DNA from: Methanosuratincola petrocarbonis
GTDB lineage: Archaea > Thermoproteota > Methanomethylicia > Methanomethylicales > Methanomethylicaceae
Reading direction: 5' to 3'
DNA length: 64,000 nucleotides
NCBI GenBank assembly: GCA_030522375.1
Contig: CP130488.1
Coordinates: 1,408,569-1,472,568 of the forward strand
The notes under the pieces are model-generated. The model had not been told where the DNA came from, did no database searches, and saw only the letters and a program-made list of their open reading frames with translations. Both the position numbers and the translations under genes were made by a program. Below, piece after piece: positions 1 through 64,000 of the stretch (within the stretch, counting starts at the first letter, position 1; every line of letters starts with the position of its first letter).

Positions 1-2080
<2,080 letters not shown>

Positions 2081-2298
2081 GGACTACTAGACCTGGGTGA
2101 AACTGGAAAACTGGAACCTGTGTGTGGTGATCCGATATTTTCCCATCTTATTTTTGTTTAGCTGGCAAAGCTAAGCTGCAATGCAACTAGCCAGCGCCTA
2201 ACAGAAAAAAAGCTGCTTGCTTTAGAAAGCGAGCCCGCAGTTTATATTAAAACTCGCCCTAAACTATAGCAGCATGAATTAAGCGGGAGTTTGGATCT

Positions 2299-3825
2299 AT
2301 GGAAAAAGACACATTGGAAGATTATGAGAGGCTTCTTTTGAAGTACAGGGACCTCGCCGTTCTGGGTTCTGCGAAAGGGGTTCTCCAATGGGACACGGAG
2401 ACGATGATGCCCCCGGGCGCTTTCGAACTGCGCGGACAGCAGTTGGCGCTGCTTTCTAAGATAGAGCACAGCATGATCACAGACAGGGAGATAGGCGAAC
2501 TGCTGGAGAGAATAGAGAGAGGCCAAGGGTACGAATCCCTAAACCAGGTCCAGAAGCGGAATGTGTACCTGATAAGGAAGCAATATGACGAAAACACAAG
2601 GCTGCCAGAGGAGCTGGTAACGGAGACAGAGAGGCAGGCCATAGCCTGCTACAAGCAGTGGAGGGACGCGAAGGCCGCCAAGGACTTTAAGATCTTTGAG
2701 CCGGAGCTCAGGAAGATGTTTGAGCTGAAAAAGCGGGCCGCAGAGATACTCTCGGAAGTGAAGGGCGTCAAGACCCTTTATGATGCGCTTGTTGACTTCT
2801 TCGAGCCCAAAGTCTCGGAGGGTGCGATCGGAAACACTTTCGACCAGCTGAAAAGCAGGCTGATACCGATAATATCCAAGTATTCGTCCTGCCAGCCCAA
2901 CACGGATTGGTTAAAGCGGGTTGTGCCGCATAACGTGCAGGTCGAGATAGCGAAGAGGGTGGCGGAATTCATAAATTACGACATAGGCGGAGACGGCGCC
3001 AGGGGGAGGATCGACCCTACCGAACACCCATTCACAATCGGGTATTACGACGACGTCAGGATAACGACCCACTATTATGAGGACAACTTCACGTCCTCCA
3101 TTTTCTCGGTGCTCCACGAAGGGGGGCATGCGCTGTATGAGCTGAACCTGGATCCGAGCTGGAAGTACCAGCCCGTCGGCACGGCCTGCTCGTTCGGCTT
3201 TCATGAATCCCAGTCAAGGTTTGTCGAGAACGTGGTAGGGAGATCCAAGCACTTCTGGACGTATTTCCTCCCAATACTCAACAAGTTGACTTCGGGGCAG
3301 TTTTCAGATATCGACACAGCGAAGGCGCTAGAAGCTGTAAACAGCGTCAAGCCATCAAAGATCCGGATAGAGGCTGACGAAGCCACCTATGCGCTCCACA
3401 TAATAATAAGGTTCGAGATCGAGAGCGCCCTGTTCTCAGGAAAAGTGGACGTTAAAGAGCTCCCGCAAGTATGGAACGAAAAATACTCGAAATACCTGGG
3501 CGTAGAGATCCAAAATGACGCAGAGGGGGTCCTCCAGGATGTCCATTGGGCCCACGGATACTTCGGGTACTTCCCATCGTATGCCTTAGGCAACATCTAC
3601 TGCGCCCAGATACTCAACAAACTCGAGGAAGAGGTCAAGGACTGCTGGTCAGAGGTAGAGAGGGGGAACTTCGAGCCAACAAGGCAATGGTTGACCAGGA
3701 ACGTCCACAGGGCAGGCAACCTCTACGACCCCATGGACCTCCTGGTGAAGGTAACAGGCGAAGGGATAAACCCGAACCATTTCGCAGATTACCTCGAAGG
3801 CAAATACAGAAGCATTTACGGTTGA
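2299..3825 (+). CDS. M32 carboxypeptidase (Taq-type metallocarboxypeptidase)
   Basis: 508 aa with HEGGHALYE (HExxH), GYYDDVRITT, HESQS and IRIEADE motifs typical of the M32 family. Confidence 0.8.
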   Translation: MEKDTLEDYERLLLKYRDLAVLGSAKGVLQWDTETMMPPGAFELRGQQLALLSKIEHSMITDREIGELLERIERGQGYESLNQVQKRNVYLIRKQYDENTRLPEELVTETERQAIACYKQWRDAKAAKDFKIFEPELRKMFELKKRAAEILSEVKGVKTLYDALVDFFEPKVSEGAIGNTFDQLKSRLIPIISKYSSCQPNTDWLKRVVPHNVQVEIAKRVAEFINYDIGGDGARGRIDPTEHPFTIGYYDDVRITTHYYEDNFTSSIFSVLHEGGHALYELNLDPSWKYQPVGTACSFGFHESQSRFVENVVGRSKHFWTYFLPILNKLTSGQFSDIDTAKALEAVNSVKPSKIRIEADEATYALHIIIRFEIESALFSGKVDVKELPQVWNEKYSKYLGVEIQNDAEGVLQDVHWAHGYFGYFPSYALGNIYCAQILNKLEEEVKDCWSEVERGNFEPTRQWLTRNVHRAGNLYDPMDLLVKVTGEGINPNHFADYLEGKYRSIYG

Positions 3826-3883
3826 GCGGGCTTTCAATCCCTAAAAACAATTTTTTTAATTTTTGTTCAAGCAGGCCTGATTT

Positions 3884-4729
3884 TCAGCTCGACCCGCTTT
3901 TGTTGGAAAGTGCCTTTTCCAAAATCAGAAATGCATCCTCCAAGCTGGTTGGGATCTCGTCGACCAAACCCCTTTCCTTCAGCCTCATTAAGAGGCGCGA
4001 GATCGCAGGAGGCTCCAATGAAGCCTTGTCCAGGAGCTGCTCGTTTGTTATTATCGACTTGACGGGGCCCTCAGATATCACCTTCCCACTTTCCATTATC
4101 AAGACCCTTTCCACAAGCTCTGGGAGTGCCTCGACATCGTGTGTGGAGACAATGAGGGTCATCCCCTGCTTGTTCAGGAGGCTAACGAGTTGGACAAGCC
4201 CTCTCCTCGACTTTAGGTCGAGATTTGCAGTCGGCTCGTCGAGTATGAGCACCTCGGGGGAGTTGACCAGCACAGTCGCTACGGAGACGCGCTTCTTCTC
4301 GCCGTAGCTGAGGCGGTAGGGAGATCGATCCTTCAGGTGGGAAATCCCGAGCATCTCGAGGGTTTCCACAGAACGCCTGTCGGCGGACGCTCTGTCGAGC
4401 CCAAGATTCCTGAGCGAATATGAAACATCCTCTATCACCGTATTGTTGAACAGCTGATCTTCAGGATCCTGGAAAACTATGCCGATCTTCGATCTCAGGC
4501 GCTCGAACTCCTTTGATCTCGTCGAGACCCCGAACACCCTCACGTCACCAGAAGTCGGCAGAAATAGCCCTGCGAGTAGCATCGCGAGTGTGGACTTGCC
4601 TGCACCATTAGGGCCAAGGATTCCGATGCGCTCCCCCTTCCTGACTTTGAAGGAGACGCCCCTGACCGCCTCTAGGTTTGCAGAATACTTGTAGTTTACC
4701 CCTTCCACCTCGATGATAGCTTCTTGCAA
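3884..4729 (-). CDS. cbiO: ECF transporter ATPase (cobalt/nickel CbiO/NikO-like)
   Basis: Walker A GPNGAGKST, ABC signature LSYGEKKRV and Walker B LILDEPT. Last gene of a cbiMNQO operon on the minus strand. Confidence 0.8.
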   Translation of the reverse strand: MQEAIIEVEGVNYKYSANLEAVRGVSFKVRKGERIGILGPNGAGKSTLAMLLAGLFLPTSGDVRVFGVSTRSKEFERLRSKIGIVFQDPEDQLFNNTVIEDVSYSLRNLGLDRASADRRSVETLEMLGISHLKDRSPYRLSYGEKKRVSVATVLVNSPEVLILDEPTANLDLKSRRGLVQLVSLLNKQGMTLIVSTHDVEALPELVERVLIMESGKVISEGPVKSIITNEQLLDKASLEPPAISRLLMRLKERGLVDEIPTSLEDAFLILEKALSNKSGSS

Positions 4730-4732
4730 GCG

Positions 4733-5554
4733 CTACACCTGCATGCTGAGGATTATCAACAGAAAAGATGACAACAGAGCTAAAAAAGATATGTCTGAAG
4801 GGGTTGGACGCCACCTGTACGGTCGCGCAGTCGATGCGATCGAGAAGCCCCTGGCGCGCATTGCAAGATAGACCCGATCGGAACGTTCATGAATCCTAAC
4901 CAGCAGGGCGGCTATGACCCCGGAGAGCCCTCTAAGATCCTCCAAGCTAAGCCGATTCCGCTTCCTGAAAGTCCTGGCTTCCCTGGCAAGAAGCATTCGC
5001 ATGGATTCGTTTATGGAGAGGAAGACGTAGCGGTATGTGAGCGCCAGCGTCTGCGTAAAAAAGCCAGGGAGCCTGATAGCCCCCAAAAACGAGAGCAGCC
5101 CGTTTATGCCGCCGACCATGGTGATCAGAACCGCCACGCCCACGCACAACCACACCCTCATCACGAACTCAGCGACCCGCAGCATCCCCTCGTAACTAAC
5201 AGCCAAGAGCAAAGGCCCTATGCTCGCAGACCAGAGGGGCACCCCCGGCGTGATGAACGGGATCGGGATGGCGATCACCAACGAGAACAGGGGTATAACC
5301 GAAGTCTTTAGGACGTAGCTCCTGATCGCGATCCCCGAGATAACGACTAATGCTGCCAGCAGCAGGAGCATTAAAGACAGAGCAATGAACGAGTGCGTGA
5401 ATAGTGAGGCGAAGATAATCGAGACGAGCGAAATGTTCCTTATCAGCGGATCGATCCTGTTGAGGATCCCGGGATGCGAGACGCTCTCCTCGACATAGAG
5501 CAGAGACTCCAGCCCGGAAAGCAGCCCCCTCACGGAGATCGGAGCATACTTCAA
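4733..5554 (-). CDS. cbiQ: ECF transporter T component (CbiQ-like)
   Basis: 273 aa polytopic membrane protein between cbiN and cbiO. Stop/start tightly coupled to both neighbours. Confidence 0.7.
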   Translation of the reverse strand: MKYAPISVRGLLSGLESLLYVEESVSHPGILNRIDPLIRNISLVSIIFASLFTHSFIALSLMLLLLAALVVISGIAIRSYVLKTSVIPLFSLVIAIPIPFITPGVPLWSASIGPLLLAVSYEGMLRVAEFVMRVWLCVGVAVLITMVGGINGLLSFLGAIRLPGFFTQTLALTYRYVFLSINESMRMLLAREARTFRKRNRLSLEDLRGLSGVIAALLVRIHERSDRVYLAMRARGFSIASTARPYRWRPTPSDISFLALLSSFLLIILSMQV

Positions 5555-5895
5555 GACGAGGATACTCCCTTTAATTTATGCGATGATGACAGCAGCTTGC
5601 CTATTGCGAATGTTGCGACCAAGACTATCAGGACGGAGAACACTCCGAGCAAGTAGTTCACCAATGGGTCCTCGAACCCCGGCATAGTGTACTCGGGGAA
5701 TGGCGCAGGGAGCAACGAGAAACCTTCGAACCCCAGCTCCTCTGCCTTGACGTCGAGGGTCTCAATCGACTCGGAGAACACAAAAGTGCCCAGCGCCACC
5801 AGGACTGCTGCCAGAATGACCCCTGCCAACAGCACTTTTTTGTTGGAATGGTCGTTCCTGCTCATTCCCGGCTTTTCAACAGAATCCTCACTCAT
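5551..5895 (-). CDS. cbiN: Small membrane component CbiN/NikN-like
   Basis: 114 aa with two TM segments, overlapping cbiM and cbiQ by 4 nt each. The position matches cbiN. Confidence 0.55.
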   Translation of the reverse strand: MSEDSVEKPGMSRNDHSNKKVLLAGVILAAVLVALGTFVFSESIETLDVKAEELGFEGFSLLPAPFPEYTMPGFEDPLVNYLLGVFSVLIVLVATFAIGKLLSSSHKLKGVSSS

Positions 5896-6571
5896 TCATT
5901 ACACCACCTGGAGAAGGCATCAGAACCGAAAGACCTCTGTTGAGATTCAGTATGGAGGGCCTGATCTTTACCGTGCTGTAGACGACAGCCAGGGTTACGA
6001 AACCTTCCGCGAGACCGATCACCGAGTGGTGGATCCCCATGGCAGGGACCGCGATTGACACACCATACTGGAAAATCGGGGCGGAAAGGCCCAGCTCAAG
6101 CCCTGCAGCTACAGCGCCCAGCACGTCCCCAAGGAATGCTCCGAGGAATATCCCGACACCAATCGCGCCTCGCCCTCCTTTTTTGGAGATGAGAGAGTAT
6201 ACGGCATAGGGGACCATCACCCCGATTATAGCCATGTTCAGTATGTTCGCCCCCAGGGCAGTGACTCCGCCGTCTGCGAACAGGAAACACTGGAGCACGA
6301 GGATGATTGTCATCGAAATGCTGCCGAGCCACGGACCCAGGAGGATGCCCAGGGCGGGTGCGCCCAGCAGGTGTGCAGTAGTCCCGCCTATTATGGGGTA
6401 GTTGATCATCTGGACAGCGAAAAAGAGCGCCGTCAGGAGCGCCATTAGCGGGATGAGGCGCTCGTCCACACTGCCCTTGACCCTCCTGAAAGAGACCGCC
6501 AAGGCGGAAAGGGCGAGGATGTACGTAACCGCTATTATCGGCAAAGAGAGGAACCCATCAGGTATGTGCAT
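5888..6571 (-). CDS. cbiM: ECF substrate-capture component CbiM/NikM
   Basis: Begins MHIPDGF, the characteristic CbiM N-terminus. 227 aa polytopic membrane protein. Confidence 0.8.
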   Translation of the reverse strand: MHIPDGFLSLPIIAVTYILALSALAVSFRRVKGSVDERLIPLMALLTALFFAVQMINYPIIGGTTAHLLGAPALGILLGPWLGSISMTIILVLQCFLFADGGVTALGANILNMAIIGVMVPYAVYSLISKKGGRGAIGVGIFLGAFLGDVLGAVAAGLELGLSAPIFQYGVSIAVPAMGIHHSVIGLAEGFVTLAVVYSTVKIRPSILNLNRGLSVLMPSPGGVMNE

Positions 6572-6690
6572 AACAATCGTGTTATTTTTGTTAAAAAAGG
6601 TAATACTTAAGGATTTTGTTACATATGGAACTACAACGGAGGCTGCATGGATGAATAAGGAAAGGATTTATCATAGGCTGCGCAAGCTTA

Positions 6691-6996
6691 ACGGGGCGAG
6701 TTGGCGGGCGACCGACGGGCCCTTCGGGGCCTGAGGAAACTCCACCCTCCATGTGGAACCGCGATGCCGCGAGGCATAGGGGGAGACCCCTGCTCTTGGA
6801 TCAGAAACGGTACGCCCGGAAGCGGATGCCAATGACGTGGCTCTAGCCATCGAGAATGCTTCCGGTCACGTTGAAACGGCCAATCCGCGGGGAGCAAGGG
6901 CAAATAGAGGTCCATGAGGTCCACGCGAGACCCGGGTAGCCTGCATAGTCGAATGTCGCCTAAAACAGAAGGTGGGTTACGGCCAACACGCCCCAA
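6691..6996 (+). ncRNA. rnpB: RNase P RNA (archaeal type)
   Basis: About 305 nt GC-rich region with no credible ORF. A terminal P1 helix pairs GGGGCGAGUUGGC (6693-6705) with GCCAACACGCCCC (6982-6994). A P4-like pairing joins GAGGAAACUCCACCCUCC with ACAGAAGGUGGGUUA and covaries relative to the bacterial GUCCGGG/CCCGGC while keeping the AGGAAA and ACAGAA hallmarks. Confidence 0.55.
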
Positions 6997-7156
6997 CTTG
7001 GGGTCCTTTTTCTTTGGATTCAACCAGGATGCATTTTTCCTTTCGGCAATTTGTCATTTTTGCTCCAATGGGACAACAATCAGCAAAGACGGATAATATT
7101 CATAAAAACTATTTTAAGACATAAGATGAAAAATAAAAACGAGTTGATGTAGAAAA

Positions 7157-7369
7157 ATGAAGTTCAATAAGGTGCTTATAGGAGAGACTATTCTCTTATT
7201 CTCCTCGATTTTGATTTTCCGAAGCGTCTGGACTATGCTCGACAATTACTTAGGCGAAAGCTACCTTTTGGAGAGCCTTGCAATCGGCATGTTATTTACG
7301 GCATTCGCTCTATACATACTCAACCGTGAGGCTGAATGCAAGATGAATGAGCTTAAAAACCAACGATAA
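7157..7369 (+). CDS. Small membrane protein (70 aa)
   Basis: Two predicted TM helices. No recognisable family. Confidence 0.3.
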   Translation: MKFNKVLIGETILLFSSILIFRSVWTMLDNYLGESYLLESLAIGMLFTAFALYILNREAECKMNELKNQR

Positions 7370-7440
7370 AAGTTTTTTAAAAACAAAAGGCGCCAAGCAG
7401 ATACTAAAGCATATTAAAAGGGCAGATTTTTAACCCCCTT

Positions 7441-8127
7441 ATGGAAGCGAGATCGATCCCAATCGTCGGTCTAATGGCAGCCGTATATGCCGTAGTCACG
7501 CTCCTGCCAGGATTTCCGGTCATCGGCGCGCCAGGGTCTGAGATAGATCTAGCAAGGAGCCTGGAGCCCATATACGGCATCATGATGGGCACATACTTCG
7601 GTCCATTGGCTGCCTTCCTGGGGGCGATCCTGGGCAAGATAATAAGCGGGGAGAGCGGGAGCCTTCTTTTCACCCCCCTCGCGCTAGTATCGACATTGAG
7701 CGCCGCACTCATCTACAGAGGCAGAATTGCGAGGGTCCCTGGCTGGGCTGTGTCTGGTCTGATTTTGACAGCCATGATTGCTATTTGGAGCACCACACAG
7801 CAAGCACAGAATGCGCCCTATTTTGCGGTACCGCACATCGCAGCGGCAGCAATGGCTTTCGGCCTCGGTGGCAGACTCCACAAATCACTGAAGAGCGGCA
7901 GGATGGGGATGGCTCTGGGGCTATTCCTTGTCAGCTTCATATCCACAATGACAGGAAACATGCTCGGGAATTTGATTTTTGTGGCGGTATATAGCCCAAG
8001 CCCGTATTTCTTCGTCCCAATGCTTGCCATAACATTGCCTGAAAGGCTGTCGATATCCCTGGCGTCGACAGCGATTGGAGTGCCGCTTATAATGGCGGTC
8101 AGAAAGCTAGCCAAGCCGAGCCCATAA
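7441..8127 (+). CDS. Polytopic membrane protein, ECF S-component-like
   Basis: 228 aa with about 6 TM helices, Gly/Ala-rich. Topology resembles BioY/ECF substrate-specific components. The function is inferred only. Confidence 0.45.
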   Translation: MEARSIPIVGLMAAVYAVVTLLPGFPVIGAPGSEIDLARSLEPIYGIMMGTYFGPLAAFLGAILGKIISGESGSLLFTPLALVSTLSAALIYRGRIARVPGWAVSGLILTAMIAIWSTTQQAQNAPYFAVPHIAAAAMAFGLGGRLHKSLKSGRMGMALGLFLVSFISTMTGNMLGNLIFVAVYSPSPYFFVPMLAITLPERLSISLASTAIGVPLIMAVRKLAKPSP

Positions 8128-8349
8128 AGGAAGGGAGCTCAGAGCTGCGGCTCATAGTCCTCTGGAGCTTCCCAAGCATGCTCCAGTCTTTTCGCTACAC
8201 TCTTAACTGCCTTAGAGCGCTTGGGGCTTCTTCTGATTCTGGGGATCCTTCTTTTAAGTACTAGAGCCATTTTAAGTCATATAATAGTTCGCTGTCGAAG
8301 TATTTAATGTTATTCCAAGGCATTAAACGAAATAAAAATCGACTATTGT

Positions 8350-8886
8350 CTAACTCCTCCTCTCAGGGCCGGCTATCCCATAGAGCGACAGGTACTCCTT
8401 CTCGATTTCCCTGATCTCTTTCTGGGACTTTGCTTTGGAGTATAGGGAAAGGGGCTCGGCATTCAGAGCAAGGAAGGTGGCACCCCACTTCACCTTTGAG
8501 AGCAGCAAAGAGGACTCTTCAGCGAAGCCCAATATGTACAGGGCCCCGGCCAGAGCCTCAAGGGTACTCAGCCGGTAAGGGACAGAGTAGTTAACAGGGT
8601 TGGCTGCCAGCAGAAACGGGAGCTTTCTTGGTGCTAGGCTACGCGGGATCCTTTCGGACTGGAACTGGTTCCAAGAGCAGTCTATCGCTGCGAGAGCCCC
8701 CCTGGAGGCGATTTCCTTGTCTTCCGGTGAGAGGACATCCTCACAGAACGGGTACAGCAAAAGACTAGCCCGGGGTATCTCGCGGATGCTGTAAACGATC
8801 TCAGCGAGGCGGAACTTCCCCAGTTTGAGCGCTGTGCACTTTTTCACATCGCACTCGCGTTTATGGTAAATGTATATCCTTGGCAA
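8350..8886 (-). CDS. tsr3: 16S rRNA aminocarboxypropyltransferase Tsr3 (DUF367)
   Basis: HKRECDVKKCTALKL motif and a length of 178 aa fit archaeal Tsr3. Confidence 0.7.
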   Translation of the reverse strand: MPRIYIYHKRECDVKKCTALKLGKFRLAEIVYSIREIPRASLLLYPFCEDVLSPEDKEIASRGALAAIDCSWNQFQSERIPRSLAPRKLPFLLAANPVNYSVPYRLSTLEALAGALYILGFAEESSLLLSKVKWGATFLALNAEPLSLYSKAKSQKEIREIEKEYLSLYGIAGPERRS

Positions 8887-8953
8887 GAACCGCGCCCCGA
8901 ATCAGGATTTAAAATACTTAAGCGGCATATAACATTGATTTGACTGTGGGAAA

Positions 8954-9190
8954 ATGATTGCTTTCATAATGATAAACACTTCTGCCGGGGCGGAGGAGGA
9001 AGTCTTCGACCAGCTCCAAAAAATGGAGGGCGTTCTGGAAGCCCACCTGGTGTACGGCGTCTACGACATAATAGTCAAGGCGGAAATCGAAGAGGCAAAG
9101 GACAAAGAGAAAGAGGGCATCGTCGAAAGGATCCGCCAGCTTAAAAAAGTGCAGTCCACAATGACTCTAGTCGTCTTAAAAAGCCATTGA
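8954..9190 (+). CDS. Stand-alone Lrp/AsnC-type ligand-binding (RAM) domain protein
   Basis: 78 aa with a beta-alpha-beta-beta-alpha-beta pattern like AsnC C-terminal domains (VYGVYDIIVKAE). Confidence 0.45.
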   Translation: MIAFIMINTSAGAEEEVFDQLQKMEGVLEAHLVYGVYDIIVKAEIEEAKDKEKEGIVERIRQLKKVQSTMTLVVLKSH

Positions 9191-9203
9191 AAGGTAGCGC
9201 GAT

Positions 9204-10535
9204 ATGCCGACATACCACCTGGGCATCGACGACACCGATTCCCTCAAGAGGGGTTGCACGACCTATGTCGGCGCCCTACTCGTGGAGAGGCTGCTCCCGC
9301 AAGCTGCATTCATTGATTTCCCCAACCTCATCCGGCTGAACCCAAACATCCCATGGAAGTCGAGGGGGAACGCGGCGATCTGCCTGAGGATCTCGACCCA
9401 AAGGGACTGCGATTATCTTCTTGAGCTGGCGGAGGAGGTCGTCGAGGAGAACAGGGATCGGCAGGACGAAAAGAACCAGCCAGGCATCGCTCTCCTCCAG
9501 GGCGAAGTGCCCGACAGGCTGAAACTATTCGGGAGGAGGGCGCTGTATGACGTCCTTTCCGTCGAGGATGCCATTAGCCTGGCGCGCGAGCTGGGCGTGA
9601 AGTACAAGACGATTAAAGGCGGTAGGGGGCTGGTCGGGGCACTTGCAGCGATAGGAAACACGCTCGAGGGCGACCACACATATGAATTGATAGTCTACAG
9701 GAAAAAAGAGACTTGGGACCGGATGAGGCAGGTCGACCGAGAAAGCGTAGTGGAGATGGACAAGGAGACGTCCCCCTACACCTTCAACAACCTAGATTAC
9801 GAGACGGGCAGAGTCCTGATCACGCCCCACGGATCCGACCCGATACTCTTCGGGGTGAGGGGGGAGAGCCCCGGCGTGCTCAGGCAAGCCCTGAAAGTCC
9901 TGAGGTTCTCAGGCGGGGATAGATGGATCATCTACCGCTCCAACCAAGGGACAGATGCCCACCTGATAAACAACGCAGCAGTGGCTGGGCTGAGGCCGTA
10001 CCAAGCCGCAGTGATAGAGGGGGAGCTGACGGTCGCCCCCAAAGTAATCCGCGGCGGGCACACGATAGCAGAGCTCGGCGACGCGACGGGCAGAATCGAC
10101 ATTGTGGCTTACGAAAAGTCCGGGGGGATCCAGAGGGTCTTGAGGGGGCTCCTTCCAGGGGACCGCGTACGAGCGTACGGCGGGGTGAGCCCCCAAGAGG
10201 AGAGGTCGCCAAAGCTGACGCTCAACCTGGAAAAACTCGAGGTACTGGAGCTGGTAAAGACCGCAGCCAGGAACCCGCTTTGCGAAAAATGCAAGGTCAG
10301 GATGAAAGCCAAGGGGAGGAACAAGGGCTACAAATGCGAAAAATGCGGCCTGGAGGCGAAGGAGCCCGTCTTTGAGAGCCTGGACAGGAAGGCAAAAGAA
10401 GGCGTTTATCTGCCGCCCCCGAGGTCGGTCCGGCACCTCACGAAGCCACTGCAGAGGTACGGGATGGAAAAGAGCTGGTGCGGCGGCTCAGCAGATTCCT
10501 TTTTTGGCTTTATCGATCCCAAGGGCTCGCCTTAG
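9204..10535 (+). CDS. tiaS: tRNA(Ile2) 2-agmatinylcytidine synthetase TiaS
   Basis: N-terminus MPTYHLGIDDTDS...GCTTY...LIRLNPNIPWKSRGNAA matches the TiaS kinase-like domain. C-terminal zinc ribbon CEKCKV...CEKCG. Confidence 0.8.
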   Translation: MPTYHLGIDDTDSLKRGCTTYVGALLVERLLPQAAFIDFPNLIRLNPNIPWKSRGNAAICLRISTQRDCDYLLELAEEVVEENRDRQDEKNQPGIALLQGEVPDRLKLFGRRALYDVLSVEDAISLARELGVKYKTIKGGRGLVGALAAIGNTLEGDHTYELIVYRKKETWDRMRQVDRESVVEMDKETSPYTFNNLDYETGRVLITPHGSDPILFGVRGESPGVLRQALKVLRFSGGDRWIIYRSNQGTDAHLINNAAVAGLRPYQAAVIEGELTVAPKVIRGGHTIAELGDATGRIDIVAYEKSGGIQRVLRGLLPGDRVRAYGGVSPQEERSPKLTLNLEKLEVLELVKTAARNPLCEKCKVRMKAKGRNKGYKCEKCGLEAKEPVFESLDRKAKEGVYLPPPRSVRHLTKPLQRYGMEKSWCGGSADSFFGFIDPKGSP

Positions 10536-10766
10536 GAATCCGGGGTCGGAGCCTACGGGAGGCACGACCAGGTCAGTATGCCTGAGAGCCTCCACAGGGA
10601 TTCCCTTCGCTATGACAGAGGAGTGCAGTTCGGCCAGCTTTTCCTTGAATTCCTCATCCTTGCCCTCTTCCAAGAGCTGGAACAGATACTCCCCAGCCTG
10701 GATGATTTCTCTTTCCAGGGGGGCAGGGACGTCATACTTGCCCTTGCTCGAGAGGAGGACGATCAT
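10488..10766 (-). CDS. Hypothetical small protein
   Basis: ORF overlapping the TiaS 3' end. Start taken at internal Met (MIVLL). No family recognised. Confidence 0.25.
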   Translation of the reverse strand: MIVLLSSKGKYDVPAPLEREIIQAGEYLFQLLEEGKDEEFKEKLAELHSSVIAKGIPVEALRHTDLVVPPVGSDPGFLRRALGIDKAKKGIC

Positions 10767-10816
10767 TCTCCGCACGGGAGTAAATGAAGCGCCCAAGCTT
10801 ATAGGAATTTCTTAAT

Positions 10817-10912
10817 TGGTAGCGGGGGGTGGATTTGAACCACCGATCTCGGGGTTTCTCAACCGACGGGGCTTATGAGCCCCGCGGGATAACCTGGCTA
10901 CCCCACCCCGCT
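10817..10912 (-). tRNA. Initiator tRNA-Met (anticodon CAU) with an 18-nt anticodon-loop intron
   Basis: Reverse complement reads AGCGGGGTGGGGTAGCCAGGTTATCCCGCGGGGCTCATAA[intron]CCCCGAGATCGGTGGTTCAAATCCACCCCCCGCTACCA. It has an A1:U72 pair, a GGG:CCC anticodon stem and a CUCAUAA loop. The intron lies at canonical 37/38 (about 10856-10873). CCA is encoded. Confidence 0.75.
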
Positions 10913-11073
10913 ATTCCGGCATAAAAGTACCTTTTTCAGAAAAGAAAACAATGGGCTAAACTTATAAACTTTTCATAATCGCCAGGGAGCGGGAATTTGG
11001 GCTGACGGCTAGGAAGAATGGGGACGGGCACCAAAGCTTTAGTGCGGGACAGAGGGACATATTACTGGTCAAA

Positions 11074-11403
11074 ATGCGCGCGCTCGAACACGTCAGAAAG
11101 GAAGGCAAGCTGATCCCCCTGGAAAAAGGAGGGGAGAGGTTCTTCCTGAAGGTATTCGAACGGGATTCGGGTTTCTCGGCTGACCTATGGGTATTCGACA
11201 CATACCCTGGCGAGGAGTTCAGGGGGATCCCGGTCAGGCTAGACCATCTGGGCGCCGCGGCACCGTCCTTTGATGAGCTGATCGCAGTTTACAAGCGAAT
11301 GGGGTTCAAGGTGCTTCACCCATACCACAAGAGCCCGAAGTGGTTCGAGGACAACGGGCTTGAGGAGAAGATCAACACGCTGTATCGCGGGATGCGGGAT
11401 TGA
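11074..11403 (+). CDS. Hypothetical protein (109 aa)
   Basis: Intact ORF with protein-like composition. No motif recognised. Confidence 0.4.
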   Translation: MRALEHVRKEGKLIPLEKGGERFFLKVFERDSGFSADLWVFDTYPGEEFRGIPVRLDHLGAAAPSFDELIAVYKRMGFKVLHPYHKSPKWFEDNGLEEKINTLYRGMRD

Positions 11404-11693
11404 AGAACCGCAGCAGGTCCAAGATCTCCGATTCCCCGGCTCCCAAGAGATCGGACAGGGCGCTGCCCAATTCTTCTAGCGCCTTCGCATCAATCTTCTC
11501 CAAGCGCACTAATAGGGAACTGATGCTGGCGAGAACCTCGACAGGGCTGGGGGGAGTTCTTTTGACCAAAGGAAGCTCCTCATTTTAACTCGGATTGTTC
11601 TGTTAATAAGCTTTAACAGCAAATGTGCTATTTTTGCACGGCGCAACCATCCGGGCGGCAGCTATTTTATAGAAGGCTGCGGATCCTACCAAT

Positions 11694-11960
11694 ATGAGAC
11701 TCGAACTCTTCACCAGCAAGACCTGCGCGAACTGCAAGGTGCTGAAGAAACACCTGAAGGAACTCCTAGGCGAACTCGGGGAGGACTATGACAGGGTCGT
11801 CTCAGAGAGGAGCATCGAGGACAGCGAGGTCATGGCTGAGCTGCTGATGCTCAACGTCGACTCGGTGCCGGTAATCCGGATCGGGGGAGAGCTCTTCGGG
11901 TGGGACAGGATAAGGGACAAGGCGAGCCTGAAGAAGATACTGACTGAACACAAAAAATGA
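11694..11960 (+). CDS. Glutaredoxin/NrdH-like thioredoxin-fold protein
   Basis: 88 aa with N-terminal CANC (CxxC) in a beta-alpha context, then VPVIRIGGELFGWD. Confidence 0.6.
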   Translation: MRLELFTSKTCANCKVLKKHLKELLGELGEDYDRVVSERSIEDSEVMAELLMLNVDSVPVIRIGGELFGWDRIRDKASLKKILTEHKK

Positions 11961-11976
11961 GTTGGTTGTTCCGCCA

Positions 11977-12549
11977 TCATACCATAGCCAGGGCACTGAT
12001 TATGCGGCCTATCAGCAAGTCCACCTTCCCGAAACTATCCCTCAATTTTTCAAGATCGTTGGTGTAGTAATAGTCCCCCTCGTCGTTGACCAGAAAGTCC
12101 CCGCCCTTGTAGGTAACCATAGCCTCGACAAGCTTCAGGACGTCGCATATCAGCAGGTGCGCAGAAAGCGGCGCGAACTGGGTCTTCACGAAGGTGTAAG
12201 GAAGCTGCCAGACGCCCTCGCCGCCCAGCTCGTAGAAGGTGACCTCAAATGACTCGCAGCCAGGGTGCACATTAGCCAGGATGCCCTTCTTCTTTGTGGG
12301 TGTGCGCGGCTCCTTTGAGTTGGGCTTGAATGTGTAGACGAACGAGCCCTTCTGCACCCAAGACGGCACGGGCTTGAGGTTGACCAGCGACTTTGCTTTT
12401 TTAAAGTCCTCATCCGAATCGAAGCCGTCCAAGCGCTTGATGTCTGTCACCTTGTTCTCCCTGAGCATGTCCTCGACCTGGGCGAGTATTTTTGAGATGT
12501 ACTCCTCAGCGCAGCAAACAACGCCTCGGTAGTGGATGGTGATCCCCAT
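11977..12549 (-). CDS. Hypothetical protein (190 aa)
   Basis: Intact ORF. No family recognised. Confidence 0.45.
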   Translation of the reverse strand: MGITIHYRGVVCCAEEYISKILAQVEDMLRENKVTDIKRLDGFDSDEDFKKAKSLVNLKPVPSWVQKGSFVYTFKPNSKEPRTPTKKKGILANVHPGCESFEVTFYELGGEGVWQLPYTFVKTQFAPLSAHLLICDVLKLVEAMVTYKGGDFLVNDEGDYYYTNDLEKLRDSFGKVDLLIGRIISALAMV

Positions 12550-12629
12550 TATGAATCCCCCTAATAGCAGGGGCGCTTTTTAAAAACAGACGCTGCGGGT
12601 GTGAAAGGTTTTTATTTTCAAGGCTGGAG

Positions 12630-12818
12630 ATGTTTTCGATCAACATGGTGAAAGGGGTCTGCTGCGTCTGCCACAAGAACATCGGAGGGTTTTTCGAGGA
12701 GAGGGCATGGAGGTGCGAAGGGTGCGGCAGGCTTTACTGCAAAAAGTGCGCGCCCAAGAGGAAAGGGCTACTATCAGACCACCCGGTATGCCCAAGGTGC
12801 GGCAGGATGCTGAAGTAA
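12630..12818 (+). CDS. Double zinc-ribbon small protein
   Basis: 62 aa with four CxxC pairs (CCVC, CEGC, CKKC, CPRC). Confidence 0.5.
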   Translation: MFSINMVKGVCCVCHKNIGGFFEERAWRCEGCGRLYCKKCAPKRKGLLSDHPVCPRCGRMLK

Positions 12819-12910
12819 GGGAATGCTCAGCACGATCATTGGCAATTGGATAATGCTTCGTACGTTGAGAATGGAAAAGGCAAAGCATTGGCTGTTTATC
12901 AAGAAACTTC

Positions 12911-13055
12911 ATGGATTGCGAGGGGAGAGCTCTTCGGGAACAAAATCGAGCCGTAGGTGTAGGGAGCGACGCGTTCCCTGGCTGGGCTCGCGGTCCACTG
13001 GGGGAAAGTCCCACGGGAGGCGCGCCGGGCCGGAAGTGGAGGGGGGCGCTGAGGG
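12911..13055 (+). pseudogene. Decayed copy of the C2H2 zinc-finger ORF (junction cassette copy A, gene 1)
   Basis: Nucleotide homology to 58025-58186 (MDCEG... vs VDCGEELFGG...). A frameshift removes the CxxxxC...HxxxxH finger and the stop codon. Confidence 0.4.
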
Positions 13056-13256
13056 TTGAGCTGGAGGGAGGGCGAGGGCGTTCTGGAGCTCCTGCTCCTG
13101 AGGATGCGCGGGTGCGGGTCGAAGGAGGAGTGCCGGGAGGCGGTGGAAGAGGTCCTGACCCTCGTGAAGGAAAGGAAGCTCGAGAGATTAAAAGAGGACC
13201 TATGGATGATGGGAGAGATGTTTTTAAAAACAGTGCTTAATGAATTCTATTCTTAG
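13056..13256 (+). CDS. Small helical protein (junction cassette copy A, gene 2); TTG start
   Basis: LSWREGEGVLELLLLRMRGCGSKEECREAVEEVLTLVKERKLERLKEDL is paralogous to 58186-58347 and to the remnant at 16258-16353. High GC. Confidence 0.45.
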   Translation: MSWREGEGVLELLLLRMRGCGSKEECREAVEEVLTLVKERKLERLKEDLWMMGEMFLKTVLNEFYS

Positions 13257-13304
13257 CAAATAAGAACTAAACTTTTTATATAACAAACATTCATATTCTG
13301 CTGC

Positions 13305-14564
13305 ATGTCCAGTCTCAAGACCTTCTATGAATACGGCAAGGTCAGCAAGGATGATCTTGGACTGGACAGGCAAGACGTGAAGATTCTCGACAGGCTTGCT
13401 GACGAGAAGGCAGGCGTCCTCGATCATTCCAAAGGCGGGTACAGGTTAAAGCAGTACGTCGGGGCCATACCGCTCCACTCCTGCGTGCTTGAAGTTCTGC
13501 CAAAGATCTACAGGGGTGAGGGCGGCACGGTGCAAAACAGGTTGGCGCTATTCTGGCTGCTTTCGTTCGTAGGGGCCTTTGAAATAAAGGAGTCTGACTT
13601 TCTTAAGAAGGGCCTCGAGAAGATGGACTTCTTCGATCTGATGAAGTACGTATTCGCGAGGAACTTGAACGACCAGGTCAAGGACGGGGTCTACAGGGAC
13701 TACGTGCCGGCTGAGGGGAACGAGAGGTACCTCAAGGGCCGCCTAGACTTTGTGAAGGACATTCGCCACAACTACGCCGACAGGTCGAGGTTCTATGTCA
13801 GGTACGACGAGTATACGGAAGACAACCCGATGAACCGCACCCTTGCTGCTGCCGTCAGGGGCATGGTGCCGGGGTCGGGCGTGATGAGCAGGCAGCTGCT
13901 GGCTCGGCTCTCAGCCGCATTCTGCGACGTGGGTTACGAGAACGGGAACGGCCTACTAGTGCAGAGGGTCACGAAGAACCGCCTCAACGAAAGGTACTGG
14001 CCCTCTTATGAGATGGCAAAGATCTTCCTCTCGGGGAAGGTGCCACAGATCTATTCAGGGAAGGACCTGCTGACTTATGGATTCCTCTTCGACATGAACA
14101 GGCTATTCGAGGAGTTCGTGGGGAAATTCTTGAAGAGGCATGCGAACGAGATCTTCGGCGAGGGGGCCGAGGCGCTTGTTCAGCCGGGATACCGTTTCGG
14201 CGATCTCGCGATCAGACCCGACGTGATAATCCGCCTGAAAGACCGGACTATTGTTTTGGACACGAAGTACAAGGGCATCCCAGAAGAGACGGAGCGATCC
14301 AACGCCGACATCTTCCAAGTCTACACGTATTGCATGGCCATGAAAGAAAGAGATCCTTCGAACGAAGCGGTAGGCATCCTTCTCTATCCGAAGCACGTCG
14401 GCGAAGATGTAAACCAAAAATGCGAGACGAAGAGTGTAGGAAAAGTAAGCGAATACCATGCGAAGATATGCCGCCGGTTGATCGACTTGGATGTTGGCTA
14501 TGGCAGGGGCAATCTCGAAAAATTCGTCGAGAGGTTTGAAGAATTGTTTAAAGGAGCGATATGA
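13305..14564 (+). CDS. mcrC: McrC-like subunit of a Type IV (McrBC-like) restriction system
   Basis: 419 aa. C-terminal PD-(D/E)xK core IRPDVIIRLKDRTIVLDTKYKGI matches the McrC DxK nuclease motif. Stop overlaps the downstream McrB start (ATGA). Confidence 0.7.
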   Translation: MSSLKTFYEYGKVSKDDLGLDRQDVKILDRLADEKAGVLDHSKGGYRLKQYVGAIPLHSCVLEVLPKIYRGEGGTVQNRLALFWLLSFVGAFEIKESDFLKKGLEKMDFFDLMKYVFARNLNDQVKDGVYRDYVPAEGNERYLKGRLDFVKDIRHNYADRSRFYVRYDEYTEDNPMNRTLAAAVRGMVPGSGVMSRQLLARLSAAFCDVGYENGNGLLVQRVTKNRLNERYWPSYEMAKIFLSGKVPQIYSGKDLLTYGFLFDMNRLFEEFVGKFLKRHANEIFGEGAEALVQPGYRFGDLAIRPDVIIRLKDRTIVLDTKYKGIPEETERSNADIFQVYTYCMAMKERDPSNEAVGILLYPKHVGEDVNQKCETKSVGKVSEYHAKICRRLIDLDVGYGRGNLEKFVERFEELFKGAI

Positions 14565-16201
14565 AAATGAGCGATGAATCGTTCAATGAAACTATGAATA
14601 AAAAAGAAGATCCAGCAAGTAAATACAACTTTGGCGTAAATTTTTGGAAGGTTTCGCTAGGTCAAGGAGGCGTATACACAGAGGAGTTTATAGACAAAGA
14701 GATCTTTGCAATGGGAAGTTACAGAGTCATTTCTCTTCGTAATTTAAACGACTATGGAACTCCTGAGAAACTAGAAAAAGAAGTGCCCGAACTCTACTTT
14801 GGGGCTGAACACTATGGCGGAAATCAACTTGTCTGCATTTGGAAGAAAATGAAACGTGGTGACGTACTGTTAGCCTATAAAACAGGGACGATAACAGCTT
14901 TTGGAGTGGTTAATAGCGATTACAAATTTACTGATGAGTGGAAGTACTGGTGGTATTATGGAAATAGGTTGGGGTCGCATTATCGCAAAGTTAAATGGAT
15001 CAATCTTCTTCCTAATCCGATCCCTCTCGATGACAATGAAATAAAATTTTTAAAAGAACCTCAAAACACTATAAAGTCCTTCGAGGGACACGAAGACCTG
15101 CTATATAAAATCCTTGACAGGGCACCTTCAAAATTAATAGAAGAATTGCGAGAGCTCGTACAGAAATGCAAGTCAGTTGAACAGGAAGTTGAGCAGGAAG
15201 TGGAACCGGAAGTTGAGCAGGGATCAAAAGTGAAGAACCCTTTGAACGTCATCCTGTACGGCCCGCCGGGGACAGGGAAGACCTACGCGACTGAAGCGGC
15301 CATAATCGCGGTAGAAAAGGGGGATGACGTTCGCGAAGTTTTGCGCGAAGGGAACCTAAAGGATTACATTGAGAACAACGCAGAGAAATTAGAGGCATCC
15401 AAGCAAAGGATAAGGCGCGTAACATTCCACCCCAGCTACTCTTACGAGGACTTTATCGAGGGGATCACGGTCAGGACGGGCAACAACGGCCAGGTTGTTT
15501 ACGAAGTCAAGAAAGGCGCGTTCAGAGAGCTGGCGGAGGAGGCGCTGGATCACCTGGATAACAAGTACTATCTGGTGATCGACGAGATAAACAGGGGGAA
15601 CATTTCCAAGATATTCGGCGAGCTGGTGACGCTGATAGAGGAGGACAAAAGGTGTGGCAACCCGAATGACGGATACTGCGCCACGCTGCCTTACTCAAAA
15701 GAAGAGTTTAGGGTCCCGAAGAACCTCTACCTGATAGGGACGATGAATACATCCGACAGGAGCATTGCGCTGGTGGACCTGGCCCTCAGGAGGCGCTTCG
15801 AGTTCATAGAACTGATGCCGAGACCGGAAATCCTGGGCGGTGTGCAATTCAATGGAATCGACCTTGAGGGGCTGCTGGAAACAATCAATGAAAGGATCAA
15901 AAAGCTAGGTGAGAGAGACAAGCAGATAGGCCACGCCTACTTCATGGATGGTGAAGAACCCATCAGAGACCTCCGCAGACTGAAAGACGTATGGTTCAAC
16001 AAGGTACTGCCACTTCTCAATGAGTACTTCTACGGCCGGTGGGAGGACATTGCCTATGTATTGGGCGGCGAAAAGGGAGGCGAAGCCCCCTTCCTGGAAA
16101 GGTTGACGGAGGAAGACGCAGACCTTTACGACTTTAAGGGCTACATGGAGGACGAGGAGTTCATCGATGAGTTGAATAAGGTAATCCAAAGGCAGGAATA
16201 G
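14561..16201 (+). CDS. mcrB: McrB-like AAA+ GTPase with N-terminal EVE/PUA-like reader domain
   Basis: Walker A ILYGPPGTGKT. McrB signature LVIDEINRGNISKIFGELVTLIE and GTMNTSDRS..DLALRRRFEF. The N-terminal ~200 aa are AT-rich with an EVE-like pattern (NFWKVSLGQG...MKRGDVLLAYKTGTITAFGVVNSDYKF). Linker repeat QEVEQEVEPEVEQ. Confidence 0.85.
   Translation: MKMSDESFNETMNKKEDPASKYNFGVNFWKVSLGQGGVYTEEFIDKEIFAMGSYRVISLRNLNDYGTPEKLEKEVPELYFGAEHYGGNQLVCIWKKMKRGDVLLAYKTGTITAFGVVNSDYKFTDEWKYWWYYGNRLGSHYRKVKWINLLPNPIPLDDNEIKFLKEPQNTIKSFEGHEDLLYKILDRAPSKLIEELRELVQKCKSVEQEVEQEVEPEVEQGSKVKNPLNVILYGPPGTGKTYATEAAIIAVEKGDDVREVLREGNLKDYIENNAEKLEASKQRIRRVTFHPSYSYEDFIEGITVRTGNNGQVVYEVKKGAFRELAEEALDHLDNKYYLVIDEINRGNISKIFGELVTLIEEDKRCGNPNDGYCATLPYSKEEFRVPKNLYLIGTMNTSDRSIALVDLALRRRFEFIELMPRPEILGGVQFNGIDLEGLLETINERIKKLGERDKQIGHAYFMDGEEPIRDLRRLKDVWFNKVLPLLNEYFYGRWEDIAYVLGGEKGGEAPFLERLTEEDADLYDFKGYMEDEEFIDELNKVIQRQE
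15170..15225 (+). repeat. 12-nt tandem repeat encoding the (Q/P)EVE linker in McrB
   Basis: gaacaggaagtt gagcaggaagtg gaaccggaagtt gagcagg. Confidence 0.6.
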
Positions 16202-16257
16202 TTCAACTTTTTTATTTTTATGAACTCGGGAGTTCGTTTGGCAGTTGAGATAGAGAT

Positions 16258-16353
16258 TGGATGCGAGGGCGAGTAAATTATGCTCTCGTCCTGGCTTTGG
16301 TCAAGGAAAGGAAGCTCGAGAGGCTGAAGGAGGAGCTGGGGATGATGGAGTAA
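16258..16353 (+). pseudogene. 3' remnant of the cassette small gene (copy B)
   Basis: ...CEGE* then a frame shift to LVLALVKERKLERLKEELGMME*. The core ggtcaaggaaaggaagctcgagaggctgaaggaggagctgggg is near-identical to the copies at 13151-13215 and 58275-58340. It sits between the convergent mcrB and RM genes. Confidence 0.5.
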
Positions 16354-16355
16354 AC

Positions 16356-19235
16356 TCAGACTCTGGTCCTGGCCCTGCGGAGCTCCTGCAGCTCTTTCAG
16401 CCCCTCTTCGACCTGGCGCCTTTCCTTTTCCGTCAGACCCAGGATGTCGTAGACGGCTTCGTCCAGCTCTTTCTGGGCCTTCTTCTCGGCTTCGATGGCC
16501 TCTTCCAGCTGTTTCCTGGCTTCGATCTCGAGGATGCCGGGTTGATCCTTCTTTTTGGAGCGGAGCGATTCCAAGGTCTCTTCGGCTTTGATGCTTTTGT
16601 TGATGGTGTTTGCAAGTTTCAAAAAGGCATTGCGCAGTTCCTGTTTTTCTGACGCGTTTATGCAATTCATGTCTATTACAGGCATTTTTTTAAGCTCGTA
16701 TACTTCGATTTTCAAAACTCCGCCACCGTAGGAACGACCAAACAGCTCAACTATTAGATGCAAAATCGATGAGTTAAGAAAAGCAGCATACGAAAACCTA
16801 TCCTCATGATTACGGAGTTTGATAAAATGAAGCACGTTAGGCGCATAAATTGTGCCTTCTAATAGATATGCTTTTGATTTTGTATCGATCATATACTGGA
16901 AAATAAGGTCAGGGTCCAACAATCTAGGCAGCACATACCACAACTTCCTCCCCTTTAAGGTCTCTAGTTCAGGCAGCCGCCTCCTTTCCTGCTTCGATCC
17001 CCTGGTGACCTCTACCTCCATCCTCTCGCCGTACTCGATGTACTTCAGGGCATTCGTCCCCTTCAGCTCCTCCTTCGGCTTGTCGCACATGAAGAAGTAT
17101 TCGTCGACTTCCTCCGGCTTTATGACCAAGCCGCGGACCTTCTTGGGCGAAGAGACGCACGGGACAAGGAACTCGGGCTCTATGCCCCACTCCTCCGCTT
17201 TTTCTTTGGAAAGTATGAAGAAGTCGTTGCATCCCGTAGTCGGTCCCCTCACGACTTCAGCAACTTCGCCGAGCGGCCTCATTTTCGGGTGTTTCATCAG
17301 CTTCTTGAATACGGGCGGGGCCCTCAGGTAAACGTTCCACTTCCCCGGCTTGAGCTTGCCCTGCTTCACGACGGTGACCCTTATCCTATCGTCCTCGATG
17401 TCCTCCTCTGACTCAAGGAGCTTCAGCAGCTCCTCATTACTGATCCTCTTCTTTACCCTCACGAACCTAGCCAGGTTCTCTTCCCTCTTCTTCTCGTCCT
17501 TTTCCTTCTGCAAGATCGTGATTGCAGTGTTCACTTCAGCGTCCGGGAAGACAGCCCTGTCGAACTCGATTACGTAGAGGATTTTTGTGTTCCTAAGCAG
17601 GAACTCCTGGAAGGGCTCGCCGTACCCGACCTCCAGCCACTTGTTCGAGGATATGTAACCGAGCATCCCTCCCTGCTTCAGGAAGCGTATCGAGTGGATG
17701 TAGAAGTAGACGTAGATGTCGCTCATCCTGTCCAGGACGATCCCCTTCTTGTTCTTTGCCTGCCCCACGAAGAGCTGGTCCTTGTACTCCTCCTGCACCA
17801 GCTGGAAGATCTTCCTCTTTTCCGAGTCGCCAAGAAGCTCCTGGCGTATGTACGGCGGGTTGGCTACGACGGCGTCGAAAGCCCCGGGGATCTTGATCAG
17901 CATCTGCTTCCCCTCGGTGTCCATGCTCCTGAAGCCCATCAGGGTTTCCTGGCGGGGCTTGAGGTCGAAGAAGTCCTTCACGGCGACGTTTATCTTTTCC
18001 ACCTTCGCCTTCGGGTTCTGTATCGCCAGGTTGATTACAGATAAGTGGGCGGGGAACTGGTTTATGTCCACGCCGTATACCTGCGCTAAAAGCTGCCTGT
18101 GGAAGATCTCGCCCAGGGGCCCCGACATCTCTTTTGGTATCCCGTTGAGCTCCCTCAGGCGCTGGTAGACTTTTACGAGGAACGACCCTGAACCACAAGC
18201 GGGGTCGAGTACCTTGGCGTCCTTCTTAGTGACGGTGAGCCTGACGATCAGGTCCACTATCTCGGGAGGGGTGTAGAACTGCCCGAGGCGCTTCCGCTCT
18301 GTGGGCGGGATGAGCTTCTCGTAGACCCTCCCGAGGAAGTCGCTTTCCATCTTCGAATAGTCGTACTCGTTCAGCGAGTCGATGAGCGTTCTGAACCTTT
18401 CCTTCGCCCTCTCGGTGAATGGGATCTCGTTCATGAGGTCAGGCTGGTATATCGGCTCGTAGTCGATGTTCCTCACTTTCTCGTAATAGTGCATCAAAGA
18501 GTCGTAGACGTCCTCCTCTTCGCCTATCGCTATCCCGGGGAGCTTGTTTGGGTATATCGTCCTGATGACGTCGTAGAAGAGGAGCTTGTTGAGCTGGAGG
18601 TAAGTAGTCTGGTCTGCGATCTTCCTGACGTCCTCCGGATCGTCGGGCCTGAGGCCCTGGTCGAGCATCCACTTTTCGAACCTGGCTCTGAAGCTGTCGT
18701 CCTGGAGCCTCTTCTTGAGCGACGAATGGAACTCTTCCCTGAGGTCCTCGTAAGCCTCGTGGAGGAGCTCGACCAGCGAGTCGTCCACGGCCTTGAGCGA
18801 GACCGGGACTATTCCGAGGACCATCTTAAGCAGCTGCTCGGCCCAGCCATCGTTCCCCTCTACGTCGATGGAAGCAACCTCGCTCTCGTAGGGCTTCTTC
18901 CCCGGCATCAACTTGAACAGGACGAGGCGCTTCGGGTTGCACGTGGCGTAGTAGGGGTAGCCGCCGTTGGAAGCGTAGGAAACGGCTTGAGAGATCACAT
19001 CCGGATCCCTTGGCTCTATGTCCCTTTTGACTCCGCCCACCTTCTTCTTGTACTTCGCCTCTATGACCAGGAGGCGCCTCCCCGACTGCTCGACTACGAG
19101 GTCGGCTTTACCACCGTTGACCTGCTTCTCTGTGTGTAAGTCGAGGTCCAAGCTAAGCTCTTTGGCTGCCTCCTTAAGATTGTAAAAGAGCCTGTTGGTG
19201 ACGAAGTCGGACTCGGACACGAGCTGGGCGGGCAT
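16356..19235 (-). CDS. Type IIG restriction-modification enzyme (N-terminal PD-(D/E)xK nuclease fused to gamma-class N6-adenine MTase and TRD)
   Basis: 959 aa. N-terminal D...LLVIEAKYKKK nuclease motif. MTase motifs in gamma order: FYTPPEIV (X), LDPACGSGSFL (I), VVANPPY (IV). Large C-terminal region consistent with a target-recognition domain. Confidence 0.75.
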   Translation of the reverse strand: MPAQLVSESDFVTNRLFYNLKEAAKELSLDLDLHTEKQVNGGKADLVVEQSGRRLLVIEAKYKKKVGGVKRDIEPRDPDVISQAVSYASNGGYPYYATCNPKRLVLFKLMPGKKPYESEVASIDVEGNDGWAEQLLKMVLGIVPVSLKAVDDSLVELLHEAYEDLREEFHSSLKKRLQDDSFRARFEKWMLDQGLRPDDPEDVRKIADQTTYLQLNKLLFYDVIRTIYPNKLPGIAIGEEEDVYDSLMHYYEKVRNIDYEPIYQPDLMNEIPFTERAKERFRTLIDSLNEYDYSKMESDFLGRVYEKLIPPTERKRLGQFYTPPEIVDLIVRLTVTKKDAKVLDPACGSGSFLVKVYQRLRELNGIPKEMSGPLGEIFHRQLLAQVYGVDINQFPAHLSVINLAIQNPKAKVEKINVAVKDFFDLKPRQETLMGFRSMDTEGKQMLIKIPGAFDAVVANPPYIRQELLGDSEKRKIFQLVQEEYKDQLFVGQAKNKKGIVLDRMSDIYVYFYIHSIRFLKQGGMLGYISSNKWLEVGYGEPFQEFLLRNTKILYVIEFDRAVFPDAEVNTAITILQKEKDEKKREENLARFVRVKKRISNEELLKLLESEEDIEDDRIRVTVVKQGKLKPGKWNVYLRAPPVFKKLMKHPKMRPLGEVAEVVRGPTTGCNDFFILSKEKAEEWGIEPEFLVPCVSSPKKVRGLVIKPEEVDEYFFMCDKPKEELKGTNALKYIEYGERMEVEVTRGSKQERRRLPELETLKGRKLWYVLPRLLDPDLIFQYMIDTKSKAYLLEGTIYAPNVLHFIKLRNHEDRFSYAAFLNSSILHLIVELFGRSYGGGVLKIEVYELKKMPVIDMNCINASEKQELRNAFLKLANTINKSIKAEETLESLRSKKKDQPGILEIEARKQLEEAIEAEKKAQKELDEAVYDILGLTEKERRQVEEGLKELQELRRARTRV

Positions 19236-19399
19236 ACGGACACCGAGTGGTCGTTAATTATGATGTTAAGGTGTATAAAACGATAATTGGTTTAGAAGTT
19301 GTAAGATCTTCCAAAGTAAACAAAACCCGTACGCGCTAAAAGGTGGTGTAGGATTTGCGTTTTGTTGATTAGGGAGTTTAATTTTCACAATGTTAGATG

Positions 19400-20419
19400 C
19401 TATGGGATTGAATTTAATAGATTTTTAAATGCTGATATGAATATTTCGATCTCATACTCAGAAATTTCCCCTTTACGGGTGCCCATCCCGGGCTGTTTCA
19501 TAGTGTCATACCTGTTTTGTAAACCGCGGATTTTCACAACTTCATCGCGAAATTTTGCTGCTGCTTCTGGCGGAAATTTAGCATTTATAGTCGATTTATA
19601 CAGATATATCGAATTAGACCATAACGTTAAAAGGCAGAATCCCGAACCTTTTGAAGTCACGTAGTATGAAAATGCTTGTTTTCCTGGCCTGAGCTCGTGT
19701 CCTTTTTCTTTGGCTATTGCCTTCAATCGTTCATATAATACGCGATTTGGTTCCTCGCATCCCTTAAGAAACTCATGCTCTGATATCAGCTTTGATATCG
19801 ATGGCGTTTCGCCTTCGTCTTTCGTTTCTGGCTGTATTTTAACCCTTTGATCGATTCTGTAAGCTACATCTTTACCACCATCTTCGGCGTATTTCTCAAT
19901 TGTCAAAAGCACCACGTCCCGTGCTAGAGACTGAGTTCGTGCCCACACGGTGAGGTCGGCCGGTATGACGTCTATGGCTATGACTACCACCGGTGTATTT
20001 TCAATAATTTTTTCCAAAGTTCTGTGTATTTCAATCTCAGGTATTCCTCTATCCGTAAACTTTTTTTTCAACTCCTCGGATTTTTTGATTATGTCAAACG
20101 CCCTTTTAACAAAGTCGTTTTTGGTTTGATAGTTGTCCGCGGCCACTATCTGCTTTGATACTTGCGGGACTATGTGATGCCATGTGTCATGTTCTGCCAG
20201 CTCCGCTTCAACGATATACCATCTCTCAGCTTCAAGGTCTATAACAATGCCATCAGGAATAGTCCCGCTGCCGCCTGCCGTTACCATGGATTGTTGAGGA
20301 ATATATATGACATCGCCATCAAAAACGGCCTCCGGATTGGAACTCACGACTTTCTCTAACTCCGCCTCGTTATCAAATGCAGTCTTATTAAAGAGACGCG
20401 AACCAAGCACAAGACTCAC
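19400..20419 (-). CDS. Low-GC nuclease-like protein (Mrr-cat/PD-(D/E)xK-like N-domain plus uncharacterised C-domain)
   Basis: 339 aa. PDGIVIDLEAERWYIVEAEL resembles the Mrr catalytic core (PDGxID...VQCK), but Glu replaces the usual Lys. About 40% GC, sharply lower than flanking genes. Confidence 0.45.
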   Translation of the reverse strand: MSLVLGSRLFNKTAFDNEAELEKVVSSNPEAVFDGDVIYIPQQSMVTAGGSGTIPDGIVIDLEAERWYIVEAELAEHDTWHHIVPQVSKQIVAADNYQTKNDFVKRAFDIIKKSEELKKKFTDRGIPEIEIHRTLEKIIENTPVVVIAIDVIPADLTVWARTQSLARDVVLLTIEKYAEDGGKDVAYRIDQRVKIQPETKDEGETPSISKLISEHEFLKGCEEPNRVLYERLKAIAKEKGHELRPGKQAFSYYVTSKGSGFCLLTLWSNSIYLYKSTINAKFPPEAAAKFRDEVVKIRGLQNRYDTMKQPGMGTRKGEISEYEIEIFISAFKNLLNSIP

Positions 20420-20521
20420 AAACGCCCACCATTTATACTAATGATCTGGCGGTGATTAATTATGGTGATATGGGTATAAAACGATTATCATTTGAACTTT
20501 TCTAATTTTATTAACAAATTC

Positions 20522-21028
20522 TCAATTTCCTCCATCTTTGTATATTTCCTCTACCAGGCTCTTTGACGACAGGTCGTAGGTGTAGCACAAGCTCCGACCC
20601 TCGCCGTAGCTGGTTATATTGAACAACCCGCCCTGGACCTCCACGGTCAGGTAATTTGACCAGCCCCTGAAGCCGCAGGCATCGCCTACCGGGAAGGTCA
20701 CGGATCCGTTGGCGTCCAGCTGGATACTAATTTTATAGGATTTGTGGCGCAACGCCAGGCTCCCGTTTGCCAGGGGCGTACCCTCCCTCAGGATCCGAAC
20801 CGTGACCCAGTCAACGGGGACGTAGTCCTGCGTCCTCAAGATAATGGATCCGTTCGCGTTCGAGCAGTAAGCGACCGAAAGCCCACCCGTCTCTTCAATG
20901 CGCCTCTGGTCGCGCTCCCACGTACTTAGTAATTGGCAGCCAGGATAGCCAGGGTCCGAGGACGTCCAGGTGCCGTTCTCAGGAATCGATAAAAATGTGA
21001 ATCTCTTGGAAGCCGACTTTTCTTCTCT
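20522..21028 (-). pseudogene. GC-rich gene fragment lacking a start codon (secreted/beta-rich protein remnant)
   Basis: Open frame of about 168 codons with no ATG/GTG between the upstream stop (21029-21031) and the sequence ...NANGSIILRTQDYV. GC-rich island inside AT-rich DNA. Confidence 0.3.
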
Positions 21029-21192
21029 CTAATACGAGCCTGCTAAGAATGTCATGTTTGATGAATGAGAACTCGCCGCGAACCGAGAAGCCGTGAATAC
21101 CATCTTGTTTTAGAATATTCCAATCAAGCCAGAAAAAAGGATTCCATGCAAGAGATTTAGTATAATTCTGAAGTGGTTGTAGACTGATACTA

Positions 21193-21507
21193 TTATATCT
21201 TATTTACAATGTCATTGAATTCCTTTGAGAGTTGTTTCAGCTGGTCTTTCGTCCAAGCGCGCTTTATCTCCAAGAGTGCTTGGAGTATCCTGGCTGTAAC
21301 CTCGTCATTAGGGTAACACTTCTTTTCTGTAGCCAGATACCTGTAGAGCTGCGGCCTTGAGATCTTTGTCATTTTCGAGGTCTTGTATATGGAGCCGTAG
21401 ACTTCAAGGAGGCTTTTCAGGAATAGAATCCGATATTCGTTCGGGATGTATTGAGAAATCAGCTGTATTATCTCAAATGAAGAGTTGACCCTGGACATTT
21501 TGATCAA
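21193..21507 (-). CDS. Small HTH-containing protein (104 aa)
   Basis: AT-rich ORF. ISRPQLYRYLATEKK resembles an HTH recognition helix. Borders a 1.1-kb non-coding region. Confidence 0.35.
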   Translation of the reverse strand: MIKMSRVNSSFEIIQLISQYIPNEYRILFLKSLLEVYGSIYKTSKMTKISRPQLYRYLATEKKCYPNDEVTARILQALLEIKRAWTKDQLKQLSKEFNDIVNKI

Positions 21508-22606
21508 ATTATTCTTGAGATTTGGGTTATAAGAGGGTGACCCCTGCCTTTCAATTGGACTTTGTTGCCTTAACAGGAGGGTTGAAATGAAGTAAATGTG
21601 TAAATTTAAGAGATCCTTTACAAAAATTCTCGACTGAAAGTCTTTTATATAGACTGGCGGTTATTAACATTTACACTGTCTTTTCTAAAGGTAGTAAATA
21701 ATACCTAAGTAATATACACTTCCAAGCGAAGAATAGGGGTGCCAGGGTTTGATGATCTGCCTTTGGGCTTCTACCCATTCTATTTAAAGTTAATCCTTCT
21801 TTTTTTAAATGGTTGTTGAAAAAGGACTTCCAGTAGAAATTTGAGCAAACCCCGCAGCAAAACTCGTAAAATACTTCCCAAGTCCAATTAGTAAGGCTTG
21901 ATCGGCAGGACCAAACTAAATGCCAGTCATGCGTTTAGGCACTCTCCGGGGCCAGCTGCCGCACATTTATGTAACATATTCGATACATAAAAATGCCTGA
22001 TTCAAGCCCTCTGAGGTCGTGTAAAACACTGTAAAATTGTTCGTTTTATGTAACTATTCTGTTACAACTTACCATCAAAATGCCATATAATAATTCATTT
22101 TAAAGCGGTCTATTTTCGTCTCACATCGGCATCATAAATTCTAATATTTAAACTTATCTATCATTAACGCCTGCTTTGATGGTGTTTTTAAATTTTTCAT
22201 GGTGTATTTAGATCATCAAGTCCGGAAGTCTTAGTAAAAAACAATCTAGGTGCTTTGCTTTCTGATCCGTAAAAGTGACTTTGTAATAGTTCATTCTAGA
22301 GCGGCGCTATTACAGAACCTTGTTTTCGCGTCATTTTTACATCATAGTCACAGTGTGATATTAACGTTTTGGCCTTATGTGCTGGTTTGATACAATTCAC
22401 CCCTTCACTTCCACTCGAACCCAGTGAATGAACCCATTATGAATTTATTTTGTCCAGATTCACTTGTGATTTACTCCAGTGAACCTAAACAGTGGAATTT
22501 TTCCTTTTTTCTACATAATGACCATCAAAATTTGCTTATTTAACAACGCTATGTAAACCACAATACGCTCATATACCTATGAAGAAGTTAACTTTAGGCT
22601 GCTACT
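21508..22606. other. 1.1-kb AT-rich non-coding region with a GTGAA(T/C)/ATTCAC motif cluster at 22390-22500
   Basis: No ORF above 60 aa on either strand. At least six copies of (C)AGTGAA(T/C) or its complement lie within 110 bp just upstream of the 22607 gene. Confidence 0.5.
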
Positions 22607-23029
22607 GTGGTGGGGTATGTGAAACGCATTAAAATCGAAATCTGTGATACCAACGGTGAGCAAATCACAGTAGCCTTGAGTGGGCAAACGGCCAAGGATA
22701 AGCTTCTCAAGATCCTGCAAATAATAGATAATGAGACACCTACCCCGCCGACTACGACGTCCACGGTTACAAAGACCACAAAGGACAAGCTCCTCGATGT
22801 GATTGCGACGGACTTGAGCAAGGTCTGGTTCACTAGCAAGGACCTTTCTTTGCTGTTCCAAGAGCGTTTCCATGAGCCAATTAAGCCGAGCACCATCTCC
22901 ACATACTTGACGCGTCTTTACAGCAACGGGTATCTAGAGCGAAAGGGCAACAGGGCATGTTGGCAATACAGGCTTGTATCGAACATATCTGCCGATAAGA
23001 TAGACTTGAAGATGGTCAACGAGCTGTGA
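22607..23029 (+). CDS. Winged-helix protein with Thr/Pro-rich linker
   Basis: 140 aa. C-terminal wHTH (SKDLSLLFQERFHEPIKPSTISTYLTRLYSNGYLERKG) preceded by a TPTPPTTTSTVTKTTK linker. Confidence 0.5.
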   Translation: MVGYVKRIKIEICDTNGEQITVALSGQTAKDKLLKILQIIDNETPTPPTTTSTVTKTTKDKLLDVIATDLSKVWFTSKDLSLLFQERFHEPIKPSTISTYLTRLYSNGYLERKGNRACWQYRLVSNISADKIDLKMVNEL

Positions 23030-23033
23030 TATT

Positions 23034-23750
23034 TTAGCCCTGTGCTGCAGGTTGAGCTTCCTCTAGCACCGCCTTCTTGATCTCTTCTGGCACGATGTAC
23101 GAATAGGGCCAGGTCGTTTCGTCCCTTATTATCTTCTTCTCGTCCGCCAGCTTCTTCAAAGTCCTGGCGACGTGTTCCCTGGCTTTGTTGATTGCAGCTG
23201 CAATTGGCGTAGCGCTCTTTGTGCCGGGGTTCTCGATAAGATACTTTATGATGGCGATTTCGGTCTGATTCAGGAACTCTCTGCGTTCAGGTGCCTTCTG
23301 TAATGGAACGCTGTTTTGCGCCGTGGACGTTTGTGTCGTTGCGGGGGTGGGTGGCGGCTGTTCCGGTAACGGGACTTGAGTCTGCAAGGGGACTTGGAGC
23401 CTGGGCGGCTCTGTTTTAATTATCTCCTGCGGCTTTGAGGTGGGTGTTATGATGCTTGCCTTGGGATATGCTGCATCTCTATTGGCAAAGTCTGAGAGTT
23501 TATCATTAATCCTCTGTAGATCCAGCCTTATTCTGCCGATATCCGACTCTAGAAAAGTGATGTACTCCTCTATGCGTCTGAGCCTTTCAACCAAATCCCT
23601 TCTTAGAAGCGCGAGCTCTACTTTGAATTCGTCTATCCCTCTCTCGCTTCCATCTTGAAAGCTCACTCGTGACACCTTTGTAACGCATTTTAATATCCCT
23701 TTGTAATTTTGATATTTTAAGGTTTTTGGTTGTGAGTGACTTATTGTCAC
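23034..23750 (-). CDS. Coiled-coil protein with Pro/Thr-rich linker and C-terminal MarR-like wHTH
   Basis: 238 aa. Heptad-like N-terminal region, then PPRLQVPLQTQVPLPEQPPPTPATTQTST linker, then LNQTEIAIIKYLIENPGTKSATPIAAAINKAREHVARTLKKL wHTH. Confidence 0.5.
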   Translation of the reverse strand: MTISHSQPKTLKYQNYKGILKCVTKVSRVSFQDGSERGIDEFKVELALLRRDLVERLRRIEEYITFLESDIGRIRLDLQRINDKLSDFANRDAAYPKASIITPTSKPQEIIKTEPPRLQVPLQTQVPLPEQPPPTPATTQTSTAQNSVPLQKAPERREFLNQTEIAIIKYLIENPGTKSATPIAAAINKAREHVARTLKKLADEKKIIRDETTWPYSYIVPEEIKKAVLEEAQPAAQG

Positions 23751-23816
23751 TAAAATTTATTTACTTGTGCCCTGTTAATCACATTAATGTGATTTATTAT
23801 CACTATTATCTCACAA

Positions 23817-24380
23817 TCACAACGAATGCTTGGCTATCAAGTCTATTTTTGTCACGATTCCTACCATCGTTCCATGGTCACTCACTAGGACCGCAGGGCT
23901 CTTAGCAGACAGTATGCGCGCAACCTCATCAAGATCCATATCAATGCTCACAATGGGAAAGCCTTCTTCCACGAACCTTCCGACCTTCTGCTTGAAGAGG
24001 TCTTTTATTGATCCCTTGGCGACTTCTTTCAGGATCGTCTCCTCTCGAAGGCTCCCCACTATCTTGCCGTTCTCTACTACGGGCAGCTGTGAAATGCCGT
24101 TTTTCCACATCAACTCTACTGCCTTCTCGAGGGGTTCGTCTATTCCAACGGTAATTATTGGTGCATGCATCACGTCCTTGATTTTGGCCTTTTTTCCCTC
24201 GCCGGTATCTAGCGCTACAAGGATCTTGCGCAATGTAGAGATCCGGGGATCTATTGTCCCTGCCTCTATCCTGGCAATCAGTGCCTGGCTCACGCCCGCC
24301 TTTTTCGCCAGCTGTTCCTGAGTCAGCCCCGCCTTCTTTCTCATTGCCCTTATCTCGTGCGGAGTGGGCAAAGAGACCAT
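23817..24380 (-). CDS. XRE-HTH plus tandem CBS-domain transcriptional regulator
   Basis: N-terminal HTH (LTQEQLAKKAGVSQALIARIE) followed by a CBS pair. Divergent from hypF. Confidence 0.7.
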   Translation of the reverse strand: MVSLPTPHEIRAMRKKAGLTQEQLAKKAGVSQALIARIEAGTIDPRISTLRKILVALDTGEGKKAKIKDVMHAPIITVGIDEPLEKAVELMWKNGISQLPVVENGKIVGSLREETILKEVAKGSIKDLFKQKVGRFVEEGFPIVSIDMDLDEVARILSAKSPAVLVSDHGTMVGIVTKIDLIAKHSL

Positions 24381-24425
24381 ATAATAACCTCTCTTGATAA
24401 TATCTAACTAATGATTATTTAGTTT

Positions 24426-26756
24426 ATGGTGCAGCTTATGGGGATGCGGCGCGTTCATCTATACATCCGTGGGCTGGTGCAGGGTGTCGGTTTCAGGCCA
24501 TATGTCTATAGCCTGGCGACTTCCAAAGGACTTTGCGGTTTTGTCTCTAATTTGGCTGATGCTGGCGTTGAGGTTGTTGTTGAAGGCGATGAAACTGCCC
24601 TTAGGGAGTTTCTTGAAGAGCTTCCTAAAAAGCACCCCTCAGTTTCGAGAATAGATGAGATGGAAGTCGAATGGGGTGCGCCCAGCTATGCCTTCTCCAG
24701 TTTCGAAATCTCAGATAGCCAGGAGAGGCGGATTTCTGTGAGATCTGTGATTCCTGTGGATCTGGGGATTTGTGATTTATGCGTCACAGAAATTACCGGT
24801 AATACCAGGTACGGCGGCTACCCTTTCACATCGTGTGCGCAATGTGGTCCGCGCTTCACAATGATTCGCAGGCTACCCTATGATCGTGTGAACACATCGA
24901 TGGACGTCTTTCCATTCTGCCCTGAATGCTTGCGCGAGTATCTCGACCCGAAAAATCGCAGATATGATGCGCAGGGGTTTGCATGTCCCCTTTGCGGCCC
25001 CAAATTGACGCTTTTGGACGCCTCTGGAGAAGCCGTAGAGTCCAAGGACCCGATTATTTCCGCAGCCAGGTTGCTCTCAGAGGGGTCGATCATCGCGGTG
25101 AAGGGGCTCGGCGGCTTCCACCTGGCTGTGAATGCCCTTGACGAATCCTCAGTGTCCGAGCTGAGGAAGAGGCGGCGCCGCCCCAACCAGCCATTCGCAA
25201 TAATGTCCCCTTCAATCGAAGAAATAACGCGCTTTGCAGAAGTCAGCGAGGGCGAGGCTCAGCTGCTCCTGTCCCCTGCCCGCCCAATTGTTGTCCTGAA
25301 AAAATCGGATAATTGCAACCTCGCAGACTCTGTTGCCCCCGGTCTCAACTCCATCGGCGTCATGTTGCCTTACACCGGGATCCACCTGCTCCTATTGCGC
25401 GCATTCCGCAGGGAAGCCCTGGTGATGACTTCAGCAAATTATCCTGGCAAGCCCATGATGATCGACGAAAGATCCGCTCTAAGCGAACTGAAAGGCGTTG
25501 CTGACTACTACCTGGTCCACAACCGGGAAATCGTAAACCGCTGTGACGACTCTGTGATTAAGTCCATCGGTGGGGACAGGGTCTTTCTGAGGAAATCCCG
25601 GGGGTACTCCCCTTCCTACCTGCGAGCTGGGTGGTCGGTGGGAGACAAATACATACTCGGTCTTGGCGGGGAACTGAACAACAATGCTTCTCTCTTTGTA
25701 AAAGATCAGATCATAACAACACAGCATATAGGAGATGTTGACGAACTCGAGACTTTGGATTTTATGAAAAATGCAATAAAATTTATCGAAAAGACATATG
25801 ACCTTAGAAAGCCGGACGTGATCGCTTGCGACATGAATCCTGCCTTTTTGACCAGGCGCTACGCAGAAGAGCTCTCCGCCGAGCTGGGGTCGCCTCTGGT
25901 CCGGGTTCAGCATCACCATGCGCATGCTGCCGCTTTGATGGCTGAGAATGGGATTGGCTTGGATGGGGAGGTTGTATCAATAGTAATCGACGGAACCGGC
26001 TACGGGCTGGACGGCAATTCGTGGGGCGGCGAGATTTTAGTTGCAGGGTACCGCGATTTCAAGCGGGCCGCCCACCTTGAGCCCCATCCAATGCCAGGTG
26101 GGGACGCGTGCGCCTATTACCCAGCCAGGATGCTAGCCTCGTTCCTAAGCTCAAAACTTTCTGATTCAGATGTCGAAAAACTGTTAGAAAAAGATGCAAC
26201 TAAATACTTTAAACATGGAATCGAAGAATTGAAATTAGTTCTTAAACAGTGTAAGGAAACACGTTCATTAAAGACGACGAGTTTGGGCAGGCTTCTGGAC
26301 GCACTTGCTGTTGCACTTGATGTCTGCTGGCTCAGGACTTACGAGGGGGAGCCTCCTATGCGTCTAGAGTCTTTGGCCCTCCGTGGCGGACCAAGCGAAA
26401 TTAAACTTGAGCTGGAGTATCGAAAAGAAAATGGGATGTATATATTCGATACTTCTTCATTCGTAAATGCCGTGTTTGATCTGAAAAATAGTTATGACAG
26501 AAAAGACATGGCTTTTGCAATACATAAAAGCATAGGAGATGCTTTTGCAGAGGTTGCGTGCCTGCTGGCCGAGGAATGCGGAGTCCAAACAATCGGCCTC
26601 ACCGGAGGGGCTGCCGTAAACACATTAATAAATCATTCCATAAAAGAAAAAATTATAAAAAATAACAAAAAGCTCATAGTCCATATAAATTATCCTTGTG
26701 GAGATGGTTGCGTTTCGTTGGGGCAATCCGTTGTTGCTTCTTCACGCATTCTGTGA
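24426..26756 (+). CDS. hypF: [NiFe]-hydrogenase maturation carbamoyltransferase HypF
   Basis: 776 aa. Acylphosphatase domain (VQGVGFRPYVYSLA), two CxxC zinc-finger pairs, a YrdC-like domain (GLGGFHLAVNALDE) and a Kae1/HypF C-terminal carbamoyltransferase domain. Confidence 0.85.
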   Translation: MVQLMGMRRVHLYIRGLVQGVGFRPYVYSLATSKGLCGFVSNLADAGVEVVVEGDETALREFLEELPKKHPSVSRIDEMEVEWGAPSYAFSSFEISDSQERRISVRSVIPVDLGICDLCVTEITGNTRYGGYPFTSCAQCGPRFTMIRRLPYDRVNTSMDVFPFCPECLREYLDPKNRRYDAQGFACPLCGPKLTLLDASGEAVESKDPIISAARLLSEGSIIAVKGLGGFHLAVNALDESSVSELRKRRRRPNQPFAIMSPSIEEITRFAEVSEGEAQLLLSPARPIVVLKKSDNCNLADSVAPGLNSIGVMLPYTGIHLLLLRAFRREALVMTSANYPGKPMMIDERSALSELKGVADYYLVHNREIVNRCDDSVIKSIGGDRVFLRKSRGYSPSYLRAGWSVGDKYILGLGGELNNNASLFVKDQIITTQHIGDVDELETLDFMKNAIKFIEKTYDLRKPDVIACDMNPAFLTRRYAEELSAELGSPLVRVQHHHAHAAALMAENGIGLDGEVVSIVIDGTGYGLDGNSWGGEILVAGYRDFKRAAHLEPHPMPGGDACAYYPARMLASFLSSKLSDSDVEKLLEKDATKYFKHGIEELKLVLKQCKETRSLKTTSLGRLLDALAVALDVCWLRTYEGEPPMRLESLALRGGPSEIKLELEYRKENGMYIFDTSSFVNAVFDLKNSYDRKDMAFAIHKSIGDAFAEVACLLAEECGVQTIGLTGGAAVNTLINHSIKEKIIKNNKKLIVHINYPCGDGCVSLGQSVVASSRIL

Positions 26757-27002
26757 TTAATATCACGAATCACAAACACTTAAGATTGGACGCCTTGGAG
26801 ATCCGTCCCTTTGAGATTGCCCCCGTTCTGGTCTCCATAGGGGACTCGAAAGCATCATCATAAAACATCATGCCGCCCCATGATTAGCCCCAGGGCCTCT
26901 CTCTCTTATCATGACTTGATGATGATCCTATGAAAAACCTTCATTTTTCATGAATAACGTGACTCCGTTTGTCAAGTGTGACTCACCGGTCTAGTGTGTG
27001 AT

Positions 27003-28787
27003 TCAGAGCAGCAGGAAAAGTACGGCGGCACAAATGATCGGGACTCCAAGCAGCCAAACCAGCCCCCTCTTCGCTACATGTATCGACTCCTCAGTTATTG
27101 CCCAGAGCATCCCCAGCCCCTCCTGCCCGAGCAGGCTCACGCCCTCCACGACGTGTTTAGAAAATTCGACTCTGCACTCCGAGATTCTAGACTCTGCTTC
27201 CCTTATCGCCTGCACTATTTTCTCGACGAGTACTTTTTCCGAAATGACCTTTCCCAGGACGTGGTACCCTTGGCCCCCTGCAGTCCCGGTTACCACGTGC
27301 GTGTCTGTGGTCGCTACCTCGGAAATCCCGTAGCCAAGCTTGAAGAGTTCTTCTTTTATTCTCTCCCTGATTCCGCAGAGGAGATTATTTCCATCCAGTG
27401 AGACGAAAGCCGCCTTATGGCCGTTGACTCGGGTCACTATGACCATGACCCCTCCTTCCCCGATCCCGTCCCTCCTGGAGAACCCTTCGAGCCTCGACTG
27501 GGCGAAGCCAGCAAACAATTCCCCCTTTTCCGAGCCAGCCTCCCTCAAGGCTCCCTCCAACGCGACGAGAAGATCCTCCTCGTCCTGTTTTTCGAACTCC
27601 TCATATGTCGCGTCCATCGAATTATGTGCATCCACTATAACACCATCAGAATAGCCGTATTCAGCCAATTTTTCAATGCAAATTTCGTGCACGTGCCGGG
27701 GCAGATCCTCGGTGGGGATCGGGGACCTGGTAATCACAATTAGGGGGGTGCTGCCAAAAATCTGGACGGTGACTGTGACTCTCCCAACTTTGCAGCTCGC
27801 CGGCTTTGACGCATTGGCATTCCCTTCTGAGTAATTGGCGTTAACTACCGCACTGATTATCCTCCTGCAGTCCTCGCCTGAGACTGGGTCATCTTCGTGA
27901 GTCGTGGGCGTGTGGAATATGACCGGGACTCTCCCGGCGCCTGCCAGGCTTTCAGCGAGGGCAGTCGGCAAGGCTGCGCCTCCTAGGTTCCTAAAAGGCC
28001 CGGGGTGAACGAGGGGTGCTACCAGCACACATATCCCATTTTCGTTTTTGAAACTGAGGGTCCTCACTTCGACATCCTTTTTCACAGCGATCCTTTTCAG
28101 ATCATTTTCAAGAAACTCGCTTTCGTCAAGAATTAGTGAGGCTATGAGAGACCTGAATAGCGAGACGCTTCCAACGCCAAGGATTTTTTTCCCCACCCCT
28201 TCTATCCTCGAATAATAGAGTTTCGCGGTCACGATTGACGCGATACAGGTCAGCCCAAACATGATGAACCTGTCAGCAAAAAAAGTCCTTTCAAAAAGGT
28301 AGAGCACTATTGAATGTGCGAATACTATTGATGCTGGCTGCACCAGGCTCTCCAATCCGCCCCTAAAGTCTTTGGTCTTTGAAACTGCCGCGAGGACGAT
28401 GTATTCGTAAACCACTACAACTCCACACGACAGAAAATATGTTCTTTCCAGTATCGCACCATTGCCAAATGCCTTTGCGAGAAATCCGCCTATCAGTATC
28501 CCTATGCCAACAAAAATAATTCCGAAGAGCATCAGTCCGAGGGCTCTCCTCGCAGTCAAAAAGCCATCCTTCTTGCTTACTATGTGCCCGCAAATTATCC
28601 CGGACAACCCCAGTGAGATTGCCCCATCGATTAAACCTATTGCCATCCCTTCAGAACCGAAAGCCAGCCAGTATGAAAAAGTGCAAAAAAACATTCCAAT
28701 GAGCATGATTTGGGCTGCTAACTTTGACTTGCTGGGCAAACTAAAAAAAGACCTGTACTTCTTCATCAGCTGCGAAGTAAAGTCCAA
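27003..28787 (-). CDS. Large membrane protein with cytoplasmic C-terminal domain (DUF2070-like)
   Basis: 594 aa. About 8 N-terminal TM helices, then a soluble domain (HPGPFRNLGGAALPTALAESLAGAG). Family assignment is tentative. Confidence 0.5.
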   Translation of the reverse strand: MDFTSQLMKKYRSFFSLPSKSKLAAQIMLIGMFFCTFSYWLAFGSEGMAIGLIDGAISLGLSGIICGHIVSKKDGFLTARRALGLMLFGIIFVGIGILIGGFLAKAFGNGAILERTYFLSCGVVVVYEYIVLAAVSKTKDFRGGLESLVQPASIVFAHSIVLYLFERTFFADRFIMFGLTCIASIVTAKLYYSRIEGVGKKILGVGSVSLFRSLIASLILDESEFLENDLKRIAVKKDVEVRTLSFKNENGICVLVAPLVHPGPFRNLGGAALPTALAESLAGAGRVPVIFHTPTTHEDDPVSGEDCRRIISAVVNANYSEGNANASKPASCKVGRVTVTVQIFGSTPLIVITRSPIPTEDLPRHVHEICIEKLAEYGYSDGVIVDAHNSMDATYEEFEKQDEEDLLVALEGALREAGSEKGELFAGFAQSRLEGFSRRDGIGEGGVMVIVTRVNGHKAAFVSLDGNNLLCGIRERIKEELFKLGYGISEVATTDTHVVTGTAGGQGYHVLGKVISEKVLVEKIVQAIREAESRISECRVEFSKHVVEGVSLLGQEGLGMLWAITEESIHVAKRGLVWLLGVPIICAAVLFLLL

Positions 28788-28802
28788 CTGATTTTCATCT
28801 CA

Positions 28803-29858
28803 TTGATAACTTGCTATTCAATAAAAGTTAAAAACTTATTCAGAAGAACCCTGTATGTCGGGTGCGGTTGTTTGTTCTCGGTTAAATGGCAGAATGGGGT
28901 TCTGGTGGAATCAAAAGGGTTTTCCATGGTTCTTGACCCCATGAAGAAGGTGGGGTCCGCGGACAGCGCGTTCATATCCCATGCCCACATGGATCACACC
29001 GGCGCTTTTACCGATTCCGACAAAATCAAGTATTCGACCAAAGAGACAACCGCACTCTATGAGGCAGTCGCTGATCGGAAGACGAAGAACGTCGTACCAT
29101 GCGCCTATGGTCAAAGTCTCTCCGTCCATGAAACACGATTAAAAGTGGTGAATTCGGGGCATGTCTTTGGCTCTGCGGCGCTCCTTTTGACTAGCGGGGA
29201 TGTGACTTTTTTTTACACGGGCGACTTCAATTTCACTGATTCGTTGACCCAGCGTGCAATATCCCCGCAGGAATGTGATATCTTAGTGATTGAAACGACC
29301 TATGGGCGTCCCGACTTTGTGTTCCCCAACCGGGAGGATGTCTATGACCAGATCGTTCAGTGGGCGGCTTCAACCATAATGCAGGGGGACGTCCCTTGCT
29401 ATTTGGTCTACCCGGTCGGAAAGGCGCAGGAGATTACACGGCTTTTCAACCTCTTCACCTCAATCCCAGTGGTGACTCACCCTTCGGTCACAAGGGCAAA
29501 TAGCATCGTAAACTCGTTCGGCGGCAACCTGGCTTTTTATGACCTCGCCGGTGCGGGGGAGGAACTGCTAAAGTCCGGGAACTGTGTCTGCCTCTTCCCC
29601 ACTTCTCTTAATTCCAGGGCTGTAAAGATGGTCTACCCCAGAGCCAGGGTGGCTACAGTGACAGGTTGGGGGCTGACCTTTGGCAAGAGGAGCGCGGACG
29701 CGACTTTCGCACTCAGCAGCCACGCGGATTACCTGCAGCTCCTGACATTCGTCAAGGAATGCAAGCCTAAGAAGGTCTATACGATCCACGGATACTCGGA
29801 GATCTTCGCGAACAAACTCAAAAGGATGGGATTCGATTCGGCTCCACTCGAGCACTAG
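28803..29858 (+). CDS. Metallo-beta-lactamase-fold hydrolase (beta-CASP-like)
   Basis: HAHMDHTG (HxHxDH) and a downstream SSHADY motif. TTG start at 28803, or ATG at 28926. Confidence 0.6.
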   Translation: MITCYSIKVKNLFRRTLYVGCGCLFSVKWQNGVLVESKGFSMVLDPMKKVGSADSAFISHAHMDHTGAFTDSDKIKYSTKETTALYEAVADRKTKNVVPCAYGQSLSVHETRLKVVNSGHVFGSAALLLTSGDVTFFYTGDFNFTDSLTQRAISPQECDILVIETTYGRPDFVFPNREDVYDQIVQWAASTIMQGDVPCYLVYPVGKAQEITRLFNLFTSIPVVTHPSVTRANSIVNSFGGNLAFYDLAGAGEELLKSGNCVCLFPTSLNSRAVKMVYPRARVATVTGWGLTFGKRSADATFALSSHADYLQLLTFVKECKPKKVYTIHGYSEIFANKLKRMGFDSAPLEH

Positions 29859-29862
29859 TCGT

Positions 29863-30000
29863 TTACCCGAATAGAACGTGGGCCAGAATGACCGTTCCCA
29901 TCAGCATGATTGAAGCAAGAACGACGTAGTGGGGCCTTATCTTCACACCGTGCGTCTCGTCTTCAAAGAACCTCATCAACCCTGCGCCGGACATTGGCAT
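29863..30000 (-). CDS. Preprotein translocase subunit Sec61beta (archaeal SecG)
   Basis: MPMSGAGLMRFFEDETHGVKIRPHYVVLASIMLMGTVILAHVLFG matches the archaeal Sec61beta pattern (AGLxRFFEE...I.P..V plus a C-terminal TM). The ORF in the track extends upstream to 30060. Confidence 0.6.
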   Translation of the reverse strand: MPMSGAGLMRFFEDETHGVKIRPHYVVLASIMLMGTVILAHVLFG

Positions 30001-30131
30001 TGGTGACCTGTCTTTCTGCTTTCCTGGCAAAGCGACCACCCCTTCAAAACGGCACTCCATTGTTTTTAAACATTATGTATATTACGCGCTTAACCCAATA
30101 ATAAGTTGTTTCTCGTTAGGAGGCATGCTTT

Positions 30132-31451
30132 ATGCCAGAGTCAAACAGAGAGAAGTTCGAGCGCGTATTGAGGAGTATTGAGGATCACCACAGGGCATTG
30201 AGGGACTCCCTGCCCATGATTGCCAGCGAAAACGTACCGAGTCCGGCAGTCAGAGAGGCCTTGGCATGCGATTTTGGAAATAGGTACGCTGAGGGTTGGG
30301 TTGGCGAGCGTGTTTACGCTGGGTGCAAGTATCTTGATGAAGTCGAGAGCATAGCGATCGAATTGGGCAAGGCTCTCTTTCATGGCGAATATGTCGATGT
30401 AAGGCCCATCTCAGGGGTCTTCGCAAACCTGGCAACCTTCTCTGTCTTCGCTAACCCGGGGGACGTGATCCTTTCGTGCTCCATACCGACTGGGGGGCAC
30501 ATAAGCCATGCCAAGGAGAAATTAGGCGGCACGGCTGGTTTGATAAGGAAACTTGATGTCCAGAATTACCCCTTTGACATAGAAGAGTTCAACATCGATC
30601 TGGACGAGACCGAGAAGATGGTGCGTGAGTTGGACGCCCAAGGTAAAAAACCGAAGATGTTCATCCTTGGCGCGAGCGTGTTTCTTTTCCCCCATCCCGT
30701 AAAGGAAATTGTGGATCTTGCAAAGACTTACGATGCGAAGGTGGTCTATGACGCCGCGCATGTTGCCGGTCTCATCGCTGGTGGGATCTTTCAGGACCCC
30801 ATAAACGACGGCGTGGACGCTATGACCATGAGCACCCACAAGACCCTGGCAGGTCCGCAGCACGGCACCATCGTTTCATGGGAAAAGTACGCGGAACCAT
30901 TAAAGAAGGCAATTTTCCCCGGTTTGTCGAGCAATCACCACCTCCACGCGGTGGCTGGGGTCGCCATAGCCTTCGCGGAGGCGATGGAATTCTACAAGGA
31001 CTACGCACGAGCCATTGTGACGAATTCCAAGACCCTGGCACAGGCTCTTTACGAGCGCGGCATAGACGTCCTCTATGAAAAGAAAGGATTCACGGAATCT
31101 CACATTGTCCTTGTCGACGTCACCAAGTACGGGAATGGCTTTGAGATCGAGAAGAAGCTGGAGGCTGCCAACATAATCGTGAACAGGAACCTTCTGCCCT
31201 ACGACAAGAAGATGGGGCGGGACTACAGGGCCCCCGGTGGCATACGGATTGGGACCCAGGAACTGACCCACCTTGGGATGAAGAAGTCGGAGATGGTAGA
31301 GATCGCAGAGTTGATGAAATCGGTCATAGTCGACGGGGACGATCCAAGGGAAGTCGCGCAAAAGGTTTCGGAGCTGCGCGCCCCCTTCCAGAAGGTCCAA
31401 TATTGCTTCTCAAACCAAACCGATGCCTATCAGCATATTAAGATAAGATAG
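30132..31451 (+). CDS. glyA: Serine hydroxymethyltransferase
   Basis: 439 aa. PLP-lysine region MSTHKTLAGPQHG and other conserved SHMT blocks. Confidence 0.85.
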   Translation: MPESNREKFERVLRSIEDHHRALRDSLPMIASENVPSPAVREALACDFGNRYAEGWVGERVYAGCKYLDEVESIAIELGKALFHGEYVDVRPISGVFANLATFSVFANPGDVILSCSIPTGGHISHAKEKLGGTAGLIRKLDVQNYPFDIEEFNIDLDETEKMVRELDAQGKKPKMFILGASVFLFPHPVKEIVDLAKTYDAKVVYDAAHVAGLIAGGIFQDPINDGVDAMTMSTHKTLAGPQHGTIVSWEKYAEPLKKAIFPGLSSNHHLHAVAGVAIAFAEAMEFYKDYARAIVTNSKTLAQALYERGIDVLYEKKGFTESHIVLVDVTKYGNGFEIEKKLEAANIIVNRNLLPYDKKMGRDYRAPGGIRIGTQELTHLGMKKSEMVEIAELMKSVIVDGDDPREVAQKVSELRAPFQKVQYCFSNQTDAYQHIKIR

Positions 31452-31484
31452 ATCTAGCCAAAAACAGTTGTAAGGGGATATGAT

Positions 31485-32315
31485 GTGAAAGTATCTGATT
31501 TGATGAATCCGAATGTAATTTATGCAGAAGTCCCCGGGAGCAGGGATCAGGTCCTCAGGACATTACAGGAAAAGAACATTTCCGGGATGCCCGTTGTCAA
31601 GAAGGGCACAAAACAGCTGGTGGGCATCGTCACCAGGGAGGACATTCTGAGGCGCCCGGATGAAGAGCAAATTGCCCTTATAATGAACAGGAACGTCATC
31701 AGTTTGGATTACGGGGCTTCTTTCGATGAGTGCCTGAGGGTAATGAAGGAGAGCGGCTATCGCCGGATTCCGGTTGTATCGCAGGGTGAGTTAAAGGGGA
31801 TCATAACGGTAGGCGATATTGTCCACAAAGTAATCGCCAATTCTTCCTCCACAGCCAAAGTTTCTGACTACATGCGCAAAAGAATGTTGGCCGTCTGGGG
31901 CGTGACCCCTGTAAACATTGCAAGCCGAATAATGCACATGGCAGGCGAATACGTCGTTCTTGTGTTGGACAATGAAGAGAGAGTTGCCGGAATCGTTTCA
32001 AACACGGATCTTATACGACTCGTGGAGATGAAGTTGGAAGAGAAGAAGTCGGTCTTAAAGTCTGGGTCCGAGTCGCAGGAATGGGATTGGGAGACTTCCT
32101 CAGTCCTCTATATTTCCAAACAGAGGATTTCTTTGCCTTCCATTCCTCTCCATCAGATCATGTCCGCCCCATGCGTTACCATAAGCGAATCATCAACTAT
32201 AGCAGAATGCGCAAACAAAATGTTGAAGCACAACATCGATCAGTTGCCTGTCACAAACCTCCGGGATGAGGTGATTGGGATGATCTTCGACATCGATTTG
32301 CTAAAATCACTGTGA
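31485..32315 (+). CDS. Four-CBS-domain protein
   Basis: Four repeats of the CBS pattern. 4-nt overlap with the convergent polD end. Confidence 0.6.
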   Translation: MKVSDLMNPNVIYAEVPGSRDQVLRTLQEKNISGMPVVKKGTKQLVGIVTREDILRRPDEEQIALIMNRNVISLDYGASFDECLRVMKESGYRRIPVVSQGELKGIITVGDIVHKVIANSSSTAKVSDYMRKRMLAVWGVTPVNIASRIMHMAGEYVVLVLDNEERVAGIVSNTDLIRLVEMKLEEKKSVLKSGSESQEWDWETSSVLYISKQRISLPSIPLHQIMSAPCVTISESSTIAECANKMLKHNIDQLPVTNLRDEVIGMIFDIDLLKSL

Positions 32316-35300
32316 CCCCATAAACTGCTTTAAACCAATAGGTCCTTCTGAATGGATCTTTGAGTCTCTCTTTTCTTCGCTCTCTTGATTTTCACTGATC
32401 AATGATTTGAGCCCTCTGCCTATCAGCGCTATCTGCTGCCTGACAAAGGGGCTCAAATTGTATCTCTCGGCGAGGGAGGTCGCCGCCTCGAGGTATTTCT
32501 TGACGTTTCCCTGGTGAACCGTCAGTATTACATTCCCTTGGCACTTCAGGCAAATCCCTTTTAGTGGCATTCTCCGGTACTTCGCCCCGCACTTTGTGCA
32601 CCTCAGGTTCTGGGTCGAAAACGCCCTCAGATTGCCCGCCAAGTCTGGTATGAAGTGGTGCTTGAGCAGCCTTTCTGCAACGTCCGTACAATCGACCGCC
32701 AGAATTTTGTCTGCTAGACGGAGCTGCCTATCGACTTTGTCGATCATCGACTTAATTTCGTCATAAAGCGTCGTGAGGGGCCCACCATCGATCCTTTCGG
32801 TGTATATGGAGAATTTCAGACCGCTGTACTGCTCTGGGGTTCTCAACCTGTCTTTCACGATATTCAGGCATTTCAAGGCTTCTTTGGGCTCCCGGTACTC
32901 TTCACACATCCTGTAAAATTCGAGCGGAAGCGGAGCAGTCGTCTCCATGTTGTGGCACTCATCATCGACTTCAGTAGGGTCAATTGTGGTCGTTACCACG
33001 AGTGGGGCGTCCATCAGGCCCCCTATCTTGTCAGGCAGATAGGCTTTTGAAAAGTCTATGAACGCCTCCAGCGCAAGCATTATTGCATCTTCGTCGCCGT
33101 CGCAGTTTCTCCTTTTTGCCGCATGCCAGAAGGGGTGGGCGTAGCAGACCTTGGCATCGGTAAACCCTATCACCCTGCCTATTATACCCGCTGAGGTGTG
33201 CGGTGCCAAACCAATTACTATGTGCCCAATCAACTCTTCATAGTTGTTGAGATTATAAAACGGTCTCATCCCGTAGGTCTTGGTCAGCATCTCGTCTACA
33301 TACTTTGCGGTCCTTAGCAGGTACTCTCCGCAGCTCCTTGGTACTATGATGTCTTGAACCTTCAATTCAAGAATTTGGTCGGGCGTCTTCAGCTCTTTTC
33401 CAAAGACGTCTTGGGTATAGCCCAACTCTTTAAGCTTTTCTACGCTGACGTGGGCTTCAGCTGGTTTGAAGTGGGTCAAAGGGGCATTTGTAATGTCATA
33501 TCTTACCGTCCCATCCTTGTACACGAATATTTTGTGCTTGCTTCTTAGGAACCCCTTGTCCAATATCTCGGGCACTTTTGTAGGGTTGGAAAGTCCTTTC
33601 ACGCCCTTTATGATAGTGTCTTTCCCGACCCCGTACTTTCTTGCTAGTTTGGGGAATTCTTCTAGAGAGATTGACCTTTGTTCAAATGGTACCGCCTCAG
33701 CCCCGCAATTGGGGCAAACCTCCTTCCCGCTTTCGCAAGTGAAGTAATTCTTTTGGTTGCAGTTGTTGCACCTATAGACCTTAATGGTCATTTCTCCGCA
33801 TATCGAACACAATCTTTCATAGGTTGTTCGGTTGCATTTTTTGCAGTGCCTTATGTTGATGGTCGTAACGAAGCTCTTGTTTGACGCGGCTTTGACTAGG
33901 TCTCTCTGCGGTCCCCCAGCCAAACCAACCGGGAACAGGACATGGGTCGGGGGGCTCATCACTCTCTCCCGTGCCTTCTCCGGTCTTCCCATTCGAGCAC
34001 CTATGAAGCTCCTTCCCTTTGCCCTCAAAACAATTCCCGAGATCTCCCTCAAAAACTCGAGCGGGGAGAGCAGCGTTGAGTTCTTCTCTGTGGATAGCAG
34101 CGCCTCTAAAATCGGCAGATCATCAAAAACCAACATGCCTTCCACTATGCGGTGTGGTATGCAGGCCAGTTCCAGAAGACCCTTCAACTCTTTTTGCGGC
34201 AGCCTGAATCTGTCATCTTCGCGTTCAGTGTTGAACCATTTCTTGAGTGCGATGATCTCCTCCACACTCAGCCTTTCCCAGAAATATGTATACCTGGGGT
34301 GAAGGGGCGTTCCCAGCCCCCTCGAGATTAAAAGAGCCTCTTCAGGTGTTGGTTTTACCATGGTCGGATGGCTTATGAAATTGTCGAGCCTTTCCACCAT
34401 TATTCCAAGGCGATCCGAAGCGAGATCATTGCGACCATTGAATTTCTGCTTAATCGCAAGCTTAGTCTCCTCAGCCCATATCTCTTCGCAGTACCCGGGA
34501 GGCATCAGTCTGTGATTATTCTCAAGGAACTCGCCATATGCAACAGACATATCCCCAAGAAAAAGTATCTTGTCGACCTGATCTTTCACCAGCTCGGCTG
34601 TGATTTCATCCTCCAGCCTCAGGACATCCCCGTTTTTAAGCCTCACAATCGGTCCCTCGATGCCGTCAACTGGAGTGATGGTTGCACTTTTGCCCGGTCT
34701 CTCGACCCTCAACTGGGTTCCAACCGCTATGAAGCTTTCCAGGATGATCATGGTGACCGGGTTTATCCCCACGCAAGCCAAGCCTGTGTTCCTCGACCTC
34801 CCATACCGCAGCCTGAAGCCGCCGAACCTCGAGGGGTGGGAGAAGATCGGCCTGCCGCCGACTATATCCACAAGGTATTTGATGTCTGGAGAAATCCCGG
34901 TAAATTCTTTTTCTTCCTTCTTTTCTTCCTTCTTTATTTTGGTTAACCAATCCCAATCAGTGAAGCCTAATTTGTCGACCACTTTTTTCAGCTTTGAAGC
35001 TTTTCCGTAAATTCCATCATTGACAACTCTGAGTGCCCCGCCTCGAACGCAGTTGGTTTCGATCCTCGGGAGGTTCCTGTATACAGAAACTTGAATGTTG
35101 TCGGTCTGAGGACCGGTGATCTCGATTGGTATATTCGGGAGTAGTCGCCTCAAATCGTCGTCCGAAGGGTGGTATTGGAAGTTAGAGACCTTCCTCTCGT
35201 ACAGCCTCAACTCTTCTATGAATCTCCCGATCTCTTCCTCAGTTATCTTGTACCTGTCTAAATGAAGCAGCTTCCTGATCTTCTCGGCGAAAAGGACTGT

Positions 35301-35759
35301 TAGTGCCTGCTCAGTACCGCCAGCCGACCTCATAGGTCCTGCATAGTAGACTGCAAGGTACTTGCTCCCGTCTGGGTTAGTTTTAATTTTCAGCTTCTCA
35401 ATGCCTTGGAGGGGCGCCGCTGTGATCCCCTCGGTGACGATAGCCAGGGCTGTCCGCATTGCGTAATCCGCCGCTTTCTCATCCTCGAACTTCCCATACT
35501 TTCCGTTGATTATTTCCTCAATTATTGTGAATCCGGTCTGCTCCCGAGAATACTTGAGGTCCAACTCTCTGATCCTTTCAGCCACTCCGTTCAGACCAAT
35601 CAAACCCTCAACCCTTGAAGCCAAATCCTGGGCCTTGTAGATCTCAACATACTCCTTGGGATCCAGACCCTTTTTCCTGACCTCCTGTGCTAGGGAGTAA
35701 AGCTCCGAGGTGCTCTTCTCTAATAACTGAAAATACTCTGAACATCCAGTCGAAGTCAC
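32307..35759 (-). CDS. DNA polymerase II (PolD) large subunit DP2
   Basis: 1150 aa. Catalytic NCDGDEDAIML region and multiple CxxC zinc-binding clusters (CKKCNRTT..C..C, CNNCNQ..C..C). No intein. Confidence 0.85.
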   Translation of the reverse strand: MTSTGCSEYFQLLEKSTSELYSLAQEVRKKGLDPKEYVEIYKAQDLASRVEGLIGLNGVAERIRELDLKYSREQTGFTIIEEIINGKYGKFEDEKAADYAMRTALAIVTEGITAAPLQGIEKLKIKTNPDGSKYLAVYYAGPMRSAGGTEQALTVLFAEKIRKLLHLDRYKITEEEIGRFIEELRLYERKVSNFQYHPSDDDLRRLLPNIPIEITGPQTDNIQVSVYRNLPRIETNCVRGGALRVVNDGIYGKASKLKKVVDKLGFTDWDWLTKIKKEEKKEEKEFTGISPDIKYLVDIVGGRPIFSHPSRFGGFRLRYGRSRNTGLACVGINPVTMIILESFIAVGTQLRVERPGKSATITPVDGIEGPIVRLKNGDVLRLEDEITAELVKDQVDKILFLGDMSVAYGEFLENNHRLMPPGYCEEIWAEETKLAIKQKFNGRNDLASDRLGIMVERLDNFISHPTMVKPTPEEALLISRGLGTPLHPRYTYFWERLSVEEIIALKKWFNTEREDDRFRLPQKELKGLLELACIPHRIVEGMLVFDDLPILEALLSTEKNSTLLSPLEFLREISGIVLRAKGRSFIGARMGRPEKARERVMSPPTHVLFPVGLAGGPQRDLVKAASNKSFVTTINIRHCKKCNRTTYERLCSICGEMTIKVYRCNNCNQKNYFTCESGKEVCPNCGAEAVPFEQRSISLEEFPKLARKYGVGKDTIIKGVKGLSNPTKVPEILDKGFLRSKHKIFVYKDGTVRYDITNAPLTHFKPAEAHVSVEKLKELGYTQDVFGKELKTPDQILELKVQDIIVPRSCGEYLLRTAKYVDEMLTKTYGMRPFYNLNNYEELIGHIVIGLAPHTSAGIIGRVIGFTDAKVCYAHPFWHAAKRRNCDGDEDAIMLALEAFIDFSKAYLPDKIGGLMDAPLVVTTTIDPTEVDDECHNMETTAPLPLEFYRMCEEYREPKEALKCLNIVKDRLRTPEQYSGLKFSIYTERIDGGPLTTLYDEIKSMIDKVDRQLRLADKILAVDCTDVAERLLKHHFIPDLAGNLRAFSTQNLRCTKCGAKYRRMPLKGICLKCQGNVILTVHQGNVKKYLEAATSLAERYNLSPFVRQQIALIGRGLKSLISENQESEEKRDSKIHSEGPIGLKQFMGSQ

Positions 35760-36334
35760 GGGAGCACCCCTCCTATTTCAACAACTGCTGCCATTAATAA
35801 AGGTATTATAAAATTGTCATCAAAGCCGAAATCTATCAGATCAATTAAACAGAAGACAAGTCCTAAAACTATTGAAATGGTCAGACTCGCACCTAATAAT
35901 GAAGATATGATAAATGCGGAAAACGCGCCTGCAGCCGTGCCCTCCAAACTCTTTCCATTTTTCAAGCGGTGCCTTCCTGCGCCGGTTCCAATTATTGCGG
36001 CTGCTGCATCTGAGAGTAGTGCTGTACTTAACCCGACCACCACGGAAAATTCCTTAAAGAAGTAGATCGAGACGACTGCTGCGACGCAAAAATATACGTT
36101 GGCGGCTATAGCAGTCCTCTCTTTCATCCTCTGGATCAAGGAAGCCATGCGTGGCAAAGGAAAGAGAAGGTGCACCCTGACCCTGACATATTCCAAAACA
36201 ACAAACAGCAAAAGCGCTATTGCAGCAAATAGTATGGTCAAATCCCTGTCAAAAAAGTTATAAAATAATGGAACCGAGATCCCGGTCAAATGTATGGTTT
36301 TTCTGATGAGTTCTTTCCTAAGCTCCTCTCTCAT
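35756..36334 (-). CDS. CTP-transferase-family membrane protein (CDP-archaeol synthase CarS / polyprenol kinase-like)
   Basis: 192 aa with 5-6 TM helices. C-terminal KNGKSLEGTAAGAFSAFI resembles the CdsA/CarS/dolichol-kinase KxxEGxxGG motif. Adjacent to the GGGP synthase gene. Confidence 0.45.
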   Translation of the reverse strand: MREELRKELIRKTIHLTGISVPLFYNFFDRDLTILFAAIALLLFVVLEYVRVRVHLLFPLPRMASLIQRMKERTAIAANVYFCVAAVVSIYFFKEFSVVVGLSTALLSDAAAAIIGTGAGRHRLKNGKSLEGTAAGAFSAFIISSLLGASLTISIVLGLVFCLIDLIDFGFDDNFIIPLLMAAVVEIGGVLP

Positions 36335-37079
36335 TTACTCCTTCCTCGATTCCCCCAATGATCTCTTTCAGCCCGTCAACGCCTCTCTCTTCAACAATAT
36401 TTCCAGTCACTATGATGTCTGCCCCTGCTTTAGCCAGCTCCTTGGATTGCTCCCTTGTCTTAATTCCTCCCCCGACCACCAGCTTGACTTCTGATGCTGC
36501 TTTCCTTACGATCTGAACCATATTTGGCGGAATGGGCGCGTCCACGCCAGAGCCTCTTTCTAGATACACGAATCTCATGCCCATGTATTGGGCAGCCAAG
36601 GAGTAGATGGCAGCAACCTCTGGCTTGTCGTGGGGGATGGCCATCGCCTGGCTTATGAACCCCGCAGTCCCCCCTGGGCTTACTATGATGTATCCGAGCG
36701 GTATTGCCTCAAGATCATACGCCCTTACCATTCTAGCGCCGATGGCTTGCGCTCCAGTGATGTAGTAAACATTCGTTGAGTTGAGCACGGACATGAACCA
36801 CACTGCGTCGGCGTACTTGCTTATTCCGAAAAGGCTGCCAGGAAAGAGGATCACAGGGAGGCTAGACCCTGCCTTCAAACCCTTTATCAGTTCATCAAGC
36901 AATTCCCCGCCCATGCATGTGGAACCGCCTATCATGAATGCGCTGGTTCCGAGCTTCTCCCCTTCGCTGGCAAGCGAACGTGCTTGTACGGGATTACATT
37001 TGTCAGGGTCGATTAGCGTTATGTGTATGCATCCCATTTTCTTTATCTGGTCGTTAAGGTAGCTCTCAACCCGTCGCAT
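36318..37079 (-). CDS. Geranylgeranylglyceryl phosphate synthase (PcrB family)
   Basis: IHITLIDPDK N-terminal motif, GGS...GG glycine-rich phosphate-binding regions and VVGGGIKTREQ. Start taken at MRRVESY (37079). In-frame upstream alternatives reach 37127. Confidence 0.8.
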   Translation of the reverse strand: MRRVESYLNDQIKKMGCIHITLIDPDKCNPVQARSLASEGEKLGTSAFMIGGSTCMGGELLDELIKGLKAGSSLPVILFPGSLFGISKYADAVWFMSVLNSTNVYYITGAQAIGARMVRAYDLEAIPLGYIIVSPGGTAGFISQAMAIPHDKPEVAAIYSLAAQYMGMRFVYLERGSGVDAPIPPNMVQIVRKAASEVKLVVGGGIKTREQSKELAKAGADIIVTGNIVEERGVDGLKEIIGGIEEGVNERGA

Positions 37080-37326
37080 TCTTGTCCCCGCCGTAGTATT
37101 TGTCCACAAATTTTCCGTAGGCATCAACTGCCTGTTCTACCGACGAGATCGTAACCTCATCATTGATGTTGCACTTTCCGCATTTGACCGCGGCAACCCC
37201 CGACTCCCTGTTGATTTCTATTACCAGAGTTTTCTCTCCGCAATTGGGGCAAGGGAAAATCTTCGGTATGCTCTTCTTTATCCTGCGTACTGTCTTTTTC
37301 CTCTTCCTTCCACCCACAATGATCAT
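37066..37326 (-). CDS. Elf1-like transcription elongation factor (zinc ribbon)
   Basis: 86 aa. Basic N-terminus RKRKKTVRRIKKSIPKIFPCPNCG...VKCGKCN matches the Elf1 C4 zinc-ribbon architecture, whose archaeal homologs are confined to TACK lineages. Confidence 0.6.
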   Translation of the reverse strand: MIIVGGRKRKKTVRRIKKSIPKIFPCPNCGEKTLVIEINRESGVAAVKCGKCNINDEVTISSVEQAVDAYGKFVDKYYGGDKNATG

Positions 37327-37388
37327 CCCTTTGAGCGTCTTGCTTACCCTCTAAAAACATTCATTAATAACCTTTCTACAGCCCTCTT

Positions 37389-38477
37389 TCATCCAAGTTT
37401 TATCCTGCTCCATCGGTTGACCGTAAGTTCAAGGCCATTCGATCCATACCTTGCGCTGCAACCGTCTATTCTTAAACGCATGCCGGGTCTTGCAGACTGT
37501 TTGATTTTAACCGCCTTCTCGTTCCAAAATACAACCGGTATTACTGTCTCTTGATCTCTAAGTAGGATGCGGCAGTAGTTCTTTCCCGTCTGGGTCGTGG
37601 CTAGATCGGGATCGTTTTCGATAATGCCTTCCACTAGCAGATCTGGCTCCTCGCTCTTGATATCAAAGAGCCTAGTTGCCCCTCTCCCCCCAACATCGGC
37701 TATGTCCGCAAGATCTATGATCACCCCGTTTTCTTTGTTTATGTGAAGCTCCGCCTCCCCATTGTAATCCTTTTTAATCGTACCGCCGAAGATCTCGACC
37801 GTCGCGCCTTCTCTGAGTTTAGATAAAATCTGATCTGACGGGTTCCAAATCAAAACCCTCTGCGGTCTTTCACTTTTCACAACAAAAGCCACGACCCTGC
37901 CCCGCCTTCCGTCGCTTGTAGTAAAATCAATAGGGTCGAAGATCCTCTCGATCCTCCCTCTTATCGAGTTCGAGGACTCGGGCACGACTTCGATCTTCCC
38001 CTTTTGACCGATATGCACTTCCAGGCCATTCAATCCCGTCTTCGTGTAGGCGGCAGTTACGGCTATCTTGCACCCTTCACACAAGCCTGAAAGCAACGCC
38101 GTTTTTTCATCCCAAATGACAAGGTTGCATGTCCCAGTCTCATCTGCTATCCTTATCCTCAATACTTTCCCGCTGCTCCCGTCTTTTCTCTTGAATTCCC
38201 TTAGGTCCCCGATCCTCAGAATTTTTGCTTTGAGTGAGACATTGCCCAGGCCTGGGACCAGATCATCGATCTTTAATGAAGGTCTTTCTGGTCTGCTATC
38301 ATAAAGGCTGATTTCATTTTCCCTTGCCACAAGTCTAAGCGCGACATCATCATTAACAAGGTACCCTAAATCCTTCTTCTTCAATTCAACGAGCCTGAGA
38401 ATTTCGTCATCTGGCAGACCTGTTATTTCTCTGTATTTTTTCAAGAGCTCATCAAAGTTTGACATTCCAATCGCCAT
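37389..38477 (-). CDS. Replication protein A (three OB folds)
   Basis: Three OB-fold repeats, each with the pattern ...V.L.AKI......REF.RKDGS.GKV..I.IADETG...LVIWDEK. Confidence 0.75.
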   Translation of the reverse strand: MAIGMSNFDELLKKYREITGLPDDEILRLVELKKKDLGYLVNDDVALRLVARENEISLYDSRPERPSLKIDDLVPGLGNVSLKAKILRIGDLREFKRKDGSSGKVLRIRIADETGTCNLVIWDEKTALLSGLCEGCKIAVTAAYTKTGLNGLEVHIGQKGKIEVVPESSNSIRGRIERIFDPIDFTTSDGRRGRVVAFVVKSERPQRVLIWNPSDQILSKLREGATVEIFGGTIKKDYNGEAELHINKENGVIIDLADIADVGGRGATRLFDIKSEEPDLLVEGIIENDPDLATTQTGKNYCRILLRDQETVIPVVFWNEKAVKIKQSARPGMRLRIDGCSARYGSNGLELTVNRWSRIKLG

Positions 38478-38531
38478 TTTAGCCCAACAAACGAGCGCAG
38501 CTCACCTGGATGGCAATGCCCATTAGCCCAC

Positions 38532-38942
38532 CTACAGGGTTTGCCCCTTCCATTCCTTATTGAGTCTTATAAAATCGCTGTCAAGCAGCTCATAGCTCTC
38601 GAAAATCCCTCTCTCTTCAGCGATTGCCTGCGCAAGCATGTGGTAACAAGCACGCGTCTTCCTCTTGATCACAACATTGATGTAAAAGTCATCGCATTGG
38701 CAGAAGATTCTTGGTATCACCTGATATTCCCGCTCTTTGCCCACCACTATCCAGATTGTTCTCATGCTGGGTTTGAACACATACCTCTTTACCGCATACT
38801 TCTCAACTGCTTCCATTGCCCTGACAATCTTTGGTTCGTAGTTCTCCAAGACCCCTTCGTCGTTGGTTCCAAGAAATTTTTCAAGAAAAATCCTTTGGTA
38901 TTCTTCCATCTGGAACACTTTTTGAAGTATTGTTGACAACAA
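38532..38942 (-). CDS. SWIM zinc-finger protein
   Basis: FCQCDDFYINVVIKRKTRACYHM fits CxC...CxH (SWIM). Located directly upstream of RPA on the same strand. Confidence 0.5.
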   Translation of the reverse strand: MLSTILQKVFQMEEYQRIFLEKFLGTNDEGVLENYEPKIVRAMEAVEKYAVKRYVFKPSMRTIWIVVGKEREYQVIPRIFCQCDDFYINVVIKRKTRACYHMLAQAIAEERGIFESYELLDSDFIRLNKEWKGQTL

Positions 38943-38973
38943 AATAAATAACTGTCTGTTTATCTGAAGCTCT

Positions 38974-40365
38974 GTGGTGTCGTCTTTGGACTATGACGTT
39001 ATAATAGTCGGCGCTGGACCCGCGGGCATGTTTGCGGCTTACGAGATTGTAGACAAGGCCAAGGATAAGCTTTCAGTTCTGGTTATCGACCAGGGATACG
39101 ATGTCGAAAAACGGAAATGCCCAGTTCAGAATTACAAGAGCTGCACCCGGTGCCCGGTCTGCAGCATCATGAGCGGTGTGGGCGGGGCAGGAACGCTTTC
39201 CAGCGGGCTACTTAACCTGAGGCCAGACATAGGCGGCGATCTGACTGAGTTCACCAACAGCGAAAAGGAAGCCTGGGATTTAGTGAACTATGTGGATGCC
39301 ATATTTGTCAAATATGGTGCCCCCACGAAGGTTTACAGCGGGGATGTTGACGAAGCTGTGAACCTCCAACGCAGAGCCGCCTCAGTAGGCATAAAGTTCC
39401 TTCCAATTACGCAACGGCATATGGGCAGCGACGGCGCCCCCAGGGTAATCAACAACTTCAAATCTGACCTCGAAAGCAAAGGGGTAAAGTTCCTTTTGGG
39501 AACACACGTTACAGATGTAAAACCTGGCAAGGTTATCCTTGATGACGGAACCGAGAAGACTGGAAAATACGTGCTCCTGGCACCTGGAAGGGTCGGAGCC
39601 AATTGGGCAGCCGAAATCGCCAAAAAACTTTCAATTCCAGCAAAGCATGAACCTATCGATATTGGGGTCAGGGTAGAGGTTCCTGCTTTCGTAATGGAGC
39701 CTATTATCCAAGTGAACCGCGACCCTAAGTTCCACATTTATACTGACACCTATGATGACTTTGTCAGGACATTCTGCGTGAACCACCAGGGGTATGTGGT
39801 GAAGGAGGTCTACGACGGGTTCGTGGGCGTGAATGGGCATTCGATGACCGAGACGCTCTCGGAAAACAGCAACTTCGCGTTTTTAGTCAGGGTAGTTCTG
39901 ACCGAGCCGGTTGAGGATACGACTGCCTACGGGCGTTCAGTAGTCCAACAGGCGACAATACTTGGCGGCGGGGAACCTCTGATACAGCGGCTCGGCGATC
40001 TCCGGATGGGCAGAAGATCTACGTGGACTCGGATATCCCATAGCCAGATAAAGCCTACGCTGCATTCCGCTACGCCTGGGGACATAGCGATGGCGATGCC
40101 GCATAGGATAGTGTCAGACATCATTGAGGGTCTTGAGAAGCTGGACGAGATCATCCCAGGAGTTGCAAGCTCCTCTACACTTCTTTATGCGCCTGAAATC
40201 AAGTTCTCTGCCAATAAATTCCAAGTCAACAAGGATCTGGAGACTAATGTAGAAAATCTATTCGTGGCTGGGGACGGGGTTGGGCTGTCCAGAGGGATCG
40301 TAGGGGCCGCTGCGAATGGCATATTGGCGGGCAGGGGTATTTTGAAGAAAGCATCTCTGCTTTGA
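38974..40365 (+). CDS. FAD-dependent oxidoreductase (COG2509-like)
   Basis: N-terminal DVIIVGAGPAGMFAA Rossmann dinucleotide motif. 463 aa. Confidence 0.65.
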   Translation: MVSSLDYDVIIVGAGPAGMFAAYEIVDKAKDKLSVLVIDQGYDVEKRKCPVQNYKSCTRCPVCSIMSGVGGAGTLSSGLLNLRPDIGGDLTEFTNSEKEAWDLVNYVDAIFVKYGAPTKVYSGDVDEAVNLQRRAASVGIKFLPITQRHMGSDGAPRVINNFKSDLESKGVKFLLGTHVTDVKPGKVILDDGTEKTGKYVLLAPGRVGANWAAEIAKKLSIPAKHEPIDIGVRVEVPAFVMEPIIQVNRDPKFHIYTDTYDDFVRTFCVNHQGYVVKEVYDGFVGVNGHSMTETLSENSNFAFLVRVVLTEPVEDTTAYGRSVVQQATILGGGEPLIQRLGDLRMGRRSTWTRISHSQIKPTLHSATPGDIAMAMPHRIVSDIIEGLEKLDEIIPGVASSSTLLYAPEIKFSANKFQVNKDLETNVENLFVAGDGVGLSRGIVGAAANGILAGRGILKKASLL

Positions 40366-40427
40366 TTCCGATTTTTTTTCCTGATAAGGTTATATGCTCG
40401 TTCATTTTTTATTAAAAATGAAGTAAT

Positions 40428-41144
40428 ATGTTGGACCTAGGTAAGAACCTAAATGACGCTTTTCAATACGCGCAGAAGCTCTTCAGCGACCTTGGACGAC
40501 TATTGATCCTTGTAATTCTAAGCATAATACCGATACTTAATTTCATAGTGGTTGGATACGCCGCAAAAGTTGCCAGCGAAACCCCGGAGGGCAACGCACC
40601 GCCTCAACTAACGGGGTATGCTTCATTGTTCATTGAAGGTCTTAAGGTAGTGGTGGTCGGAATAGTGTACATGATTATCCCGCTGATTCTAATAGGGCCT
40701 TCAATAATAGGCTTCATGTCGATTCCAATGCTCCCTGCCGCCCCTGGGCTATTCGTGGGAGGTCTTGCATTGATCGCTCTCTTTGCAGGGATAATCCTGG
40801 CAATCCTTGCGAGCATACTGTTCTACATGGGCGTAATGAACATGATCAAGAAGAATAGCTTCGGAAAGGCATTTGCATTCGGAGAGATCCTTGAGATAAT
40901 TAGAAATGTCGGCTGGGGCATGTACATACTTTGGATTATTGCCTTGATAATCATCGTAGCAATTGTAGGGCTAATTTCAGCGATCCCTGTTGTCGGCTGG
41001 CTCATTTCTTTGATAATTTCGCCTGCTGTCAGCGTATTCATCTTCAGATCTGCTGCGCTCGTGTACTCTGCAGGCAGGTCGATCCCCGCAACTGAAGGAA
41101 CCGCAGCCGTTCCACCACCGCCAGCACCGCCAGCAACTCAATGA
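40428..41144 (+). CDS. Polytopic membrane protein (DUF4013-like)
   Basis: 238 aa with 5-6 TM helices and a Pro/Ala-rich C-terminal tail. Confidence 0.45.
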   Translation: MLDLGKNLNDAFQYAQKLFSDLGRLLILVILSIIPILNFIVVGYAAKVASETPEGNAPPQLTGYASLFIEGLKVVVVGIVYMIIPLILIGPSIIGFMSIPMLPAAPGLFVGGLALIALFAGIILAILASILFYMGVMNMIKKNSFGKAFAFGEILEIIRNVGWGMYILWIIALIIIVAIVGLISAIPVVGWLISLIISPAVSVFIFRSAALVYSAGRSIPATEGTAAVPPPPAPPATQ

Positions 41145-41229
41145 CTTGGCTCTGCACCACATGAATCGAGCCGGGCTCCGGGTCTTTGGGGTTTGGCAAA
41201 AACTCAATTTTTTTATCTTTTAGGAATTT

Positions 41230-41307
41230 TTGGTGGGGCTGCCCGGATTTGAACCGGGGTCACCAGGGCCCGAGCCTGACAGTCTAGACCAAGCTAGCCT
41301 ACAGCCC
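41230..41307 (-). tRNA. tRNA-Pro (anticodon CGG)
   Basis: Reverse complement GGGGCTGTAGGCTAGCTTGGTCTAGACTGTCAGGCTCGGGCCCTGGTGACCCCGGTTCAAATCCGGGCAGCCCCACCA. Loop CUCGGGC. CCA is encoded. Confidence 0.8.
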
Positions 41308-41400
41308 CTTAAGGAAATAAAAGAAAAGCGTGCCCTCTTTATACTTTTTTATAGAAATAGTTTTTTACTGCCAGCCATAAATCTTCAGCCGGTGTAATGG

Positions 41401-42105
41401 GTGGAAGCTGCCAAGGAGCTGCTCATGAAGCGGATTATAGGCGAAATCATCCTCTCGAATGAGCCTGGGGAGATCATGCGGCGCTGGAGGGAGATCTTCG
41501 GAATCACCCAGCTTGAGATCGCAGAGAAAATGGGGATCTCCCCCTCGGTGATTAGCGATTACGAGGGGGGCAGGCGCCACTCCCCAGGAGCGACTTTCAT
41601 AAAGAAGTTTGTAACTGGGATGGTCGATATCGATACTGCGCACGGGTCCAAGATCCTGAAGCAATTTTCTTCAATAATGAGGACGACTTCCGACGCAATA
41701 CTTGATCTCTACGAGTTTCCATCGCCTTTCTCCTTGGCTGAAGTCGCCAGAGCAATCGACGGGGAGTTCCTTGCGTGCGAAGCCTATTCAGAAAAGAAAA
41801 TCCTTGGTTACACCGTAGTCGATAGCATAAAGGCCATCCTCTCGATGTCTGGAGCAGATTTCTATCAGCTGATGGGATCCACGGCTGAAAGGGCACTCAT
41901 ATTTACAAAGACCTCTACCGGGCGATCTCCTATGGTGGCAGTCCGGGTCACCCCATTAAAGCCCGCTGCTATAGTTTTTCATGGAATCACAAGGCTCGAC
42001 AGGATTGCTGTCGCCCTAGCGAAGGCGGAGGATATCCCTCTGATACTTTCTAAGAAAGCCAGCGTTGATGACCTTGTGAAGGCACTGCATCAGCTCCACT
42101 CATGA
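41401..42105 (+). CDS. Archaeal HTH transcriptional regulator (COG1395-like)
   Basis: N-terminal XRE-type HTH (GITQLEIAEKMGISPSVISDYE) plus a conserved C-terminal domain. Confidence 0.55.
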   Translation: MEAAKELLMKRIIGEIILSNEPGEIMRRWREIFGITQLEIAEKMGISPSVISDYEGGRRHSPGATFIKKFVTGMVDIDTAHGSKILKQFSSIMRTTSDAILDLYEFPSPFSLAEVARAIDGEFLACEAYSEKKILGYTVVDSIKAILSMSGADFYQLMGSTAERALIFTKTSTGRSPMVAVRVTPLKPAAIVFHGITRLDRIAVALAKAEDIPLILSKKASVDDLVKALHQLHS

Positions 42106-42191
42106 TTCGTTAAAAGTCGATTTTATAATAAGGCAAAAATCGAAGTCCTAATATACTTGAGAGCAAAAAGGTTCTAGCCACGTGGTGGCTT

Positions 42192-43256
42192 ATGCGCCCA
42201 GTCATAGACGCTGTCATAACAGGATGGGGATCCTACATACCTAGATATCGTGTAGCAGCAGAAGAGATCGCGAAGGTATGGGGGAAGTCCGCCAAGCACT
42301 TCAAAGAAGATCTTCTCATCGATGAGAAAGCGGTTGCCGGGCTGGACGAAGATGTCGCAACAATCGCTGTAGAGGCTGCAAAGAACGCCGTCAGGAGGGC
42401 TGGAGTCGCACCAAATGAATTGGGGGCGATATTCGTAGGCTCTGAATCCAAGCCCTATGCCGTTAAACCTACTGGCACAATTGTCGCTGAGGCAATCGGG
42501 GCTACCCCCAGGCTCCTTTCGGCAGATCTTGAATTTGCCTGCAAGGCAGGAACAGAGGCCCTCCAATGCTGCATCGGCTTGGTCGGCTCCGGAATGATAA
42601 ATTATGGAATGGCTATTGGAGCGGACACTGCGCAGGGCGCTCCTGCTGATGCATTGGAATTCTCCGCTGGCTGTGGGGGCACTGCCATAATCATGGGCCG
42701 CGGCGATAGGGTGACCGATCCGGTTGCCAAATTAGATGCGTCAGTCTCCTTTGTAACCGACACTCCCGATTTCTGGAGGCGACCAAAAAAAGACTATCCT
42801 TCTCATGCGGAAGCCTTCACCGGTGAGCCAGCCTACTTCCAACACGTAATCTCTGCTGGAAAGATGTTGATGGAAGAATTATCTCTACGGCCAGAGGATT
42901 TCACTTATGCGGTTTTCCATCAGCCCAATGGCAAGTTCCCGATAAGGGCTGCCAAGATTCTGGGCTTCAAAAAAGAGCAGATCGAGGCTGGCTTTTTAGT
43001 CCCATGTATAGGGAACCTCTACGCGGGCTCTTCAGTTACGGGTCTATCGGCAGTCCTTGACGTAGCGAAGCCAGGCGAGCGCATCTTCTTGGTGAGCTTC
43101 GGCTCTGGTGCAGGGAGCGATGCGTTTAGCTTCACTGTGTGCGATGGGATCGTCTCTAAACGTGACAAAGCTCCCCGGATTGCAGACTACATAAGCCGTA
43201 AGAAGAACCTTGATTACGCGATCTACGCCAAGATGCGGCGTAAGATCGTCATGTAG
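42192..43256 (+). CDS. Archaeal hydroxymethylglutaryl-CoA synthase
   Basis: 354 aa thiolase-fold condensing enzyme ([11 protein letters not shown]...; catalytic Cys region ACKAGTEAL). First gene of the HMGCS/thiolase/DUF35 trio. Confidence 0.8.
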
Positions 43257-43276
43257 GAGAGGAGGGGGTCTAAGAA

Positions 43277-44430
43277 TGCGTAAGGTAGCTATAATCGGAA
43301 CAGGGATGACGAAAGTTGACAAGCATTGGCGGAAGTCGCTCAAAGAGCTGTTTGGAGATGCCGGGATTGCTGCGTTGAACCAGGCCGGATCCCCCGCAAT
43401 AGACGCCCTGATAGTTGGCAACATGTGTGCGTCAGACCTGTCGGATCAGAACAACATCGGAGCTCTGCTAGCCGATTACCTCGGCTTTGTCCCCAATACT
43501 GCCTATCGCGTGGAGGCTGCCTGCGGCTCAGGCGGCGCAGCCTTCCTTGCTGCTTACTCTGCAGTCGCGTCCGGCATGTATGATGTTGTAATGACAGGCG
43601 GGGTCGAAAAGCTGACCGATGGGGTTGGCGGAAATACGACGCTTTCCTTAGGCAAGGCTGCTGATGCCGAGTATGAGCTGTTTTATGGTTCAAGCTTTGT
43701 TTCGCTGAATGCGATGATAATGCGCTACTACATGGATCATTATGGTGTGCCAAGAGAAGCTTTTGCTGATTTCTCCGTTTTGATGCACAGGAATGGATCG
43801 AGGAACCCGTTCGCACAGTTGCCTTTTGAGATAAAGCGCGAAACCGTCCTCAATTCCGATATGATCTCGGACCCGATAACCCTTTTTGATTGCGCCCCAG
43901 TTGGCGACGGGGCAGCCGCGTTGATTTTATGCCCTCTTGAAGACGCCAAAAAATACTCAGACGATTTCGTCGAAGTCGCAGGCATCTCTGGCGCAACGGA
44001 CACGATCAACATCGCCTCAAGAGAGAGCCTTTTGACATTCAAATCGACCGTTACTGCAGCAGACCGCGCATACAGGATGGCGCACATCTCGCCTGCGGAT
44101 GTTGATGTTGCTGAGATCCATGACACCTTCACCATTACCGGGGTGCTTTCTTTGGAGGATCTTGGTTTCTGCGAGAGGGGTAAATTCCACAAAATGATGA
44201 TGAATGGCGCTTTTGAGCCTGGTGGCGTGGTTGCGGTGAACCCGAGCGGGGGGTTGAAGTCCAGGGGGCACCCTGTGGGCGCCACTGGAGCTTATCAGAT
44301 CGCGGAGCTGTTTCTACAGTTAACAGGGAGGGCAGGTAAAATGCAAGTCCCAGACGCATCTATTGGCGTTGCACAGAATATAGGCGGCTCAGGATCGAGC
44401 ACATATGTCACGGTTCTCAGGAGGGTCTAA
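43277..44430 (+). CDS. Acetyl-CoA C-acetyltransferase (thiolase)
   Basis: MRKVAIIGTGMTK, active-site region VEAACGSGGAAF and C-terminal GGSGSSTY. Start at ATG 43277, preceded by GGAGAGGAGGGGG. Confidence 0.85.
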
Positions 44431-44431
44431 A

Positions 44432-44827
44432 GTGTCGGTGCCAAGGTACTGGAGAGAGATCCCAAGGCGCAGTCGGCTTGAGACAGTAAGATGTTCTGAA
44501 TGCGGAACAGTTGCCTATCCCCCTAGGGCACGCTGTGGAAAGTGCGGCTCGAGCAACTTCGAGAACTATAGGCTGCCAGAAAAGGGGCGGCTGGTCACCT
44601 TCACAATCGTTAGGAATCCGCCAAAAGGCTTCGAAAAAATGCCGCCCTACATTATCGGCGTCGTGAGGCTTGATGACGGAACCACCATCACCTCTCAAAT
44701 AACTGACGTAGAGCCAGAGGATGTTGGTGTTGGCATGAAGGTTGAAGCCGTCTTCAGGAAGGTCGTCGAAGACGGGGACTCTGGAATAATACAATATGCA
44801 ATTAAGTTCAGGCCCGCGATTAAATGA
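44432..44827 (+). CDS. DUF35 OB-fold/zinc-ribbon scaffold protein of the archaeal HMGCS-thiolase complex
   Basis: CSECG...CGKCGS zinc ribbon followed by an OB fold. GTG start at 44432, adjacent to the thiolase stop. Confidence 0.7.
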   Translation: MSVPRYWREIPRRSRLETVRCSECGTVAYPPRARCGKCGSSNFENYRLPEKGRLVTFTIVRNPPKGFEKMPPYIIGVVRLDDGTTITSQITDVEPEDVGVGMKVEAVFRKVVEDGDSGIIQYAIKFRPAIK

Positions 44828-44876
44828 CCTACACCTTTTTTTACATCCTTGATATCTGTTAATCAGGTGCGGCGAG

Positions 44877-47147
44877 TTGTCCTCAGAGCGGCTCATGGAG
44901 TCGATTTTGTCAGCCCTTTCTAACGAAATACGGGCCGAGGTCCTCAAGATGATAAGCATGGGCGGCCCGCTCTCTTTCACAGAGATTATGGAACGACTGA
45001 ACATGAACCCGAAGAGTGACGCTGGCAAATTCGGATACCATCTTAGAACTTTGATTGATTCGGAGCTAGTCGCCTCGGACGAGGCAACTGGAAAGTACTA
45101 CTTGACGCTCCTGGGCCAGGATGTGGCTAACTTCATTTACGGAGTGGAGGAGGCTGTTAGAAGGAAAAAGGGAGAGATGCAGGTAAGAACTTCGAGTTTG
45201 ACAATAGAGCCATTCGATAGGAAGAAGATAATCCAGGCGCTGATCAGGGAGGCAAACGTGCCAAGAAAGCTGGCAGAGTCGATATCAAAAGAAGCTGAGG
45301 ATAGGCTTAAGAAACTACAGATAAGATACTTGACTGCCGCCCTTATCAGAGAGTTTGTGAACGCAATCCTGCTGGAGAAAGGCCTGGAGGAGTACAGGCA
45401 TTCTCTTACCCGCCTGGGGCAGCCCGTCTATGACGTTAGCTTGACAATAGAGAATGCAGCCTACAAAGGCCTCTCATCCCCAAACGAGGTCCATTCTCTC
45501 GCAGGCGATGCTGTTTATGAGGAGTATATGCTGCTCAAGGTGCTCCCAAGGACTATAGCGGATGCACACCTTAGCGGTGCAATCCACATCAACAATGCGA
45601 ACTACTGGGTTCTGCGCCCTGCTGATGTGCAGCATGACCTTCGCCCGATCTTAAATGGCGAATTGCCTCCTGACGGCACAGGCTCGTCAGTCCCTTCGCA
45701 TTATGCTCCTAAAAGTCTGAGGGGTGCCTTGTATGCTGCGCTTTGCCTCGTCAAGACCTCTTCAGGGCTCGTGTCCAACGCCCAGACGCTTCCTTTCTTC
45801 AATGTCTTTCTCGCACCATTCGTTTCAGGGATGAGCGATGAGGAGATCCGTTCTGAATTAAGAGATTTTGTGTATATCCTCAATGCGGTTATAAATGGTT
45901 CAAACACGCCTGTTGGGGTTCAGCTTGAAACTTCCATTCCTGACTTCTTGGCTGATTTGCCCGCCGGTAAAGGCTCTTTGAAATATGGGGATTTTTGCGA
46001 TGATTCGATTCGTCTACTGAAGCTATTCATGGAGGTGATGGGCGATTCAGATGGGTCGGGAAAGGCGTTCCTGAACCCTGCCCCTTTTCTAAAGATTAAC
46101 AGGAAAGCACTAATTACTGACGCTGGGCTTGAGTCTATTGCCAAGGCATGCTCAGTTACCCAAAAATGGGGGACTGTTTATTACATCAACCAGAACCCTG
46201 GATGGCAAACCGAAAATGTGGCGTACAATGCCGACCTTTCCAGGCTGGATTCTGGCTGGAGGGACTGGGAGCTTGGGACAATAAGGAACGGCGTCTTGGA
46301 CAATATAACGATCAACCTGCCAAGGATCTCCTATGCCGCCAAAGGCAATGACGATCGACTAATGGAACGGTTGAGGGAACTGGTCGAGCTCTCCAAGGAG
46401 GCGTTGCTGATAAAGAGACAGGTGATCCACAACAGGATGAGGGACAGGCTCCTCCCCCTTTTCCAAGAACAACTTTCTGGCACGCCTTATTACCGTGTGG
46501 ACGAATCGGCGGGGATCGTGAGTTTCATCGGGCTCCCGGAGGCTGTGCAATATCACACAGGGCTCGATCCTTCTGAGGATGCCGAGGCGCTTAAACTCTC
46601 AATGCGGATTGTCGAAACAATCAATGAGTTTTGCAAGGAATCTTCGCAATCGATACGGATCCTACCATCGTACATTACATTTGAACCGACTGCGCAAAGA
46701 TTAACGAGCCTTGACATCTCCAGCGGCTTGGTCGAGAGAAAGTCGGTTCTTCCATATACCGAGCATTCTGTGCTACCTCTCTCTAGACCGGTCCCTCTGA
46801 AGAAGAGGCTTCAAGTTGAAGAGCTTTTCCAAAAGTCGACTCTCGGCGGGCATTTCTTCAATATCCGACTAGAGGAACCCTTCCCCACGTCAGAGATGAT
46901 CTGCAACCACATAAAAAGGATCTCAGAGACCTCAGACATTGGAGCCTTCGGCTTCACCAGAGACTACATGTACTGTGGTAAATGCGGCAACGTTTCGTTT
47001 GGTTTTGAAGACAGGTGCCCCAGTTGCTCATACTCGGGGGATCGCCTGCTCAAGTACACGCGCATCTACGGGAGATACCTGCCTTCAATGAAATGGGGCA
47101 ATAATGAAAGGCTGTTTGCGATGGAAACCCAGCGCTTTATGCTTTAG
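44877..47147 (+). CDS. Class III (anaerobic) ribonucleotide reductase NrdD-like with N-terminal wHTH and ATP-cone
   Basis: N-terminal ArsR-like wHTH, then an ATP-cone (LTIEPFDRKKIIQALIREANV...). C-terminal CGKCG...CPSC zinc ribbon followed by TRIYGRYLPS...WGNNERLFAMETQR, which resembles the NrdD TRxxCGYLGS glycyl-radical tail. Confidence 0.55.
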   Translation: MSSERLMESILSALSNEIRAEVLKMISMGGPLSFTEIMERLNMNPKSDAGKFGYHLRTLIDSELVASDEATGKYYLTLLGQDVANFIYGVEEAVRRKKGEMQVRTSSLTIEPFDRKKIIQALIREANVPRKLAESISKEAEDRLKKLQIRYLTAALIREFVNAILLEKGLEEYRHSLTRLGQPVYDVSLTIENAAYKGLSSPNEVHSLAGDAVYEEYMLLKVLPRTIADAHLSGAIHINNANYWVLRPADVQHDLRPILNGELPPDGTGSSVPSHYAPKSLRGALYAALCLVKTSSGLVSNAQTLPFFNVFLAPFVSGMSDEEIRSELRDFVYILNAVINGSNTPVGVQLETSIPDFLADLPAGKGSLKYGDFCDDSIRLLKLFMEVMGDSDGSGKAFLNPAPFLKINRKALITDAGLESIAKACSVTQKWGTVYYINQNPGWQTENVAYNADLSRLDSGWRDWELGTIRNGVLDNITINLPRISYAAKGNDDRLMERLRELVELSKEALLIKRQVIHNRMRDRLLPLFQEQLSGTPYYRVDESAGIVSFIGLPEAVQYHTGLDPSEDAEALKLSMRIVETINEFCKESSQSIRILPSYITFEPTAQRLTSLDISSGLVERKSVLPYTEHSVLPLSRPVPLKKRLQVEELFQKSTLGGHFFNIRLEEPFPTSEMICNHIKRISETSDIGAFGFTRDYMYCGKCGNVSFGFEDRCPSCSYSGDRLLKYTRIYGRYLPSMKWGNNERLFAMETQRFML

Positions 47148-47487
47148 ACGAAAGGAGCATTATGGCTTGAGCGAGATCCCCGTTTGTGGACTCCAGGGCC
47201 TTTTTGGCCTCTTCAAGGGATGCGCCAGTCTGAGCTGAAACAAGCTGGGCGTCATCCTCGGAGATCTCGAGCTTTGCCCTCTCTTCAGTCTTTTCCTCGA
47301 CAGCCTCGCCGACTATCTGGTATATCGTCTGCCCGCTCACTTTCATCTGCGTTACCTGGGGATCGGGAATTACCAAGCTCTTGTCTTTGAGATGGATGGT
47401 GACCTTGAGAACCCCTTGCATCTCTTCGATTCCCATCCCCATCTTTTGCATCATTCTCCTCATTTCCCGGGGGTTCATGCGCTTCAT
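47137..47487 (-). CDS. nac: Nascent polypeptide-associated complex alpha subunit
   Basis: NAC domain (VLKVTIHLKDKSLVIPDPQVTQMKVSGQTIYQIVG) plus a C-terminal UBA-like tail. Confidence 0.7.
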   Translation of the reverse strand: MKRMNPREMRRMMQKMGMGIEEMQGVLKVTIHLKDKSLVIPDPQVTQMKVSGQTIYQIVGEAVEEKTEERAKLEISEDDAQLVSAQTGASLEEAKKALESTNGDLAQAIMLLSSKA

Positions 47488-47493
47488 ATTGAA

Positions 47494-48003
47494 TCACTCG
47501 TCACCGGTTCCTCTCCTTACATTTACAGCTAGCCCTTTTTTAAATTGTTTCATCTCCTTGCCGCTCAGCACTGCCTTGCCAACTGCCAATAGGTGCCCTT
47601 TTGTATCTGTTATGATGACTTCTTCTCCAGGTCTTATACTCGAGTCCACTTCCACTACGTGTTTGGCGAAAAGGTTTCTACCGCTTTTGATGAACTCGGC
47701 AACTTCGTCCATGATGACTACTCTGTGCCTTGGCGGCTGGAACGCTCTAAGCAATCTATTCCCTCCAGGTACGCTCAAAGCGAGGTAGCCATCAGAGGGC
47801 TTCAACGTTGCAAGGTGCTCGTGGTTTAGGAATATCCCTTTTATTTTGCCTGTTTTTCTGGACCTCACTACGCTTATTTCGTCTGGGAAGAGTGCCCTCC
47901 CCGCCCCTCTCCCGAATTGATAATCCGCCACAGCCCTTAGCCTGATGAGCTCCTCGGGTGTGGCTTGGTCAGAGGTAGGTGCCACTGGGTGCATCCTTGA
48001 CAT
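47494..48003 (-). CDS. PUA-domain RNA-binding protein
   Basis: 169 aa. C-terminal PUA-like block GEEVIITDTKGHLLAVGKAVLSGKEM. Confidence 0.5.
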   Translation of the reverse strand: MSRMHPVAPTSDQATPEELIRLRAVADYQFGRGAGRALFPDEISVVRSRKTGKIKGIFLNHEHLATLKPSDGYLALSVPGGNRLLRAFQPPRHRVVIMDEVAEFIKSGRNLFAKHVVEVDSSIRPGEEVIITDTKGHLLAVGKAVLSGKEMKQFKKGLAVNVRRGTGDE

Positions 48004-49156
48004 CCTCTTTCTTAAGGATCTTTTTTATCGCATTGGCGAAGTCTTCCATGATTATGTGATCTCTGGAGCTTCTAATTGCAAATAGCCCTGCTTCCGTGCA
48101 GATTGCCTTTATCGAGGCGCCTGTCGCTCCTTGGGTCAGGAGGGAAAGTTGCTTTGCGTCCACGTCATCCGAGACATTCATCCTCTTGAGATGGATCTTG
48201 AAGATCGCTTCTCTGCCCTTGGCGTCCGGCGGAGGTATCTCCAAAATCCTGTCGAATCTCCCGGGCCTAAGCAATGCTGTATCGAGCAGATCAATCCTGT
48301 TTGTGGCGCCTATTATTTTGACGTCCCCCCTGGCGCTAAACCCGTCAAGCTCGCTGAGCAGCTGCAAAAGGGTTCTCTGGACCTCCCTTTCGCCGCTGAT
48401 GTTGATGTCTGCCCTTCTGCTTCCGATAGCATCAATCTCATCGATGAAGACTATGCTAGGCGCTTTGCTTCTTGCCATCTGGAAAAGCTCGCGCACCATC
48501 CTGGCTCCTTCGCCAATATACTTCTGAACCAACTCTGAAGCCACTACCTTTATGAATCTGGCTTTGGTCTCGCTTGCTACTGCTTTAGCCAAAAGCGTTT
48601 TTCCACACCCTGGCGGACCGTGAAGCAGAACGCCCTTTGGCGGGTCTATCCCAACCTTCTCAAAAATATCTGGGTTAAGAAGAGGAAGCTCTATGAGCTC
48701 TCGGAGCTCTTTTATCTGCTCGTCAAGACCGCCGATATCTGAATAGCTGACCTTGGGCGTTTCTAATACTTCCATCACTTGCACATAAGAGTCTAGTGTG
48801 TCCGGCAGCACTTCTATTATTGCAAAGTTCCTTTGGCTCAAAGAGACCCTCTTTCCAGGAGCAAGTTTTGAACCGTCTACCGTCCTCATGACATTCACGA
48901 CTAGTGAGGGTCCCGTTGAGCTCTTGACAACTGCCCTCCCGTCTGGAAGCAAGTCTGTGATATAACCTTCTATGTAAGGCGGAACGGTCAACTTCTCTAT
49001 CTCGGCTCTAAGAACTTGGACCTCTCTCTGGAGCCTTTCCCTCTCGTAGAACCAGTCCCTCTTTTCGGCCTCAAGCTCTTGCGTACGCTGCTCAAGCTTC
49101 TTTATCTGAATCAAAAGGTGCGTACTATCATCCTTGAAACTAATATTTTCAGCCAT
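47969..49156 (-). CDS. pan: Proteasome-activating nucleotidase PAN (AAA+ ATPase)
   Basis: N-terminal coiled coil, OB region, Walker A GVLLHGPPGCGKTL and second region of homology (SRH). Start set at MAENISF (49156). The ORF in the track extends to 49309. Confidence 0.85.
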   Translation of the reverse strand: MAENISFKDDSTHLLIQIKKLEQRTQELEAEKRDWFYERERLQREVQVLRAEIEKLTVPPYIEGYITDLLPDGRAVVKSSTGPSLVVNVMRTVDGSKLAPGKRVSLSQRNFAIIEVLPDTLDSYVQVMEVLETPKVSYSDIGGLDEQIKELRELIELPLLNPDIFEKVGIDPPKGVLLHGPPGCGKTLLAKAVASETKARFIKVVASELVQKYIGEGARMVRELFQMARSKAPSIVFIDEIDAIGSRRADINISGEREVQRTLLQLLSELDGFSARGDVKIIGATNRIDLLDTALLRPGRFDRILEIPPPDAKGREAIFKIHLKRMNVSDDVDAKQLSLLTQGATGASIKAICTEAGLFAIRSSRDHIIMEDFANAIKKILKKEDVKDAPSGTYL

Positions 49157-49225
49157 CTCACTACGCCCACTAGGGATAAATTTAGATTTACCTTCTACAG
49201 CATAAGATTCAGAACAGTGACTTTT

Positions 49226-49714
49226 ATGAATTGTGAAATATGCGGCAAGAAGATCGTTGGTTTTCCTGCAAGGATCTCTATCGAGCAGTCCGTGTTGCTC
49301 GTGTGTCAAGACTGCTCAAAATTTGGGACAAAGATAGACCGAACGACCGCAAGGAAACTTGAAAGCGCAAGCCCCAAGCCCGGTCCGAGGAAACTTGTCT
49401 CCAGACCACAAAGGAAAGACAAGTTCGAGGAGTTCATATTGGTTGAGAATTATGGGGAGCTGATTAGAAAATCCAGGGAAAATGCGAAGATTAGCCGTGA
49501 AGAACTCGCCAAGCGACTTGGAGAAAAGGAATCTGTGCTCAGAAGGATCGAGTCGGGCGAGATGTATCCGACGGCAGAGCTAACGATAAAGCTCGAGCGC
49601 CTCCTCAAAATTAAATTAAAGGCTACTGTTGACCGTGTGGAATCCACCTCAAAGCCGCCCCTTACGAGCGTGACCCTGGGCGACGTAGCCATCCTCAAGG
49701 ATAGTAAACAATGA
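49226..49714 (+). CDS. mbf1: Multiprotein bridging factor 1 (zinc ribbon plus HTH_XRE)
   Basis: N-terminal CEICGK...CQDC zinc ribbon and C-terminal HTH (ISREELAKRLGEKESVLRRIESGE). Confidence 0.75.
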   Translation: MNCEICGKKIVGFPARISIEQSVLLVCQDCSKFGTKIDRTTARKLESASPKPGPRKLVSRPQRKDKFEEFILVENYGELIRKSRENAKISREELAKRLGEKESVLRRIESGEMYPTAELTIKLERLLKIKLKATVDRVESTSKPPLTSVTLGDVAILKDSKQ

Positions 49715-49732
49715 GAATTCCTCGACGATTGG

Positions 49733-50302
49733 GTGCTATCCGCCTTGCCAAAAATCGTAGTCTTAAGACTCGGGCACAGGCCCTCCCGCGACAAGCGCAT
49801 AACTACTCATGTGTGTTTAGTGGCAAGGGCATTTGGCGCAGAGGGCGTTTACATATCGGGAGTGGTCGATGCAACGATCCACTCGACTTTACAGAGAGTG
49901 ACAGAGACATGGGGCGGGGGCTTCTGGGTAGAATTCGTCAGCAGCCCTATGAAAGTGCTAGATAAATGGAAAGAGTCGGGAGGGGTCGTAGCACATCTCA
50001 CAATGTATGGAATCCCGATTAAAGAGATCAAGGATCTTATCCCTTCAGATAGGGATCTGCTTGTAGTTGTAGGCGGGGAGAAGGTTCCTGCTCAGTATTA
50101 TGAAAAAGCAGATTTCAATGTTGCAATCGGAAGTCAGCCTCATTCTGAAGTTGCTGCACTGGCAATATTTCTCGACAGAGTCACCGGTGGCGCTTGGGAA
50201 GGCATGCCCTTCAAAAACGCAAGACTTCGAATCGTCCCCTCGAAGAGGGGTAAAAATGTCGAACAGTGCCGATGTAATAAGAAAGCTTTTTCAGACATTT
50301 AG
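49733..50302 (+). CDS. tRNA (cytidine56-2'-O)-methyltransferase aTrm56 (SPOUT)
   Basis: IVVLRLGHRPSRDKRITTHVCLVARAFGA N-terminus and a 189-aa SPOUT fold. Confidence 0.7.
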   Translation: MLSALPKIVVLRLGHRPSRDKRITTHVCLVARAFGAEGVYISGVVDATIHSTLQRVTETWGGGFWVEFVSSPMKVLDKWKESGGVVAHLTMYGIPIKEIKDLIPSDRDLLVVVGGEKVPAQYYEKADFNVAIGSQPHSEVAALAIFLDRVTGGAWEGMPFKNARLRIVPSKRGKNVEQCRCNKKAFSDI

Positions 50303-50348
50303 TGGACTAATGTAATAGGTTGCACAGTAAGTAATCTGGTGAATACTG

Positions 50349-50852
50349 ATGCCCAATGATGCTTTGGCAATGCTCGTGAAGGAGCTAGTGGGCGATGAGG
50401 CTGTGCAGCTTATTATGTTGCTGACCGAACAGGAAGAAACCACGGACGATGAACTTATAACAAAAACAGGGATGAAGTTAAACAACTTGAGAAAATTGCT
50501 TTATCAGCTTTTCGAGCAGAACCTTGTCTCCTACAGGCGCGTCAGGGACAAGGAGGCAGGGTGGTTCAAGTACTATTGGCGTGTCAATAGGACTGGTCTC
50601 AGCATCCTGCTAAACACCAAGAAGAGGAAGGTTCTCAACAAACTGAAGGAGCGCCTCCAATACGAAACTGGGAATGTATTCTTTGTGTGCCCAAAAGACG
50701 GTGTACGTTTTTCTTTTGAGGATGCGATGGAAACCAATTTTCAATGCCCCTCGTGTGGAGGGAAACTGGAAAGCCTGAACAATCAGGACATTATCTTCAT
50801 TCTTAGGAAAAAGATTGAAGAAATTGAAAACAACCTCAAAGAGGCAGAATAA
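50349..50852 (+). CDS. tfe: Transcription factor E (TFE alpha: wHTH plus zinc ribbon)
   Basis: N-terminal wHTH (DDELITKTGMKLNNLRKLLYQLFEQNLVSY) and CPKDG...CPSCGG zinc ribbon. Confidence 0.7.
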   Translation: MPNDALAMLVKELVGDEAVQLIMLLTEQEETTDDELITKTGMKLNNLRKLLYQLFEQNLVSYRRVRDKEAGWFKYYWRVNRTGLSILLNTKKRKVLNKLKERLQYETGNVFFVCPKDGVRFSFEDAMETNFQCPSCGGKLESLNNQDIIFILRKKIEEIENNLKEAE

Positions 50853-50888
50853 AGTTTTAAAGCAGTTTTCCATTTTTACGGTTGCTAG

Positions 50889-50964
50889 GGGCCGATAGTC
50901 TAGCGGTTAGGATCCCGCCCTTACACGGCGGTGGTCGCCGGTTCGAATCCGGCTCGGCCCACCA
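50889..50964 (+). tRNA. tRNA-Val (anticodon UAC)
   Basis: GGGCCGATAGTCTAGCGGTTAGGATCCCGCCCTTACACGGCGGTGGTCGCCGGTTCGAATCCGGCTCGGCCCACCA. CCA is encoded. Confidence 0.85.
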
Positions 50965-51042
50965 TGTCCTTCATCTTTTAGTTTCTAAAGTACAATTTTT
51001 CCCCTTTTCCAAAATGCAGTTTAAAAAGTAAAAAGATAGGTT

Positions 51043-51471
51043 TCAGAATACCTCGTATTCGGCAGCGAGATAGATTAGCGAGTCTTCTTTACGCTTCCCT
51101 TTGGACACGTTCTTTACCAGGTCGTAGGTGGTTATTATTCCCACCAGCTTGCCCCCATCCAAAACAGGGAGCCGTCTGATCATCTTGCTCACCATAAGTT
51201 TCGCTGCATCAATTATGTCCGCTTCCGGGTCAATCGCAACCACCGGGCTGGACATTATCTCTGAAACCTTGGTCTTTGAAGGATCGCATCCTTTTGCTAT
51301 GCATTTTGTAATCATGTCCCTCTCGGTCAGGACCCCCACAATATTGCCATTGTCGGTAATTACTAATGATCCAACGCCCTTATCACCGATAATCTGCGCA
51401 GCCTCTACAATTGTTTTTTCCTTATTTATAGTGACTACGTCCTTAGTCATTAACTCCTTTACTTTTTTCAA
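51043..51471 (-). CDS. CBS-domain pair protein
   Basis: 142 aa with two CBS motifs. Confidence 0.6.
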   Translation of the reverse strand: MKKVKELMTKDVVTINKEKTIVEAAQIIGDKGVGSLVITDNGNIVGVLTERDMITKCIAKGCDPSKTKVSEIMSSPVVAIDPEADIIDAAKLMVSKMIRRLPVLDGGKLVGIITTYDLVKNVSKGKRKEDSLIYLAAEYEVF

Positions 51472-51515
51472 AGTTAGCCCCCATGGTTCAGTATTTTGCT
51501 TTTGTTATATTTGCT

Positions 51516-52709
51516 TTATGGGACTATCTCTGTACTGTTGTTGAATTTAGGGTAGTCCAGCGCCTCGTGCCCAATCCCTAAATTACTCATGATGGCAAAA
51601 ACCTCATCCTTCACATTACTGATCGCATCGATGGTCCGCTTTGTGACGTTGCATATCTTCCTGAACCCTTCGTCCCCCCAATAGCGCTCCCGGTTCATGT
51701 AAAGGCATCTTCCGCCGCAACCCCTGAGGTAAGCACAACCTTTGCATTCTCCTACTATGCCACAGCCGAGCATTTTGCGGCGCATCTCCGAATAGCCAGT
51801 CTGTCCTAGTTTCCCAAGGAGTGCCCATTCGGCGTCGTAAGCGATAGGGCAAGCCCTGATCTCGCCACTCGGCAGGATTGCAATTGCGTCCACTCCTGCT
51901 CCGCAGGGCGGATTGCTCCCTCCCTCCCTTAGCCTCTTTAGTATCCCAAGAAAGGGGACGATGCCCAGCACTTTCCCCCGCCTCAGCTCTTCGACCCAGA
52001 GTTTCACCAACCTGTCTATCCCGGGCTCATAGCTGTTTGAGCACCATCTGTCAAAATCAGTCCAGGAGTCGCTCCATCCCACATCCAATTGCCAGTGTAT
52101 GTGGTCGAATAGGCTAAGGCTAATGAGATGTAGGACATCGCGATAGATGTCCGTCCTCTCCGAAACTGCCATCCTTGCAATTAGGTCCCCTTCGTAGCCG
52201 GACTTTCTCAACCCCATAGCTGCTTGCGTGACCTTGCGATATACCCCCGCGCCCCTGTATCCATCGGTCGTTTTCTCGGTTCCGTCAATCGACAAAAGTA
52301 CGGCGTCCATCCTCTTCCAGTAATCCAACTCAAGCCTATCCCACAAAGTCCCGTTAGTCTGGATCACATATCTCGCTTCCATGTTGTCCATGACCTGCCT
52401 TATCACTCCTGTCTGTATGAGGGGTTCCCCTCCATAGAAAGCGACAATCGGCTCGGGATCGTTTTCAATGAACTCCTTCAGCAATGACAGGTCGTAAGTG
52501 GGCATTGCGGGCACGCGCTCCTCCGGGAAGCTCCCCCCGCAATAATTGCAACTGAGATTGCACTTCCCAGTAGTGAGCACGAAGAATAGCAATTTCCTCG
52601 CCTTTCGAATCAATTCATTTTTATTCCCGATTACATAATTATTGTGGTGTCGGATTTGGGCATCGAAAAATGCGAGTGTATTGGGGAATACATGTTCAGT
52701 ATACCTCAC
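51516..52709 (-). CDS. Radical SAM protein with SPASM-type C-terminal Cys cluster
   Basis: CNLSCNYC (CxxxCxxC) near the N-terminus. C-terminal CGAGVD...C...CKGCAYLRGCGGRC auxiliary-cluster cysteines. Confidence 0.7.
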   Translation of the reverse strand: MRYTEHVFPNTLAFFDAQIRHHNNYVIGNKNELIRKARKLLFFVLTTGKCNLSCNYCGGSFPEERVPAMPTYDLSLLKEFIENDPEPIVAFYGGEPLIQTGVIRQVMDNMEARYVIQTNGTLWDRLELDYWKRMDAVLLSIDGTEKTTDGYRGAGVYRKVTQAAMGLRKSGYEGDLIARMAVSERTDIYRDVLHLISLSLFDHIHWQLDVGWSDSWTDFDRWCSNSYEPGIDRLVKLWVEELRRGKVLGIVPFLGILKRLREGGSNPPCGAGVDAIAILPSGEIRACPIAYDAEWALLGKLGQTGYSEMRRKMLGCGIVGECKGCAYLRGCGGRCLYMNRERYWGDEGFRKICNVTKRTIDAISNVKDEVFAIMSNLGIGHEALDYPKFNNSTEIVP

Positions 52710-53081
52710 AACTCCGATCTTTTGTCTTCTTTAAAGGGGGCAGCCGAGCGGCTCGGAATTAGTGCTGGCATATTTACGGTGATTGGCGCTCTTAAGAAGG
52801 CTGTAATCCATTATTATCTCCAAGAGAAAAAGCAGTACCACAAGATTCTTCTGGAGGTCCCCTTGGAGATCGCCTCGGGCATTGGAAATATCGCGGTAAA
52901 GGACGGCGAGACAATTGTCCATTGCCACGTCGTTCTTGCGGACAAAGAAGGGCGATGCTTTGGCGGGCACCTGGGCGAGGGATCGATCGTCTTTGCAGGG
53001 GAGGCTTACATCAGGGCTCTAAGTCCAAAAATCATAAGAAAATATGATGAAACTACAGGTCTAAATCTTTTATCAATATAA
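52692..53081 (+). CDS. PPC/DUF296 domain protein
   Basis: GIFTVIGALKKAVIHYY...HCHVVLADKEGRCFGGHL is the typical PPC (DUF296) pattern. The track ORF starts at 52644 and overlaps the radical SAM gene. Confidence 0.5.
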   Translation: MFSIPHNSDLLSSLKGAAERLGISAGIFTVIGALKKAVIHYYLQEKKQYHKILLEVPLEIASGIGNIAVKDGETIVHCHVVLADKEGRCFGGHLGEGSIVFAGEAYIRALSPKIIRKYDETTGLNLLSI

Positions 53082-53125
53082 TTACATTTTTTTTATAAAA
53101 CAAAAAGGAATCCTTTTATCCTCTA

Positions 53126-54523
53126 ATGGGTAAATATGATGAGAGGTCAGCAACAACGTCAAAAAAACAACGCGTAGCCCTCTCTTCCGTGGTCGCTGCC
53201 ATTGCGCTTACTTCTATGAAGCTTATAGTGGGGATAGTCACTAACAGCCTCGGCATTCTCAGCGAGGCTCTGCATTCTGGGATCGATCTGATCGCAGCAT
53301 TCACGACTTTTTATGCGGTGAAAAAGTCCGAAGCGCCTCCCGACTCACTCCATATGTATGGGCATGCAAAGATCGAAAGTCTTGCAAGCCTTGTGGAGAC
53401 CGTTCTTTTGTTTTTGACATGTGTTTGGATTGTCTATGAGGCGATATCTAGGTTACTATTCAAAACCGTGGAGGTGGACCTTGGTCTTTCTGCGCTTGCA
53501 GTCATGTTGGTATCCATGGTAGTGGATTTTAGCCGTTCAAGAGTTCTCATGAAAACCGCAAAGGAGTACAAGAGCCAGGCGCTAGAGGCTGATGCGATTC
53601 ATTTTTCCACGGATCTTATTTCTTCAGCCGTCGTGATAATCGGCATCTTGATCTCAATGATCGGATTCGAACAATTCGACTCAATTGCAGGGCTCGGCGT
53701 AGCCGCAGTTACGGCTTTCATCGGATACCGGCTTCTGAAGAAATCTACCCACACTCTGCTCGATGGAGCGCCCGCAGGGGTTGTGCAGCAAATCATTGAG
53801 AATGCAAGTTCTGTAAAAGGGATCCAAAAGATAGGCAGGGTACGTGTCCGCGAGGCAGGAGCAAAAACTTTTGTCGACTTGGAAGTCCACGTAGACCGGG
53901 ATCTTAACTTGGAGGCCGCTCATGAACTGGCTGAGTCGGTGTGCCGCAACATTCAGGAGACCATCCCTGGCGCCGACGTGGTGGTACACGCCGAACCTGT
54001 TTCAACTTCTGAGGCCACGCTTGTTGACAGGATGCGGCGCGAGGCGTCCAAGATGAAAGAGATCAAGAGCATCAGCAAGATCCAGCTCTCTGAAACCGAT
54101 AATAAATTAGATGTTGAATTCAATGTAGAGATAGACGGGACGCAGAGCTTAGAGAGCGCTCATGAGATCGCATCGAATCTGGAAGATAGGATCAAGCAAC
54201 TTGACAAAAAGATCTCCACCGTCACATCCCATATAGAGCCTTATGTCGACAGAGTTTGTGCGGGGGCGCCCGTTTCATTCATGCAAGATCGCATTCAAAG
54301 GCTGTTGGAGTCAATTCTGCTTGCCTTTCCTTCTGTCAAATCCTTCAAGGACTTGCAGGTAAAAAAGATCGACGACACTTATTCTCTTACTCTCTGCTGT
54401 ATGTTCGATAAGGGGCTTTCTCTTTCGGAGGCACACCGTATAGCATCAAAAATTGAGGTCGAAATCAAGGCAAAATGCCCTGAAATCGAGTCAATCTCTC
54501 TCCACATGGAGCCTGCATCTTAA
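53126..54523 (+). CDS. Cation diffusion facilitator family transporter with extended cytoplasmic C-terminus
   Basis: Six TM helices with the HSGIDLI..F..DA.HF.TDL motif, then ferredoxin-like cytoplasmic domains. Confidence 0.75.
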   Translation: MGKYDERSATTSKKQRVALSSVVAAIALTSMKLIVGIVTNSLGILSEALHSGIDLIAAFTTFYAVKKSEAPPDSLHMYGHAKIESLASLVETVLLFLTCVWIVYEAISRLLFKTVEVDLGLSALAVMLVSMVVDFSRSRVLMKTAKEYKSQALEADAIHFSTDLISSAVVIIGILISMIGFEQFDSIAGLGVAAVTAFIGYRLLKKSTHTLLDGAPAGVVQQIIENASSVKGIQKIGRVRVREAGAKTFVDLEVHVDRDLNLEAAHELAESVCRNIQETIPGADVVVHAEPVSTSEATLVDRMRREASKMKEIKSISKIQLSETDNKLDVEFNVEIDGTQSLESAHEIASNLEDRIKQLDKKISTVTSHIEPYVDRVCAGAPVSFMQDRIQRLLESILLAFPSVKSFKDLQVKKIDDTYSLTLCCMFDKGLSLSEAHRIASKIEVEIKAKCPEIESISLHMEPAS

Positions 54524-54540
54524 GCAAAAAGGTCATGATC

Positions 54541-54756
54541 TTATTTTTTCTTGAAGAAGTTGCATGCTTTACTCGTCGCGCTCTTCTTAGCTGCCGTCTT
54601 TCTGCAGTACCCTTGCCCGCTCTTTCCCATCGCTGTAAACAACCCGCAATCTTTGCAAGTCATTTTCTTGAGGTCGATAGCTGGCTGCGCTGCAGATTGC
54701 TTTGCTTCTGCCCTGTTAGCAAACTTGCCCTCTGGCATCTTATCACCCTCTACCAT
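54541..54756 (-). CDS. Small Cys-rich protein (71 aa)
   Basis: CKDCG...C...C spacing suggests a zinc-binding knuckle. An antisense ORF of similar size also exists. Confidence 0.3.
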   Translation of the reverse strand: MVEGDKMPEGKFANRAEAKQSAAQPAIDLKKMTCKDCGLFTAMGKSGQGYCRKTAAKKSATSKACNFFKKK

Positions 54757-54997
54757 CCAGAGACCGCCACCATCCTATAAGGTTTGTTTAATTGGTTGAA
54801 ACTAACTGATGCGAAAGAGGGCTCTTTTCAGCGACGGGCACCGCCAGGGCTTGCTTTTTCCTCGTCAGATCTCAACGCTATGCCTAGGATCCAGATCAAC
54901 GTTCGTTGTATTCTCACTGCCGATGATCTTTTATAAACTTTTATAATATAAAAAGCATTAGTAGTGATTGCTGAATAATAAATCAGCGTTTGTTTAA

Positions 54998-55222
54998 TTA
55001 AAACTTGTGATAATTTGGTATTGATGCGATGGCGGGTCCGGAGGGATTTGAACCCTCGACCATTGACTTAGAAGGCCGCCGAAGGGGGGATTTTTCATCA
55101 GACACGGCAATTTTGATGATGTTTTGGGGGGTTGTACCGTACAGCTTCGAGAGTGCCAAGAGCTTCTCGTAGAGGTCCTCCGGGAGCGTCAAGGATCGGA
55201 AGCCTTTCCGGGGCATAAACAA
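54998..55222 (-). CDS. Ribbon-helix-helix (CopG-like) protein whose C-terminus reads through a tRNA 3' fragment
   Basis: RSLTLPEDLYEKLLALSKLYGTTPQNIIKIAV is an RHH fold. The last ~25 codons overlap the tRNA-like sequence at 55030-55078. Confidence 0.4.
   Translation of the reverse strand: MFMPRKGFRSLTLPEDLYEKLLALSKLYGTTPQNIIKIAVSDEKSPLRRPSKSMVEGSNPSGPAIASIPNYHKF
55030..55078 (-). other. tRNA 3'-half fragment (putative att site remnant)
   Basis: Reverse complement ...GGTCGAGGGTTCAAATCCCTCCGGACCCGCCA is a perfect T-arm, 7-nt acceptor 3' strand, discriminator and CCA. The matching 5' acceptor strand GGGTCCG is absent on either side. Confidence 0.45.
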
Positions 55223-55296
55223 ACACTGTTTTATATATTGAAAAATGATACCGAAAAACCTTCACCTTTGGAAGGAAAAGGACCTTTGAGCTGCGT

Positions 55297-55917
55297 TCAT
55301 GCTCTGCTTACATGGCACAACTCAATTATCCCCGACTGCCTGTAATGCCTACCAATCACCTGCAAGATCTGCCAGGAGTTCCTGAGGATGTCCTTCTGGT
55401 CGGTCGTAATGAACAAAAAGAAAATTCCTCGACTCTGGGCCCAGTCGGCGGCGTCGGCTATTATCTGGGCGTCGTTTTTGTTTCCTATGAAGTAAAGGCT
55501 GTCTACTAGTAAAAAGTCCTTAGAGCGGTCTATCAGCGGCTGGGCGGTCTTTTCCAGCGCTTCTTTTATGCTCTGCTTTATTGTGGAAAACAATAAGGTA
55601 AACCCGTAGTGCGCTTCTTCCTGGCTTTTACATTTTATTGATTTAGCCGCTTCTGATAAGAAAGCGCGGCGGTTCGGGTTCCGCTCGTTTTGCAGGGCGC
55701 GCTCTACGCTGCCCTGGCGCAGTATTTCTTTCAGAAACCTATCCATGTACCTGAAGAGCTCATCCAGCTCGCTCTTGACCGTGAGGCTGGTGTGCTTCCG
55801 ATACGCGCCTCCGTCAATGACCCTGCAGCAGTCGCTTTTATGTGGATTCCAATCCGTAGCGTACCCGTAGTAGATGCAGGTGTCTAGGAAGCAATCCGAA
55901 TGCACTTGGCTACCCAC
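55297..55917 (-). CDS. PIN-domain protein (206 aa)
   Basis: FLDTCIYY (first acidic motif), SELDELF, and C-terminal FFLFITTDQKDI (TxD motif). The extended middle region is unassigned. Confidence 0.5.
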   Translation of the reverse strand: MGSQVHSDCFLDTCIYYGYATDWNPHKSDCCRVIDGGAYRKHTSLTVKSELDELFRYMDRFLKEILRQGSVERALQNERNPNRRAFLSEAAKSIKCKSQEEAHYGFTLLFSTIKQSIKEALEKTAQPLIDRSKDFLLVDSLYFIGNKNDAQIIADAADWAQSRGIFFLFITTDQKDILRNSWQILQVIGRHYRQSGIIELCHVSRA

Positions 55918-57073
55918 GAGTCAGCGCCCCTATGAGCAACCCGGCGAGCGCCTCGCCGTCGCCGTACGACTCTTTGTAGAACTCCTTCATCTCTCTCGAC
56001 GATGCGAGTGAGCCGGCTTTAGACAGCATGATCTCGAATCCTTCAATATCCTTAGGGGCAGCCCTGAGCGCCCGCTCCAATTTAGACAGTTGGGCCTCTC
56101 TAATTTGATCGGCCCTCAACCCCTTCACCGTGGCTATAGAGAACAGGAGGGCGACGGGCTTCCAGACGTGCATGCTGTAAAATTCATACACGCGGCCCAG
56201 TTCCAGGAGTAACTTCCTGTCATGCGATGCCTTGATGGAGTACCTCTGGAAGACCTCGACGAATTTCTGGAATTGGTCGTACAGGCCAACGGATGTCATT
56301 TCCTGGCACGCCGGCGGTATCCGGTCGCCGGAGGAGCGCGCGTACTCTTCAAGCCGAGAGTAGAACTCGTCTTTTGCGAGCTCCGCAAGCATCTGGGCCA
56401 GCAGCAGGTTTTGGTTGTGGAGCGGATCGACCCGGGAGGGCACATCGATGAAGCGATCAATCCCAACGGTGCTGCAGTTTACGCCCTCCAAGAGCCTCTT
56501 TGTGGAGTAGCTCAGCTTACTATTGAGCTGGTAGAGTTTTTTGCAGAAGCCAGGGGCCTGATCGTAGAACTTTTCCAGGAAATCTTCAAGCTTTTTGAAG
56601 TATACCTCGGTCACAACCGTCTTGACTTCGCCGTAGTACTGCGCGCTCGGCAGCCCGAACTCCTCCGGGGCGATCCCGCCGACATCATTCTCACACGATT
56701 TAGGCTTCAGGTCCAGGTCGTATGACGCCATCAGCCCCTCGTCGATTTCGCCCCGGTCGTCGACGTCCAACAGGTCGCTGTGGACGTACCCGCCGTAGAG
56801 GTACCAGCTCCTCGTGATAGGGATGTCGAGCCTCTCTGCTATGAGGAAGACCATCTTCTGGAGCTTGACCTTAGATAAATAGGTCGTTCTCGGTCCGCGC
56901 CCCTCGATTTCCCGTCTCAAGTCCCTCAGGATCATTCTGAGGATCCTTTCCTCGTCCTGGGGGCTTAGGAGCGTTGGCAAAAAGGTCACCCGTAAATTGA
57001 GCAAATCATAATTTAACTTTTGTAATTGAAATATTTTTTGTTTTTTAGGTCGCTGGAGCGGCCGCACCCGCAT
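55910..57073 (-). CDS. Hypothetical protein (388 aa); start trimmed to MRVRPLQ
   Basis: The upstream part of the track ORF runs antisense through the neighbouring gene and looks spurious. No family recognised. Confidence 0.4.
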   Translation of the reverse strand: MRVRPLQRPKKQKIFQLQKLNYDLLNLRVTFLPTLLSPQDEERILRMILRDLRREIEGRGPRTTYLSKVKLQKMVFLIAERLDIPITRSWYLYGGYVHSDLLDVDDRGEIDEGLMASYDLDLKPKSCENDVGGIAPEEFGLPSAQYYGEVKTVVTEVYFKKLEDFLEKFYDQAPGFCKKLYQLNSKLSYSTKRLLEGVNCSTVGIDRFIDVPSRVDPLHNQNLLLAQMLAELAKDEFYSRLEEYARSSGDRIPPACQEMTSVGLYDQFQKFVEVFQRYSIKASHDRKLLLELGRVYEFYSMHVWKPVALLFSIATVKGLRADQIREAQLSKLERALRAAPKDIEGFEIMLSKAGSLASSREMKEFYKESYGDGEALAGLLIGALTRG

Positions 57074-57087
57074 ATCGTTTGCATCTT

Positions 57088-57893
57088 TCAGGCCGGTTTT
57101 TCCCTGATCTCGAAGACGCACCTCTTGTTGCCCTTCGCGATGCACTCGGTCTCTTCGACCTGGAAGGGCTTCCCGAAGACCTCCGCGAAGACACCGGCGA
57201 TTATCCCCCTCACCATGGCCCCGTATGGCTGCCCGGTCACTTTTGCACCATTGCACTCGAAGGAGTCGTAGACGGCGATCTTCCCGCCCGAGTCCCCGAG
57301 GTGGATCACCTCGATCCTGCCGAACCCCGCCCACTGGAATGCGGCGGTGCTGATGCGGCGGTAGATCTCTACTGGGTCCTTCAGCCCGACCGCTTCAGCG
57401 GCTGATCTGTGCAGCTTCCCGAACCCTTTGCCTGCCTCGAGCCCCTCGTAGTACAGGAAGGCCTCGCCGCCGGATCCGAACTGCTCCTTTATCCCCCTGA
57501 TGAGCCGCCTGTACCCGGCTGCTCTGAGGATTATCGCCCTGTCGCCCCCTGCCGTCAGAGGATGGGACAGGTTGTCGATGATCAAGCCTTCGGCGACGGG
57601 CTCGATGATCTTCACCTGGCTGGCCATCCCGGTGGACTCGAGCTCCTGAACGAGCTCGTTCATCGGGACGTCGCACTCCGTCACGTCCAGGAAGGTTATG
57701 ACGGGGTACGAATCGGTCGTCGCCGAGGGCGAGGAGGCGAAGTACATCGGCAGCGCCCTGTGCCTGGCCGCCGTCTTGGTCAGGGCGGGGAGGGTATCGG
57801 GGTCGGCCTTGATGATGAACCTCAGCCCCGCTAGCTTCCTGCCCGGCAGCACGAGCATTCTAGACAAGTCGAACTCATAGCTCATAGTGTTTA
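57088..57893 (-). CDS. V4R-domain protein (predicted small-molecule-binding regulator)
   Basis: C-terminal V4R pattern: SFECNGAKVTGQPYGAMVRGIIAGVFAEVFGKPFQVEETECIAKGNKRCVFEI. Start set at MSYEFDL. The track ORF extends spuriously to 58197. Confidence 0.5.
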
Positions 57894-58024
57894 ATTTCCG
57901 TTTTGCAAAAATAACACTTTCGCCCCCGAGTCCTGGCTTCCGCTTTCCGGAAATTCTTAAGCCTCCCGGAGGCGGATCGGCGTGGTGCTGGTGGGTTTCC
58001 GTGATCGGAAAGAGGCCGTCGCTC

Positions 58025-58186
58025 GTGGACTGCGGGGAGGAGCTCTTCGGCGGGAGGGTCAGGTGCAAGTACAGGGGGTGCAGGAAGTGGTGCGCCTCCT
58101 GGCTGGGTCTGGCCGTGCACCTGAGGAAGGGGCACGGGGTGTCGGCGTCGGAGGTGTCCTGGAAGGACCTGGAGGGGGAGCGGTGA
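58025..58186 (+). CDS. Small C2H2 zinc-finger protein (junction cassette copy C, gene 1)
   Basis: (V/M)DCGEELFGGRVRCKYRGCRKWCASWLGLAVHLRKGHGVS... contains C-x4-C-x12-H-x4-H. Its stop overlaps the gene 2 start (TGATG). GC about 65%. A longer ATG-initiated frame begins at 57887. Confidence 0.45.
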   Translation: MDCGEELFGGRVRCKYRGCRKWCASWLGLAVHLRKGHGVSASEVSWKDLEGER

Positions 58187-58347
58187 TGGGCTGGCACGAG
58201 TGCGAGGGCGTCCTTGAGCTGGTCCTTGTGAGGATGAAGAGGTGCGCAACGGCGGAGGAATGCCGCGGGGCCGTGGAGGAGGTCCTTGCGCTGGTCAAGG
58301 AAAGGAAGCTCGAGCGGCTGAGGGAGGAGCTGGGGGTGATTGGATAG
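58186..58347 (+). CDS. Small helical protein (junction cassette copy C, gene 2)
   Basis: MGWHECEGVLELVLVRMKRCATAEECRGAVEEVLALVKERKLERLREELGVIG is paralogous to 13056-13256 and the remnant at 16258-16353. AT-rich foreign DNA begins immediately downstream. Confidence 0.5.
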   Translation: MGWHECEGVLELVLVRMKRCATAEECRGAVEEVLALVKERKLERLREELGVIG

Positions 58348-58778
58348 ATTTTAAACTCTTTCTAAACGCTAATGAGGCAATTCGTGGCCCATATTTCTGT
58401 GATCGGGGAAACAATGATCTGCAACGACGATATCCTAAATGCAAATTATCTGAGAATTCAGCAGGTCTCATCATAACCCTCCACATCATGTGATTAATCA
58501 ATATCTTTTTTTGTCATGGAATCCGAAAAGATCGCCCCCCGATCATCTAATTACAGGAGCGCGCTCATCTTATAAAGGTCTACACATTTCATGGCGATCC
58601 ATGTCTCTATTAAACTTCGAAAAATAAAAGAAAGATTCTCTATATGATGTTTAATTTGTAGTAATGAGTCGCTCAAATAAACTAAAGGTTTCATCACGCA
58701 CTAGAGTTAGATAAAACATATATTTCCAATAGCTTATATGATGCTTACTTTTATATTAAAAATTAGGAGTGTTCTACA

Positions 58779-59375
58779 TTGAATCCAGACGATGCATTTG
58801 AGCAAAATAAAGAATGCATACCTTTTTCTGAGATAATCAAAAAAACTACCGGTCACGAAGTCCAACCACTTTCGAAAGAAGATAACGATGTGATAAATGA
58901 AATATCTGAAGCAGCTAAAAAAATTTTAGAGAGATACAAAAACGAAGTCTTTTCTGATCGACGACCTAATGAAGTTAGCAATCTTTTAGAAAGAGAATTA
59001 AGAGCTTCGCTTAAGGGTGCTAGCATACCAGAAAATAAAGCTGCAGGGTATCCAGACATCCTGATTGTAAGAGGACCTCGCTGTTTCTATATAGAAGTGA
59101 AACTGACCGGTGAAGAACAGACCGATAGTTCTTTAAGGTCTTTCTATTACGAGCCGGCAAAAAATGTTAAAATAAAAAAAGATGCGCGCCATATCCTAAT
59201 TGGATTTGAACACCGCAATAAAAATTTACATAAATTCAAAATTGTTGATCTTTCAAAAATAAATGTTTGTTTGAAAAAAGAATTCAATGCTAATAATAGA
59301 GAACTTTATAAAAAAGAGGCAATCGTGTTAGAATATCCCCCAGAAAAGTCAAATCAGTCGACTTTGGCAGGTTAA
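58779..59375 (+). CDS. Type II restriction endonuclease (PD-(D/E)xK)
   Basis: [20 protein letters not shown] gives a PD...ExK core. About 33% GC. TTG start preceded by AGGAG. Its 3' end overlaps the convergent MTase gene by 27 nt. Confidence 0.55.
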
Positions 59376-60194
59376 CCTCAATTCATTTATCCTCTTTTCT
59401 GCCTCTCTGGCATAGTATTCGTCTATCTCAAAACCTATCCAATCTATTCCCAGTTTTTTACAAGCTATGGCAGTATTACCAATGCCCATAAATGGATCGA
59501 GAACGAGTTGTGTCTTGCTAACCCCATGAAGTTTGATGCACGTCATTGGAACCTCAGGCGGAAATGACGAAGGATGAGGCCTTTGCTTTTCTTTTGATCT
59601 TATGGTATTATATGGAATAAACCAAGTGTTACCACGACATCTTAAATCTTTACTTACCGATTTCCATCTTCCTATGTTCGATTTATCTTGATAAGGCACA
59701 CCTATTGCCAGTCTATCAAGTTCAACATCCCCTTTTTTTGTAAAATGAAAAATGTATTCAAAGCAGTCATTAAGAAAGCGTTTCCCACCAATTGGTTTAA
59801 AATGCCCAACAGCAATATCGCCCTTTATGTTTGGATAATCCCCAACATCTTCTTTCTTTATGGCGATAGACTTGACCCAAATGATAATGTTCTGAAGCGT
59901 GAAGTATTTTCTTAACCTGAAAGCGACTTCCCATGGCACCCAAAGATCGGTAGGCTTGTGCCCAAAGTTAAGGAAGAATGATCCATCTTTGTGCAATACA
60001 CGCCTACACTCTTTTCCTACTTCGTCAATCCAAGCTAAGTAATCTTCCCGAGGTATAGTGTCGTCATATTTATTGTACTTCACCCCAATATTGTATGGAG
60101 GCGAAGTAACGATTACATCGACTTCTTCTGGGTTGAGAAGGGTTTTCATACCTTCCAAGCAATCCATTACATAGATTTTGTTTCTTTCAATCAT
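59349..60194 (-). CDS. Beta-class DNA methyltransferase (N4-cytosine/N6-adenine; SPPY motif)
   Basis: Motif [14 protein letters not shown] lies N-terminal to motif [14 protein letters not shown], i.e. beta-class order. N-terminal [13 protein letters not shown]. Confidence 0.85.
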
Positions 60195-60432
60195 CGTCTA
60201 AACCTCAAGCTCAATCCACTTTTTTCTTGCTCTTTCAATCTTTTAAGCACATACTCCATGGCATGGGTTCCATTAGCGAACCGTTAAGAGCTTATTAAAG
60301 TGCCTATCCATGAAAGTAAATTCTCATCTAAAGAGATGCTTGCCTTCATTTTTCCCATTTCATATACCTCATAATATTGATTATATTGGCTTTTTTATTG
60401 ATCAATTTTGAGTTGTGATAAGACATGGCAAA

Positions 60433-60699
60433 TTAATCCTCCGCCAGAGCTCTTATTTCCTCCAGCTTCTCGGCCACCTTCTTCCCCTTCTCGGTTAGCG
60501 AGATGAGTCTTCTAGGAGGGAAACTTTCTTCACGCTTCTCAGTAATTAGACCGAGACTCAAAAGAATTCTAAGATTATTGTAAACAGTCTGCCGGTTCAT
60601 TTTGCCAAATGAAACAATATCTGACAAAGTCCACTCTTTCTTCGAGTCGCTATTTAGTACTGTCAAAATCTCTTGAGCTGGACTAAGCAGGTTATTCAT
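60433..60699 (-). CDS. Small wHTH regulator upstream of the MTase (possible controller)
   Basis: 88 aa. NRQTVYNNLRILLSLGLITEK is a winged-helix recognition element. Same strand as the MTase. Confidence 0.45.
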   Translation of the reverse strand: MNNLLSPAQEILTVLNSDSKKEWTLSDIVSFGKMNRQTVYNNLRILLSLGLITEKREESFPPRRLISLTEKGKKVAEKLEEIRALAED

Positions 60700-60762
60700 A
60701 TTCTATCAAATAAGACTATATTAAATATGCTATTTTACCATTTTCCAGCTTATTGTCTATCT

Positions 60763-60802
60763 CATAGATGATAGATAAAGTTTATATATCCATCTATCAT
60801 TG
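60763..60802. promoter_or_regulatory. Inverted repeat flanking a TATA-like box (candidate operator/promoter of the RHH operon)
   Basis: CATAGATGATAGATA-aagTTTATATAt-CCATCTATCATTG. The arms ATAGATGATAGAT and ATCTATCAT are complementary. The site lies 36 nt upstream of the 60839 start. Confidence 0.4.
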
Positions 60803-60838
60803 TATATTGATTAGATAAAAGATAAATGGTGAAGAGAC

Positions 60839-61027
60839 ATGGCAAAAGTCGGAAAGCCAGGTTTCGAAGGCCAAGAGGTCTTGGTGAAGATCCCGAAGGA
60901 CCTCCTGGCTGAGGTGGACGAGCTCTGGCCCAGGGCGCAGTGCACCTCCAGGAACGAGTTCATCCGGAGGGCCCTGTGGAGGGCTGTCCGGGACGCCAGG
61001 CGATCGGCGGAGGTGCCCGCGGCTTGA
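60839..61027 (+). CDS. Ribbon-helix-helix (CopG/Arc) protein
   Basis: VLVKIPKDLLAEVDELWPRAQCTSRNEFIRRAL is a beta-alpha-alpha RHH signature. Confidence 0.55.
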   Translation: MAKVGKPGFEGQEVLVKIPKDLLAEVDELWPRAQCTSRNEFIRRALWRAVRDARRSAEVPAA

Positions 61028-61224
61028 CGTTCGTCTACGTCCTGAAGAGCCAGCGCCAGGAGGTCTACGAGCTCCGGAGGAACAGGTCCAGGCACGGGAA
61101 GCCTATCACCCGCGACGAGGCCAGGGAGCTGATCTCGCTGCCTGGGACTGTGAGGCTGATGCGCGTCGCCTGCGGCGACGGCTACCTGAACGAGGTCTAC
61201 GAGATAGGGGGTGGCCCGGCGTGA
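61024..61224 (+). CDS. Small protein translationally coupled to the RHH gene (possible toxin partner); TTG start
   Basis: 66 aa, LTFVYVLKSQRQEVYELRRNRSRHGKPITRDEAREL.... Its start overlaps the RHH stop (TTGA). The family is unclear. Confidence 0.3.
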   Translation: MTFVYVLKSQRQEVYELRRNRSRHGKPITRDEARELISLPGTVRLMRVACGDGYLNEVYEIGGGPA

Positions 61225-61982
61225 CGGAAGAAAGAGGTATGGGTCTGTCGTCCGCCGCGCCGGGAGGTCCCCATGATAATTTTTCACCGGGAGCAAATGA
61301 ACATGACGATTATAAATCTATAATGAATTGCAATACCTCCATTTCCACTCCATCCACTGGAACTCCACGCGGGTATAATATACGCCAAAATGCGTGTTAT
61401 AATTATAATGATTATAATTATAATGGTTATAATTATAACGAGAGCTCCTATAATAATATAGGCTCGCGCACTCCAGTGGCTCCAATGGAAATGGAGGTTC
61501 CGAGGAAGACCGTGGTCGTGAGTGCGGGAATTCCTCATGACCTCTTTGCAAAGCTGAGCGAGCGCGAGAAGATCACCGGTCGGTCCCGTTCCGAAATAAT
61601 CAAGGAAGCCCTTTCCCTCTACCTCAACGGCGACCCGCAAATAACCGACGTCCCGCCGCCAAGGCCGTCCCTGTCGTCCCAGCTGCAAGCAAGCAAAAGC
61701 CGGGAAGAGCTCCAGGACCTTTTGAAGTCGCTCACGAATACCCTGTTAGCCGTCCGCGATGGCATGTGCGAGCCGCTGTGGGTCAAGGAATGGTACCCGC
61801 GCTGGAACAAGCGCCTCATAAGTGCAGTCCAGAAGCTAGAGCCGATGGACGACTTCCAGGAGCGGCTCGTCAGGGTGATGTCATCGATTGCAAAAGAGCT
61901 TAGAAACATCGACCCGAGGTCCGAAGAAGCCTACGGGCGTACGAAGTCGCTCTTGGAACAACTCATGGAGGCGAGACCATGA
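61221..61982 (+). CDS. RHH-domain protein with N/Y-rich low-complexity insert and C-terminal helical domain
   Basis: RHH block RKTVVVSAGIPHDLFAKLSEREKITGRSRSEIIKEALSLYL. The insert NYNDYNYNGYNYNESSYNN is encoded by a (TATAAT)-like tandem repeat. Confidence 0.5.
   Translation: MTEERGMGLSSAAPGGPHDNFSPGANEHDDYKSIMNCNTSISTPSTGTPRGYNIRQNACYNYNDYNYNGYNYNESSYNNIGSRTPVAPMEMEVPRKTVVVSAGIPHDLFAKLSEREKITGRSRSEIIKEALSLYLNGDPQITDVPPPRPSLSSQLQASKSREELQDLLKSLTNTLLAVRDGMCEPLWVKEWYPRWNKRLISAVQKLEPMDDFQERLVRVMSSIAKELRNIDPRSEEAYGRTKSLLEQLMEARP
61385..61440 (+). repeat. Hexanucleotide (TATAAT/TATAAC-like) tandem repeat inside a coding region
   Basis: aattataatgattataattataatggttataattataac encodes NYNDYNYNGYNYN. 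Confidence 0.6.
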
Positions 61983-62104
61983 GCTACAAGTTCGAGTTCT
62001 TCTGCATATTCTGCGGGAAGCCCGAGGACCCGAAGGGCCCCACCTCGTGCCCGGAGTGCCGCGAGAAGCTCAAGGCGAAGCAGGAGGCTGCTCAACCACA
62101 ATGA
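61979..62104 (+). CDS. Zinc-ribbon mini-protein (41 aa)
   Basis: MSYKFEFFCIFCGKPEDPKGPTSCPECREKLKAKQEAAQPQ with CxxC...CxxC. Start and stop overlap the neighbouring genes (ATGA, ATGATGA). Confidence 0.4.
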   Translation: MSYKFEFFCIFCGKPEDPKGPTSCPECREKLKAKQEAAQPQ

Positions 62105-62607
62105 TGACGGTCTTCCAGCAGGCGTACAAGGGCAGGTGGGAGGAGTCTAACCTCTGCGAGGAAATAGCCTTCAGGGTCCTGCGCCTTAACTTCGGCCTCG
62201 GCCCAGAAGACATAATCGTGACCGGCAAAGGCGCCCTCTCGGGCAAGCTCCTGGACGACCCGCTCGAGTCGCCCCCCGACTTCTACGTCCCCAAATTGAA
62301 CCTGTGGTTCGAGGTGACGTCGAGCAACCTGACGAGCGAGGAGTCTCACTGCCGCTGCACGCGATACGGTCTGAATTTCCCCCATATTTTCGTGAGGGAG
62401 GGGAAGCTCGAGGTCCTGAGGATGAACCGGGCGCTTTCCAGGGCGTACTTCGTGAGCGTGAACTGGGCGGACGGGTCCGTCCTCTTCCTCCCGGCTAAGA
62501 AGGCACTTCAGCATGACACTGTGGACTGGTACGAGCGCGGGGGGCGGGAGCGGTACTACGCGATTCCTTGGAGGGAGTGGCTCAAGCCGGGGCAGGTGAG
62601 GGCGTGA
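62101..62607 (+). CDS. Hypothetical protein (168 aa), possible nuclease-like fold
   Basis: Start at MMTV. DFYVPKLNLWFEVTSSN is weakly PD-(D/E)xK-like with Thr in place of Lys. Tentative. Confidence 0.4.
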   Translation: MMTVFQQAYKGRWEESNLCEEIAFRVLRLNFGLGPEDIIVTGKGALSGKLLDDPLESPPDFYVPKLNLWFEVTSSNLTSEESHCRCTRYGLNFPHIFVREGKLEVLRMNRALSRAYFVSVNWADGSVLFLPAKKALQHDTVDWYERGGRERYYAIPWREWLKPGQVRA

Positions 62608-62616
62608 GCGGTTAAC

Positions 62617-62814
62617 ATGGGCGGAAAGAATCAAGCTTCTCTTCGCAAAATCCGCGAGAACAGGAGCACCACCCACATCAGGGTAAAAAAGCAGGTCAAG
62701 TTCGCCCTGGAAAGGTGGATGAGGAAGCACCACGTGAAGACCTACAGCCAGGCGGTCAGGAAGCTTTTGGATGGGGCGGGGGACTATAGGAGTGGAAATA
62801 AATGGGAGCCGTAA
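62617..62814 (+). CDS. Ribbon-helix-helix protein
   Basis: THIRVKKQVKFALERWMRKHHVKTYSQAVRKLL. Confidence 0.45.
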   Translation: MGGKNQASLRKIRENRSTTHIRVKKQVKFALERWMRKHHVKTYSQAVRKLLDGAGDYRSGNKWEP

Positions 62815-62971
62815 ACAAAGTCTCGGTTTCTGTTAAGCTCGACCCGGAAATACGCGACCTCGCCGTCCAGGTCGCGAGGGCGAAGGGCATGGACCTTTCC
62901 GAGCACATCAGGGGGCTGATCGTGGAGGACCTCGACAGGCGGGGGCTCCTGAAAGTGCTGCCCATCAGGTA
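62802..62971 (+). CDS. Ribbon-helix-helix protein (56 aa, not in the ORF track)
   Basis: MGAVNKVSVSVKLDPEIRDLAVQVARAKGMDLSEHIRGLIVEDLDRRGLLKVLPIR. Overlaps the 3' end of the previous gene in another frame. Confidence 0.4.
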
Positions 62972-63043
62972 ATCCCTGCGTATTCTCTGCGGAATCACCA
63001 TCATTTTTTGCCATCACCATGTAAAATTTTTCATGGTGATAAA

Positions 63044-63514
63044 ATGGAAAGGAATAAACTGATGCCCATTATGGCAGCCTTCGCAGCCTTCGCCGTCCTC
63101 TTTTCGATCGCAGCCCCAGCAGCCCTCGCAGCCGCTACCAACGTGACTTTCACGGTAAAGAAGGACACGGTGGCGGCAGCCAATGCGACTATAGCCGTGT
63201 ACGAGATCGAGAGCAAGTACTTCGGCCTGTACCAGAAGGTCGGCGCATATGCCGGCTCCGCGATCACCGACGCCAACGGCACCGCGACAATAAGCGGGCT
63301 CGACAGCGCCAAGACCTACCTTGCGAAGATAACCTACGCCGGCAGGACATATGAACACAAGTTCGCCCCAGCCACCGAGGTCGCCATTTCGCTCACTGAG
63401 ACCAGCTGGATACGGGGCAACATAGTGCCGCTGCTCCTGGGAGGCGCCGCCGTTTTCGTGCTGCTCTTCATCATCGCGCAGGTGAACCCGAGGGCGGTCA
63501 GGTTCGGGAGGTGA
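63044..63514 (+). CDS. Secreted Ig-like/carboxypeptidase-regulatory-like domain protein with C-terminal TM anchor
   Basis: Signal peptide MERNKLMPIMAAFAAFAVLFSIAAPAALA. Beta-rich domain (TFTVKKDTV...TDANGTATISGL). C-terminal hydrophobic helix plus basic tail (RAVRFGR). Confidence 0.5.
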   Translation: MERNKLMPIMAAFAAFAVLFSIAAPAALAAATNVTFTVKKDTVAAANATIAVYEIESKYFGLYQKVGAYAGSAITDANGTATISGLDSAKTYLAKITYAGRTYEHKFAPATEVAISLTETSWIRGNIVPLLLGGAAVFVLLFIIAQVNPRAVRFGR

Positions 63515-63550
63515 GGGGCGCTTTTTAGCCCCTTCTTTGGAGGTGACGCG

Positions 63551-64000
63551 ATGCGCAAAGAAAGGAGCTTTGCGGTAATCGCCCTGGCGCTGTTTTGCTG
63601 CTTCCTGGTCGGGTCAGCCCAGCCCGTCCACGCAGTTATCCCGCTTATTCCTTTTGCGTTAGGGATGTTGGCGGGATCGGTGCTAGTCGGATGGCTTTTG
63701 GGAGTTTTCACAACACCATATCCAGGCATATCCCCGCTAGATTTATTGCAAAATTTCTACTCCGCCAAAGTAAACGAATTTAGAGCATTAACGACAGGGC
63801 TAAACAACACAGCCGAAGCCTTGGAAGGTGTGAGCTATTACCTTTCAAGGAAGGCCACAACCACGGCGCAAATGTATATCAACGAAAGCACTTTTCCAGC
63901 CAACAAAGTATTGAACGTAAGCGGAATTTTGACCGAGGCATCAAACGAATATTTCTCATATATTCAGTCCTATCAATACATATTTGACGACATAAGAAGA
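63551..64000 (+). CDS. Secreted/membrane protein, 3' end beyond window
   Basis: N-terminal signal/TM segments. The ORF continues past position 64000. Confidence 0.4.
   Translation, partial: MRKERSFAVIALALFCCFLVGSAQPVHAVIPLIPFALGMLAGSVLVGWLLGVFTTPYPGISPLDLLQNFYSAKVNEFRALTTGLNNTAEALEGVSYYLSRKATTTAQMYINESTFPANKVLNVSGILTEASNEYFSYIQSYQYIFDDIRR

What the first reader, a model, noticed from the sequence alone, without database searches (positions are those of the whole stretch)
12911..16353. A conserved ~65-nt purine-rich core of a small-gene cassette sits at three separate junctions with foreign defense DNA
The sequence GGTC(A/G)AGGAAAGGAAGCTCGAG(A/C)G(G/A)(T/C)TGA(A/G)GGAGGAGCTGGGG(A/G)TGAT occurs at 13151-13215, 16296-16350 and 58275-58340, always on the + strand. 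At all three sites the DNA immediately 3' of the core switches to a different, lower-GC defense cargo: mcrC-mcrB after copy A, the Type IIG RM gene (opposite strand) after remnant B, and a ~33% GC Type II RM pair after copy C. Copy B is only the 3' remnant, consistent with repeated insertion or recombination at this sequence. This looks like a site-specific acquisition hotspot for defense modules, loosely analogous to integron att sites or gene-3'-end targeting islands. I cannot match it to a described system.
Basis: seen in the sequence. Interest (0 to 1): 0.85.

Follow-up and report, generated by a model that had tools for sequence, protein, structure and literature searches.

The report
Defence-cargo hotspot in archaeal integrative elements
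The repeated 65-base sequence is the end of a small gene carried by virus-like elements integrated in the genome of the methanogen Methanosuratincola; the DNA right after it is a slot where restriction and other defence genes are repeatedly swapped, which is a known kind of arrangement seen here in a new archaeal lineage.

Summary
Three + strand copies sit at 13152-13215, 16288-16353 and 58282-58347, against 0 expected by chance. The core is the last ~22 codons of a 53-aa helical-hairpin protein (gene2). Gene2 follows a 61-aa C2H2-like protein (gene1). Its conservation is at the protein level: synonymous sites vary as much as in the rest of the gene, and it has no DNA or RNA structure.

The pair is the integrase-proximal operon of small integrative elements with an SSV-type, self-splitting integrase. 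These elements are found only in Methanosuratincola and its relatives. Copy C has int(N) plus a tRNA-like att 3 kb upstream. A relative (L044) shows the full element between perfect 49-bp att repeats in tRNA-Val.

Between gene2 and a convergent HxlR gene lies a variable slot. At least 15 different cargoes start at or near the gene2 stop, nearly all restriction-modification or defence genes. Cargo differs between strains whose flanks are 98-99.9% identical.

Copy B is a scar. McrBC is flanked by cores A and B, and recombining them would restore gene2 abutting the Type IIG gene, the arrangement seen in relatives.

"Hotspot" is supported. "Site-specific att-like site" is not. This is a new member of a known kind, of moderate interest.

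The parts
55029..55075 (-). Left attachment site of integrated element C: the 3' half of a tRNA-Arg(TCT)-like sequence, translated as part of the integrase (..GSNPSGPA).
   Evidence: Sequence read directly. tRNA-3'-end-like repeat family D6. Matches the att-coding part of the L017 integrase.
55028..55216 (-). int(N): the N-terminal 63 codons of a split SSV-type tyrosine integrase.
   Evidence: tblastn 60% identity to residues 1-63 of the intact 361-aa integrase of L017, E 5e-17. That integrase carries Pfam Phage_integrase. Its best matches among phage records are fusellovirus integrases. No int(C) is present in the window.
55297..57088 (-). Two genes of unknown function (206 aa and about 390 aa) between int(N) and the V4R gene. 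They are absent from the related element L044, so this may be a second variable slot.
   Evidence: ORFs. No Pfam or PADLOC hit. Comparison with L044.
57088..57900 (-). V4R-domain protein, a backbone gene of the element.
   Evidence: Pfam V4R 8.6e-17. 86% aa identity to the L044 homologue in the same position. Also present in L053 and L048.
58001..58186 (+). gene1, copy C: a 61-aa protein with the motif C-X4-C-X12-H-X4-H (C2H2-like). Its stop overlaps the gene2 start (TGATG).
   Evidence: ORF and motif read from the sequence. Homologues are 61-63 aa. AF2 gives a beta-beta-alpha fold at low confidence, pLDDT 62. No Pfam or PDB hit.
58186..58347 (+). gene2, copy C: a 53-aa helical-hairpin protein. 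Its last ~22 codons (58282-58347) are core C.
   Evidence: ORF. 25 homologues, all from Methanosuratincola or Methanomethylicia. AF2 pLDDT 89, helices 3-17 and 23-51.
58348..60454 (.). Variable cargo slot of element C: Type II REase 58779-59375 (+) and N4/N6 methyltransferase 59349-60194 (-). GC 0.37.
   Evidence: PADLOC REase_II 2.5e-22. Pfam N6_N4_Mtase 1.3e-45. GC. Homology to L016 and L017 resumes at about 60450-60455.
60433..61027 (.). Right-hand backbone of the slot: an HxlR-like wHTH gene 60433-60699 (-), convergent with gene2, and an RHH gene 60839-61027 (+).
   Evidence: Pfam HxlR 1.5e-5. 89.8% nt identity to L016. The same pair lies to the right of the cargo in L045 and L052; L044 has HxlR only.
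12911..13055 (+). gene1, copy A: degraded, with a frameshift, deletions and in-frame stops.
   Evidence: Alignments with copy C, L002 and L053. Only weak tblastn similarity.
13056..13256 (+). gene2, copy A: TTG start, stop codon lost, 66 aa. Core A is 13152-13215. The 5' part is nearly identical to strain L002, while the core carries many A/T-ward changes.
13305..16201 (+). McrBC (Type IV restriction) cargo: mcrC 13305-14564 and mcrB 14561-16201. It is flanked by cores A and B.
   Evidence: Pfam. The same cassette-to-mcrC junction occurs in element L053 at 80% nt identity. The arrangement is identical in 5 further assemblies.
16288..16353 (+). Core B: the 3' remnant of a second gene2 (codons 33-53 plus stop). 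It lies 2 nt from the stop of the Type IIG gene.
   Evidence: (92.5% identity to the L002 gene2 end). Joining 13056-13151 to 16288-16353 gives an intact 53-codon gene2.
16356..19235 (-). Type IIG restriction-modification gene (959 aa), convergent with gene2. It directly abuts an intact gene2 in L044 and L024; in L025, L031 and L033 gene2 likewise runs straight into a Type IIG 3' end.
   Evidence: Pfam. Junction sequences. tblastn.

Best explanation
The core is the 3' end (about the last 22 codons plus stop) of gene2, a 53-aa helical-hairpin protein. Gene2 is co-transcribed with gene1, a C2H2-like small protein.

The pair is a backbone operon lying next to, and divergent from, the integrase gene of a family of small integrative elements. 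These elements have an SSV-type 'suicidal' tyrosine integrase with a tRNA-derived att inside the int gene. They are restricted to Ca. Methanosuratincola and related Methanomethylicia.

In these elements the stretch between the 3' ends of two convergent backbone genes (gene2 -> ... <- HxlR) tolerates any insert, and it has become a defence-cargo hotspot.

Inferred mechanism: cargo is exchanged by ordinary recombination. The conserved backbone serves as a homology arm. This includes gene2 and, where present, the conserved last ~250 nt of the Type IIG gene. The other end is completed by a second homologous crossover or by an illegitimate join. Selection keeps gene2 and the neighbouring restriction gene intact, so surviving junctions pile up within a few nucleotides of the gene2 stop.

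Copies A and B lie in a decayed chromosomal island with no integrase left. A cassette-plus-McrBC segment, like that of element L053, recombined into a resident cassette/Type IIG unit. This left the resident core as scar B, which can equally be described as a long target duplication flanking McrBC.

Shown: the anatomy, the family distribution, the strain polymorphism and the protein-level constraint. Inferred: the recombination route and the role of gene1 and gene2, which are probably DNA-binding or regulatory backbone proteins.
For: 1. The core is coding and constrained as protein. In 21 distinct full-length sequences, diversity at codon positions 1 and 2 is 0.06 and 0.05 in codons 31-50, against 0.19 and 0.14 in codons 1-30. 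Diversity at position 3 and at synonymous sites is 0.18 against 0.19-0.23. AF2 places the core in the long C-terminal helix. There is no structure signal, with z between -0.75 and +0.55.

2. It sits in a mobile-element backbone.
   - int(N) with a tRNA-like att lies at 55028-55216.
   - An intact integrase lies 128 nt upstream of gene1 in L017.
   - L044 is a complete integrated copy. It has perfect 49-bp repeats at 8026-8074 and 15763-15811, the latter inside tRNA-Val. These enclose int(N), V4R, gene1, gene2, Type IIG, HxlR and int(C).
   - The integrase's nearest relatives among phage records are fusellovirus integrases.
   - L017 also carries a DnaA-like protein.

3. It is a hotspot.
   - At least 15 different sequences start after the gene2 stop.
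   - Cargoes include McrBC, Type II and Type IIG RM, C5 MTase with HhH-GPD, DndB-like, ThaI, TIR, Mrr, PLD, DUF3800 and PDC-M19A.
   - The right border, HxlR with RHH, is conserved.

4. Strains differ at identical junctions.
   - Window versus L002: the flanks are 99.6% and 99.9% identical, yet 3.1 kb of mcrCB plus B stands against 3.3 kb of four other genes.
   - L030 versus L031: at least 98.4% identity over 3 kb upstream, with different cargo.
   - L054 is 99.2% identical up to 240 nt inside the Type IIG gene, then carries another allele.

5. There are recombination footprints.
   - Divergence from L002 rises from about 12300 to 13215.
   - The A-to-mcrC junction is shared with L053.
   - L002 has a second degenerate core plus Type IIG 3' remnant.
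   - L019 and L042 keep Type IIG 3' scraps.
   - Joining A and B restores gene2 next to Type IIG, which is the 'empty site' seen in L044.

6. The family is tiny. There are 9 loci in 185,579 species genomes and 21 hits in 1.84 billion representative proteins.
Against: - No recombination event was observed; the route is inferred from end products.
- Two independent cargoes are flanked by core copies (window A..B; L002 core1..core2). At least six remnants keep only the last 18-27 codons (window B, L002 core2, L037/P0024, L041, P0023, P0025). This clustering is more than a naive random-breakpoint model predicts. It could point to a preferred site or to a function of the core DNA.
- Many cargoes begin exactly at the stop codon.
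- Island A has no integrase or att remnant, so its origin from an integrative element is inferred from the cassette and the Type IIG unit alone.
- The synonymous-site test is biased for codons 37-48, because the metagenome loci were retrieved with a pattern covering them.
- The function of gene1 and gene2 is unknown: no Pfam, PDB or fold match.
Confidence: 0.7

Rival explanations
1. The core, or its 5' edge, is a dedicated recombination site at which defence modules are captured and released. This could be integron-like, or a preferred target for 'insertion with long target duplication', possibly with gene1/gene2 or an unknown enzyme as the recombinase.
For: - McrBC is flanked by cores A and B, and the reciprocal product is an intact gene2.
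- L002 has a second case, with core1 and core2 flanking the 373/77/180 genes.
- The left limits of at least six remnants fall within codons 27-36.
- At least 7 cargoes start directly after the same '..GVLK TGA'.
Against: - Synonymous sites in the core are not specially conserved.
- The core has no hairpin or inverted repeat.
- Most cargoes have no core copy at their far end: nhmmer finds one core per locus except in the window and L002.
- The 356-aa gene is flanked by Type IIG 3' repeats instead.
- Breakpoints also occur at +14-23, +17 and about +30 nt.
- Cores A and B are only 80% identical, and A carries changes found in neither L002 nor L053.
- The only recombinase present uses a tRNA-type att.
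- The clustering can be explained by the need for a homologous crossover upstream and an intact restriction gene downstream.
Confidence: 0.1
2. The core DNA is retained because it serves the neighbouring convergent gene. It might act as 3' UTR, terminator or antisense target of the Type IIG transcript. Alternatively, gene1/gene2 are regulators of the adjacent defence genes, so the association is functional rather than positional.
For: - Remnants B and L037 each abut a Type IIG 3' end. L002 core2 abuts a Type IIG 3' remnant, and in L019 an intact core does the same.
- Stops are only 2-10 nt apart, so Type IIG transcripts must end inside the core.
- The - strand of the core is pyrimidine-rich (CTTCCTTTCCTT).
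Against: - There is no oligo-T run of 5 or more and no structure.
- L002 and L016 carry intact Type IIG genes without an adjacent core.
- Cargo orientation relative to the cassette is inconsistent, both co-directional and convergent.
- Cargoes are unrelated systems that would not share one regulator.
- Remnants P0025 and L041 are not next to a Type IIG gene.
Confidence: 0.08
3. gene1 and gene2 form an addiction (toxin-antitoxin-like) or maintenance module. It stabilises the element and is therefore always kept at the border of the dispensable cargo.
For: - Two tiny genes with overlapping stop and start (TGATG).
- They are always together in intact elements.
- They have a narrow, fast-evolving distribution.
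Against: - No match to any TA, PADLOC or Pfam family (for neighbours; 75, 93, 94).
- gene1 is degenerate while gene2 stays intact at locus A in several strains.
- In L007-L014 only a gene2 lacking its N-terminal part, with no gene1, survives. This is unexpected for a two-part addiction pair.
- Not tested experimentally.
Confidence: 0.07
4. This is an ordinary paralogous small-gene family whose conserved C-terminus happens to lie near variable DNA in this window. There is no real junction association.
For: The core is indeed just the conserved C-terminal coding region.
Against: All of the roughly 25 distinct loci recovered show variable, defence-rich DNA beginning at or near the gene2 stop, including between strains with 98-99.9% identical flanks. 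The family occurs only in this context.
Confidence: 0.03

Closest known systems
Defence hotspots inside mobile elements and at conserved chromosomal sites. Examples: P2/P4 prophage and satellite hotspots (Rousset et al. 2022, from my own knowledge); Pseudomonas core defence hotspots (PMC10250203); pipolins (PMC11551731); E. coli defence islands (PMC10121019).
   Same: Conserved flanking backbone genes bracket a slot whose content differs between close relatives and is dominated by defence systems. Unknown genes in the slot are candidate defence genes.
   Different: The host is an archaeon (Thermoproteota methanogen). The carrier is an element with an SSV-type split integrase. The left marker is a lineage-specific 53-aa gene. 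Some elements are very small (7.7 kb in L044) and carry little besides backbone and RM genes.
SSV-type ('type I', suicidal) integrase elements of archaea (She et al. 2001; Badel et al. 2020, PMC7253208; review PMC8371274).
   Same: attP lies inside the int ORF and corresponds to the 3' part of a tRNA gene. Integration splits int into int(N) and int(C) at the two ends. All of this is seen in L044, and the int(N)/att end is seen in the window.
   Different: The lineage is new: the literature search found no paper combining Methanosuratincola with integrase. The integrase is only about 23-24% identical to fusellovirus integrases. The backbone genes (V4R, gene1, gene2, HxlR, RHH) are different.
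[quoted passage not shown]
   Same: McrBC (Type IV) is flanked by ~61-nt direct repeats, and the empty site has a single copy. Unrelated RM genes substitute for one another between strains. A Type IIG allele swap has its breakpoint inside the gene (L054). An RM-plus-integrase unit sits in a tRNA gene (L044).
   Different: The two repeats are only 80% identical and probably come from two different cassettes, so this is recombination rather than true duplication. The same target gene end is used again and again, within a mobile-element backbone.
Integrons (intI, attI, attC gene cassettes).
   Same: Variable genes accumulate at one place downstream of a conserved module that lies next to a tyrosine recombinase gene. 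One cargo here is flanked by repeats.
   Different: There is no attC-like folded site. Cargo lies in both orientations, with multi-gene units that presumably have their own promoters. The recombinase acts on a tRNA-type att to move the whole element. Repeats are absent from most cargo borders.

Membership tests
SSV-type (suicidal) integrase integrative element | The attachment site lies inside the integrase ORF, and integration splits the gene into int(N) and int(C) at opposite ends of the element. | tested here: met
   L044 has int(N) at 8095-8214 and int(C) at 15418-15741, inside perfect 49-bp repeats. The window has int(N) at 55028-55216 ending in the att. The int(C) end lies outside the window or is lost. 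Definition taken from PMC7253208.
SSV-type (suicidal) integrase integrative element | att corresponds to part (usually the 3' end) of a tRNA gene. | tested here: met
   The right repeat of L044 is the 3' part of tRNA-Val(TAC) at 15764-15839. The window att at 55029-55075 reads as the anticodon-loop-to-CCA half of a tRNA-Arg(TCT)-like sequence.
SSV-type (suicidal) integrase integrative element | Tyrosine recombinase catalytic domain related to fusellovirus integrases. | tested here: met
   The L017 integrase has Pfam Phage_integrase and Phage_integr_3 and matches phrog_5127 integrase at 1.3e-24. Its best matches among phage records are SSV and APSV1 integrases at 23-24% identity. No phylogeny was made.
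Mobile-element defence hotspot (P2/P4-like) | Conserved backbone genes on both sides of a slot in related elements. | tested here: met
   gene1/gene2 lie on the left. HxlR lies on the right in window C, L016, L044, L045 and L052, followed by RHH in all but L044.
Mobile-element defence hotspot (P2/P4-like) | Slot content differs between closely related elements or strains. | tested here: met
   At least 15 junction classes. Window versus L002, L030 versus L031 and L054 versus window have 98-99.9% identical flanks.
Mobile-element defence hotspot (P2/P4-like) | Slot content is enriched in defence systems. | tested here: met
   About 14 of 16 cargo classes contain a recognised RM or defence domain. 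No formal enrichment test against a genome background was made.
Integron | attC-type sites: imperfect inverted repeats that fold as a hairpin and bound every cassette. | tested here: not met
   The core and its flanks fold no better than shuffles on either strand, with z from -0.75 to +0.55. A core copy is absent from the far end of most cargoes.
Integron | An IntI-type integrase recombining attI x attC next to the array. | tested here: not met
   The adjacent integrase is SSV-type with a tRNA-derived att in its own ORF. IntI-specific features were not examined.
[quoted passage not shown] 2010) | An RM unit under 20 kb is flanked by direct repeats over 30 bp that align to a single copy in the genome without the insert, with no other mobile element. 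| tested here: inconclusive
   McrBC (3.1 kb) lies between 61-nt repeats A and B. Single-copy 'empty' junctions occur in L044 and L024. However, the repeats are only 80% identical. The empty site is in another element rather than the same locus. The A-to-mcrC junction is shared with L053, which favours recombination between two cassettes. Criteria taken from PMC2853133.
C2H2 zinc-finger protein (gene1) | C-X2-4-C-X12-H-X3-5-H motif on a beta-beta-alpha fold. | tested here: inconclusive
   The motif C-X4-C-X12-H-X4-H is present in copy C and in its homologues P0026 and P0027; L053 and L019 encode similar proteins. AF2 gives beta-beta-alpha but at pLDDT 62. No Pfam or PDB match.
RM controller (C) protein | A small HTH protein encoded upstream of, and co-oriented with, the restriction gene it controls. 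| tested here: not met
   Neither protein has an HTH. The orientation to the cargo is inconsistent.

The most novel reading that the evidence does not exclude
The 3' end of gene2 is a genuinely preferred target for the poorly understood insertion mode of restriction and defence genes that produces long direct repeats. It may be aided by the cassette's own proteins. Methanosuratincola elements would then carry a dedicated, re-usable docking site for defence modules: an archaeal, integron-like capture system without attC hairpins. The evidence does not exclude this. There are two independent core-flanked cargoes, remnants that all keep only the last 18-27 codons, and many cargoes that start exactly at the stop codon.
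Probability: 0.1. Interest if true: 0.7.

Novelty: new member of a known kind. Interest (0 to 1): 0.4.

Why it matters
- It shows how restriction and other defence genes are shuffled in Methanosuratincola, a recently cultured methanogen lineage outside the Euryarchaeota. No mobile element from this lineage turned up in the literature search.
- It provides two short marker genes, gene2 and HxlR, that bracket a defence slot. The unannotated genes found in that slot become candidate archaeal defence systems by the same 'guilt by location' logic that worked in bacteria. These include the recurring 373/77/180-aa trio, a 509-aa protein, and 339-aa, 275-aa and 145-aa proteins.
- It extends the known range of SSV-type self-splitting integrases.
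- It gives a clean natural example, with 'filled' and 'empty' forms, of RM-linked rearrangements in an archaeon.
- It does not reveal a new recombination mechanism.

Tried and rejected
- Secondary structure of the core on both strands: nothing above shuffles, so an attC-like folded site was dropped.
- Bacterial promoter and terminator scan: uninformative for an archaeon.
- Att-like repeats or integrase remnants around island A: none found, so A/B cannot be shown to be an integrated element by itself. The intron-containing tRNA at 10817-10912 is on the wrong side and in the wrong orientation to be its att.
- Function of gene2: Foldseek against the PDB, a PDB sequence profile and Pfam gave only non-significant helical matches. 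Gene1 gave no hit either.
- IMG/VR viral contigs: no relative, so the element cannot be called a virus on that basis.
- Further core copies in the window: the weak nhmmer hits at 29737-29774 and 62388-62431 lie inside unrelated genes and were treated as chance.
- L015 was discarded, because its genes are all head-to-tail on one strand and it looks like concatenated CDS.
- I considered that core A is orthologous to the degenerate core2 of L002, since they share the A/T-ward changes 'AAAAGAG' and 'TGG'. The similarity is too short to support this.
- I considered the 57-aa ORF before the Type IIG gene in L019 as a second cassette. It is an unrelated zinc-ribbon gene.
- Literature searches for described Methanosuratincola or Verstraetearchaeota mobile elements found nothing.

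Full report
**1. The observation**

The limits are A 13152-13215, B 16288-16353 and C 58282-58347 (repeat family D3; alignments). B is 90% identical to C, and A is 80% identical to B. A 47-nt degenerate pattern finds exactly these three sites against 0.00 expected from shuffles.

A and C share about 330 nt (D1), whereas B is only the last 67 nt.

The downstream genes are as described:
- mcrC and mcrB follow A (Pfam).
- A 959-aa Type IIG enzyme on the opposite strand has its stop 2 nt from the end of B.
- A Type II endonuclease plus an N4/N6 methyltransferase follow C.

The GC statement is only partly right. The cassette is unusually GC-rich (0.65-0.67), mcrCB is 0.49 and the RM pair is 0.37. 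The Type IIG gene (0.54) is not below the window mean of 0.50.

**2. What the core is**

The 330-nt unit holds two small genes.

Gene1 (copy C 58001-58186, 61 aa) has the spacing C-X4-C-X12-H-X4-H of a C2H2 finger. This is read from the sequence. AF2 gives a low-confidence beta-beta-alpha fold, and there is no Pfam or PDB match.

Gene2 (58186-58347, 53 aa) starts at the TGATG overlap with gene1. AF2 predicts a helical hairpin with pLDDT 89. No fold or sequence relative has a known function.

The core is the last ~22 codons of gene2, that is, most of the long C-terminal helix (..VLALVKERKLERLREELGVIG*).

In copy A, gene1 is frameshifted and gene2 has lost its stop. B is a 30-codon ORF remnant.

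I compared 21 distinct full-length gene2 sequences. The core is much more conserved than the rest at codon positions 1 and 2 (0.06 and 0.05 against 0.19 and 0.14). It is not more conserved at position 3 or at synonymous sites (0.18 against 0.19-0.23). There is a caveat: codons 37-48 were part of the retrieval pattern for the metagenome loci.

The core and its flanks fold no better than shuffled sequence on either strand. So the sequence is conserved because it encodes a conserved helix, not because it is a DNA site.

**3. Where the cassette lives**

Gene2 has only 25 relatives among 5.8 billion clustered proteins. It has 21 among 1.84 billion representatives and 9 loci in 185,579 species genomes. 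All named sources are Ca. Methanosuratincola or other Methanomethylicia, apart from one contig binned as Jordarchaeaceae.

The window itself is 99.6-99.9% identical in its flanks to Ca. M. petrocarbonis assemblies.

Three kb upstream of copy C, 55028-55216 (- strand) encodes the first 63 residues of a tyrosine integrase. That integrase is intact (361 aa) in contig L017, where it lies 128 nt from gene1 and is divergent from it. The fragment ends in a tRNA-like 47-nt sequence (55029-55075) that is translated as part of the protein.

This is the hallmark of SSV-type 'suicidal' integrases. Their att lies inside the gene, and integration splits the gene into int(N) and int(C) (PMC7253208).

The complete genome of M. 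verstraetei LCB70 shows the whole structure (L044). Perfect 49-bp direct repeats lie at 8026-8074 and 15763-15811, the latter being the 3' part of tRNA-Val(TAC). They enclose int(N), a V4R gene, gene1, gene2, a Type IIG gene, an HxlR-like gene and int(C), 7.7 kb in all.

The integrase's nearest relatives among phage records are fusellovirus and APSV1 integrases at about 23-24% identity. L017 also encodes a DnaA-like protein of the kind found in such viruses. No relative was found in IMG/VR.

The cassette is therefore part of the mobile DNA, not a chromosomal target. It turns up after at least six different neighbours: a zinc-ribbon gene, TauE, AhpC, a radical-SAM gene, V4R and the integrase.

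**4. The hotspot**

To the right of the cargo of copy C lie an HxlR-like gene (60433-60699, - strand, convergent with gene2) and an RHH gene (60839-61027). HxlR lies to the right of the cargo in L016, L044, L045 and L052 as well, followed by the RHH gene in all but L044. Nucleotide homology to L016 resumes about 20 nt inside the 3' end of HxlR. The variable slot is thus bracketed by the 3' ends of two convergent backbone genes.

A scan of JGI metagenomes with the core pattern gave 24 more loci. Taken with the other loci, at least 15 unrelated sequences begin at or within a few nucleotides of the gene2 stop.

The cargo includes:
- McrBC (window A, L053).
- Type IIG enzymes of several alleles.
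- Type II systems with N4/N6 or C5 methyltransferases, the latter with an HhH-GPD glycosylase.
- A ThaI system.
- A DndB-like protein with a PLD nuclease.
- A TIR protein.
- An Mrr-like nuclease.
- DUF3800.
- A recurring 373/77/180-aa trio whose last member matches the PADLOC candidate PDC-M19A.

- Window versus L002: 99.6% and 99.9% identity on the two sides, with homology ending 4 nt before the gene2 stop and resuming at the Type IIG stop.
- L030 versus L031: at least 98.4% identity over 3 kb upstream, with a Type II system against a Type IIG gene.
- L054 versus the window: 99.2% identity until 240 nt inside the Type IIG gene, then a different allele and a different right flank.

**5. Copy B and the McrBC insert**

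In L044, L024 and related contigs, an intact gene2 directly abuts the Type IIG gene, with stops 8-10 nt apart. In the window that junction is kept by B.

Joining the 5' part of gene2-A (13056-13151) to B (16288-16353) gives an intact 53-codon gene2. So McrBC lies between two copies of the gene end.

The A-to-mcrC junction is not unique. Element L053 (int(N), gene1, gene2, mcrC...) has the same junction at 80% identity.

The 5' half of gene2-A is almost identical to L002. Core A carries a dozen, mostly A/T-ward, changes that are found in neither L002 nor L053. Divergence from L002 rises steadily from about 12300 to 13215.

The simplest reading runs as follows. A cassette-plus-McrBC segment recombined into a resident cassette/Type IIG unit through a homologous crossover in the cassette. 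The right end joined just upstream of the resident core, the only place that spares the Type IIG gene.

A second such case exists in L002. A degenerate core plus 25 nt of Type IIG 3' end (12120-12200) lies between the 373/77/180 trio and a 356-aa gene.

Further scars exist. L019 and L042 keep short Type IIG 3' scraps after gene2. L037 fuses the start of gene1 to the core. P0025 fuses the RHH gene to the core.

These patterns match the categories described for bacterial RM genes by Furuta et al. 2010: insertion with long target duplication (including Type IV systems), allelic substitution, Type IIG domain swaps, and RM-plus-integrase units in tRNA genes (PMC2853133).

**6. Site-specific or not**

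Points that favour a special site:
- Two independent core-flanked cargoes.
- Remnants that all retain only codons about 27-36 onward.
- Many cargoes that begin exactly at the stop codon.

Points against:
- No extra synonymous constraint.
- No structure.
- No core copy at the distal end of most cargoes.
- Other breakpoints at +14 to +30 nt.
- Type IIG-derived repeats, rather than core repeats, around the 356-aa gene.
- Unequal divergence of A and B.
- The only recombinase present acts on a tRNA-type att.

The clustering can be explained without a special site. A homologous crossover needs the upstream part of the cassette. The next gene downstream is a restriction enzyme whose disruption is likely to be selected against. 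Intergenic space is only 2-10 nt. Viable junctions are therefore confined to the gene2 end.

I put the recombination-plus-selection model at 0.7 and a dedicated capture site at 0.1.

**7. Verdict**

It is partly wrong in that the core is a protein-coding gene end inside a mobile-element backbone, not an att-like site or a chromosomal target.

The system is a new member of known kinds: an SSV-type integrative element, a mobile-element defence hotspot and RM-linked rearrangements. It occurs in a lineage where none had been described in the literature I could search.

Its practical value is as a marker-flanked slot for finding archaeal defence genes. Interest: 0.4.

Noticed in passing
window 9204-10912: The TiaS (agmatidine synthetase) gene at 9204-10535 lies next to an intron-containing tRNA with anticodon CAU at 10817-10912 (- strand). 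This tRNA is probably its substrate, tRNA-Ile2.
   Followed up: no
L002 10167-12079; L016 3645-5555; L039 (first 2 kb after gene2): A trio of genes (about 373, 77 and 180 aa, - strand) recurs directly after gene2 in L002 and L016; L039 has homologues of the first and third. These versions are 65-75% identical. Only the 180-aa protein has a hit, to the PADLOC candidate PDC-M19A (2.7e-9). This is a candidate archaeal defence system.
   Followed up: partly
window 16356-16600; L054 8129-8370: The last ~250 nt of the Type IIG gene are 91-95% conserved among otherwise different alleles. L054 is 99.2% identical to the window up to 16594, then carries another allele (955 aa) and a different right flank. 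This looks like domain or allele swapping with a breakpoint inside the gene.
   Followed up: partly
L017 (18-kb contig JBCQFN010000002.1 of GCA_039630675.1): This contig carries an intact 361-aa SSV-type integrase, gene1/gene2, a methyltransferase-containing cargo, a DnaA-like protein (phrog_5484) and many ORFs with no match. It is probably the free or complete form of the element, either a virus or a plasmid.
   Followed up: partly
window 55297-57088: Two genes of unknown function (206 aa and about 390 aa, - strand) lie between int(N) and the V4R gene. They are missing from the related element L044, so this may be a second variable slot.
   Followed up: no
window 15175-15221: mcrB contains three 12-nt tandem repeats encoding an acidic EQEVEQEVEPEVEQ linker between its N-terminal domain and the AAA+ domain.
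   Followed up: no
window 61221-61982: This RHH-domain protein carries an Asn/Tyr-rich low-complexity stretch (..YNYNDYNYNGYNYN..). It is followed by a Viral/Archaeal nuclease-family gene at 61888-62607.
   Followed up: no
P0025 (3.6-kb contig of a MAG labelled Jordarchaeaceae): An RHH protein like window 60839-61027 is fused in frame to the gene2 core. This would result from deleting the whole slot together with part of both backbone genes. The taxonomic label suggests mis-binning or transfer.
   Followed up: no
L057 and L058 (= window 13097-16334 and 13118-16327): Independent short-read assemblies break inside gene2-A and inside core B. The repeat therefore fragments assemblies, and many metagenome contigs end at the cassette.
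   Followed up: yes
window 11884-11900 and 12922-12938: The 17-nt string GGGGAGAGCTCTTCGGG occurs identically in the glutaredoxin-like gene and in degraded gene1 (both encode GELFG). This is unexplained and may be chance.
   Followed up: no
L044 12897-13044 and 13131-13278: A 148-nt direct duplication (93% identity) of the 5' end of the Type IIG gene sits just upstream of the gene.
   Followed up: no
window 11370-11645: This 275-nt block differs completely from strain L002, which has about 100 nt there, within otherwise identical sequence between the 109-aa ORF and the glutaredoxin-like gene.
   Followed up: no
L050 3728-3865 and 10001-10120: A 12-kb Methanosuratincola contig carries two gene2 copies 6.3 kb apart. 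A methyltransferase lies between them, and an int(N) fragment is co-directional with gene1 rather than divergent. This may be tandem or rearranged elements.
   Followed up: no

What the first reader, a model, noticed from the sequence alone, without database searches (positions are those of the whole stretch)
13305..21507. Composite defense island: inverted mcrC-mcrB, Type IIG RM, and low-GC accessory genes
mcrC precedes mcrB with ATGA coupling, the opposite of the canonical E. coli order. A 959-aa single-chain Type IIG enzyme (nuclease plus gamma-class N6A MTase plus TRD) converges on mcrB with the cassette remnant between them. Downstream lie a ~40% GC nuclease-like gene, a start-less GC-rich gene fragment and a small HTH gene. 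Core genes resume at 23817. GC composition shifts sharply several times, implying stepwise assembly.
Basis: partly seen in the sequence, partly recalled or inferred. Interest (0 to 1): 0.6.

Follow-up and report, generated by a model that had tools for sequence, protein, structure and literature searches.

The report
Mosaic archaeal restriction-enzyme defence island
An 8.3-kb, strain-variable block in the methanogenic archaeon Methanosuratincola petrocarbonis holds two familiar DNA-restriction systems and a rare nuclease-like gene, assembled by swapping gene cassettes; it is a typical defence island, not a new kind of system.

Summary
mcrC (13305-14564) overlaps mcrB (14561-16201) in ATGA. A 959-aa single-chain Type IIG enzyme (16356-19235, minus strand) converges on mcrB. 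Next come a 42% GC nuclease-like gene (19400-20419) and a start-less fragment of a ~271-aa gene (20522-21031).

Synteny with the sister species M. verstraetei sets the island at 12817-21137. The "small HTH gene" (21193-21507) and the genes up to 23817 are conserved core, not island.

Other M. petrocarbonis strains carry different cargo in the same slot. The window joins the left half of one configuration to the right half of another. Junctions lie at a repeated 54-aa gene and in the conserved 3' tail of the IIG gene.

Low-GC patches coincide with specificity modules: the McrB reader domain, the IIG target-recognition subdomain and the 339-aa gene. Island-wide GC equals the genome's.

The McrB N-terminal domain folds as an EVE/YTH-like modified-base reader, a known architecture. 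The mcrC-then-mcrB order is rare (2 of 73 metagenomic relatives) but fixed in the closest relatives.

Verdict: an ordinary defence hotspot, well documented. The only modestly new element is the 339-aa protein, whose C-terminal domain is rare and unassigned. A probable replication origin lies beside the island.

The parts
12817..21137 (.). Whole variable island (8,321 bp), lying between the core Zn-ribbon gene (ends 12818) and the core 104-aa gene (21193-21507).
   Evidence: blastn against sister species L007: window 10501-12816 matches L007 11298-13605, and window 21138-24499 matches L007 13887-17216, with only 282 bp between them in L007. tblastn synteny.
12823..13256 (+). Left-edge small-gene module. 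It comprises a 78-aa ORF (12823-13059, related to a 62-aa gene in other strains) and a 66-aa ORF (13056-13256). The 66-aa ORF is the 5' part of a 54-aa gene family fused to a new tail.
   Evidence: The module is shared by all strain configurations at 94-100%. A second copy of the module lies at 58037-58352.
13152..13212 (+). Direct repeat copy R1 (3' part of the 54-aa gene). The 20-nt core at 13167-13186 is identical to 16303-16322.
   Evidence: the repeat finder family D2: 61 nt, 80% identical, 3136 bp apart. blast-short.
13305..14564 (+). mcrC: DUF2357-type N-terminal region plus a PD-(D/E)xK nuclease (RPD 304-306 and D319-T-K321).
   Evidence: PF10117 E 2.8e-59. PDB 6ut5_G, T. gammatolerans McrC, E 2.3e-28. 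Motif positions.
14561..15205 (+). mcrB N-terminal reader domain (precomputed Pfam DUF8426), 38.8% GC. Predicted EVE/YTH-like PUA-superfamily fold.
   Evidence: AF2 model pLDDT 88.5. Foldseek hits: VcaM4I EVE-HNH 6yex E 4.6e-5, YTHDF2/3 about 1e-3, EVE proteins 2p5d, 2hd9 and 1wmm. GC.
15206..16201 (+). mcrB AAA+ GTPase motor plus lid. Motifs: Walker A GPPGTGKT 234-241, Walker B DE 341-342, McrB signature MNTSDRS 395-401.
16261..16353 (+). Remnant of a second copy of the 54-aa gene (30 codons).
   Evidence: R2 is 96.6% identical to the 3' half of the intact 54-aa gene in strains that lack mcrCB.
16356..19235 (-). Type IIG restriction-modification enzyme, 959 aa. Layout: PD-(D/E)xK nuclease (about aa 1-160), helical linker, gamma-class N6-adenine methyltransferase (aa ~300-600), TRD (aa ~650-880), conserved C-terminal tail (aa 881-959).
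   Evidence: D45, E59, A60 and K61 are invariant in 15 homologues. Allele comparison.
16595..16926 (-). Variable TRD subdomain of the IIG gene (aa ~770-880), 37.3% GC. It has no nucleotide similarity to the 955-aa allele of strain GCA_039630765.1 and is 28-42% identical at protein level.
16359..16594 (.). Segment shared at >=99.8% by both strain configurations. The crossover between the 'mcrCB' half and the 'IIG959 + 339-aa gene' half lies within it.
   Evidence: Window is 99.84% identical to L001 up to 16594 and 99.9% identical to L087 from 16359 onward.
19400..20419 (-). 339-aa two-domain protein. The N-terminal ~190 aa is a nuclease-like domain shared with REase-RAMA proteins. The C-terminal ~130 aa is a rare, unassigned domain.
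20522..21031 (-). 5'-truncated remnant of a ~271-aa gene. The frame is open but has no start codon before a TTG at 20839.
   Evidence: tblastn with the intact L178 protein aligns its residues 119-259 to window 20995-20570 at 51%. Translation.

Best explanation
Window 12817-21137 is a hypervariable defence hotspot in the chromosome of Methanosuratincola petrocarbonis. It lies between a conserved Zn-ribbon gene and a conserved 104-aa gene.

It carries three functional units:
1. A Type IV, modification-dependent McrBC system, with mcrC first and mcrB second. McrB hexamers read modified bases through an EVE/YTH-like N-terminal domain and hydrolyse GTP. McrC supplies the PD-(D/E)xK nuclease that cuts the modified foreign DNA.
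2. A single-chain Type IIG enzyme. It methylates adenine at its own recognition site on host DNA and cuts unmethylated invaders through its N-terminal PD-(D/E)xK domain.
3. A 339-aa protein with a restriction-endonuclease-like N-terminal domain. Its relatives carry a RAMA methyl-adenine reader at the C-terminus; here that is replaced by an unrelated rare domain. It is most likely a stand-alone DNA-sensing nuclease.

Two gene remnants are scars of earlier cargo.

The island is built from exchangeable slots bounded by conserved anchors: the repeated 54-aa gene, the 3' tail of the IIG gene and the 271-aa gene remnant. Homologous recombination at these anchors swaps whole cassettes and specificity modules between strains.

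Shown: gene identities, motifs, fold of the reader domain, island borders, strain mosaicism.
Inferred: enzymatic activities, the target modification, and recombination as the exchange mechanism.
For: Identities:
- Pfam, NCBIfam, PADLOC and PDB matches.
- Catalytic motifs are intact.

Island status:
- Absent from sister species L007 and L008, with exact junctions.
- A related species (L176) has mcrC, mcrB and IIG remnants in the same slot.

Mosaicism:
- Configuration B is g66-mcrC-mcrB-IIG955-SPL-376-180-wHTH-216.
- Configuration C is 62aa-54aa-373-77-180-356-IIG959-339aa.
- The window matches B up to 16594 and C from 16359.
- The intact 54-aa gene of configuration C is 94% like the window's R1 side and 96.6% like its R2 side.
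- The TRD is replaced between the IIG alleles.
- Alternative cargo is also defence-linked: PDC-M30A at E 1.6e-45, PDC-M19A, and an HSDR_N plus SeqA-C protein.
- Low GC marks the swapped modules in every allele examined.
Against: - No activity, methylome or transcript data exist for any of these genes.
- PADLOC has no match for McrC, and its best IIG hits are methyltransferase-only models. NCBIfam scores are far below the equivalog cut-offs.
- The nuclease assignment of the 339-aa protein rests on conserved acidic residues and Foldseek hits with E > 0.05 against PDB.
- The base modification read by McrB cannot be deduced from the fold alone.
- Recombination at the anchors is inferred from the sequence patterns, not observed.
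- The low GC of the McrB reader domain could partly reflect amino-acid composition.
Confidence: 0.85

Rival explanations
1. The block is an integrated mobile element (provirus, plasmid or integrative element) that entered site-specifically at the nearby tRNA gene.
For: A tRNA(CAU) gene lies at 10817-10912. The block is absent from the sister species.
Against: Four genes conserved in the sister species separate the tRNA from the island. No integrase, transposase, or replication or structural gene is present. No direct repeats were found at the borders 12817 and 21137. Cargo differs slot by slot between strains rather than as one unit.
Confidence: 0.04
2. The 959-aa protein is only a DNA methyltransferase (an orphan, or a PglX/MAD2-like component of a BREX- or MADS-type system) and does not cut DNA.
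For: The top PADLOC hits are MTase_II models. mad2 covers residues 38-581 at E 2e-34. NCBIfam gives weak MAD2 and PglX matches. Pfam has no significant nuclease hit (PDDEXK_9 at E 0.08).
Against: D45-x13-E59-A-K61 is invariant in 15 homologues and conserved in both alleles. PADLOC REase_MTase_IIG models also match. No other BREX or MADS genes are in the island. NCBIfam scores are far below the family cut-offs (83.8 against 720 for MAD2).
Confidence: 0.12
3. The 339-aa protein is an accessory subunit or regulator of the adjacent Type IIG enzyme rather than an independent nuclease.
For: It sits 164 bp upstream of the IIG gene on the same strand, and travels with the 959-aa allele in six other assemblies. 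A homologue lies 3 kb from a 1140-aa Eco57I-type enzyme. Relatives carry the RAMA domain, named for its association with adenine methylases (PMC4738411).
Against: The 955-aa allele in configuration B lacks it. Homologues in L094 and L095 have no IIG gene in view. The intergenic spacer is AT-rich (36.6% GC), consistent with a separate promoter.
Confidence: 0.25
4. The GC shifts reflect coding constraints rather than separate acquisitions.
For: Island-wide GC equals the genome's. The low-GC McrB reader domain is identical in both strains that carry it, so no direct swap is seen within the species.
Against: The low-GC TRD segment is exactly the part that has no nucleotide similarity between alleles. 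The low-GC 339-aa gene is exactly the part replaced in configuration B. Alternative cargo is also 41-43% GC.
Confidence: 0.15

Closest known systems
Thermococcus gammatolerans McrBC (PDB 6ut3, 6ut5, 6ut7; Type IV restriction)
   Same: The AAA+ GTPase core, lid and McrB signature motif match at E 4e-63. McrC matches at E 2.3e-28. It is a two-gene archaeal system with a PUA-superfamily reader at the McrB N-terminus.
   Different: The N-terminal domains do not align: the match starts at residue 229 of the window protein. Here the domain belongs to the DUF8426 family, whose best structural match is the EVE domain of VcaM4I. The genes run mcrC then mcrB, a minority arrangement.
E. coli K-12 McrBC
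   Same: Same GTPase and nuclease families (NF008457 at 2.4e-40, NF007277 at 1.4e-28; PDB 6hz4). The McrC motif is D-x12-D-x-K.
   Different: Scores are far below the equivalog cut-offs. The reader domain is unrelated to the E. coli DUF3578-type domain. The gene order is reversed.
Type IIG / IIL single-chain enzymes (Eco57I family, MmeI, DrdV)
   Same: One polypeptide with an N-terminal PD-(D/E)xK domain, a gamma-class N6A methyltransferase and a C-terminal TRD. Eco57I and MmeI_Mtase Pfam domains match, as do PADLOC REase_MTase_IIG models. TRD swapping between alleles changes the predicted specificity.
   Different: Sequence similarity to solved members is weak (DrdV 6e-4, MmeI 1e-3). The methyltransferase plus TRD part is closer to CamA- and TaqI-type methyltransferases. 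The recognition site and cut position are unknown.
REase-RAMA proteins ('restriction system modified-DNA reader domain-containing protein', PF18755)
   Same: The N-terminal ~190 residues are 38-47% identical, with the same invariant residues: E18, E20, D56, E71, E73, H77, W80, H82, Q86, K89.
   Different: The C-terminal domain is not RAMA (hhalign probability 0.2%). It occurs in only 21 of 1.84 billion cluster representatives, nearly all with this same architecture.
Bacterial defence-island hotspots with cassette turnover between conserved flanks
   Same: A fixed chromosomal slot, different defence cargo in conspecific strains, and decay remnants.
   Different: This is an archaeal host. The internal anchors are a repeated 54-aa gene and the tail of a restriction gene. 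No integrase is present, and the slot is adjacent to an origin-like region.

Membership tests
McrBC (Type IV restriction) | McrB-type AAA+ GTPase with Walker A, Walker B and the NTxDRS signature motif | tested here: met
   GPPGTGKT 234-241, DE 341-342 and MNTSDRS 395-401, all invariant in 13 homologues. AAA_5 and McrB_lid domains; PDB 6ut3 at 4e-63.
McrBC (Type IV restriction) | Partner McrC with a PD-(D/E)xK nuclease, encoded adjacent and co-oriented | tested here: met
   PF10117 at 2.8e-59. RPD 304-306 and D319-T-K321. A 4-nt overlap with mcrB.
McrBC (Type IV restriction) | N-terminal domain that reads modified bases | tested here: met
   The model (pLDDT 88.5) matches EVE and YTH readers with probability 0.99-1.0. 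This is a fold-level result only; the ligand is unknown.
McrBC (Type IV restriction) | GTP-dependent cleavage of modified DNA | not testable with these tools
   Needs biochemistry.
Type IIG restriction-modification enzyme | Nuclease and methyltransferase in one polypeptide, with an N-terminal PD-(D/E)xK motif | tested here: met
   D45...E59-A-K61 is invariant in 15 homologues. The Pfam nuclease hit is only marginal.
Type IIG restriction-modification enzyme | Gamma-class N6-adenine methyltransferase (motif X, then I, then IV NPPY, then TRD) | tested here: met
   FYTP 320-323, DPACGSG 344-350, NPPY 459-462 and TaqI_C-like TRD 755-853.
Type IIG restriction-modification enzyme | Site-specific methylation and cleavage at a fixed distance | not testable with these tools
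   Needs a methylome and a cleavage assay.
REase-RAMA modified-DNA reader nucleases | Shared N-terminal nuclease-like domain | tested here: met
   About 30 RAMA proteins align over residues 1-190 at E 1e-28 to 1e-45.
REase-RAMA modified-DNA reader nucleases | C-terminal RAMA domain (PF18755) | tested here: not met
   No Pfam hit. hhalign of the C-terminal profile against the RAMA profile gives probability 0.2%.
Integrative mobile element | Integrase or recombinase gene and flanking att repeats | tested here: not met
   No such domain found. No border repeats.
BREX / MADS | PglX- or MAD2-type methyltransferase together with the other system genes | tested here: not met
   Only sub-threshold MAD2 and PglX matches. 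No other BREX or MADS component is present in 12817-21137.

The most novel reading that the evidence does not exclude
The repeated 62-aa/54-aa small-gene module could be a dedicated landing pad for integrase-free exchange of defence cassettes. It is present at the left edge of this island, as a remnant between mcrB and the IIG gene, and again at 58.0-58.35 kb beside a MjaV-type restriction-modification pair. The pad would sit next to the chromosome's replication origin. Under the same reading, the 339-aa protein would found a new class of modification-sensing nucleases with a previously undescribed reader domain.
Probability: 0.12. Interest if true: 0.6.

Novelty: new member of a known kind. 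Interest (0 to 1): 0.32.

Why it matters
Methanosuratincola is one of the first cultured methanogens outside the Euryarchaeota. Knowing its restriction barriers is practical for developing genetics in it. Those barriers are a Type IV system, a Type IIG enzyme with strain-specific TRD alleles, and a MjaV-type pair elsewhere in the window.

The natural three-way mosaic gives a clean, nucleotide-resolved example of cassette and specificity-module exchange in an archaeal population.

Beyond that, the systems are of well-known kinds. The 339-aa protein and the neighbouring origin-like region are the only leads to something not yet described.

Tried and rejected
- tRNA-targeted integration was rejected: conserved genes lie between the tRNA and the island, and there are no att repeats or integrase.
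- Pfam, NCBIfam and PADLOC gave nothing for the 339-aa protein, its two halves, the 105-aa fragment or the small ORFs.
- The PDB sequence search for the 339-aa protein was empty. Foldseek against PDB gave only weak nuclease hits. BFVD gave one uncharacterised phage G protein at 3e-8.
- hhalign of the 339-aa protein's C-terminal domain against RAMA was negative.
- An exact-protein look-up of the 959-aa enzyme found no record, so the window's own assembly is not in that collection.
- I tested whether the 373/180-aa and 376/180-aa cargo proteins of the strain configurations are homologous to each other, or to the neighbours of 339-aa homologues. Only SPL and the 376-aa protein match, between L001, L095 and L178.
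- More distant Methanomethylicia hold metabolic genes at the equivalent position. The defence hotspot is therefore specific to Methanosuratincola.
- Rfam found nothing in the ORF-free region.

Full report
**Source organism**

The window is archaeal. It holds a 23S rRNA, archaeal RNase P and three tRNAs. The McrB protein is 100% identical to a protein NCBI assigns to Candidatus Methanosuratincola petrocarbonis. The nearest genome in the species-representative collection is Ca. M. verstraetei LCB70, with 87% identity for TiaS (tRNA-Ile2 agmatidine synthetase).

**Checking the observation**

- mcrC (13305-14564) matches PF10117 at E 2.8e-59 and T. gammatolerans McrC at 2.3e-28. It carries the nuclease motif RPD(304-306)...D319-T-K321.
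- mcrB (14561-16201) has Walker A, Walker B and the McrB signature MNTSDRS. It matches the T. gammatolerans McrB structure at 4e-63, but only from residue 229 onward.
- The ATGA overlap is in the sequence.
- The 959-aa ORF on the minus strand (16356-19235) has Eco57I, N6_Mtase, MmeI_Mtase and TaqI_C domains. Its motifs run in the gamma order. Its N-terminal D45-x13-E59-A-K61 motif is invariant in 15 homologues.
- The 339-aa gene, the start-less fragment and the remnant in the mcrB/IIG spacer are all present.

**Island borders**

blastn against the sister species shows continuous homology up to window 12816 and again from 21138. Only 282 bp lie between those points in the sister genome. The island is therefore 12817-21137.

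The 104-aa "small HTH gene" (21193-21507), the 140-aa gene and the 238-aa gene are conserved in order across eight Methanomethylicia genomes.

There is no integrase and there are no border repeats. Four conserved genes separate the island from the nearest tRNA.

**Strain mosaic**

Exact-protein look-ups retrieved conspecific assemblies with two other arrangements.

- Configuration B (GCA_039630765.1 and Logan contigs) has the same small gene, mcrC and mcrB. These are followed by a 955-aa IIG allele and a different cargo: an SPL-type radical SAM gene, a 376-aa PDC-M30A candidate, and 180-aa, wHTH and 216-aa genes.
- Configuration C (four other GCA assemblies) lacks mcrCB. It has a 373/77/180/356-aa cassette in that place. 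The 356-aa protein combines an HSDR_N nuclease with a SeqA C-terminal domain. The cassette is followed by the 959-aa allele and the 339-aa gene.
- The window equals B up to 16594 (99.84%) and C from 16359 (99.9%). The crossover therefore lies in the conserved 3' tail of the IIG gene.
- The intact 54-aa gene of C matches the window's upstream copy in its 5' half (94%) and the spacer remnant in its 3' half (96.6%). The two window copies share a 61-nt repeat with a 20-nt identical core. mcrCB thus sits between two diverged copies of this small gene. Recombination between them would delete or insert the cassette.
- The two IIG alleles are 85-97% identical through most of the methyltransferase region, but 28-42% identical over residues 761-880 of the TRD. 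This predicts different recognition sites.
- A related species (L176) carries mcrC (72%), mcrB (58%) and fragments of the IIG gene in the same slot. The pairing therefore predates the species.

**Composition**

The island as a whole has 50.2% GC, against 50.0% for the rest of the window. The dips are modular:

| Segment | GC |
|---|---|
| McrB reader domain | 38.8% |
| McrB GTPase domain | 52.1% |
| Variable TRD segment | 37.3% |
| IIG body | 55.4% |
| 339-aa gene | 42.5% |

The same pattern holds in other alleles and in the alternative cargo.

**McrB reader domain**

An AlphaFold model of residues 20-200, built from 12 homologues, has pLDDT 88.5. Its best PDB matches are the EVE domain of the modification-dependent endonuclease VcaM4I (E 4.6e-5), YTH m6A readers, and EVE proteins.

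EVE-superfamily domains fused to McrB GTPases are the commonest EVE fusions known (PMC11090510, citing Bell et al. 2020). The architecture is therefore known. Which modification is read cannot be told from the fold.

The host itself encodes an N6A methyltransferase (the IIG enzyme) and an N6/N4 methyltransferase at 59349-60194. I infer that the target is a modification the host does not make in that context.

**Gene order**

Among 80 metagenomic McrB relatives fetched with flanks, 71 have mcrB then mcrC. Two have mcrC then mcrB, and seven are cut by contig ends. The window, the conspecific configuration-B strain and two relatives at 58-62% identity all have mcrC first. The order is a rare, clade-fixed variant.

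**The 339-aa protein**

- Eight full-length homologues exist, at 43-57% identity. About thirty further proteins share only the N-terminal 190 residues and end in a RAMA domain. RAMA is a predicted methyl-adenine discriminator fused to restriction nucleases (PMC4738411).
- The invariant residues (E18, E20, D56, E71, E73, K89), together with weak structural similarity to EndoMS/NucS, R.BspD6I and phage PD-(D/E)xK proteins, suggest a restriction-endonuclease fold. The support is modest.
- The C-terminal domain is unrelated to RAMA. It is found in only 21 of 1.84 billion representatives.
- Genomic contexts are mixed. It lies next to a IIG gene here and in one other locus, but not in two others.

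**Fragment**

The frame at 20522-21031 aligns to residues 119-259 of an intact 271-aa protein in a Thermoproteota MAG whose neighbouring cargo resembles configuration B. It lacks a start codon.

**Verdict**

This is a well-supported but ordinary defence island: known system types in a newly cultured archaeal lineage. The useful additions are exact borders, a three-way natural mosaic, and one rare two-domain protein.

Outside the finding, the adjacent 1.1-kb ORF-free region looks like a replication origin (see Noticed in passing).

Noticed in passing
window 21508-22606: A 1.1-kb ORF-free region of 36% GC lies between divergent core genes. It is conserved in position and length in eight Methanomethylicia genomes. 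It contains three ORB-like elements (21540-21559 minus, 21721-21740 plus, 22399-22418 minus, pattern TCCAnTnGAAr-n3-AGGGGT) and a mini-ORB (21828-21839, TTCCAGTAGAAA). Those alignment columns are largely invariant, while the surroundings vary. It also has TGTAAC/GTTACA palindromes and CCATCAA repeats. The elements resemble Pyrococcus and Sulfolobus origin recognition boxes (PMC1904270). This is a candidate replication origin, 370 bp from the island edge. No Orc1/Cdc6 gene was seen among the ORFs tested. Rfam found nothing.
   Followed up: partly
window 58037-58352 and 58779-60194: A second copy of the 62-aa/54-aa small-gene module (74% protein identity to the intact 54-aa gene) lies just upstream of a Type II pair. 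The pair is a MjaV-family endonuclease (58779-59375, plus strand) and an N6/N4 methyltransferase (59349-60194, minus strand). That methyltransferase was found only on short contigs, none in the NCBI assemblies, which hints that this locus is also variable.
   Followed up: partly
window 9204-10912: A tRNA with a CAU-type anticodon and an apparent intron (10817-10912, minus strand; ARAGORN could not name it) lies within 300 bp of the TiaS gene (9204-10535). TiaS modifies the CAU anticodon of tRNA-Ile2.
   Followed up: no
L087 14125-15195 (configuration C strains): A 356-aa protein joins an HSDR_N restriction-nuclease domain (E 2.5e-10) to a SeqA C-terminal domain (E 1.5e-5). By established knowledge, SeqA C-terminal domains bind hemimethylated GATC. 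It is a candidate methyl-adenine-directed nuclease, located directly downstream of the 959-aa IIG gene.
   Followed up: no
L001 16074-18187; L095 2112-5334; L178 2338-4457: An SPL-type radical SAM gene is paired with a ~376-aa PADLOC candidate PDC-M30A protein (E 1.6e-45). The pair recurs in three archaeal loci, and in two of them it lies near mcrB or a homologue of the 339-aa gene.
   Followed up: no
L176 7014-7249: A related Methanosuratincola-like contig keeps only fragments of the IIG gene (residues 681-753 and 929-959, the latter 87% identical) downstream of its mcrCB. This shows decay of the Type IIG gene in that lineage.
   Followed up: partly
window 15175-15221: A 12-nt tandem repeat of about four copies (AGTTGAACAGGA) sits in the linker between the McrB reader domain and the GTPase. 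It encodes the VEQEVEPEVEQ stretch.
   Followed up: no

What the first reader, a model, noticed from the sequence alone, without database searches (positions are those of the whole stretch)
54998..55222. tRNA 3'-half fragment with an RHH gene reading into it: candidate att scar opening an integrated element (55.0 kb to beyond the window end)
A perfect T-arm, acceptor 3' strand, G discriminator and CCA are present at 55030-55078 on the minus strand. No matching 5' half exists nearby, and the flanking 54.78-55.02 kb is AT-rich non-coding. The fragment orientation predicts that the intact target tRNA lies to the right, beyond the window. The intervening DNA carries PIN, RHH, RM and secreted-protein genes typical of integrated plasmids or proviruses.
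Basis: partly seen in the sequence, partly recalled or inferred. Interest (0 to 1): 0.6.

Follow-up and report, generated by a model that had tools for sequence, protein, structure and literature searches.

The report
Provirus junction with split integrase gene
The half-tRNA is one end of a roughly 14.6-kb virus-like element inserted into the tRNA-Arg(UCU) gene of a thermophilic methanogen, and the small "RHH gene" reading into it is the front piece of the element's own integrase gene, which was cut in two by the insertion; this mechanism is known from hyperthermophile viruses but is seen here in a new host lineage and with a new domain layout.

Summary
Window 55030-55077 (minus strand) is a perfect copy of positions 29-76 of tRNA-Arg(UCU). 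Relatives carry the intact tRNA at the syntenic site, and synteny stops inside it. To the right lies a roughly 14.6-kb virus-like element.

The far junction is beyond the window. It was recovered from the window's own 1.54-Mb chromosome (probably Methanosuratincola petrocarbonis LWZ-6). An integrase ORF call there (P0253) reads through host flank, an intact tRNA-Arg and a 66-nt arm into a tyrosine integrase. A joined-ends (attP) junction exists in a sister MAG contig (L031).

The RHH ORF (55216-54998) is not a free-standing gene. In the attP form it is in frame with the integrase through the 51-bp att core. Uninterrupted homologues have the layout RHH, att-encoded disordered linker, core-binding domain, catalytic domain. 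Relatives that target tRNA-Phe show the same split. So this is an SSV-type ("suicidal") partitioned integrase, although its folded part is closest to XerA.

A split or permuted tRNA is ruled out. The "PIN" label is not supported. Novelty is a new variant of a known kind, and interest is moderate.

The parts
55027..55077 (-). att core (51 nt) at the fragment-side junction (called attL here): tRNA-Arg(UCU) positions 29-76 (55077->55030) plus 3 nt downstream (TCG)
   Evidence: Identical in attL (window), attP (L031 27-77) and attB (L016; L013 differs at 1 nt after the CCA)
54998..55216 (-). int(N): N-terminal fragment of the partitioned integrase gene. It comprises the RHH-like domain (about 55216-55091), the start of the linker, the att core translated as ..PSKSMVEGSNPSGPAI.., and a short tail read from host DNA ending at a stop codon
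   Evidence: In frame with the integrase in attP form L031. The composite aligns end to end with uninterrupted P0142 (46% identity, E=2e-107). RHH/CcdA Pfam hits in full-length homologues. AF2 model.
54780..55026 (.). Host intergenic DNA downstream of the original tRNA-Arg gene (not part of the element)
   Evidence: 78-81% identical to the DNA downstream of tRNA-Arg in L013/L016
55078..64000 (.). Left 8.9 kb of the integrated element, which continues to about window-equivalent 69,630. The integrase ATG is at about 69,567 and the intact tRNA-Arg at about 69,633-69,708, both on the minus strand
   Evidence: No similarity to relatives' chromosomes. Extension stitched from L017 (100% identical to 62406-64000), L032 (100% identical to L017) and L031 (92%).
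55297..55917 (-).
   Evidence: No hit in Pfam, PHROGs, PADLOC or NCBIfam
55910..57334 (-). Cargo ORF, up to 474 aa, function unknown, true start uncertain
   Evidence: No family hit
57088..58197 (-). V4R-domain (MsvR C-terminal-like) protein. The homology starts near residue 104-105 of this ORF, so the true start is probably internal (near 57,885)
   Evidence: PF02830 E=8.6e-17; NF053755 partial match; chromosomal homologues in L026 and L037
58779..59375 (+). Type II restriction endonuclease (cargo, low-GC patch)
   Evidence: PADLOC REase_II E=2.5e-22; GC 33-39%
59349..60194 (-). Type II N4/N6 DNA methyltransferase (cargo)
   Evidence: PF01555 E=1.3e-45; PADLOC MTase_II E=4.9e-131
60433..60699 (-). 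Winged-helix regulator; first gene of the module conserved among related elements
   Evidence: Pfam HxlR/PadR; homologues in L021 and L026
60839..61027 (+). CopG-type RHH protein (conserved module)
   Evidence: PF01402 E=7e-6; 63-69% identical homologues in L026 and L021
61221..61982 (+). 253-aa protein with an internal RHH domain
   Evidence: PF01402; phrog_7325 CopG-like repressor
61888..62607 (+). Viral/archaeal nuclease
   Evidence: PF12187 E=4.7e-6; phrog_9634. Its only matches among deposited viruses are Sulfolobus spindle-shaped viruses, E about 1e-14.
62617..62972 (+). Two small overlapping ORFs (65 aa and 56 aa); the second is weakly RHH/DUF6290-like
63062..63514 (+). 150-aa protein with a hydrophobic N-terminal segment and a hydrophobic C-terminal segment (conserved module)
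   Evidence: Sequence; 73-89% identical homologues in L026 and L021
63551..64000 (+). Start of a 589-aa protein with hydrophobic N- and C-terminal segments and many N-x-S/T sequons (putative envelope or spike protein); it runs off the window
   Evidence: Full ORF in L017 1146-2915; homologues in L021, L026 and L033; no family or virus match

Best explanation
The feature is the fragment-side attachment junction (attL) of a roughly 14.6-kb virus-like element that integrated by site-specific recombination into the tRNA-Arg(UCU) gene of a Methanosuratincola chromosome.

In its free circular form, the element carries a 51-bp attP copy of the tRNA's 3' part (position 29 through CCA, plus 3 nt). This attP lies inside its own integrase gene, in the linker between an N-terminal ribbon-helix-helix domain and a XerA-like core-binding plus catalytic module.

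Recombination with the chromosomal tRNA (attB) had two consequences. First, it left the original 3' part of the tRNA stranded at 55030-55077 next to the unchanged host downstream flank, while the element-supplied copy completes an intact tRNA about 14.6 kb to the right. Second, it split the integrase gene into int(N), which is the RHH ORF 55216-54998 now running through the att core into host DNA, and int(C), a 277-aa unit next to the intact tRNA.

Shown: the junction anatomy; attB, attP and attR; the in-frame continuity; the existence of uninterrupted homologues; and a second split example at tRNA-Phe.

Inferred: that the full-length protein is the active integrase; that the RHH domain supplies dimerisation and/or arm-type DNA binding; that the element is a virus rather than a plasmid; and that it can still excise.
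For: attB: intact tRNA-Arg(UCU) at the syntenic site in L013, L016 and L012. Window synteny (88% nt identity over 6.7 kb) ends at tRNA position 29.

attP: L031 nt 1-26 are identical to window 55103-55078, followed by the core, a 62-nt arm (66 nt from the CCA to the ATG) and the integrase, which is back to back with the ATPase.

attR in the window's own genome: ATPase P0251 is 100% identical to the sequence continuing the window. Integrase ORF call P0253 is on the same 1,538,194-nt contig. Its N-terminus equals the translation of host flank (ANIEIFIGTA.LN..G) + the complete tRNA (VRGADWIARWPSKSMVEGSNPSGPA) + the attP arm (IEPSLPASKKLHQEKSFFNKRE) + the integrase.

Partition: there is no stop between the RHH and the integrase in L031. 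The composite is colinear with P0142 (E=2e-107). P0185, P0218 and P0231 carry CcdA-type RHH + SAM-like + catalytic domains. Unsplit P0137 in L033 has a tRNA-Arg(UCG) 3' half inside its linker, there is no tRNA gene on that contig, and the contig shares the element's gene module.

Independent replicate at tRNA-Phe: L035, L040 and L043 (RHH ORF reading into the fragment) and L026 and L039 (intact tRNA + int(C)) use the same frame.

AF2 model: an RHH-like segment at residues 10-39, a disordered linker at 40-92 and a confident recombinase at 100-360.

The integrase passes the Pfam cut-offs for PF00589 and PF16795.
Against: The DNA of the window's own attR was never read directly. It is inferred from a protein (P0253) and from sister contigs, so its distance (about 14.6 kb) is stitched from L017, L032 and L031.

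L031 reaches only 26 nt beyond the core on the RHH side, and it could come from a tandem insertion rather than a free circle.

The window's own RHH fragment has no significant Pfam hit (best is RHH_5, E=0.23). The PDB profile match to AvtR is weak (E=0.032).

Int(C) keeps both the core-binding and the catalytic domains and has its own ATG, so the RHH part may be dispensable and the split may be functionally neutral.

By fold and sequence the enzyme is nearer to XerA than to SSV1 Int. No capsid protein was recognised, so the virus label is not established.
Confidence: 0.88

Rival explanations
1. The fragment is the 3' half of a split or permuted tRNA. The GC-rich stretch upstream (CCCCCCTTCGGCGG) would be a leader that pairs with a 5'-half transcript encoded elsewhere, as in Nanoarchaeum or Caldivirga.
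For: The 3' half ends in an encoded CCA and is preceded by a GC-rich 14-16-mer. The host is an archaeon whose other tRNAs carry introns.
Against: There is no complementary partner or 5' half in the window. Close relatives have a normal contiguous tRNA-Arg(UCU) at this exact locus. The same genome has an intact copy next to the integrase. The 'leader' is coding sequence of the integrase linker (..SPLRRP..) and recurs in attP. The anticodon loop is present in the fragment, so no bulge-helix-bulge (BHB) splice junction is apparent.
Confidence: 0.01
2. This is a classical, non-partitioning (pNOB8-type or lambda-type) integration. The RHH ORF is an independent small regulator or antitoxin gene that merely abuts attP, and its in-frame continuity with the integrase is coincidental.
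For: Int(C) is by itself a complete two-domain XerA-like recombinase of 277 aa with its own ATG, and gene callers annotate it as such. An open frame of about 45 codons occurs by chance about 10% of the time (my estimate). The element carries several other free-standing RHH genes.
Against: Uninterrupted 361-390-aa homologues join RHH and integrase in a single called ORF. One of them (P0142) has an N-terminus that is 21/29 identical to the window's. The frame is open across att in four independent att types: Arg-UCU, Phe, the L021 tRNA, and Arg-UCG in the unsplit L033. The tRNA-Phe junctions use the same frame on both sides.
Confidence: 0.08
3. This is a dead remnant. The fragment marks an ancient, now immobile insertion (a decaying genomic island) with no living element behind it.
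For: By the standard view, partitioned integrases cannot excise on their own (PMC8371274). The left 5 kb is a patchwork of cargo with aberrant GC.
Against: int(N) and int(C) are both intact, and when joined they give an uninterrupted ORF. The att core is perfect. An attP-type junction with a protein-identical integrase exists in a sister MAG of the same species. Contigs 99-100% identical to it recur in several sequencing runs. The closest sequenced relatives lack the insertion, which points to a recent event.
Confidence: 0.1

Closest known systems
SSV-type ('suicidal', type I) archaeal integrases: SSV1/SSV2 (Fuselloviridae), pTN3 and pT26-2 (Thermococcales/Archaeoglobales), as reviewed in PMC8371274 and PMC7253208
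   Same: attP lies inside the integrase ORF. The target is the 3' part of a tRNA gene. Integration splits the gene into int(N) and int(C), and the junction peptide is the translation of att. The integrase passes the PF16795 cut-off. pT26-2 even uses a 51-bp att in tRNA-Arg(TCT) (PMC7253208). Among deposited virus genomes the integrase and the nuclease match only fuselloviruses.
   Different: The host is a moderately thermophilic (55 C optimum) methanogen of the Methanosuratincolia, not a hyperthermophile. Int(N) is an RHH domain, which the 2021 review does not mention. Int(C) is a complete XerA-like core-binding plus catalytic unit. Sequence and fold are closer to XerA than to SSV1 Int. Here int and the tRNA are parallel, whereas pT26-2 is antiparallel. 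The rest of the element shows no detectable similarity to SSV, pTN3 or pT26-2.
Archaeal XerA chromosome-dimer resolvases (PDB 4a8e, 5hxy)
   Same: Best sequence match (E=1.6e-12) and best structural match for residues 100-360.
   Different: XerA is a chromosomal housekeeping enzyme acting at dif. It has no RHH domain, no tRNA-derived att inside the gene and no association with a mobile element.
pNOB8-type / SNJ2-type (classical, type II) archaeal integrases and bacterial lambda-like integrases
   Same: tRNA-gene targeting, with an intact tRNA regenerated at one junction and a 3' fragment left at the other. An extra N-terminal DNA-binding domain joined by a flexible linker recalls lambda Int's arm-binding domain.
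   Different: In those systems attP lies outside the int ORF and the gene stays whole after integration. Here the gene is partitioned.

Membership tests
tRNA-gene-integrated mobile element (att junction) | Partial tRNA copy identical to the 3' part of an intact tRNA gene, with host synteny on one side only | tested here: met
   48/48 nt identity; synteny with L013 and L016 ends at tRNA position 29
tRNA-gene-integrated mobile element (att junction) | Empty site (attB) in related genomes | tested here: met
   Intact tRNA-Arg(UCU) with the same flanks on both sides in L013 and L016, and also in L012
tRNA-gene-integrated mobile element (att junction) | Second junction with an intact tRNA plus an integrase in the same genome | tested here: met
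   The P0253 N-terminus translates flank + intact tRNA + arm + integrase. It is on the same 1.54-Mb contig as P0251, which is 100% identical to the window's continuation. This is protein-level evidence; the DNA itself was not read.
tRNA-gene-integrated mobile element (att junction) | attP: the two element ends joined through the core | tested here: met
   L031 nt 1-139. A circle and a tandem insertion cannot be told apart.
SSV-type / suicidal integrase (functional definition) | attP located inside the integrase ORF | tested here: met
   Open in-frame ORF across attP in L031. A tRNA 3' half lies inside the unsplit int gene of L033. Full-length homologues exist.
SSV-type / suicidal integrase (functional definition) | The gene is split into int(N) and int(C) at the two junctions of the integrated form | tested here: met
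   Window int(N) at 55216-54998 and P0253/P0139 int(C). Replicated at tRNA-Phe in L035/L040/L043 versus L026/L039.
SSV-type / suicidal integrase (functional definition) | Int(C) alone is inactive or impaired, so excision needs a complete integrase | not testable with these tools
   Needs biochemistry. Int(C) here retains the core-binding and catalytic domains, so this may not hold.
SSV integrase family (phylogenetic: PF16795 superfamily of PMC8371274) | Match to Phage_integr_3 (PF16795) above its cut-off | tested here: met
   43.8 bits for P0139 and 32-38 bits for the long forms, against a cut-off of 27. PF00589 scores as high or higher for most of them.
SSV integrase family (phylogenetic: PF16795 superfamily of PMC8371274) | Closer to SSV/pTN3/pT26-2 integrases than to classical or Xer recombinases | tested here: inconclusive
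   Among deposited viruses only SSVs match (24% identity, E=1e-5). However, XerA is the best PDB match by sequence and by fold, and SSV1 Int is absent from the top 50. No phylogeny was made.
Ribbon-helix-helix (CopG/CcdA-like) domain, for Int(N) | Significant profile match, or beta-alpha-alpha topology with the G-x-S/T/N turn | tested here: inconclusive
   For the window fragment the best hit is RHH_5 at E=0.23. Homologous N-termini of P0185, P0218 and P0231 hit CcdA at 8.6e-8 to 2.4e-4. G27 is invariant in alignment A3. The AF2 model shows an extended segment plus two helices at pLDDT about 80. The PDB profile hits AvtR at E=0.032, which I recall as an RHH regulator of a lipothrixvirus.
Split / permuted tRNA gene | A separately encoded 5' half with a complementary leader/trailer, and no contiguous gene | tested here: not met
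   No partner in the window. A contiguous gene is present in relatives and in the same genome.
Fuselloviridae (spindle-shaped viruses) | Fusellovirus-type major capsid protein and conserved core genes | tested here: not met
   Only the integrase and the nuclease match SSVs. The ATPase, the 589-aa protein and the small membrane proteins have no match in the phage collection, PHROGs or IMG/VR. No capsid protein was identified.
   No hit in Pfam (E<=0.01), PHROGs, PADLOC or NCBIfam. Its structure was not modelled.

The most novel reading that the evidence does not exclude
The element is the integrated form of a previously undescribed virus family of Methanosuratincolia. That would make it the first provirus of a cultured methanogen of the Thermoproteota. 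Its partitioning integrase would be an independently evolved or deeply divergent branch of 'suicidal' integrases, built as RHH, an att-encoded disordered linker, and a XerA-like recombinase. In this design the split is not suicide but a switch. After integration, the freed RHH Int(N), still driven by its own promoter, would act as a stand-alone regulator or directionality factor, while the still-complete Int(C) would provide catalysis. Integration and excision would then be carried out by different protein forms.
Probability: 0.2. Interest if true: 0.75.

Novelty: new variant of a known kind. Interest (0 to 1): 0.45.

Why it matters
First, it extends self-partitioning ("suicidal") integrases to a new lineage. 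The review literature describes them as a speciality of hyperthermophilic Sulfolobales, Thermococcales and Archaeoglobales. Here they appear in methyl-reducing methanogens of the Thermoproteota that grow best at 55 C.

Second, it shows a clean modular layout of RHH, disordered att-encoded linker and XerA-like recombinase. This offers a simple reason why these enzymes can switch tRNA targets: the att sequence is translated in a linker that tolerates any sequence.

Third, the host appears to be a cultured strain (M. petrocarbonis LWZ-6). Excision, induction, virion production and the roles of Int(N) and Int(C) can therefore be tested directly. The integrase with its 51-bp att site is also a ready-made candidate for a chromosomal integration tool, and I know of no genetic system for this group.

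Fourth, for annotation: the 74-aa "RHH gene", the 47-aa antisense ORF and the 341-aa "integrase" that reads through a tRNA are all artefacts of the junction and should be re-annotated.

Tried and rejected
Split-tRNA idea: I searched the window for the complement of the GC-rich 'leader' and for the tRNA 5' half and found nothing.

Scans that found nothing: the att core in IMG/VR; the element-specific left junction in JGI metagenomes; ATPase-family relatives in IMG/VR.

Contig look-ups: P0009 and P0253, which are on the window's own 1.54-Mb chromosome, are not indexed, so the attR DNA could not be fetched. P0010 and P0011 (host flank orthologues) gave contigs that end just before the tRNA. Integrases P0132 (L029, next to a D5/primase-like gene) and P0131 (L030, at tRNA-Arg-TCG) belong to other elements.

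Direct-repeat search in L026 found no second att copy, because the far end lies outside the fetched 10-kb flank. L026's contig is not in the metagenome collection, but that scan did turn up the tRNA-Phe attL-type contigs.

The single-sequence AlphaFold run of P0142 was useless (pLDDT 36) and was repeated with a 66-sequence alignment.

The PDB profile search with the short RHH alignment was dominated by designed helical repeat proteins.

The sigma-70 promoter scan is not informative for an archaeon.

Literature searches for Methanosuratincola + integrase, Methanomethylicia + provirus, and Verstraetearchaeota virus + integrase found no prior description.
Full report
OBSERVATION. The window is archaeal: it holds a 23S rRNA, an archaeal RNase P RNA and three tRNAs. 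On the minus strand, 55077->55030 reads GGCCTTCTAAGTCAATGGTCGAGGGTTCAAATCCCTCCGGACCCGCCA. This covers the end of the anticodon stem, an anticodon loop with UCU, the variable loop, a perfect T-arm, the acceptor 3' strand, discriminator G and CCA. Neither ARAGORN nor Rfam calls a tRNA here. The matching 5' half is absent from all 64 kb even with three mismatches allowed. ORF 54998-55222 (minus strand) reads straight through the fragment.

WHERE THE WINDOW COMES FROM, AND THE EMPTY SITE. A scan of one genome per species for the 3'-half sequence returned 16 loci, nearly all from Methanomethylicia/Methanosuratincola. Window 48.1-54.85 kb is 88% identical to L016, and 51.0-54.85 kb is 88% identical to L013 (Ca. 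M. verstraetei LCB70, complete genome). Both carry an intact tRNA-Arg(UCU) at the syntenic position, as does the more distant L012. The alignment shows that the window matches these tRNAs perfectly from position 29 to the CCA and continues into the conserved downstream intergenic DNA. Everything 5' of position 29 is unrelated. So relatives show the empty attB site, and in the window the tRNA has been interrupted.

THE INSERTED DNA. Nothing to the right of 55078 matches the relatives' chromosomes. The region encodes the following:
- two ORFs with no family hit;
- a V4R protein;
- a type II restriction-modification pair in a 33-39% GC patch;
- a winged-helix regulator;
- several CopG-type RHH proteins;
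- a viral/archaeal nuclease (PF12187);
- a 150-aa protein with hydrophobic N- and C-terminal segments;
- the start of a 589-aa protein with hydrophobic N- and C-terminal segments and many N-x-S/T sequons.

Contig L017 is 100% identical to window 62406-64000 and extends the sequence by 4 kb. It adds the rest of the 589-aa gene, four small genes and an nSTAND3/AAA ATPase. The same gene order, from the winged-helix gene to the ATPase, recurs in L021, L022, L026, L027 and L028. In each contig that extends past the ATPase (L021, L026, L027) it is followed by a tyrosine integrase and then an intact tRNA on the integrase's strand: tRNA-Phe in L026 and L027, and an intron-containing tRNA in L021.

THE OTHER JUNCTION AND attP. 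Cluster members of the ATPase and of a candidate integrase include P0251 and P0253, both on a 1,538,194-nt NCBI contig. P0251 is 100% identical to the ATPase fragment that continues the window, so that contig is the window's own chromosome. Its size and the MAG names point to M. petrocarbonis LWZ-6, whose genome is 1.54 Mbp and whose growth optimum is 55 C; its description (PMC12244365) mentions no virus.

P0253 is an over-extended integrase ORF call. Its first 64 residues are exactly the translation of four segments in order: the host upstream flank seen in L013 and L016, a complete tRNA-Arg(UCU), a 66-nt arm, and then the integrase start. This is the predicted intact-tRNA junction, at the protein level.

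L031 is a 2.6-kb contig of an M. petrocarbonis MAG. It starts with 26 nt identical to window 55103-55078 (the RHH side of the element). It continues through the att core into the same arm and a protein-identical integrase, which is back to back with the ATPase. That is an attP-type junction, from either a circle or a tandem copy.

The core shared by attL, attP and attB is 51 nt (window 55027-55077). Stitching L017, L032 and L031 places the integrase ATG near window-equivalent 69,567 and the tRNA near 69,633-69,708. The element is therefore about 14.6 kb.

WHAT THE 'RHH GENE' IS. In L031, the frame of the RHH ORF runs without a stop through the core and arm into the integrase ATG. Among integrase homologues, several are 361-390 aa long rather than about 280.
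- P0142 starts MPRKGYRSLTLPEADYLKLEELARLYGTT, against the window's MPRKGFRSLTLPEDLYEKLLALSKLYGTT. A composite of the window RHH, the L031 linker and the integrase aligns with P0142 end to end (46% identity, E=2e-107).
- P0185, P0218 and P0231 carry a significant CcdA-type RHH domain ahead of the SAM-like and catalytic domains.
- P0137 is unsplit and sits on L033. That 10.6-kb contig has no tRNA gene but does have homologues of the 589-aa, 296-aa, 104-aa and 118-aa proteins and of the ATPase. Its linker DNA contains a tRNA-Arg(UCG) 3' half, in this case antisense to the ORF.

An AlphaFold model of P0142 built with 66 homologues (mean pLDDT 82.8) shows three parts. Residues 10-39 form an extended segment plus two helices. 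Residues 40-92, which include the att-encoded peptide, are a disordered linker. Residues 100-360 are a confident two-domain recombinase.

An independent replicate comes from relatives that target tRNA-Phe. Contigs L035, L040 and L043 hold an ORF, MPRKGFKSITVPSDLYERI..., that reads into a tRNA-Phe fragment beginning at position 27. L026 and L039 hold the intact tRNA-Phe followed by int(C). The att peptide (..PAEDRSVAGSSPASGTF..) is in the same frame on both sides.

The RHH ORF is therefore int(N), the N-terminal fragment of an integrase gene that contains its own attP and is partitioned by integration.

COMPARISON WITH WHAT IS KNOWN. This is the defining behaviour of SSV-type (type I, 'suicidal') archaeal integrases: attP lies within the ORF, the target is a tRNA 3' end, the gene splits into int(N) and int(C), and the att site is translated at the junction (PMC8371274, PMC7253208). 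pT26-2 even uses a 51-bp att in tRNA-Arg(TCT). The integrase passes the PF16795 cut-off. In the collection of about 50,000 deposited phage and virus genomes, the integrase and the nuclease each match only Sulfolobus spindle-shaped viruses.

There are four differences. First, the host lineage and its growth temperature are new for this mechanism. Second, the N-terminal domain is RHH-like; the review attributes multimerisation to the N-terminal part but never mentions RHH or CopG. Third, Int(C) is a complete unit, and XerA is its best match by both sequence and fold, while SSV1 Int is not among the top 50 structural hits. Fourth, in the window's element int and the tRNA are parallel. Functional membership in the SSV type is therefore met, and phylogenetic membership is left open.

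The rest of the element (ATPase, 589-aa protein, small membrane proteins) has no detectable relative in deposited viruses, PHROGs or IMG/VR. No capsid protein was recognised. I therefore call it virus-like and do not assign it to Fuselloviridae.

RIVALS. A split or permuted tRNA is excluded. Relatives and the same genome have a contiguous gene. No partner half exists in the window. The GC-rich 'leader' is linker coding sequence that recurs in attP. A classical non-partitioning integrase with an unrelated adjacent RHH gene is unlikely, given the uninterrupted homologues and the open frame across four different att types. It cannot be fully dismissed without protein data, because Int(C) looks self-sufficient. 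A dead remnant is unlikely: both gene halves and the core are intact, an attP junction exists in the population, and the nearest relatives lack the insertion.

LIMITS. The DNA of the window's own attR was not read, because that contig is not indexed. L031 covers only 26 nt beyond the core on the RHH side. The RHH assignment for the window's own fragment rests on homology to better-scoring relatives and on a model, not on a significant direct profile hit. Activity, excision and virion formation are untested.

VERDICT. The feature is an ordinary kind of thing for archaea, a tRNA-integrated element with a partitioned integrase. It is a new variant in a newly cultured and interesting host, so interest is moderate.

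Noticed in passing
window 55029-55172 (+): The 47-aa ORF 'MAGPEGFEPSTIDLEGRRRG...' is just the antisense translation of the tRNA fragment. Integrase ORF calls P0132, P0133, P0134, P0140 and P0212 begin with or contain the same kind of peptide (MVGPLGFEPR...). L033's unsplit int gene has its tRNA-like att antisense to the ORF. So both att orientations relative to int occur in this integrase family.
   Followed up: partly
window 58500-60500: The type II restriction-modification pair (REase 58779-59375, MTase 59349-60194) sits in a 33-39% GC patch inside an element that is otherwise 53-61% GC. It looks like a separately acquired island within the island. Related elements carry different cargo at this position: an MmeI-like R-M gene in L026 and a 558-aa gene in L021.
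   Followed up: partly
window 57088-58197 (-): The element carries a V4R/MsvR-C-terminal-like gene. Its closest relatives in the fetched loci (39-41% identity) are chromosomal genes in L026 (17018-17899) and L037 (9340-10119), which suggests a host gene captured by the element.
   Followed up: no
L017 4863-5654 / P0251 (window-equivalent about 67.3-68.5 kb): The conserved ATPase (nSTAND3/AAA P-loop) has an invariant C-terminal ...G-E-P-D...K... motif, and JGI names a homologue 'Holliday junction resolvase'. This may be a fusion of an ATPase with a PD-(D/E)xK-type nuclease. It has no relative in deposited viruses or in IMG/VR.
   Followed up: partly
window 54978-54996 and 55216-55234: A 19-nt inverted repeat (89% complementary; ATAAATCAGCGTTTGTTTA / TAAACAAACACTGTTTTAT) brackets the int(N) ORF. 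One arm lies in host downstream DNA and the other at the int(N) start and promoter region. An AT-rich TATA-like motif (AATATATAAAA) lies 13-23 nt upstream of the int(N) ATG. This could be chance or a protein-binding site.
   Followed up: no
L030 9893-10870: Another M. petrocarbonis MAG (JBCQFM010000002.1) has a 68%-identical integrase (P0131) directly downstream of tRNA-Arg(TCG) on the same strand, followed by only a few genes. This is a second, different integrated element of the same integrase family in this species.
   Followed up: no
window 62406 (start of L017); L019, L020, L018: Public assemblies break the element at 62406 and hold variants that are 99% (L019, L020) and 95% (L018) identical. 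L031's ATPase is 86-92% identical at the nucleotide level although its integrase protein is identical. Several recombinant variants of the element seem to coexist in the source enrichments.
   Followed up: partly
window 10817-10912 (-): An intron-containing tRNA. ARAGORN reports 'tRNA-???' with the 4-base anticodon 'cata', and Rfam scores it as a tRNA at 51.7 bits. It is probably a CAU-anticodon tRNA (Met or Ile2) with an intron. Related loci show the same pattern for tRNA-Arg(CCG), tRNA-Trp and others.
   Followed up: no
P0253 on the window's own chromosome (about window-equivalent 69.57-69.76 kb): The public annotation of this genome calls a 341-aa 'integrase' whose first 64 residues are a read-through of host intergenic DNA and the tRNA-Arg gene. 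This is an annotation artefact that hides the tRNA/att junction.
   Followed up: yes
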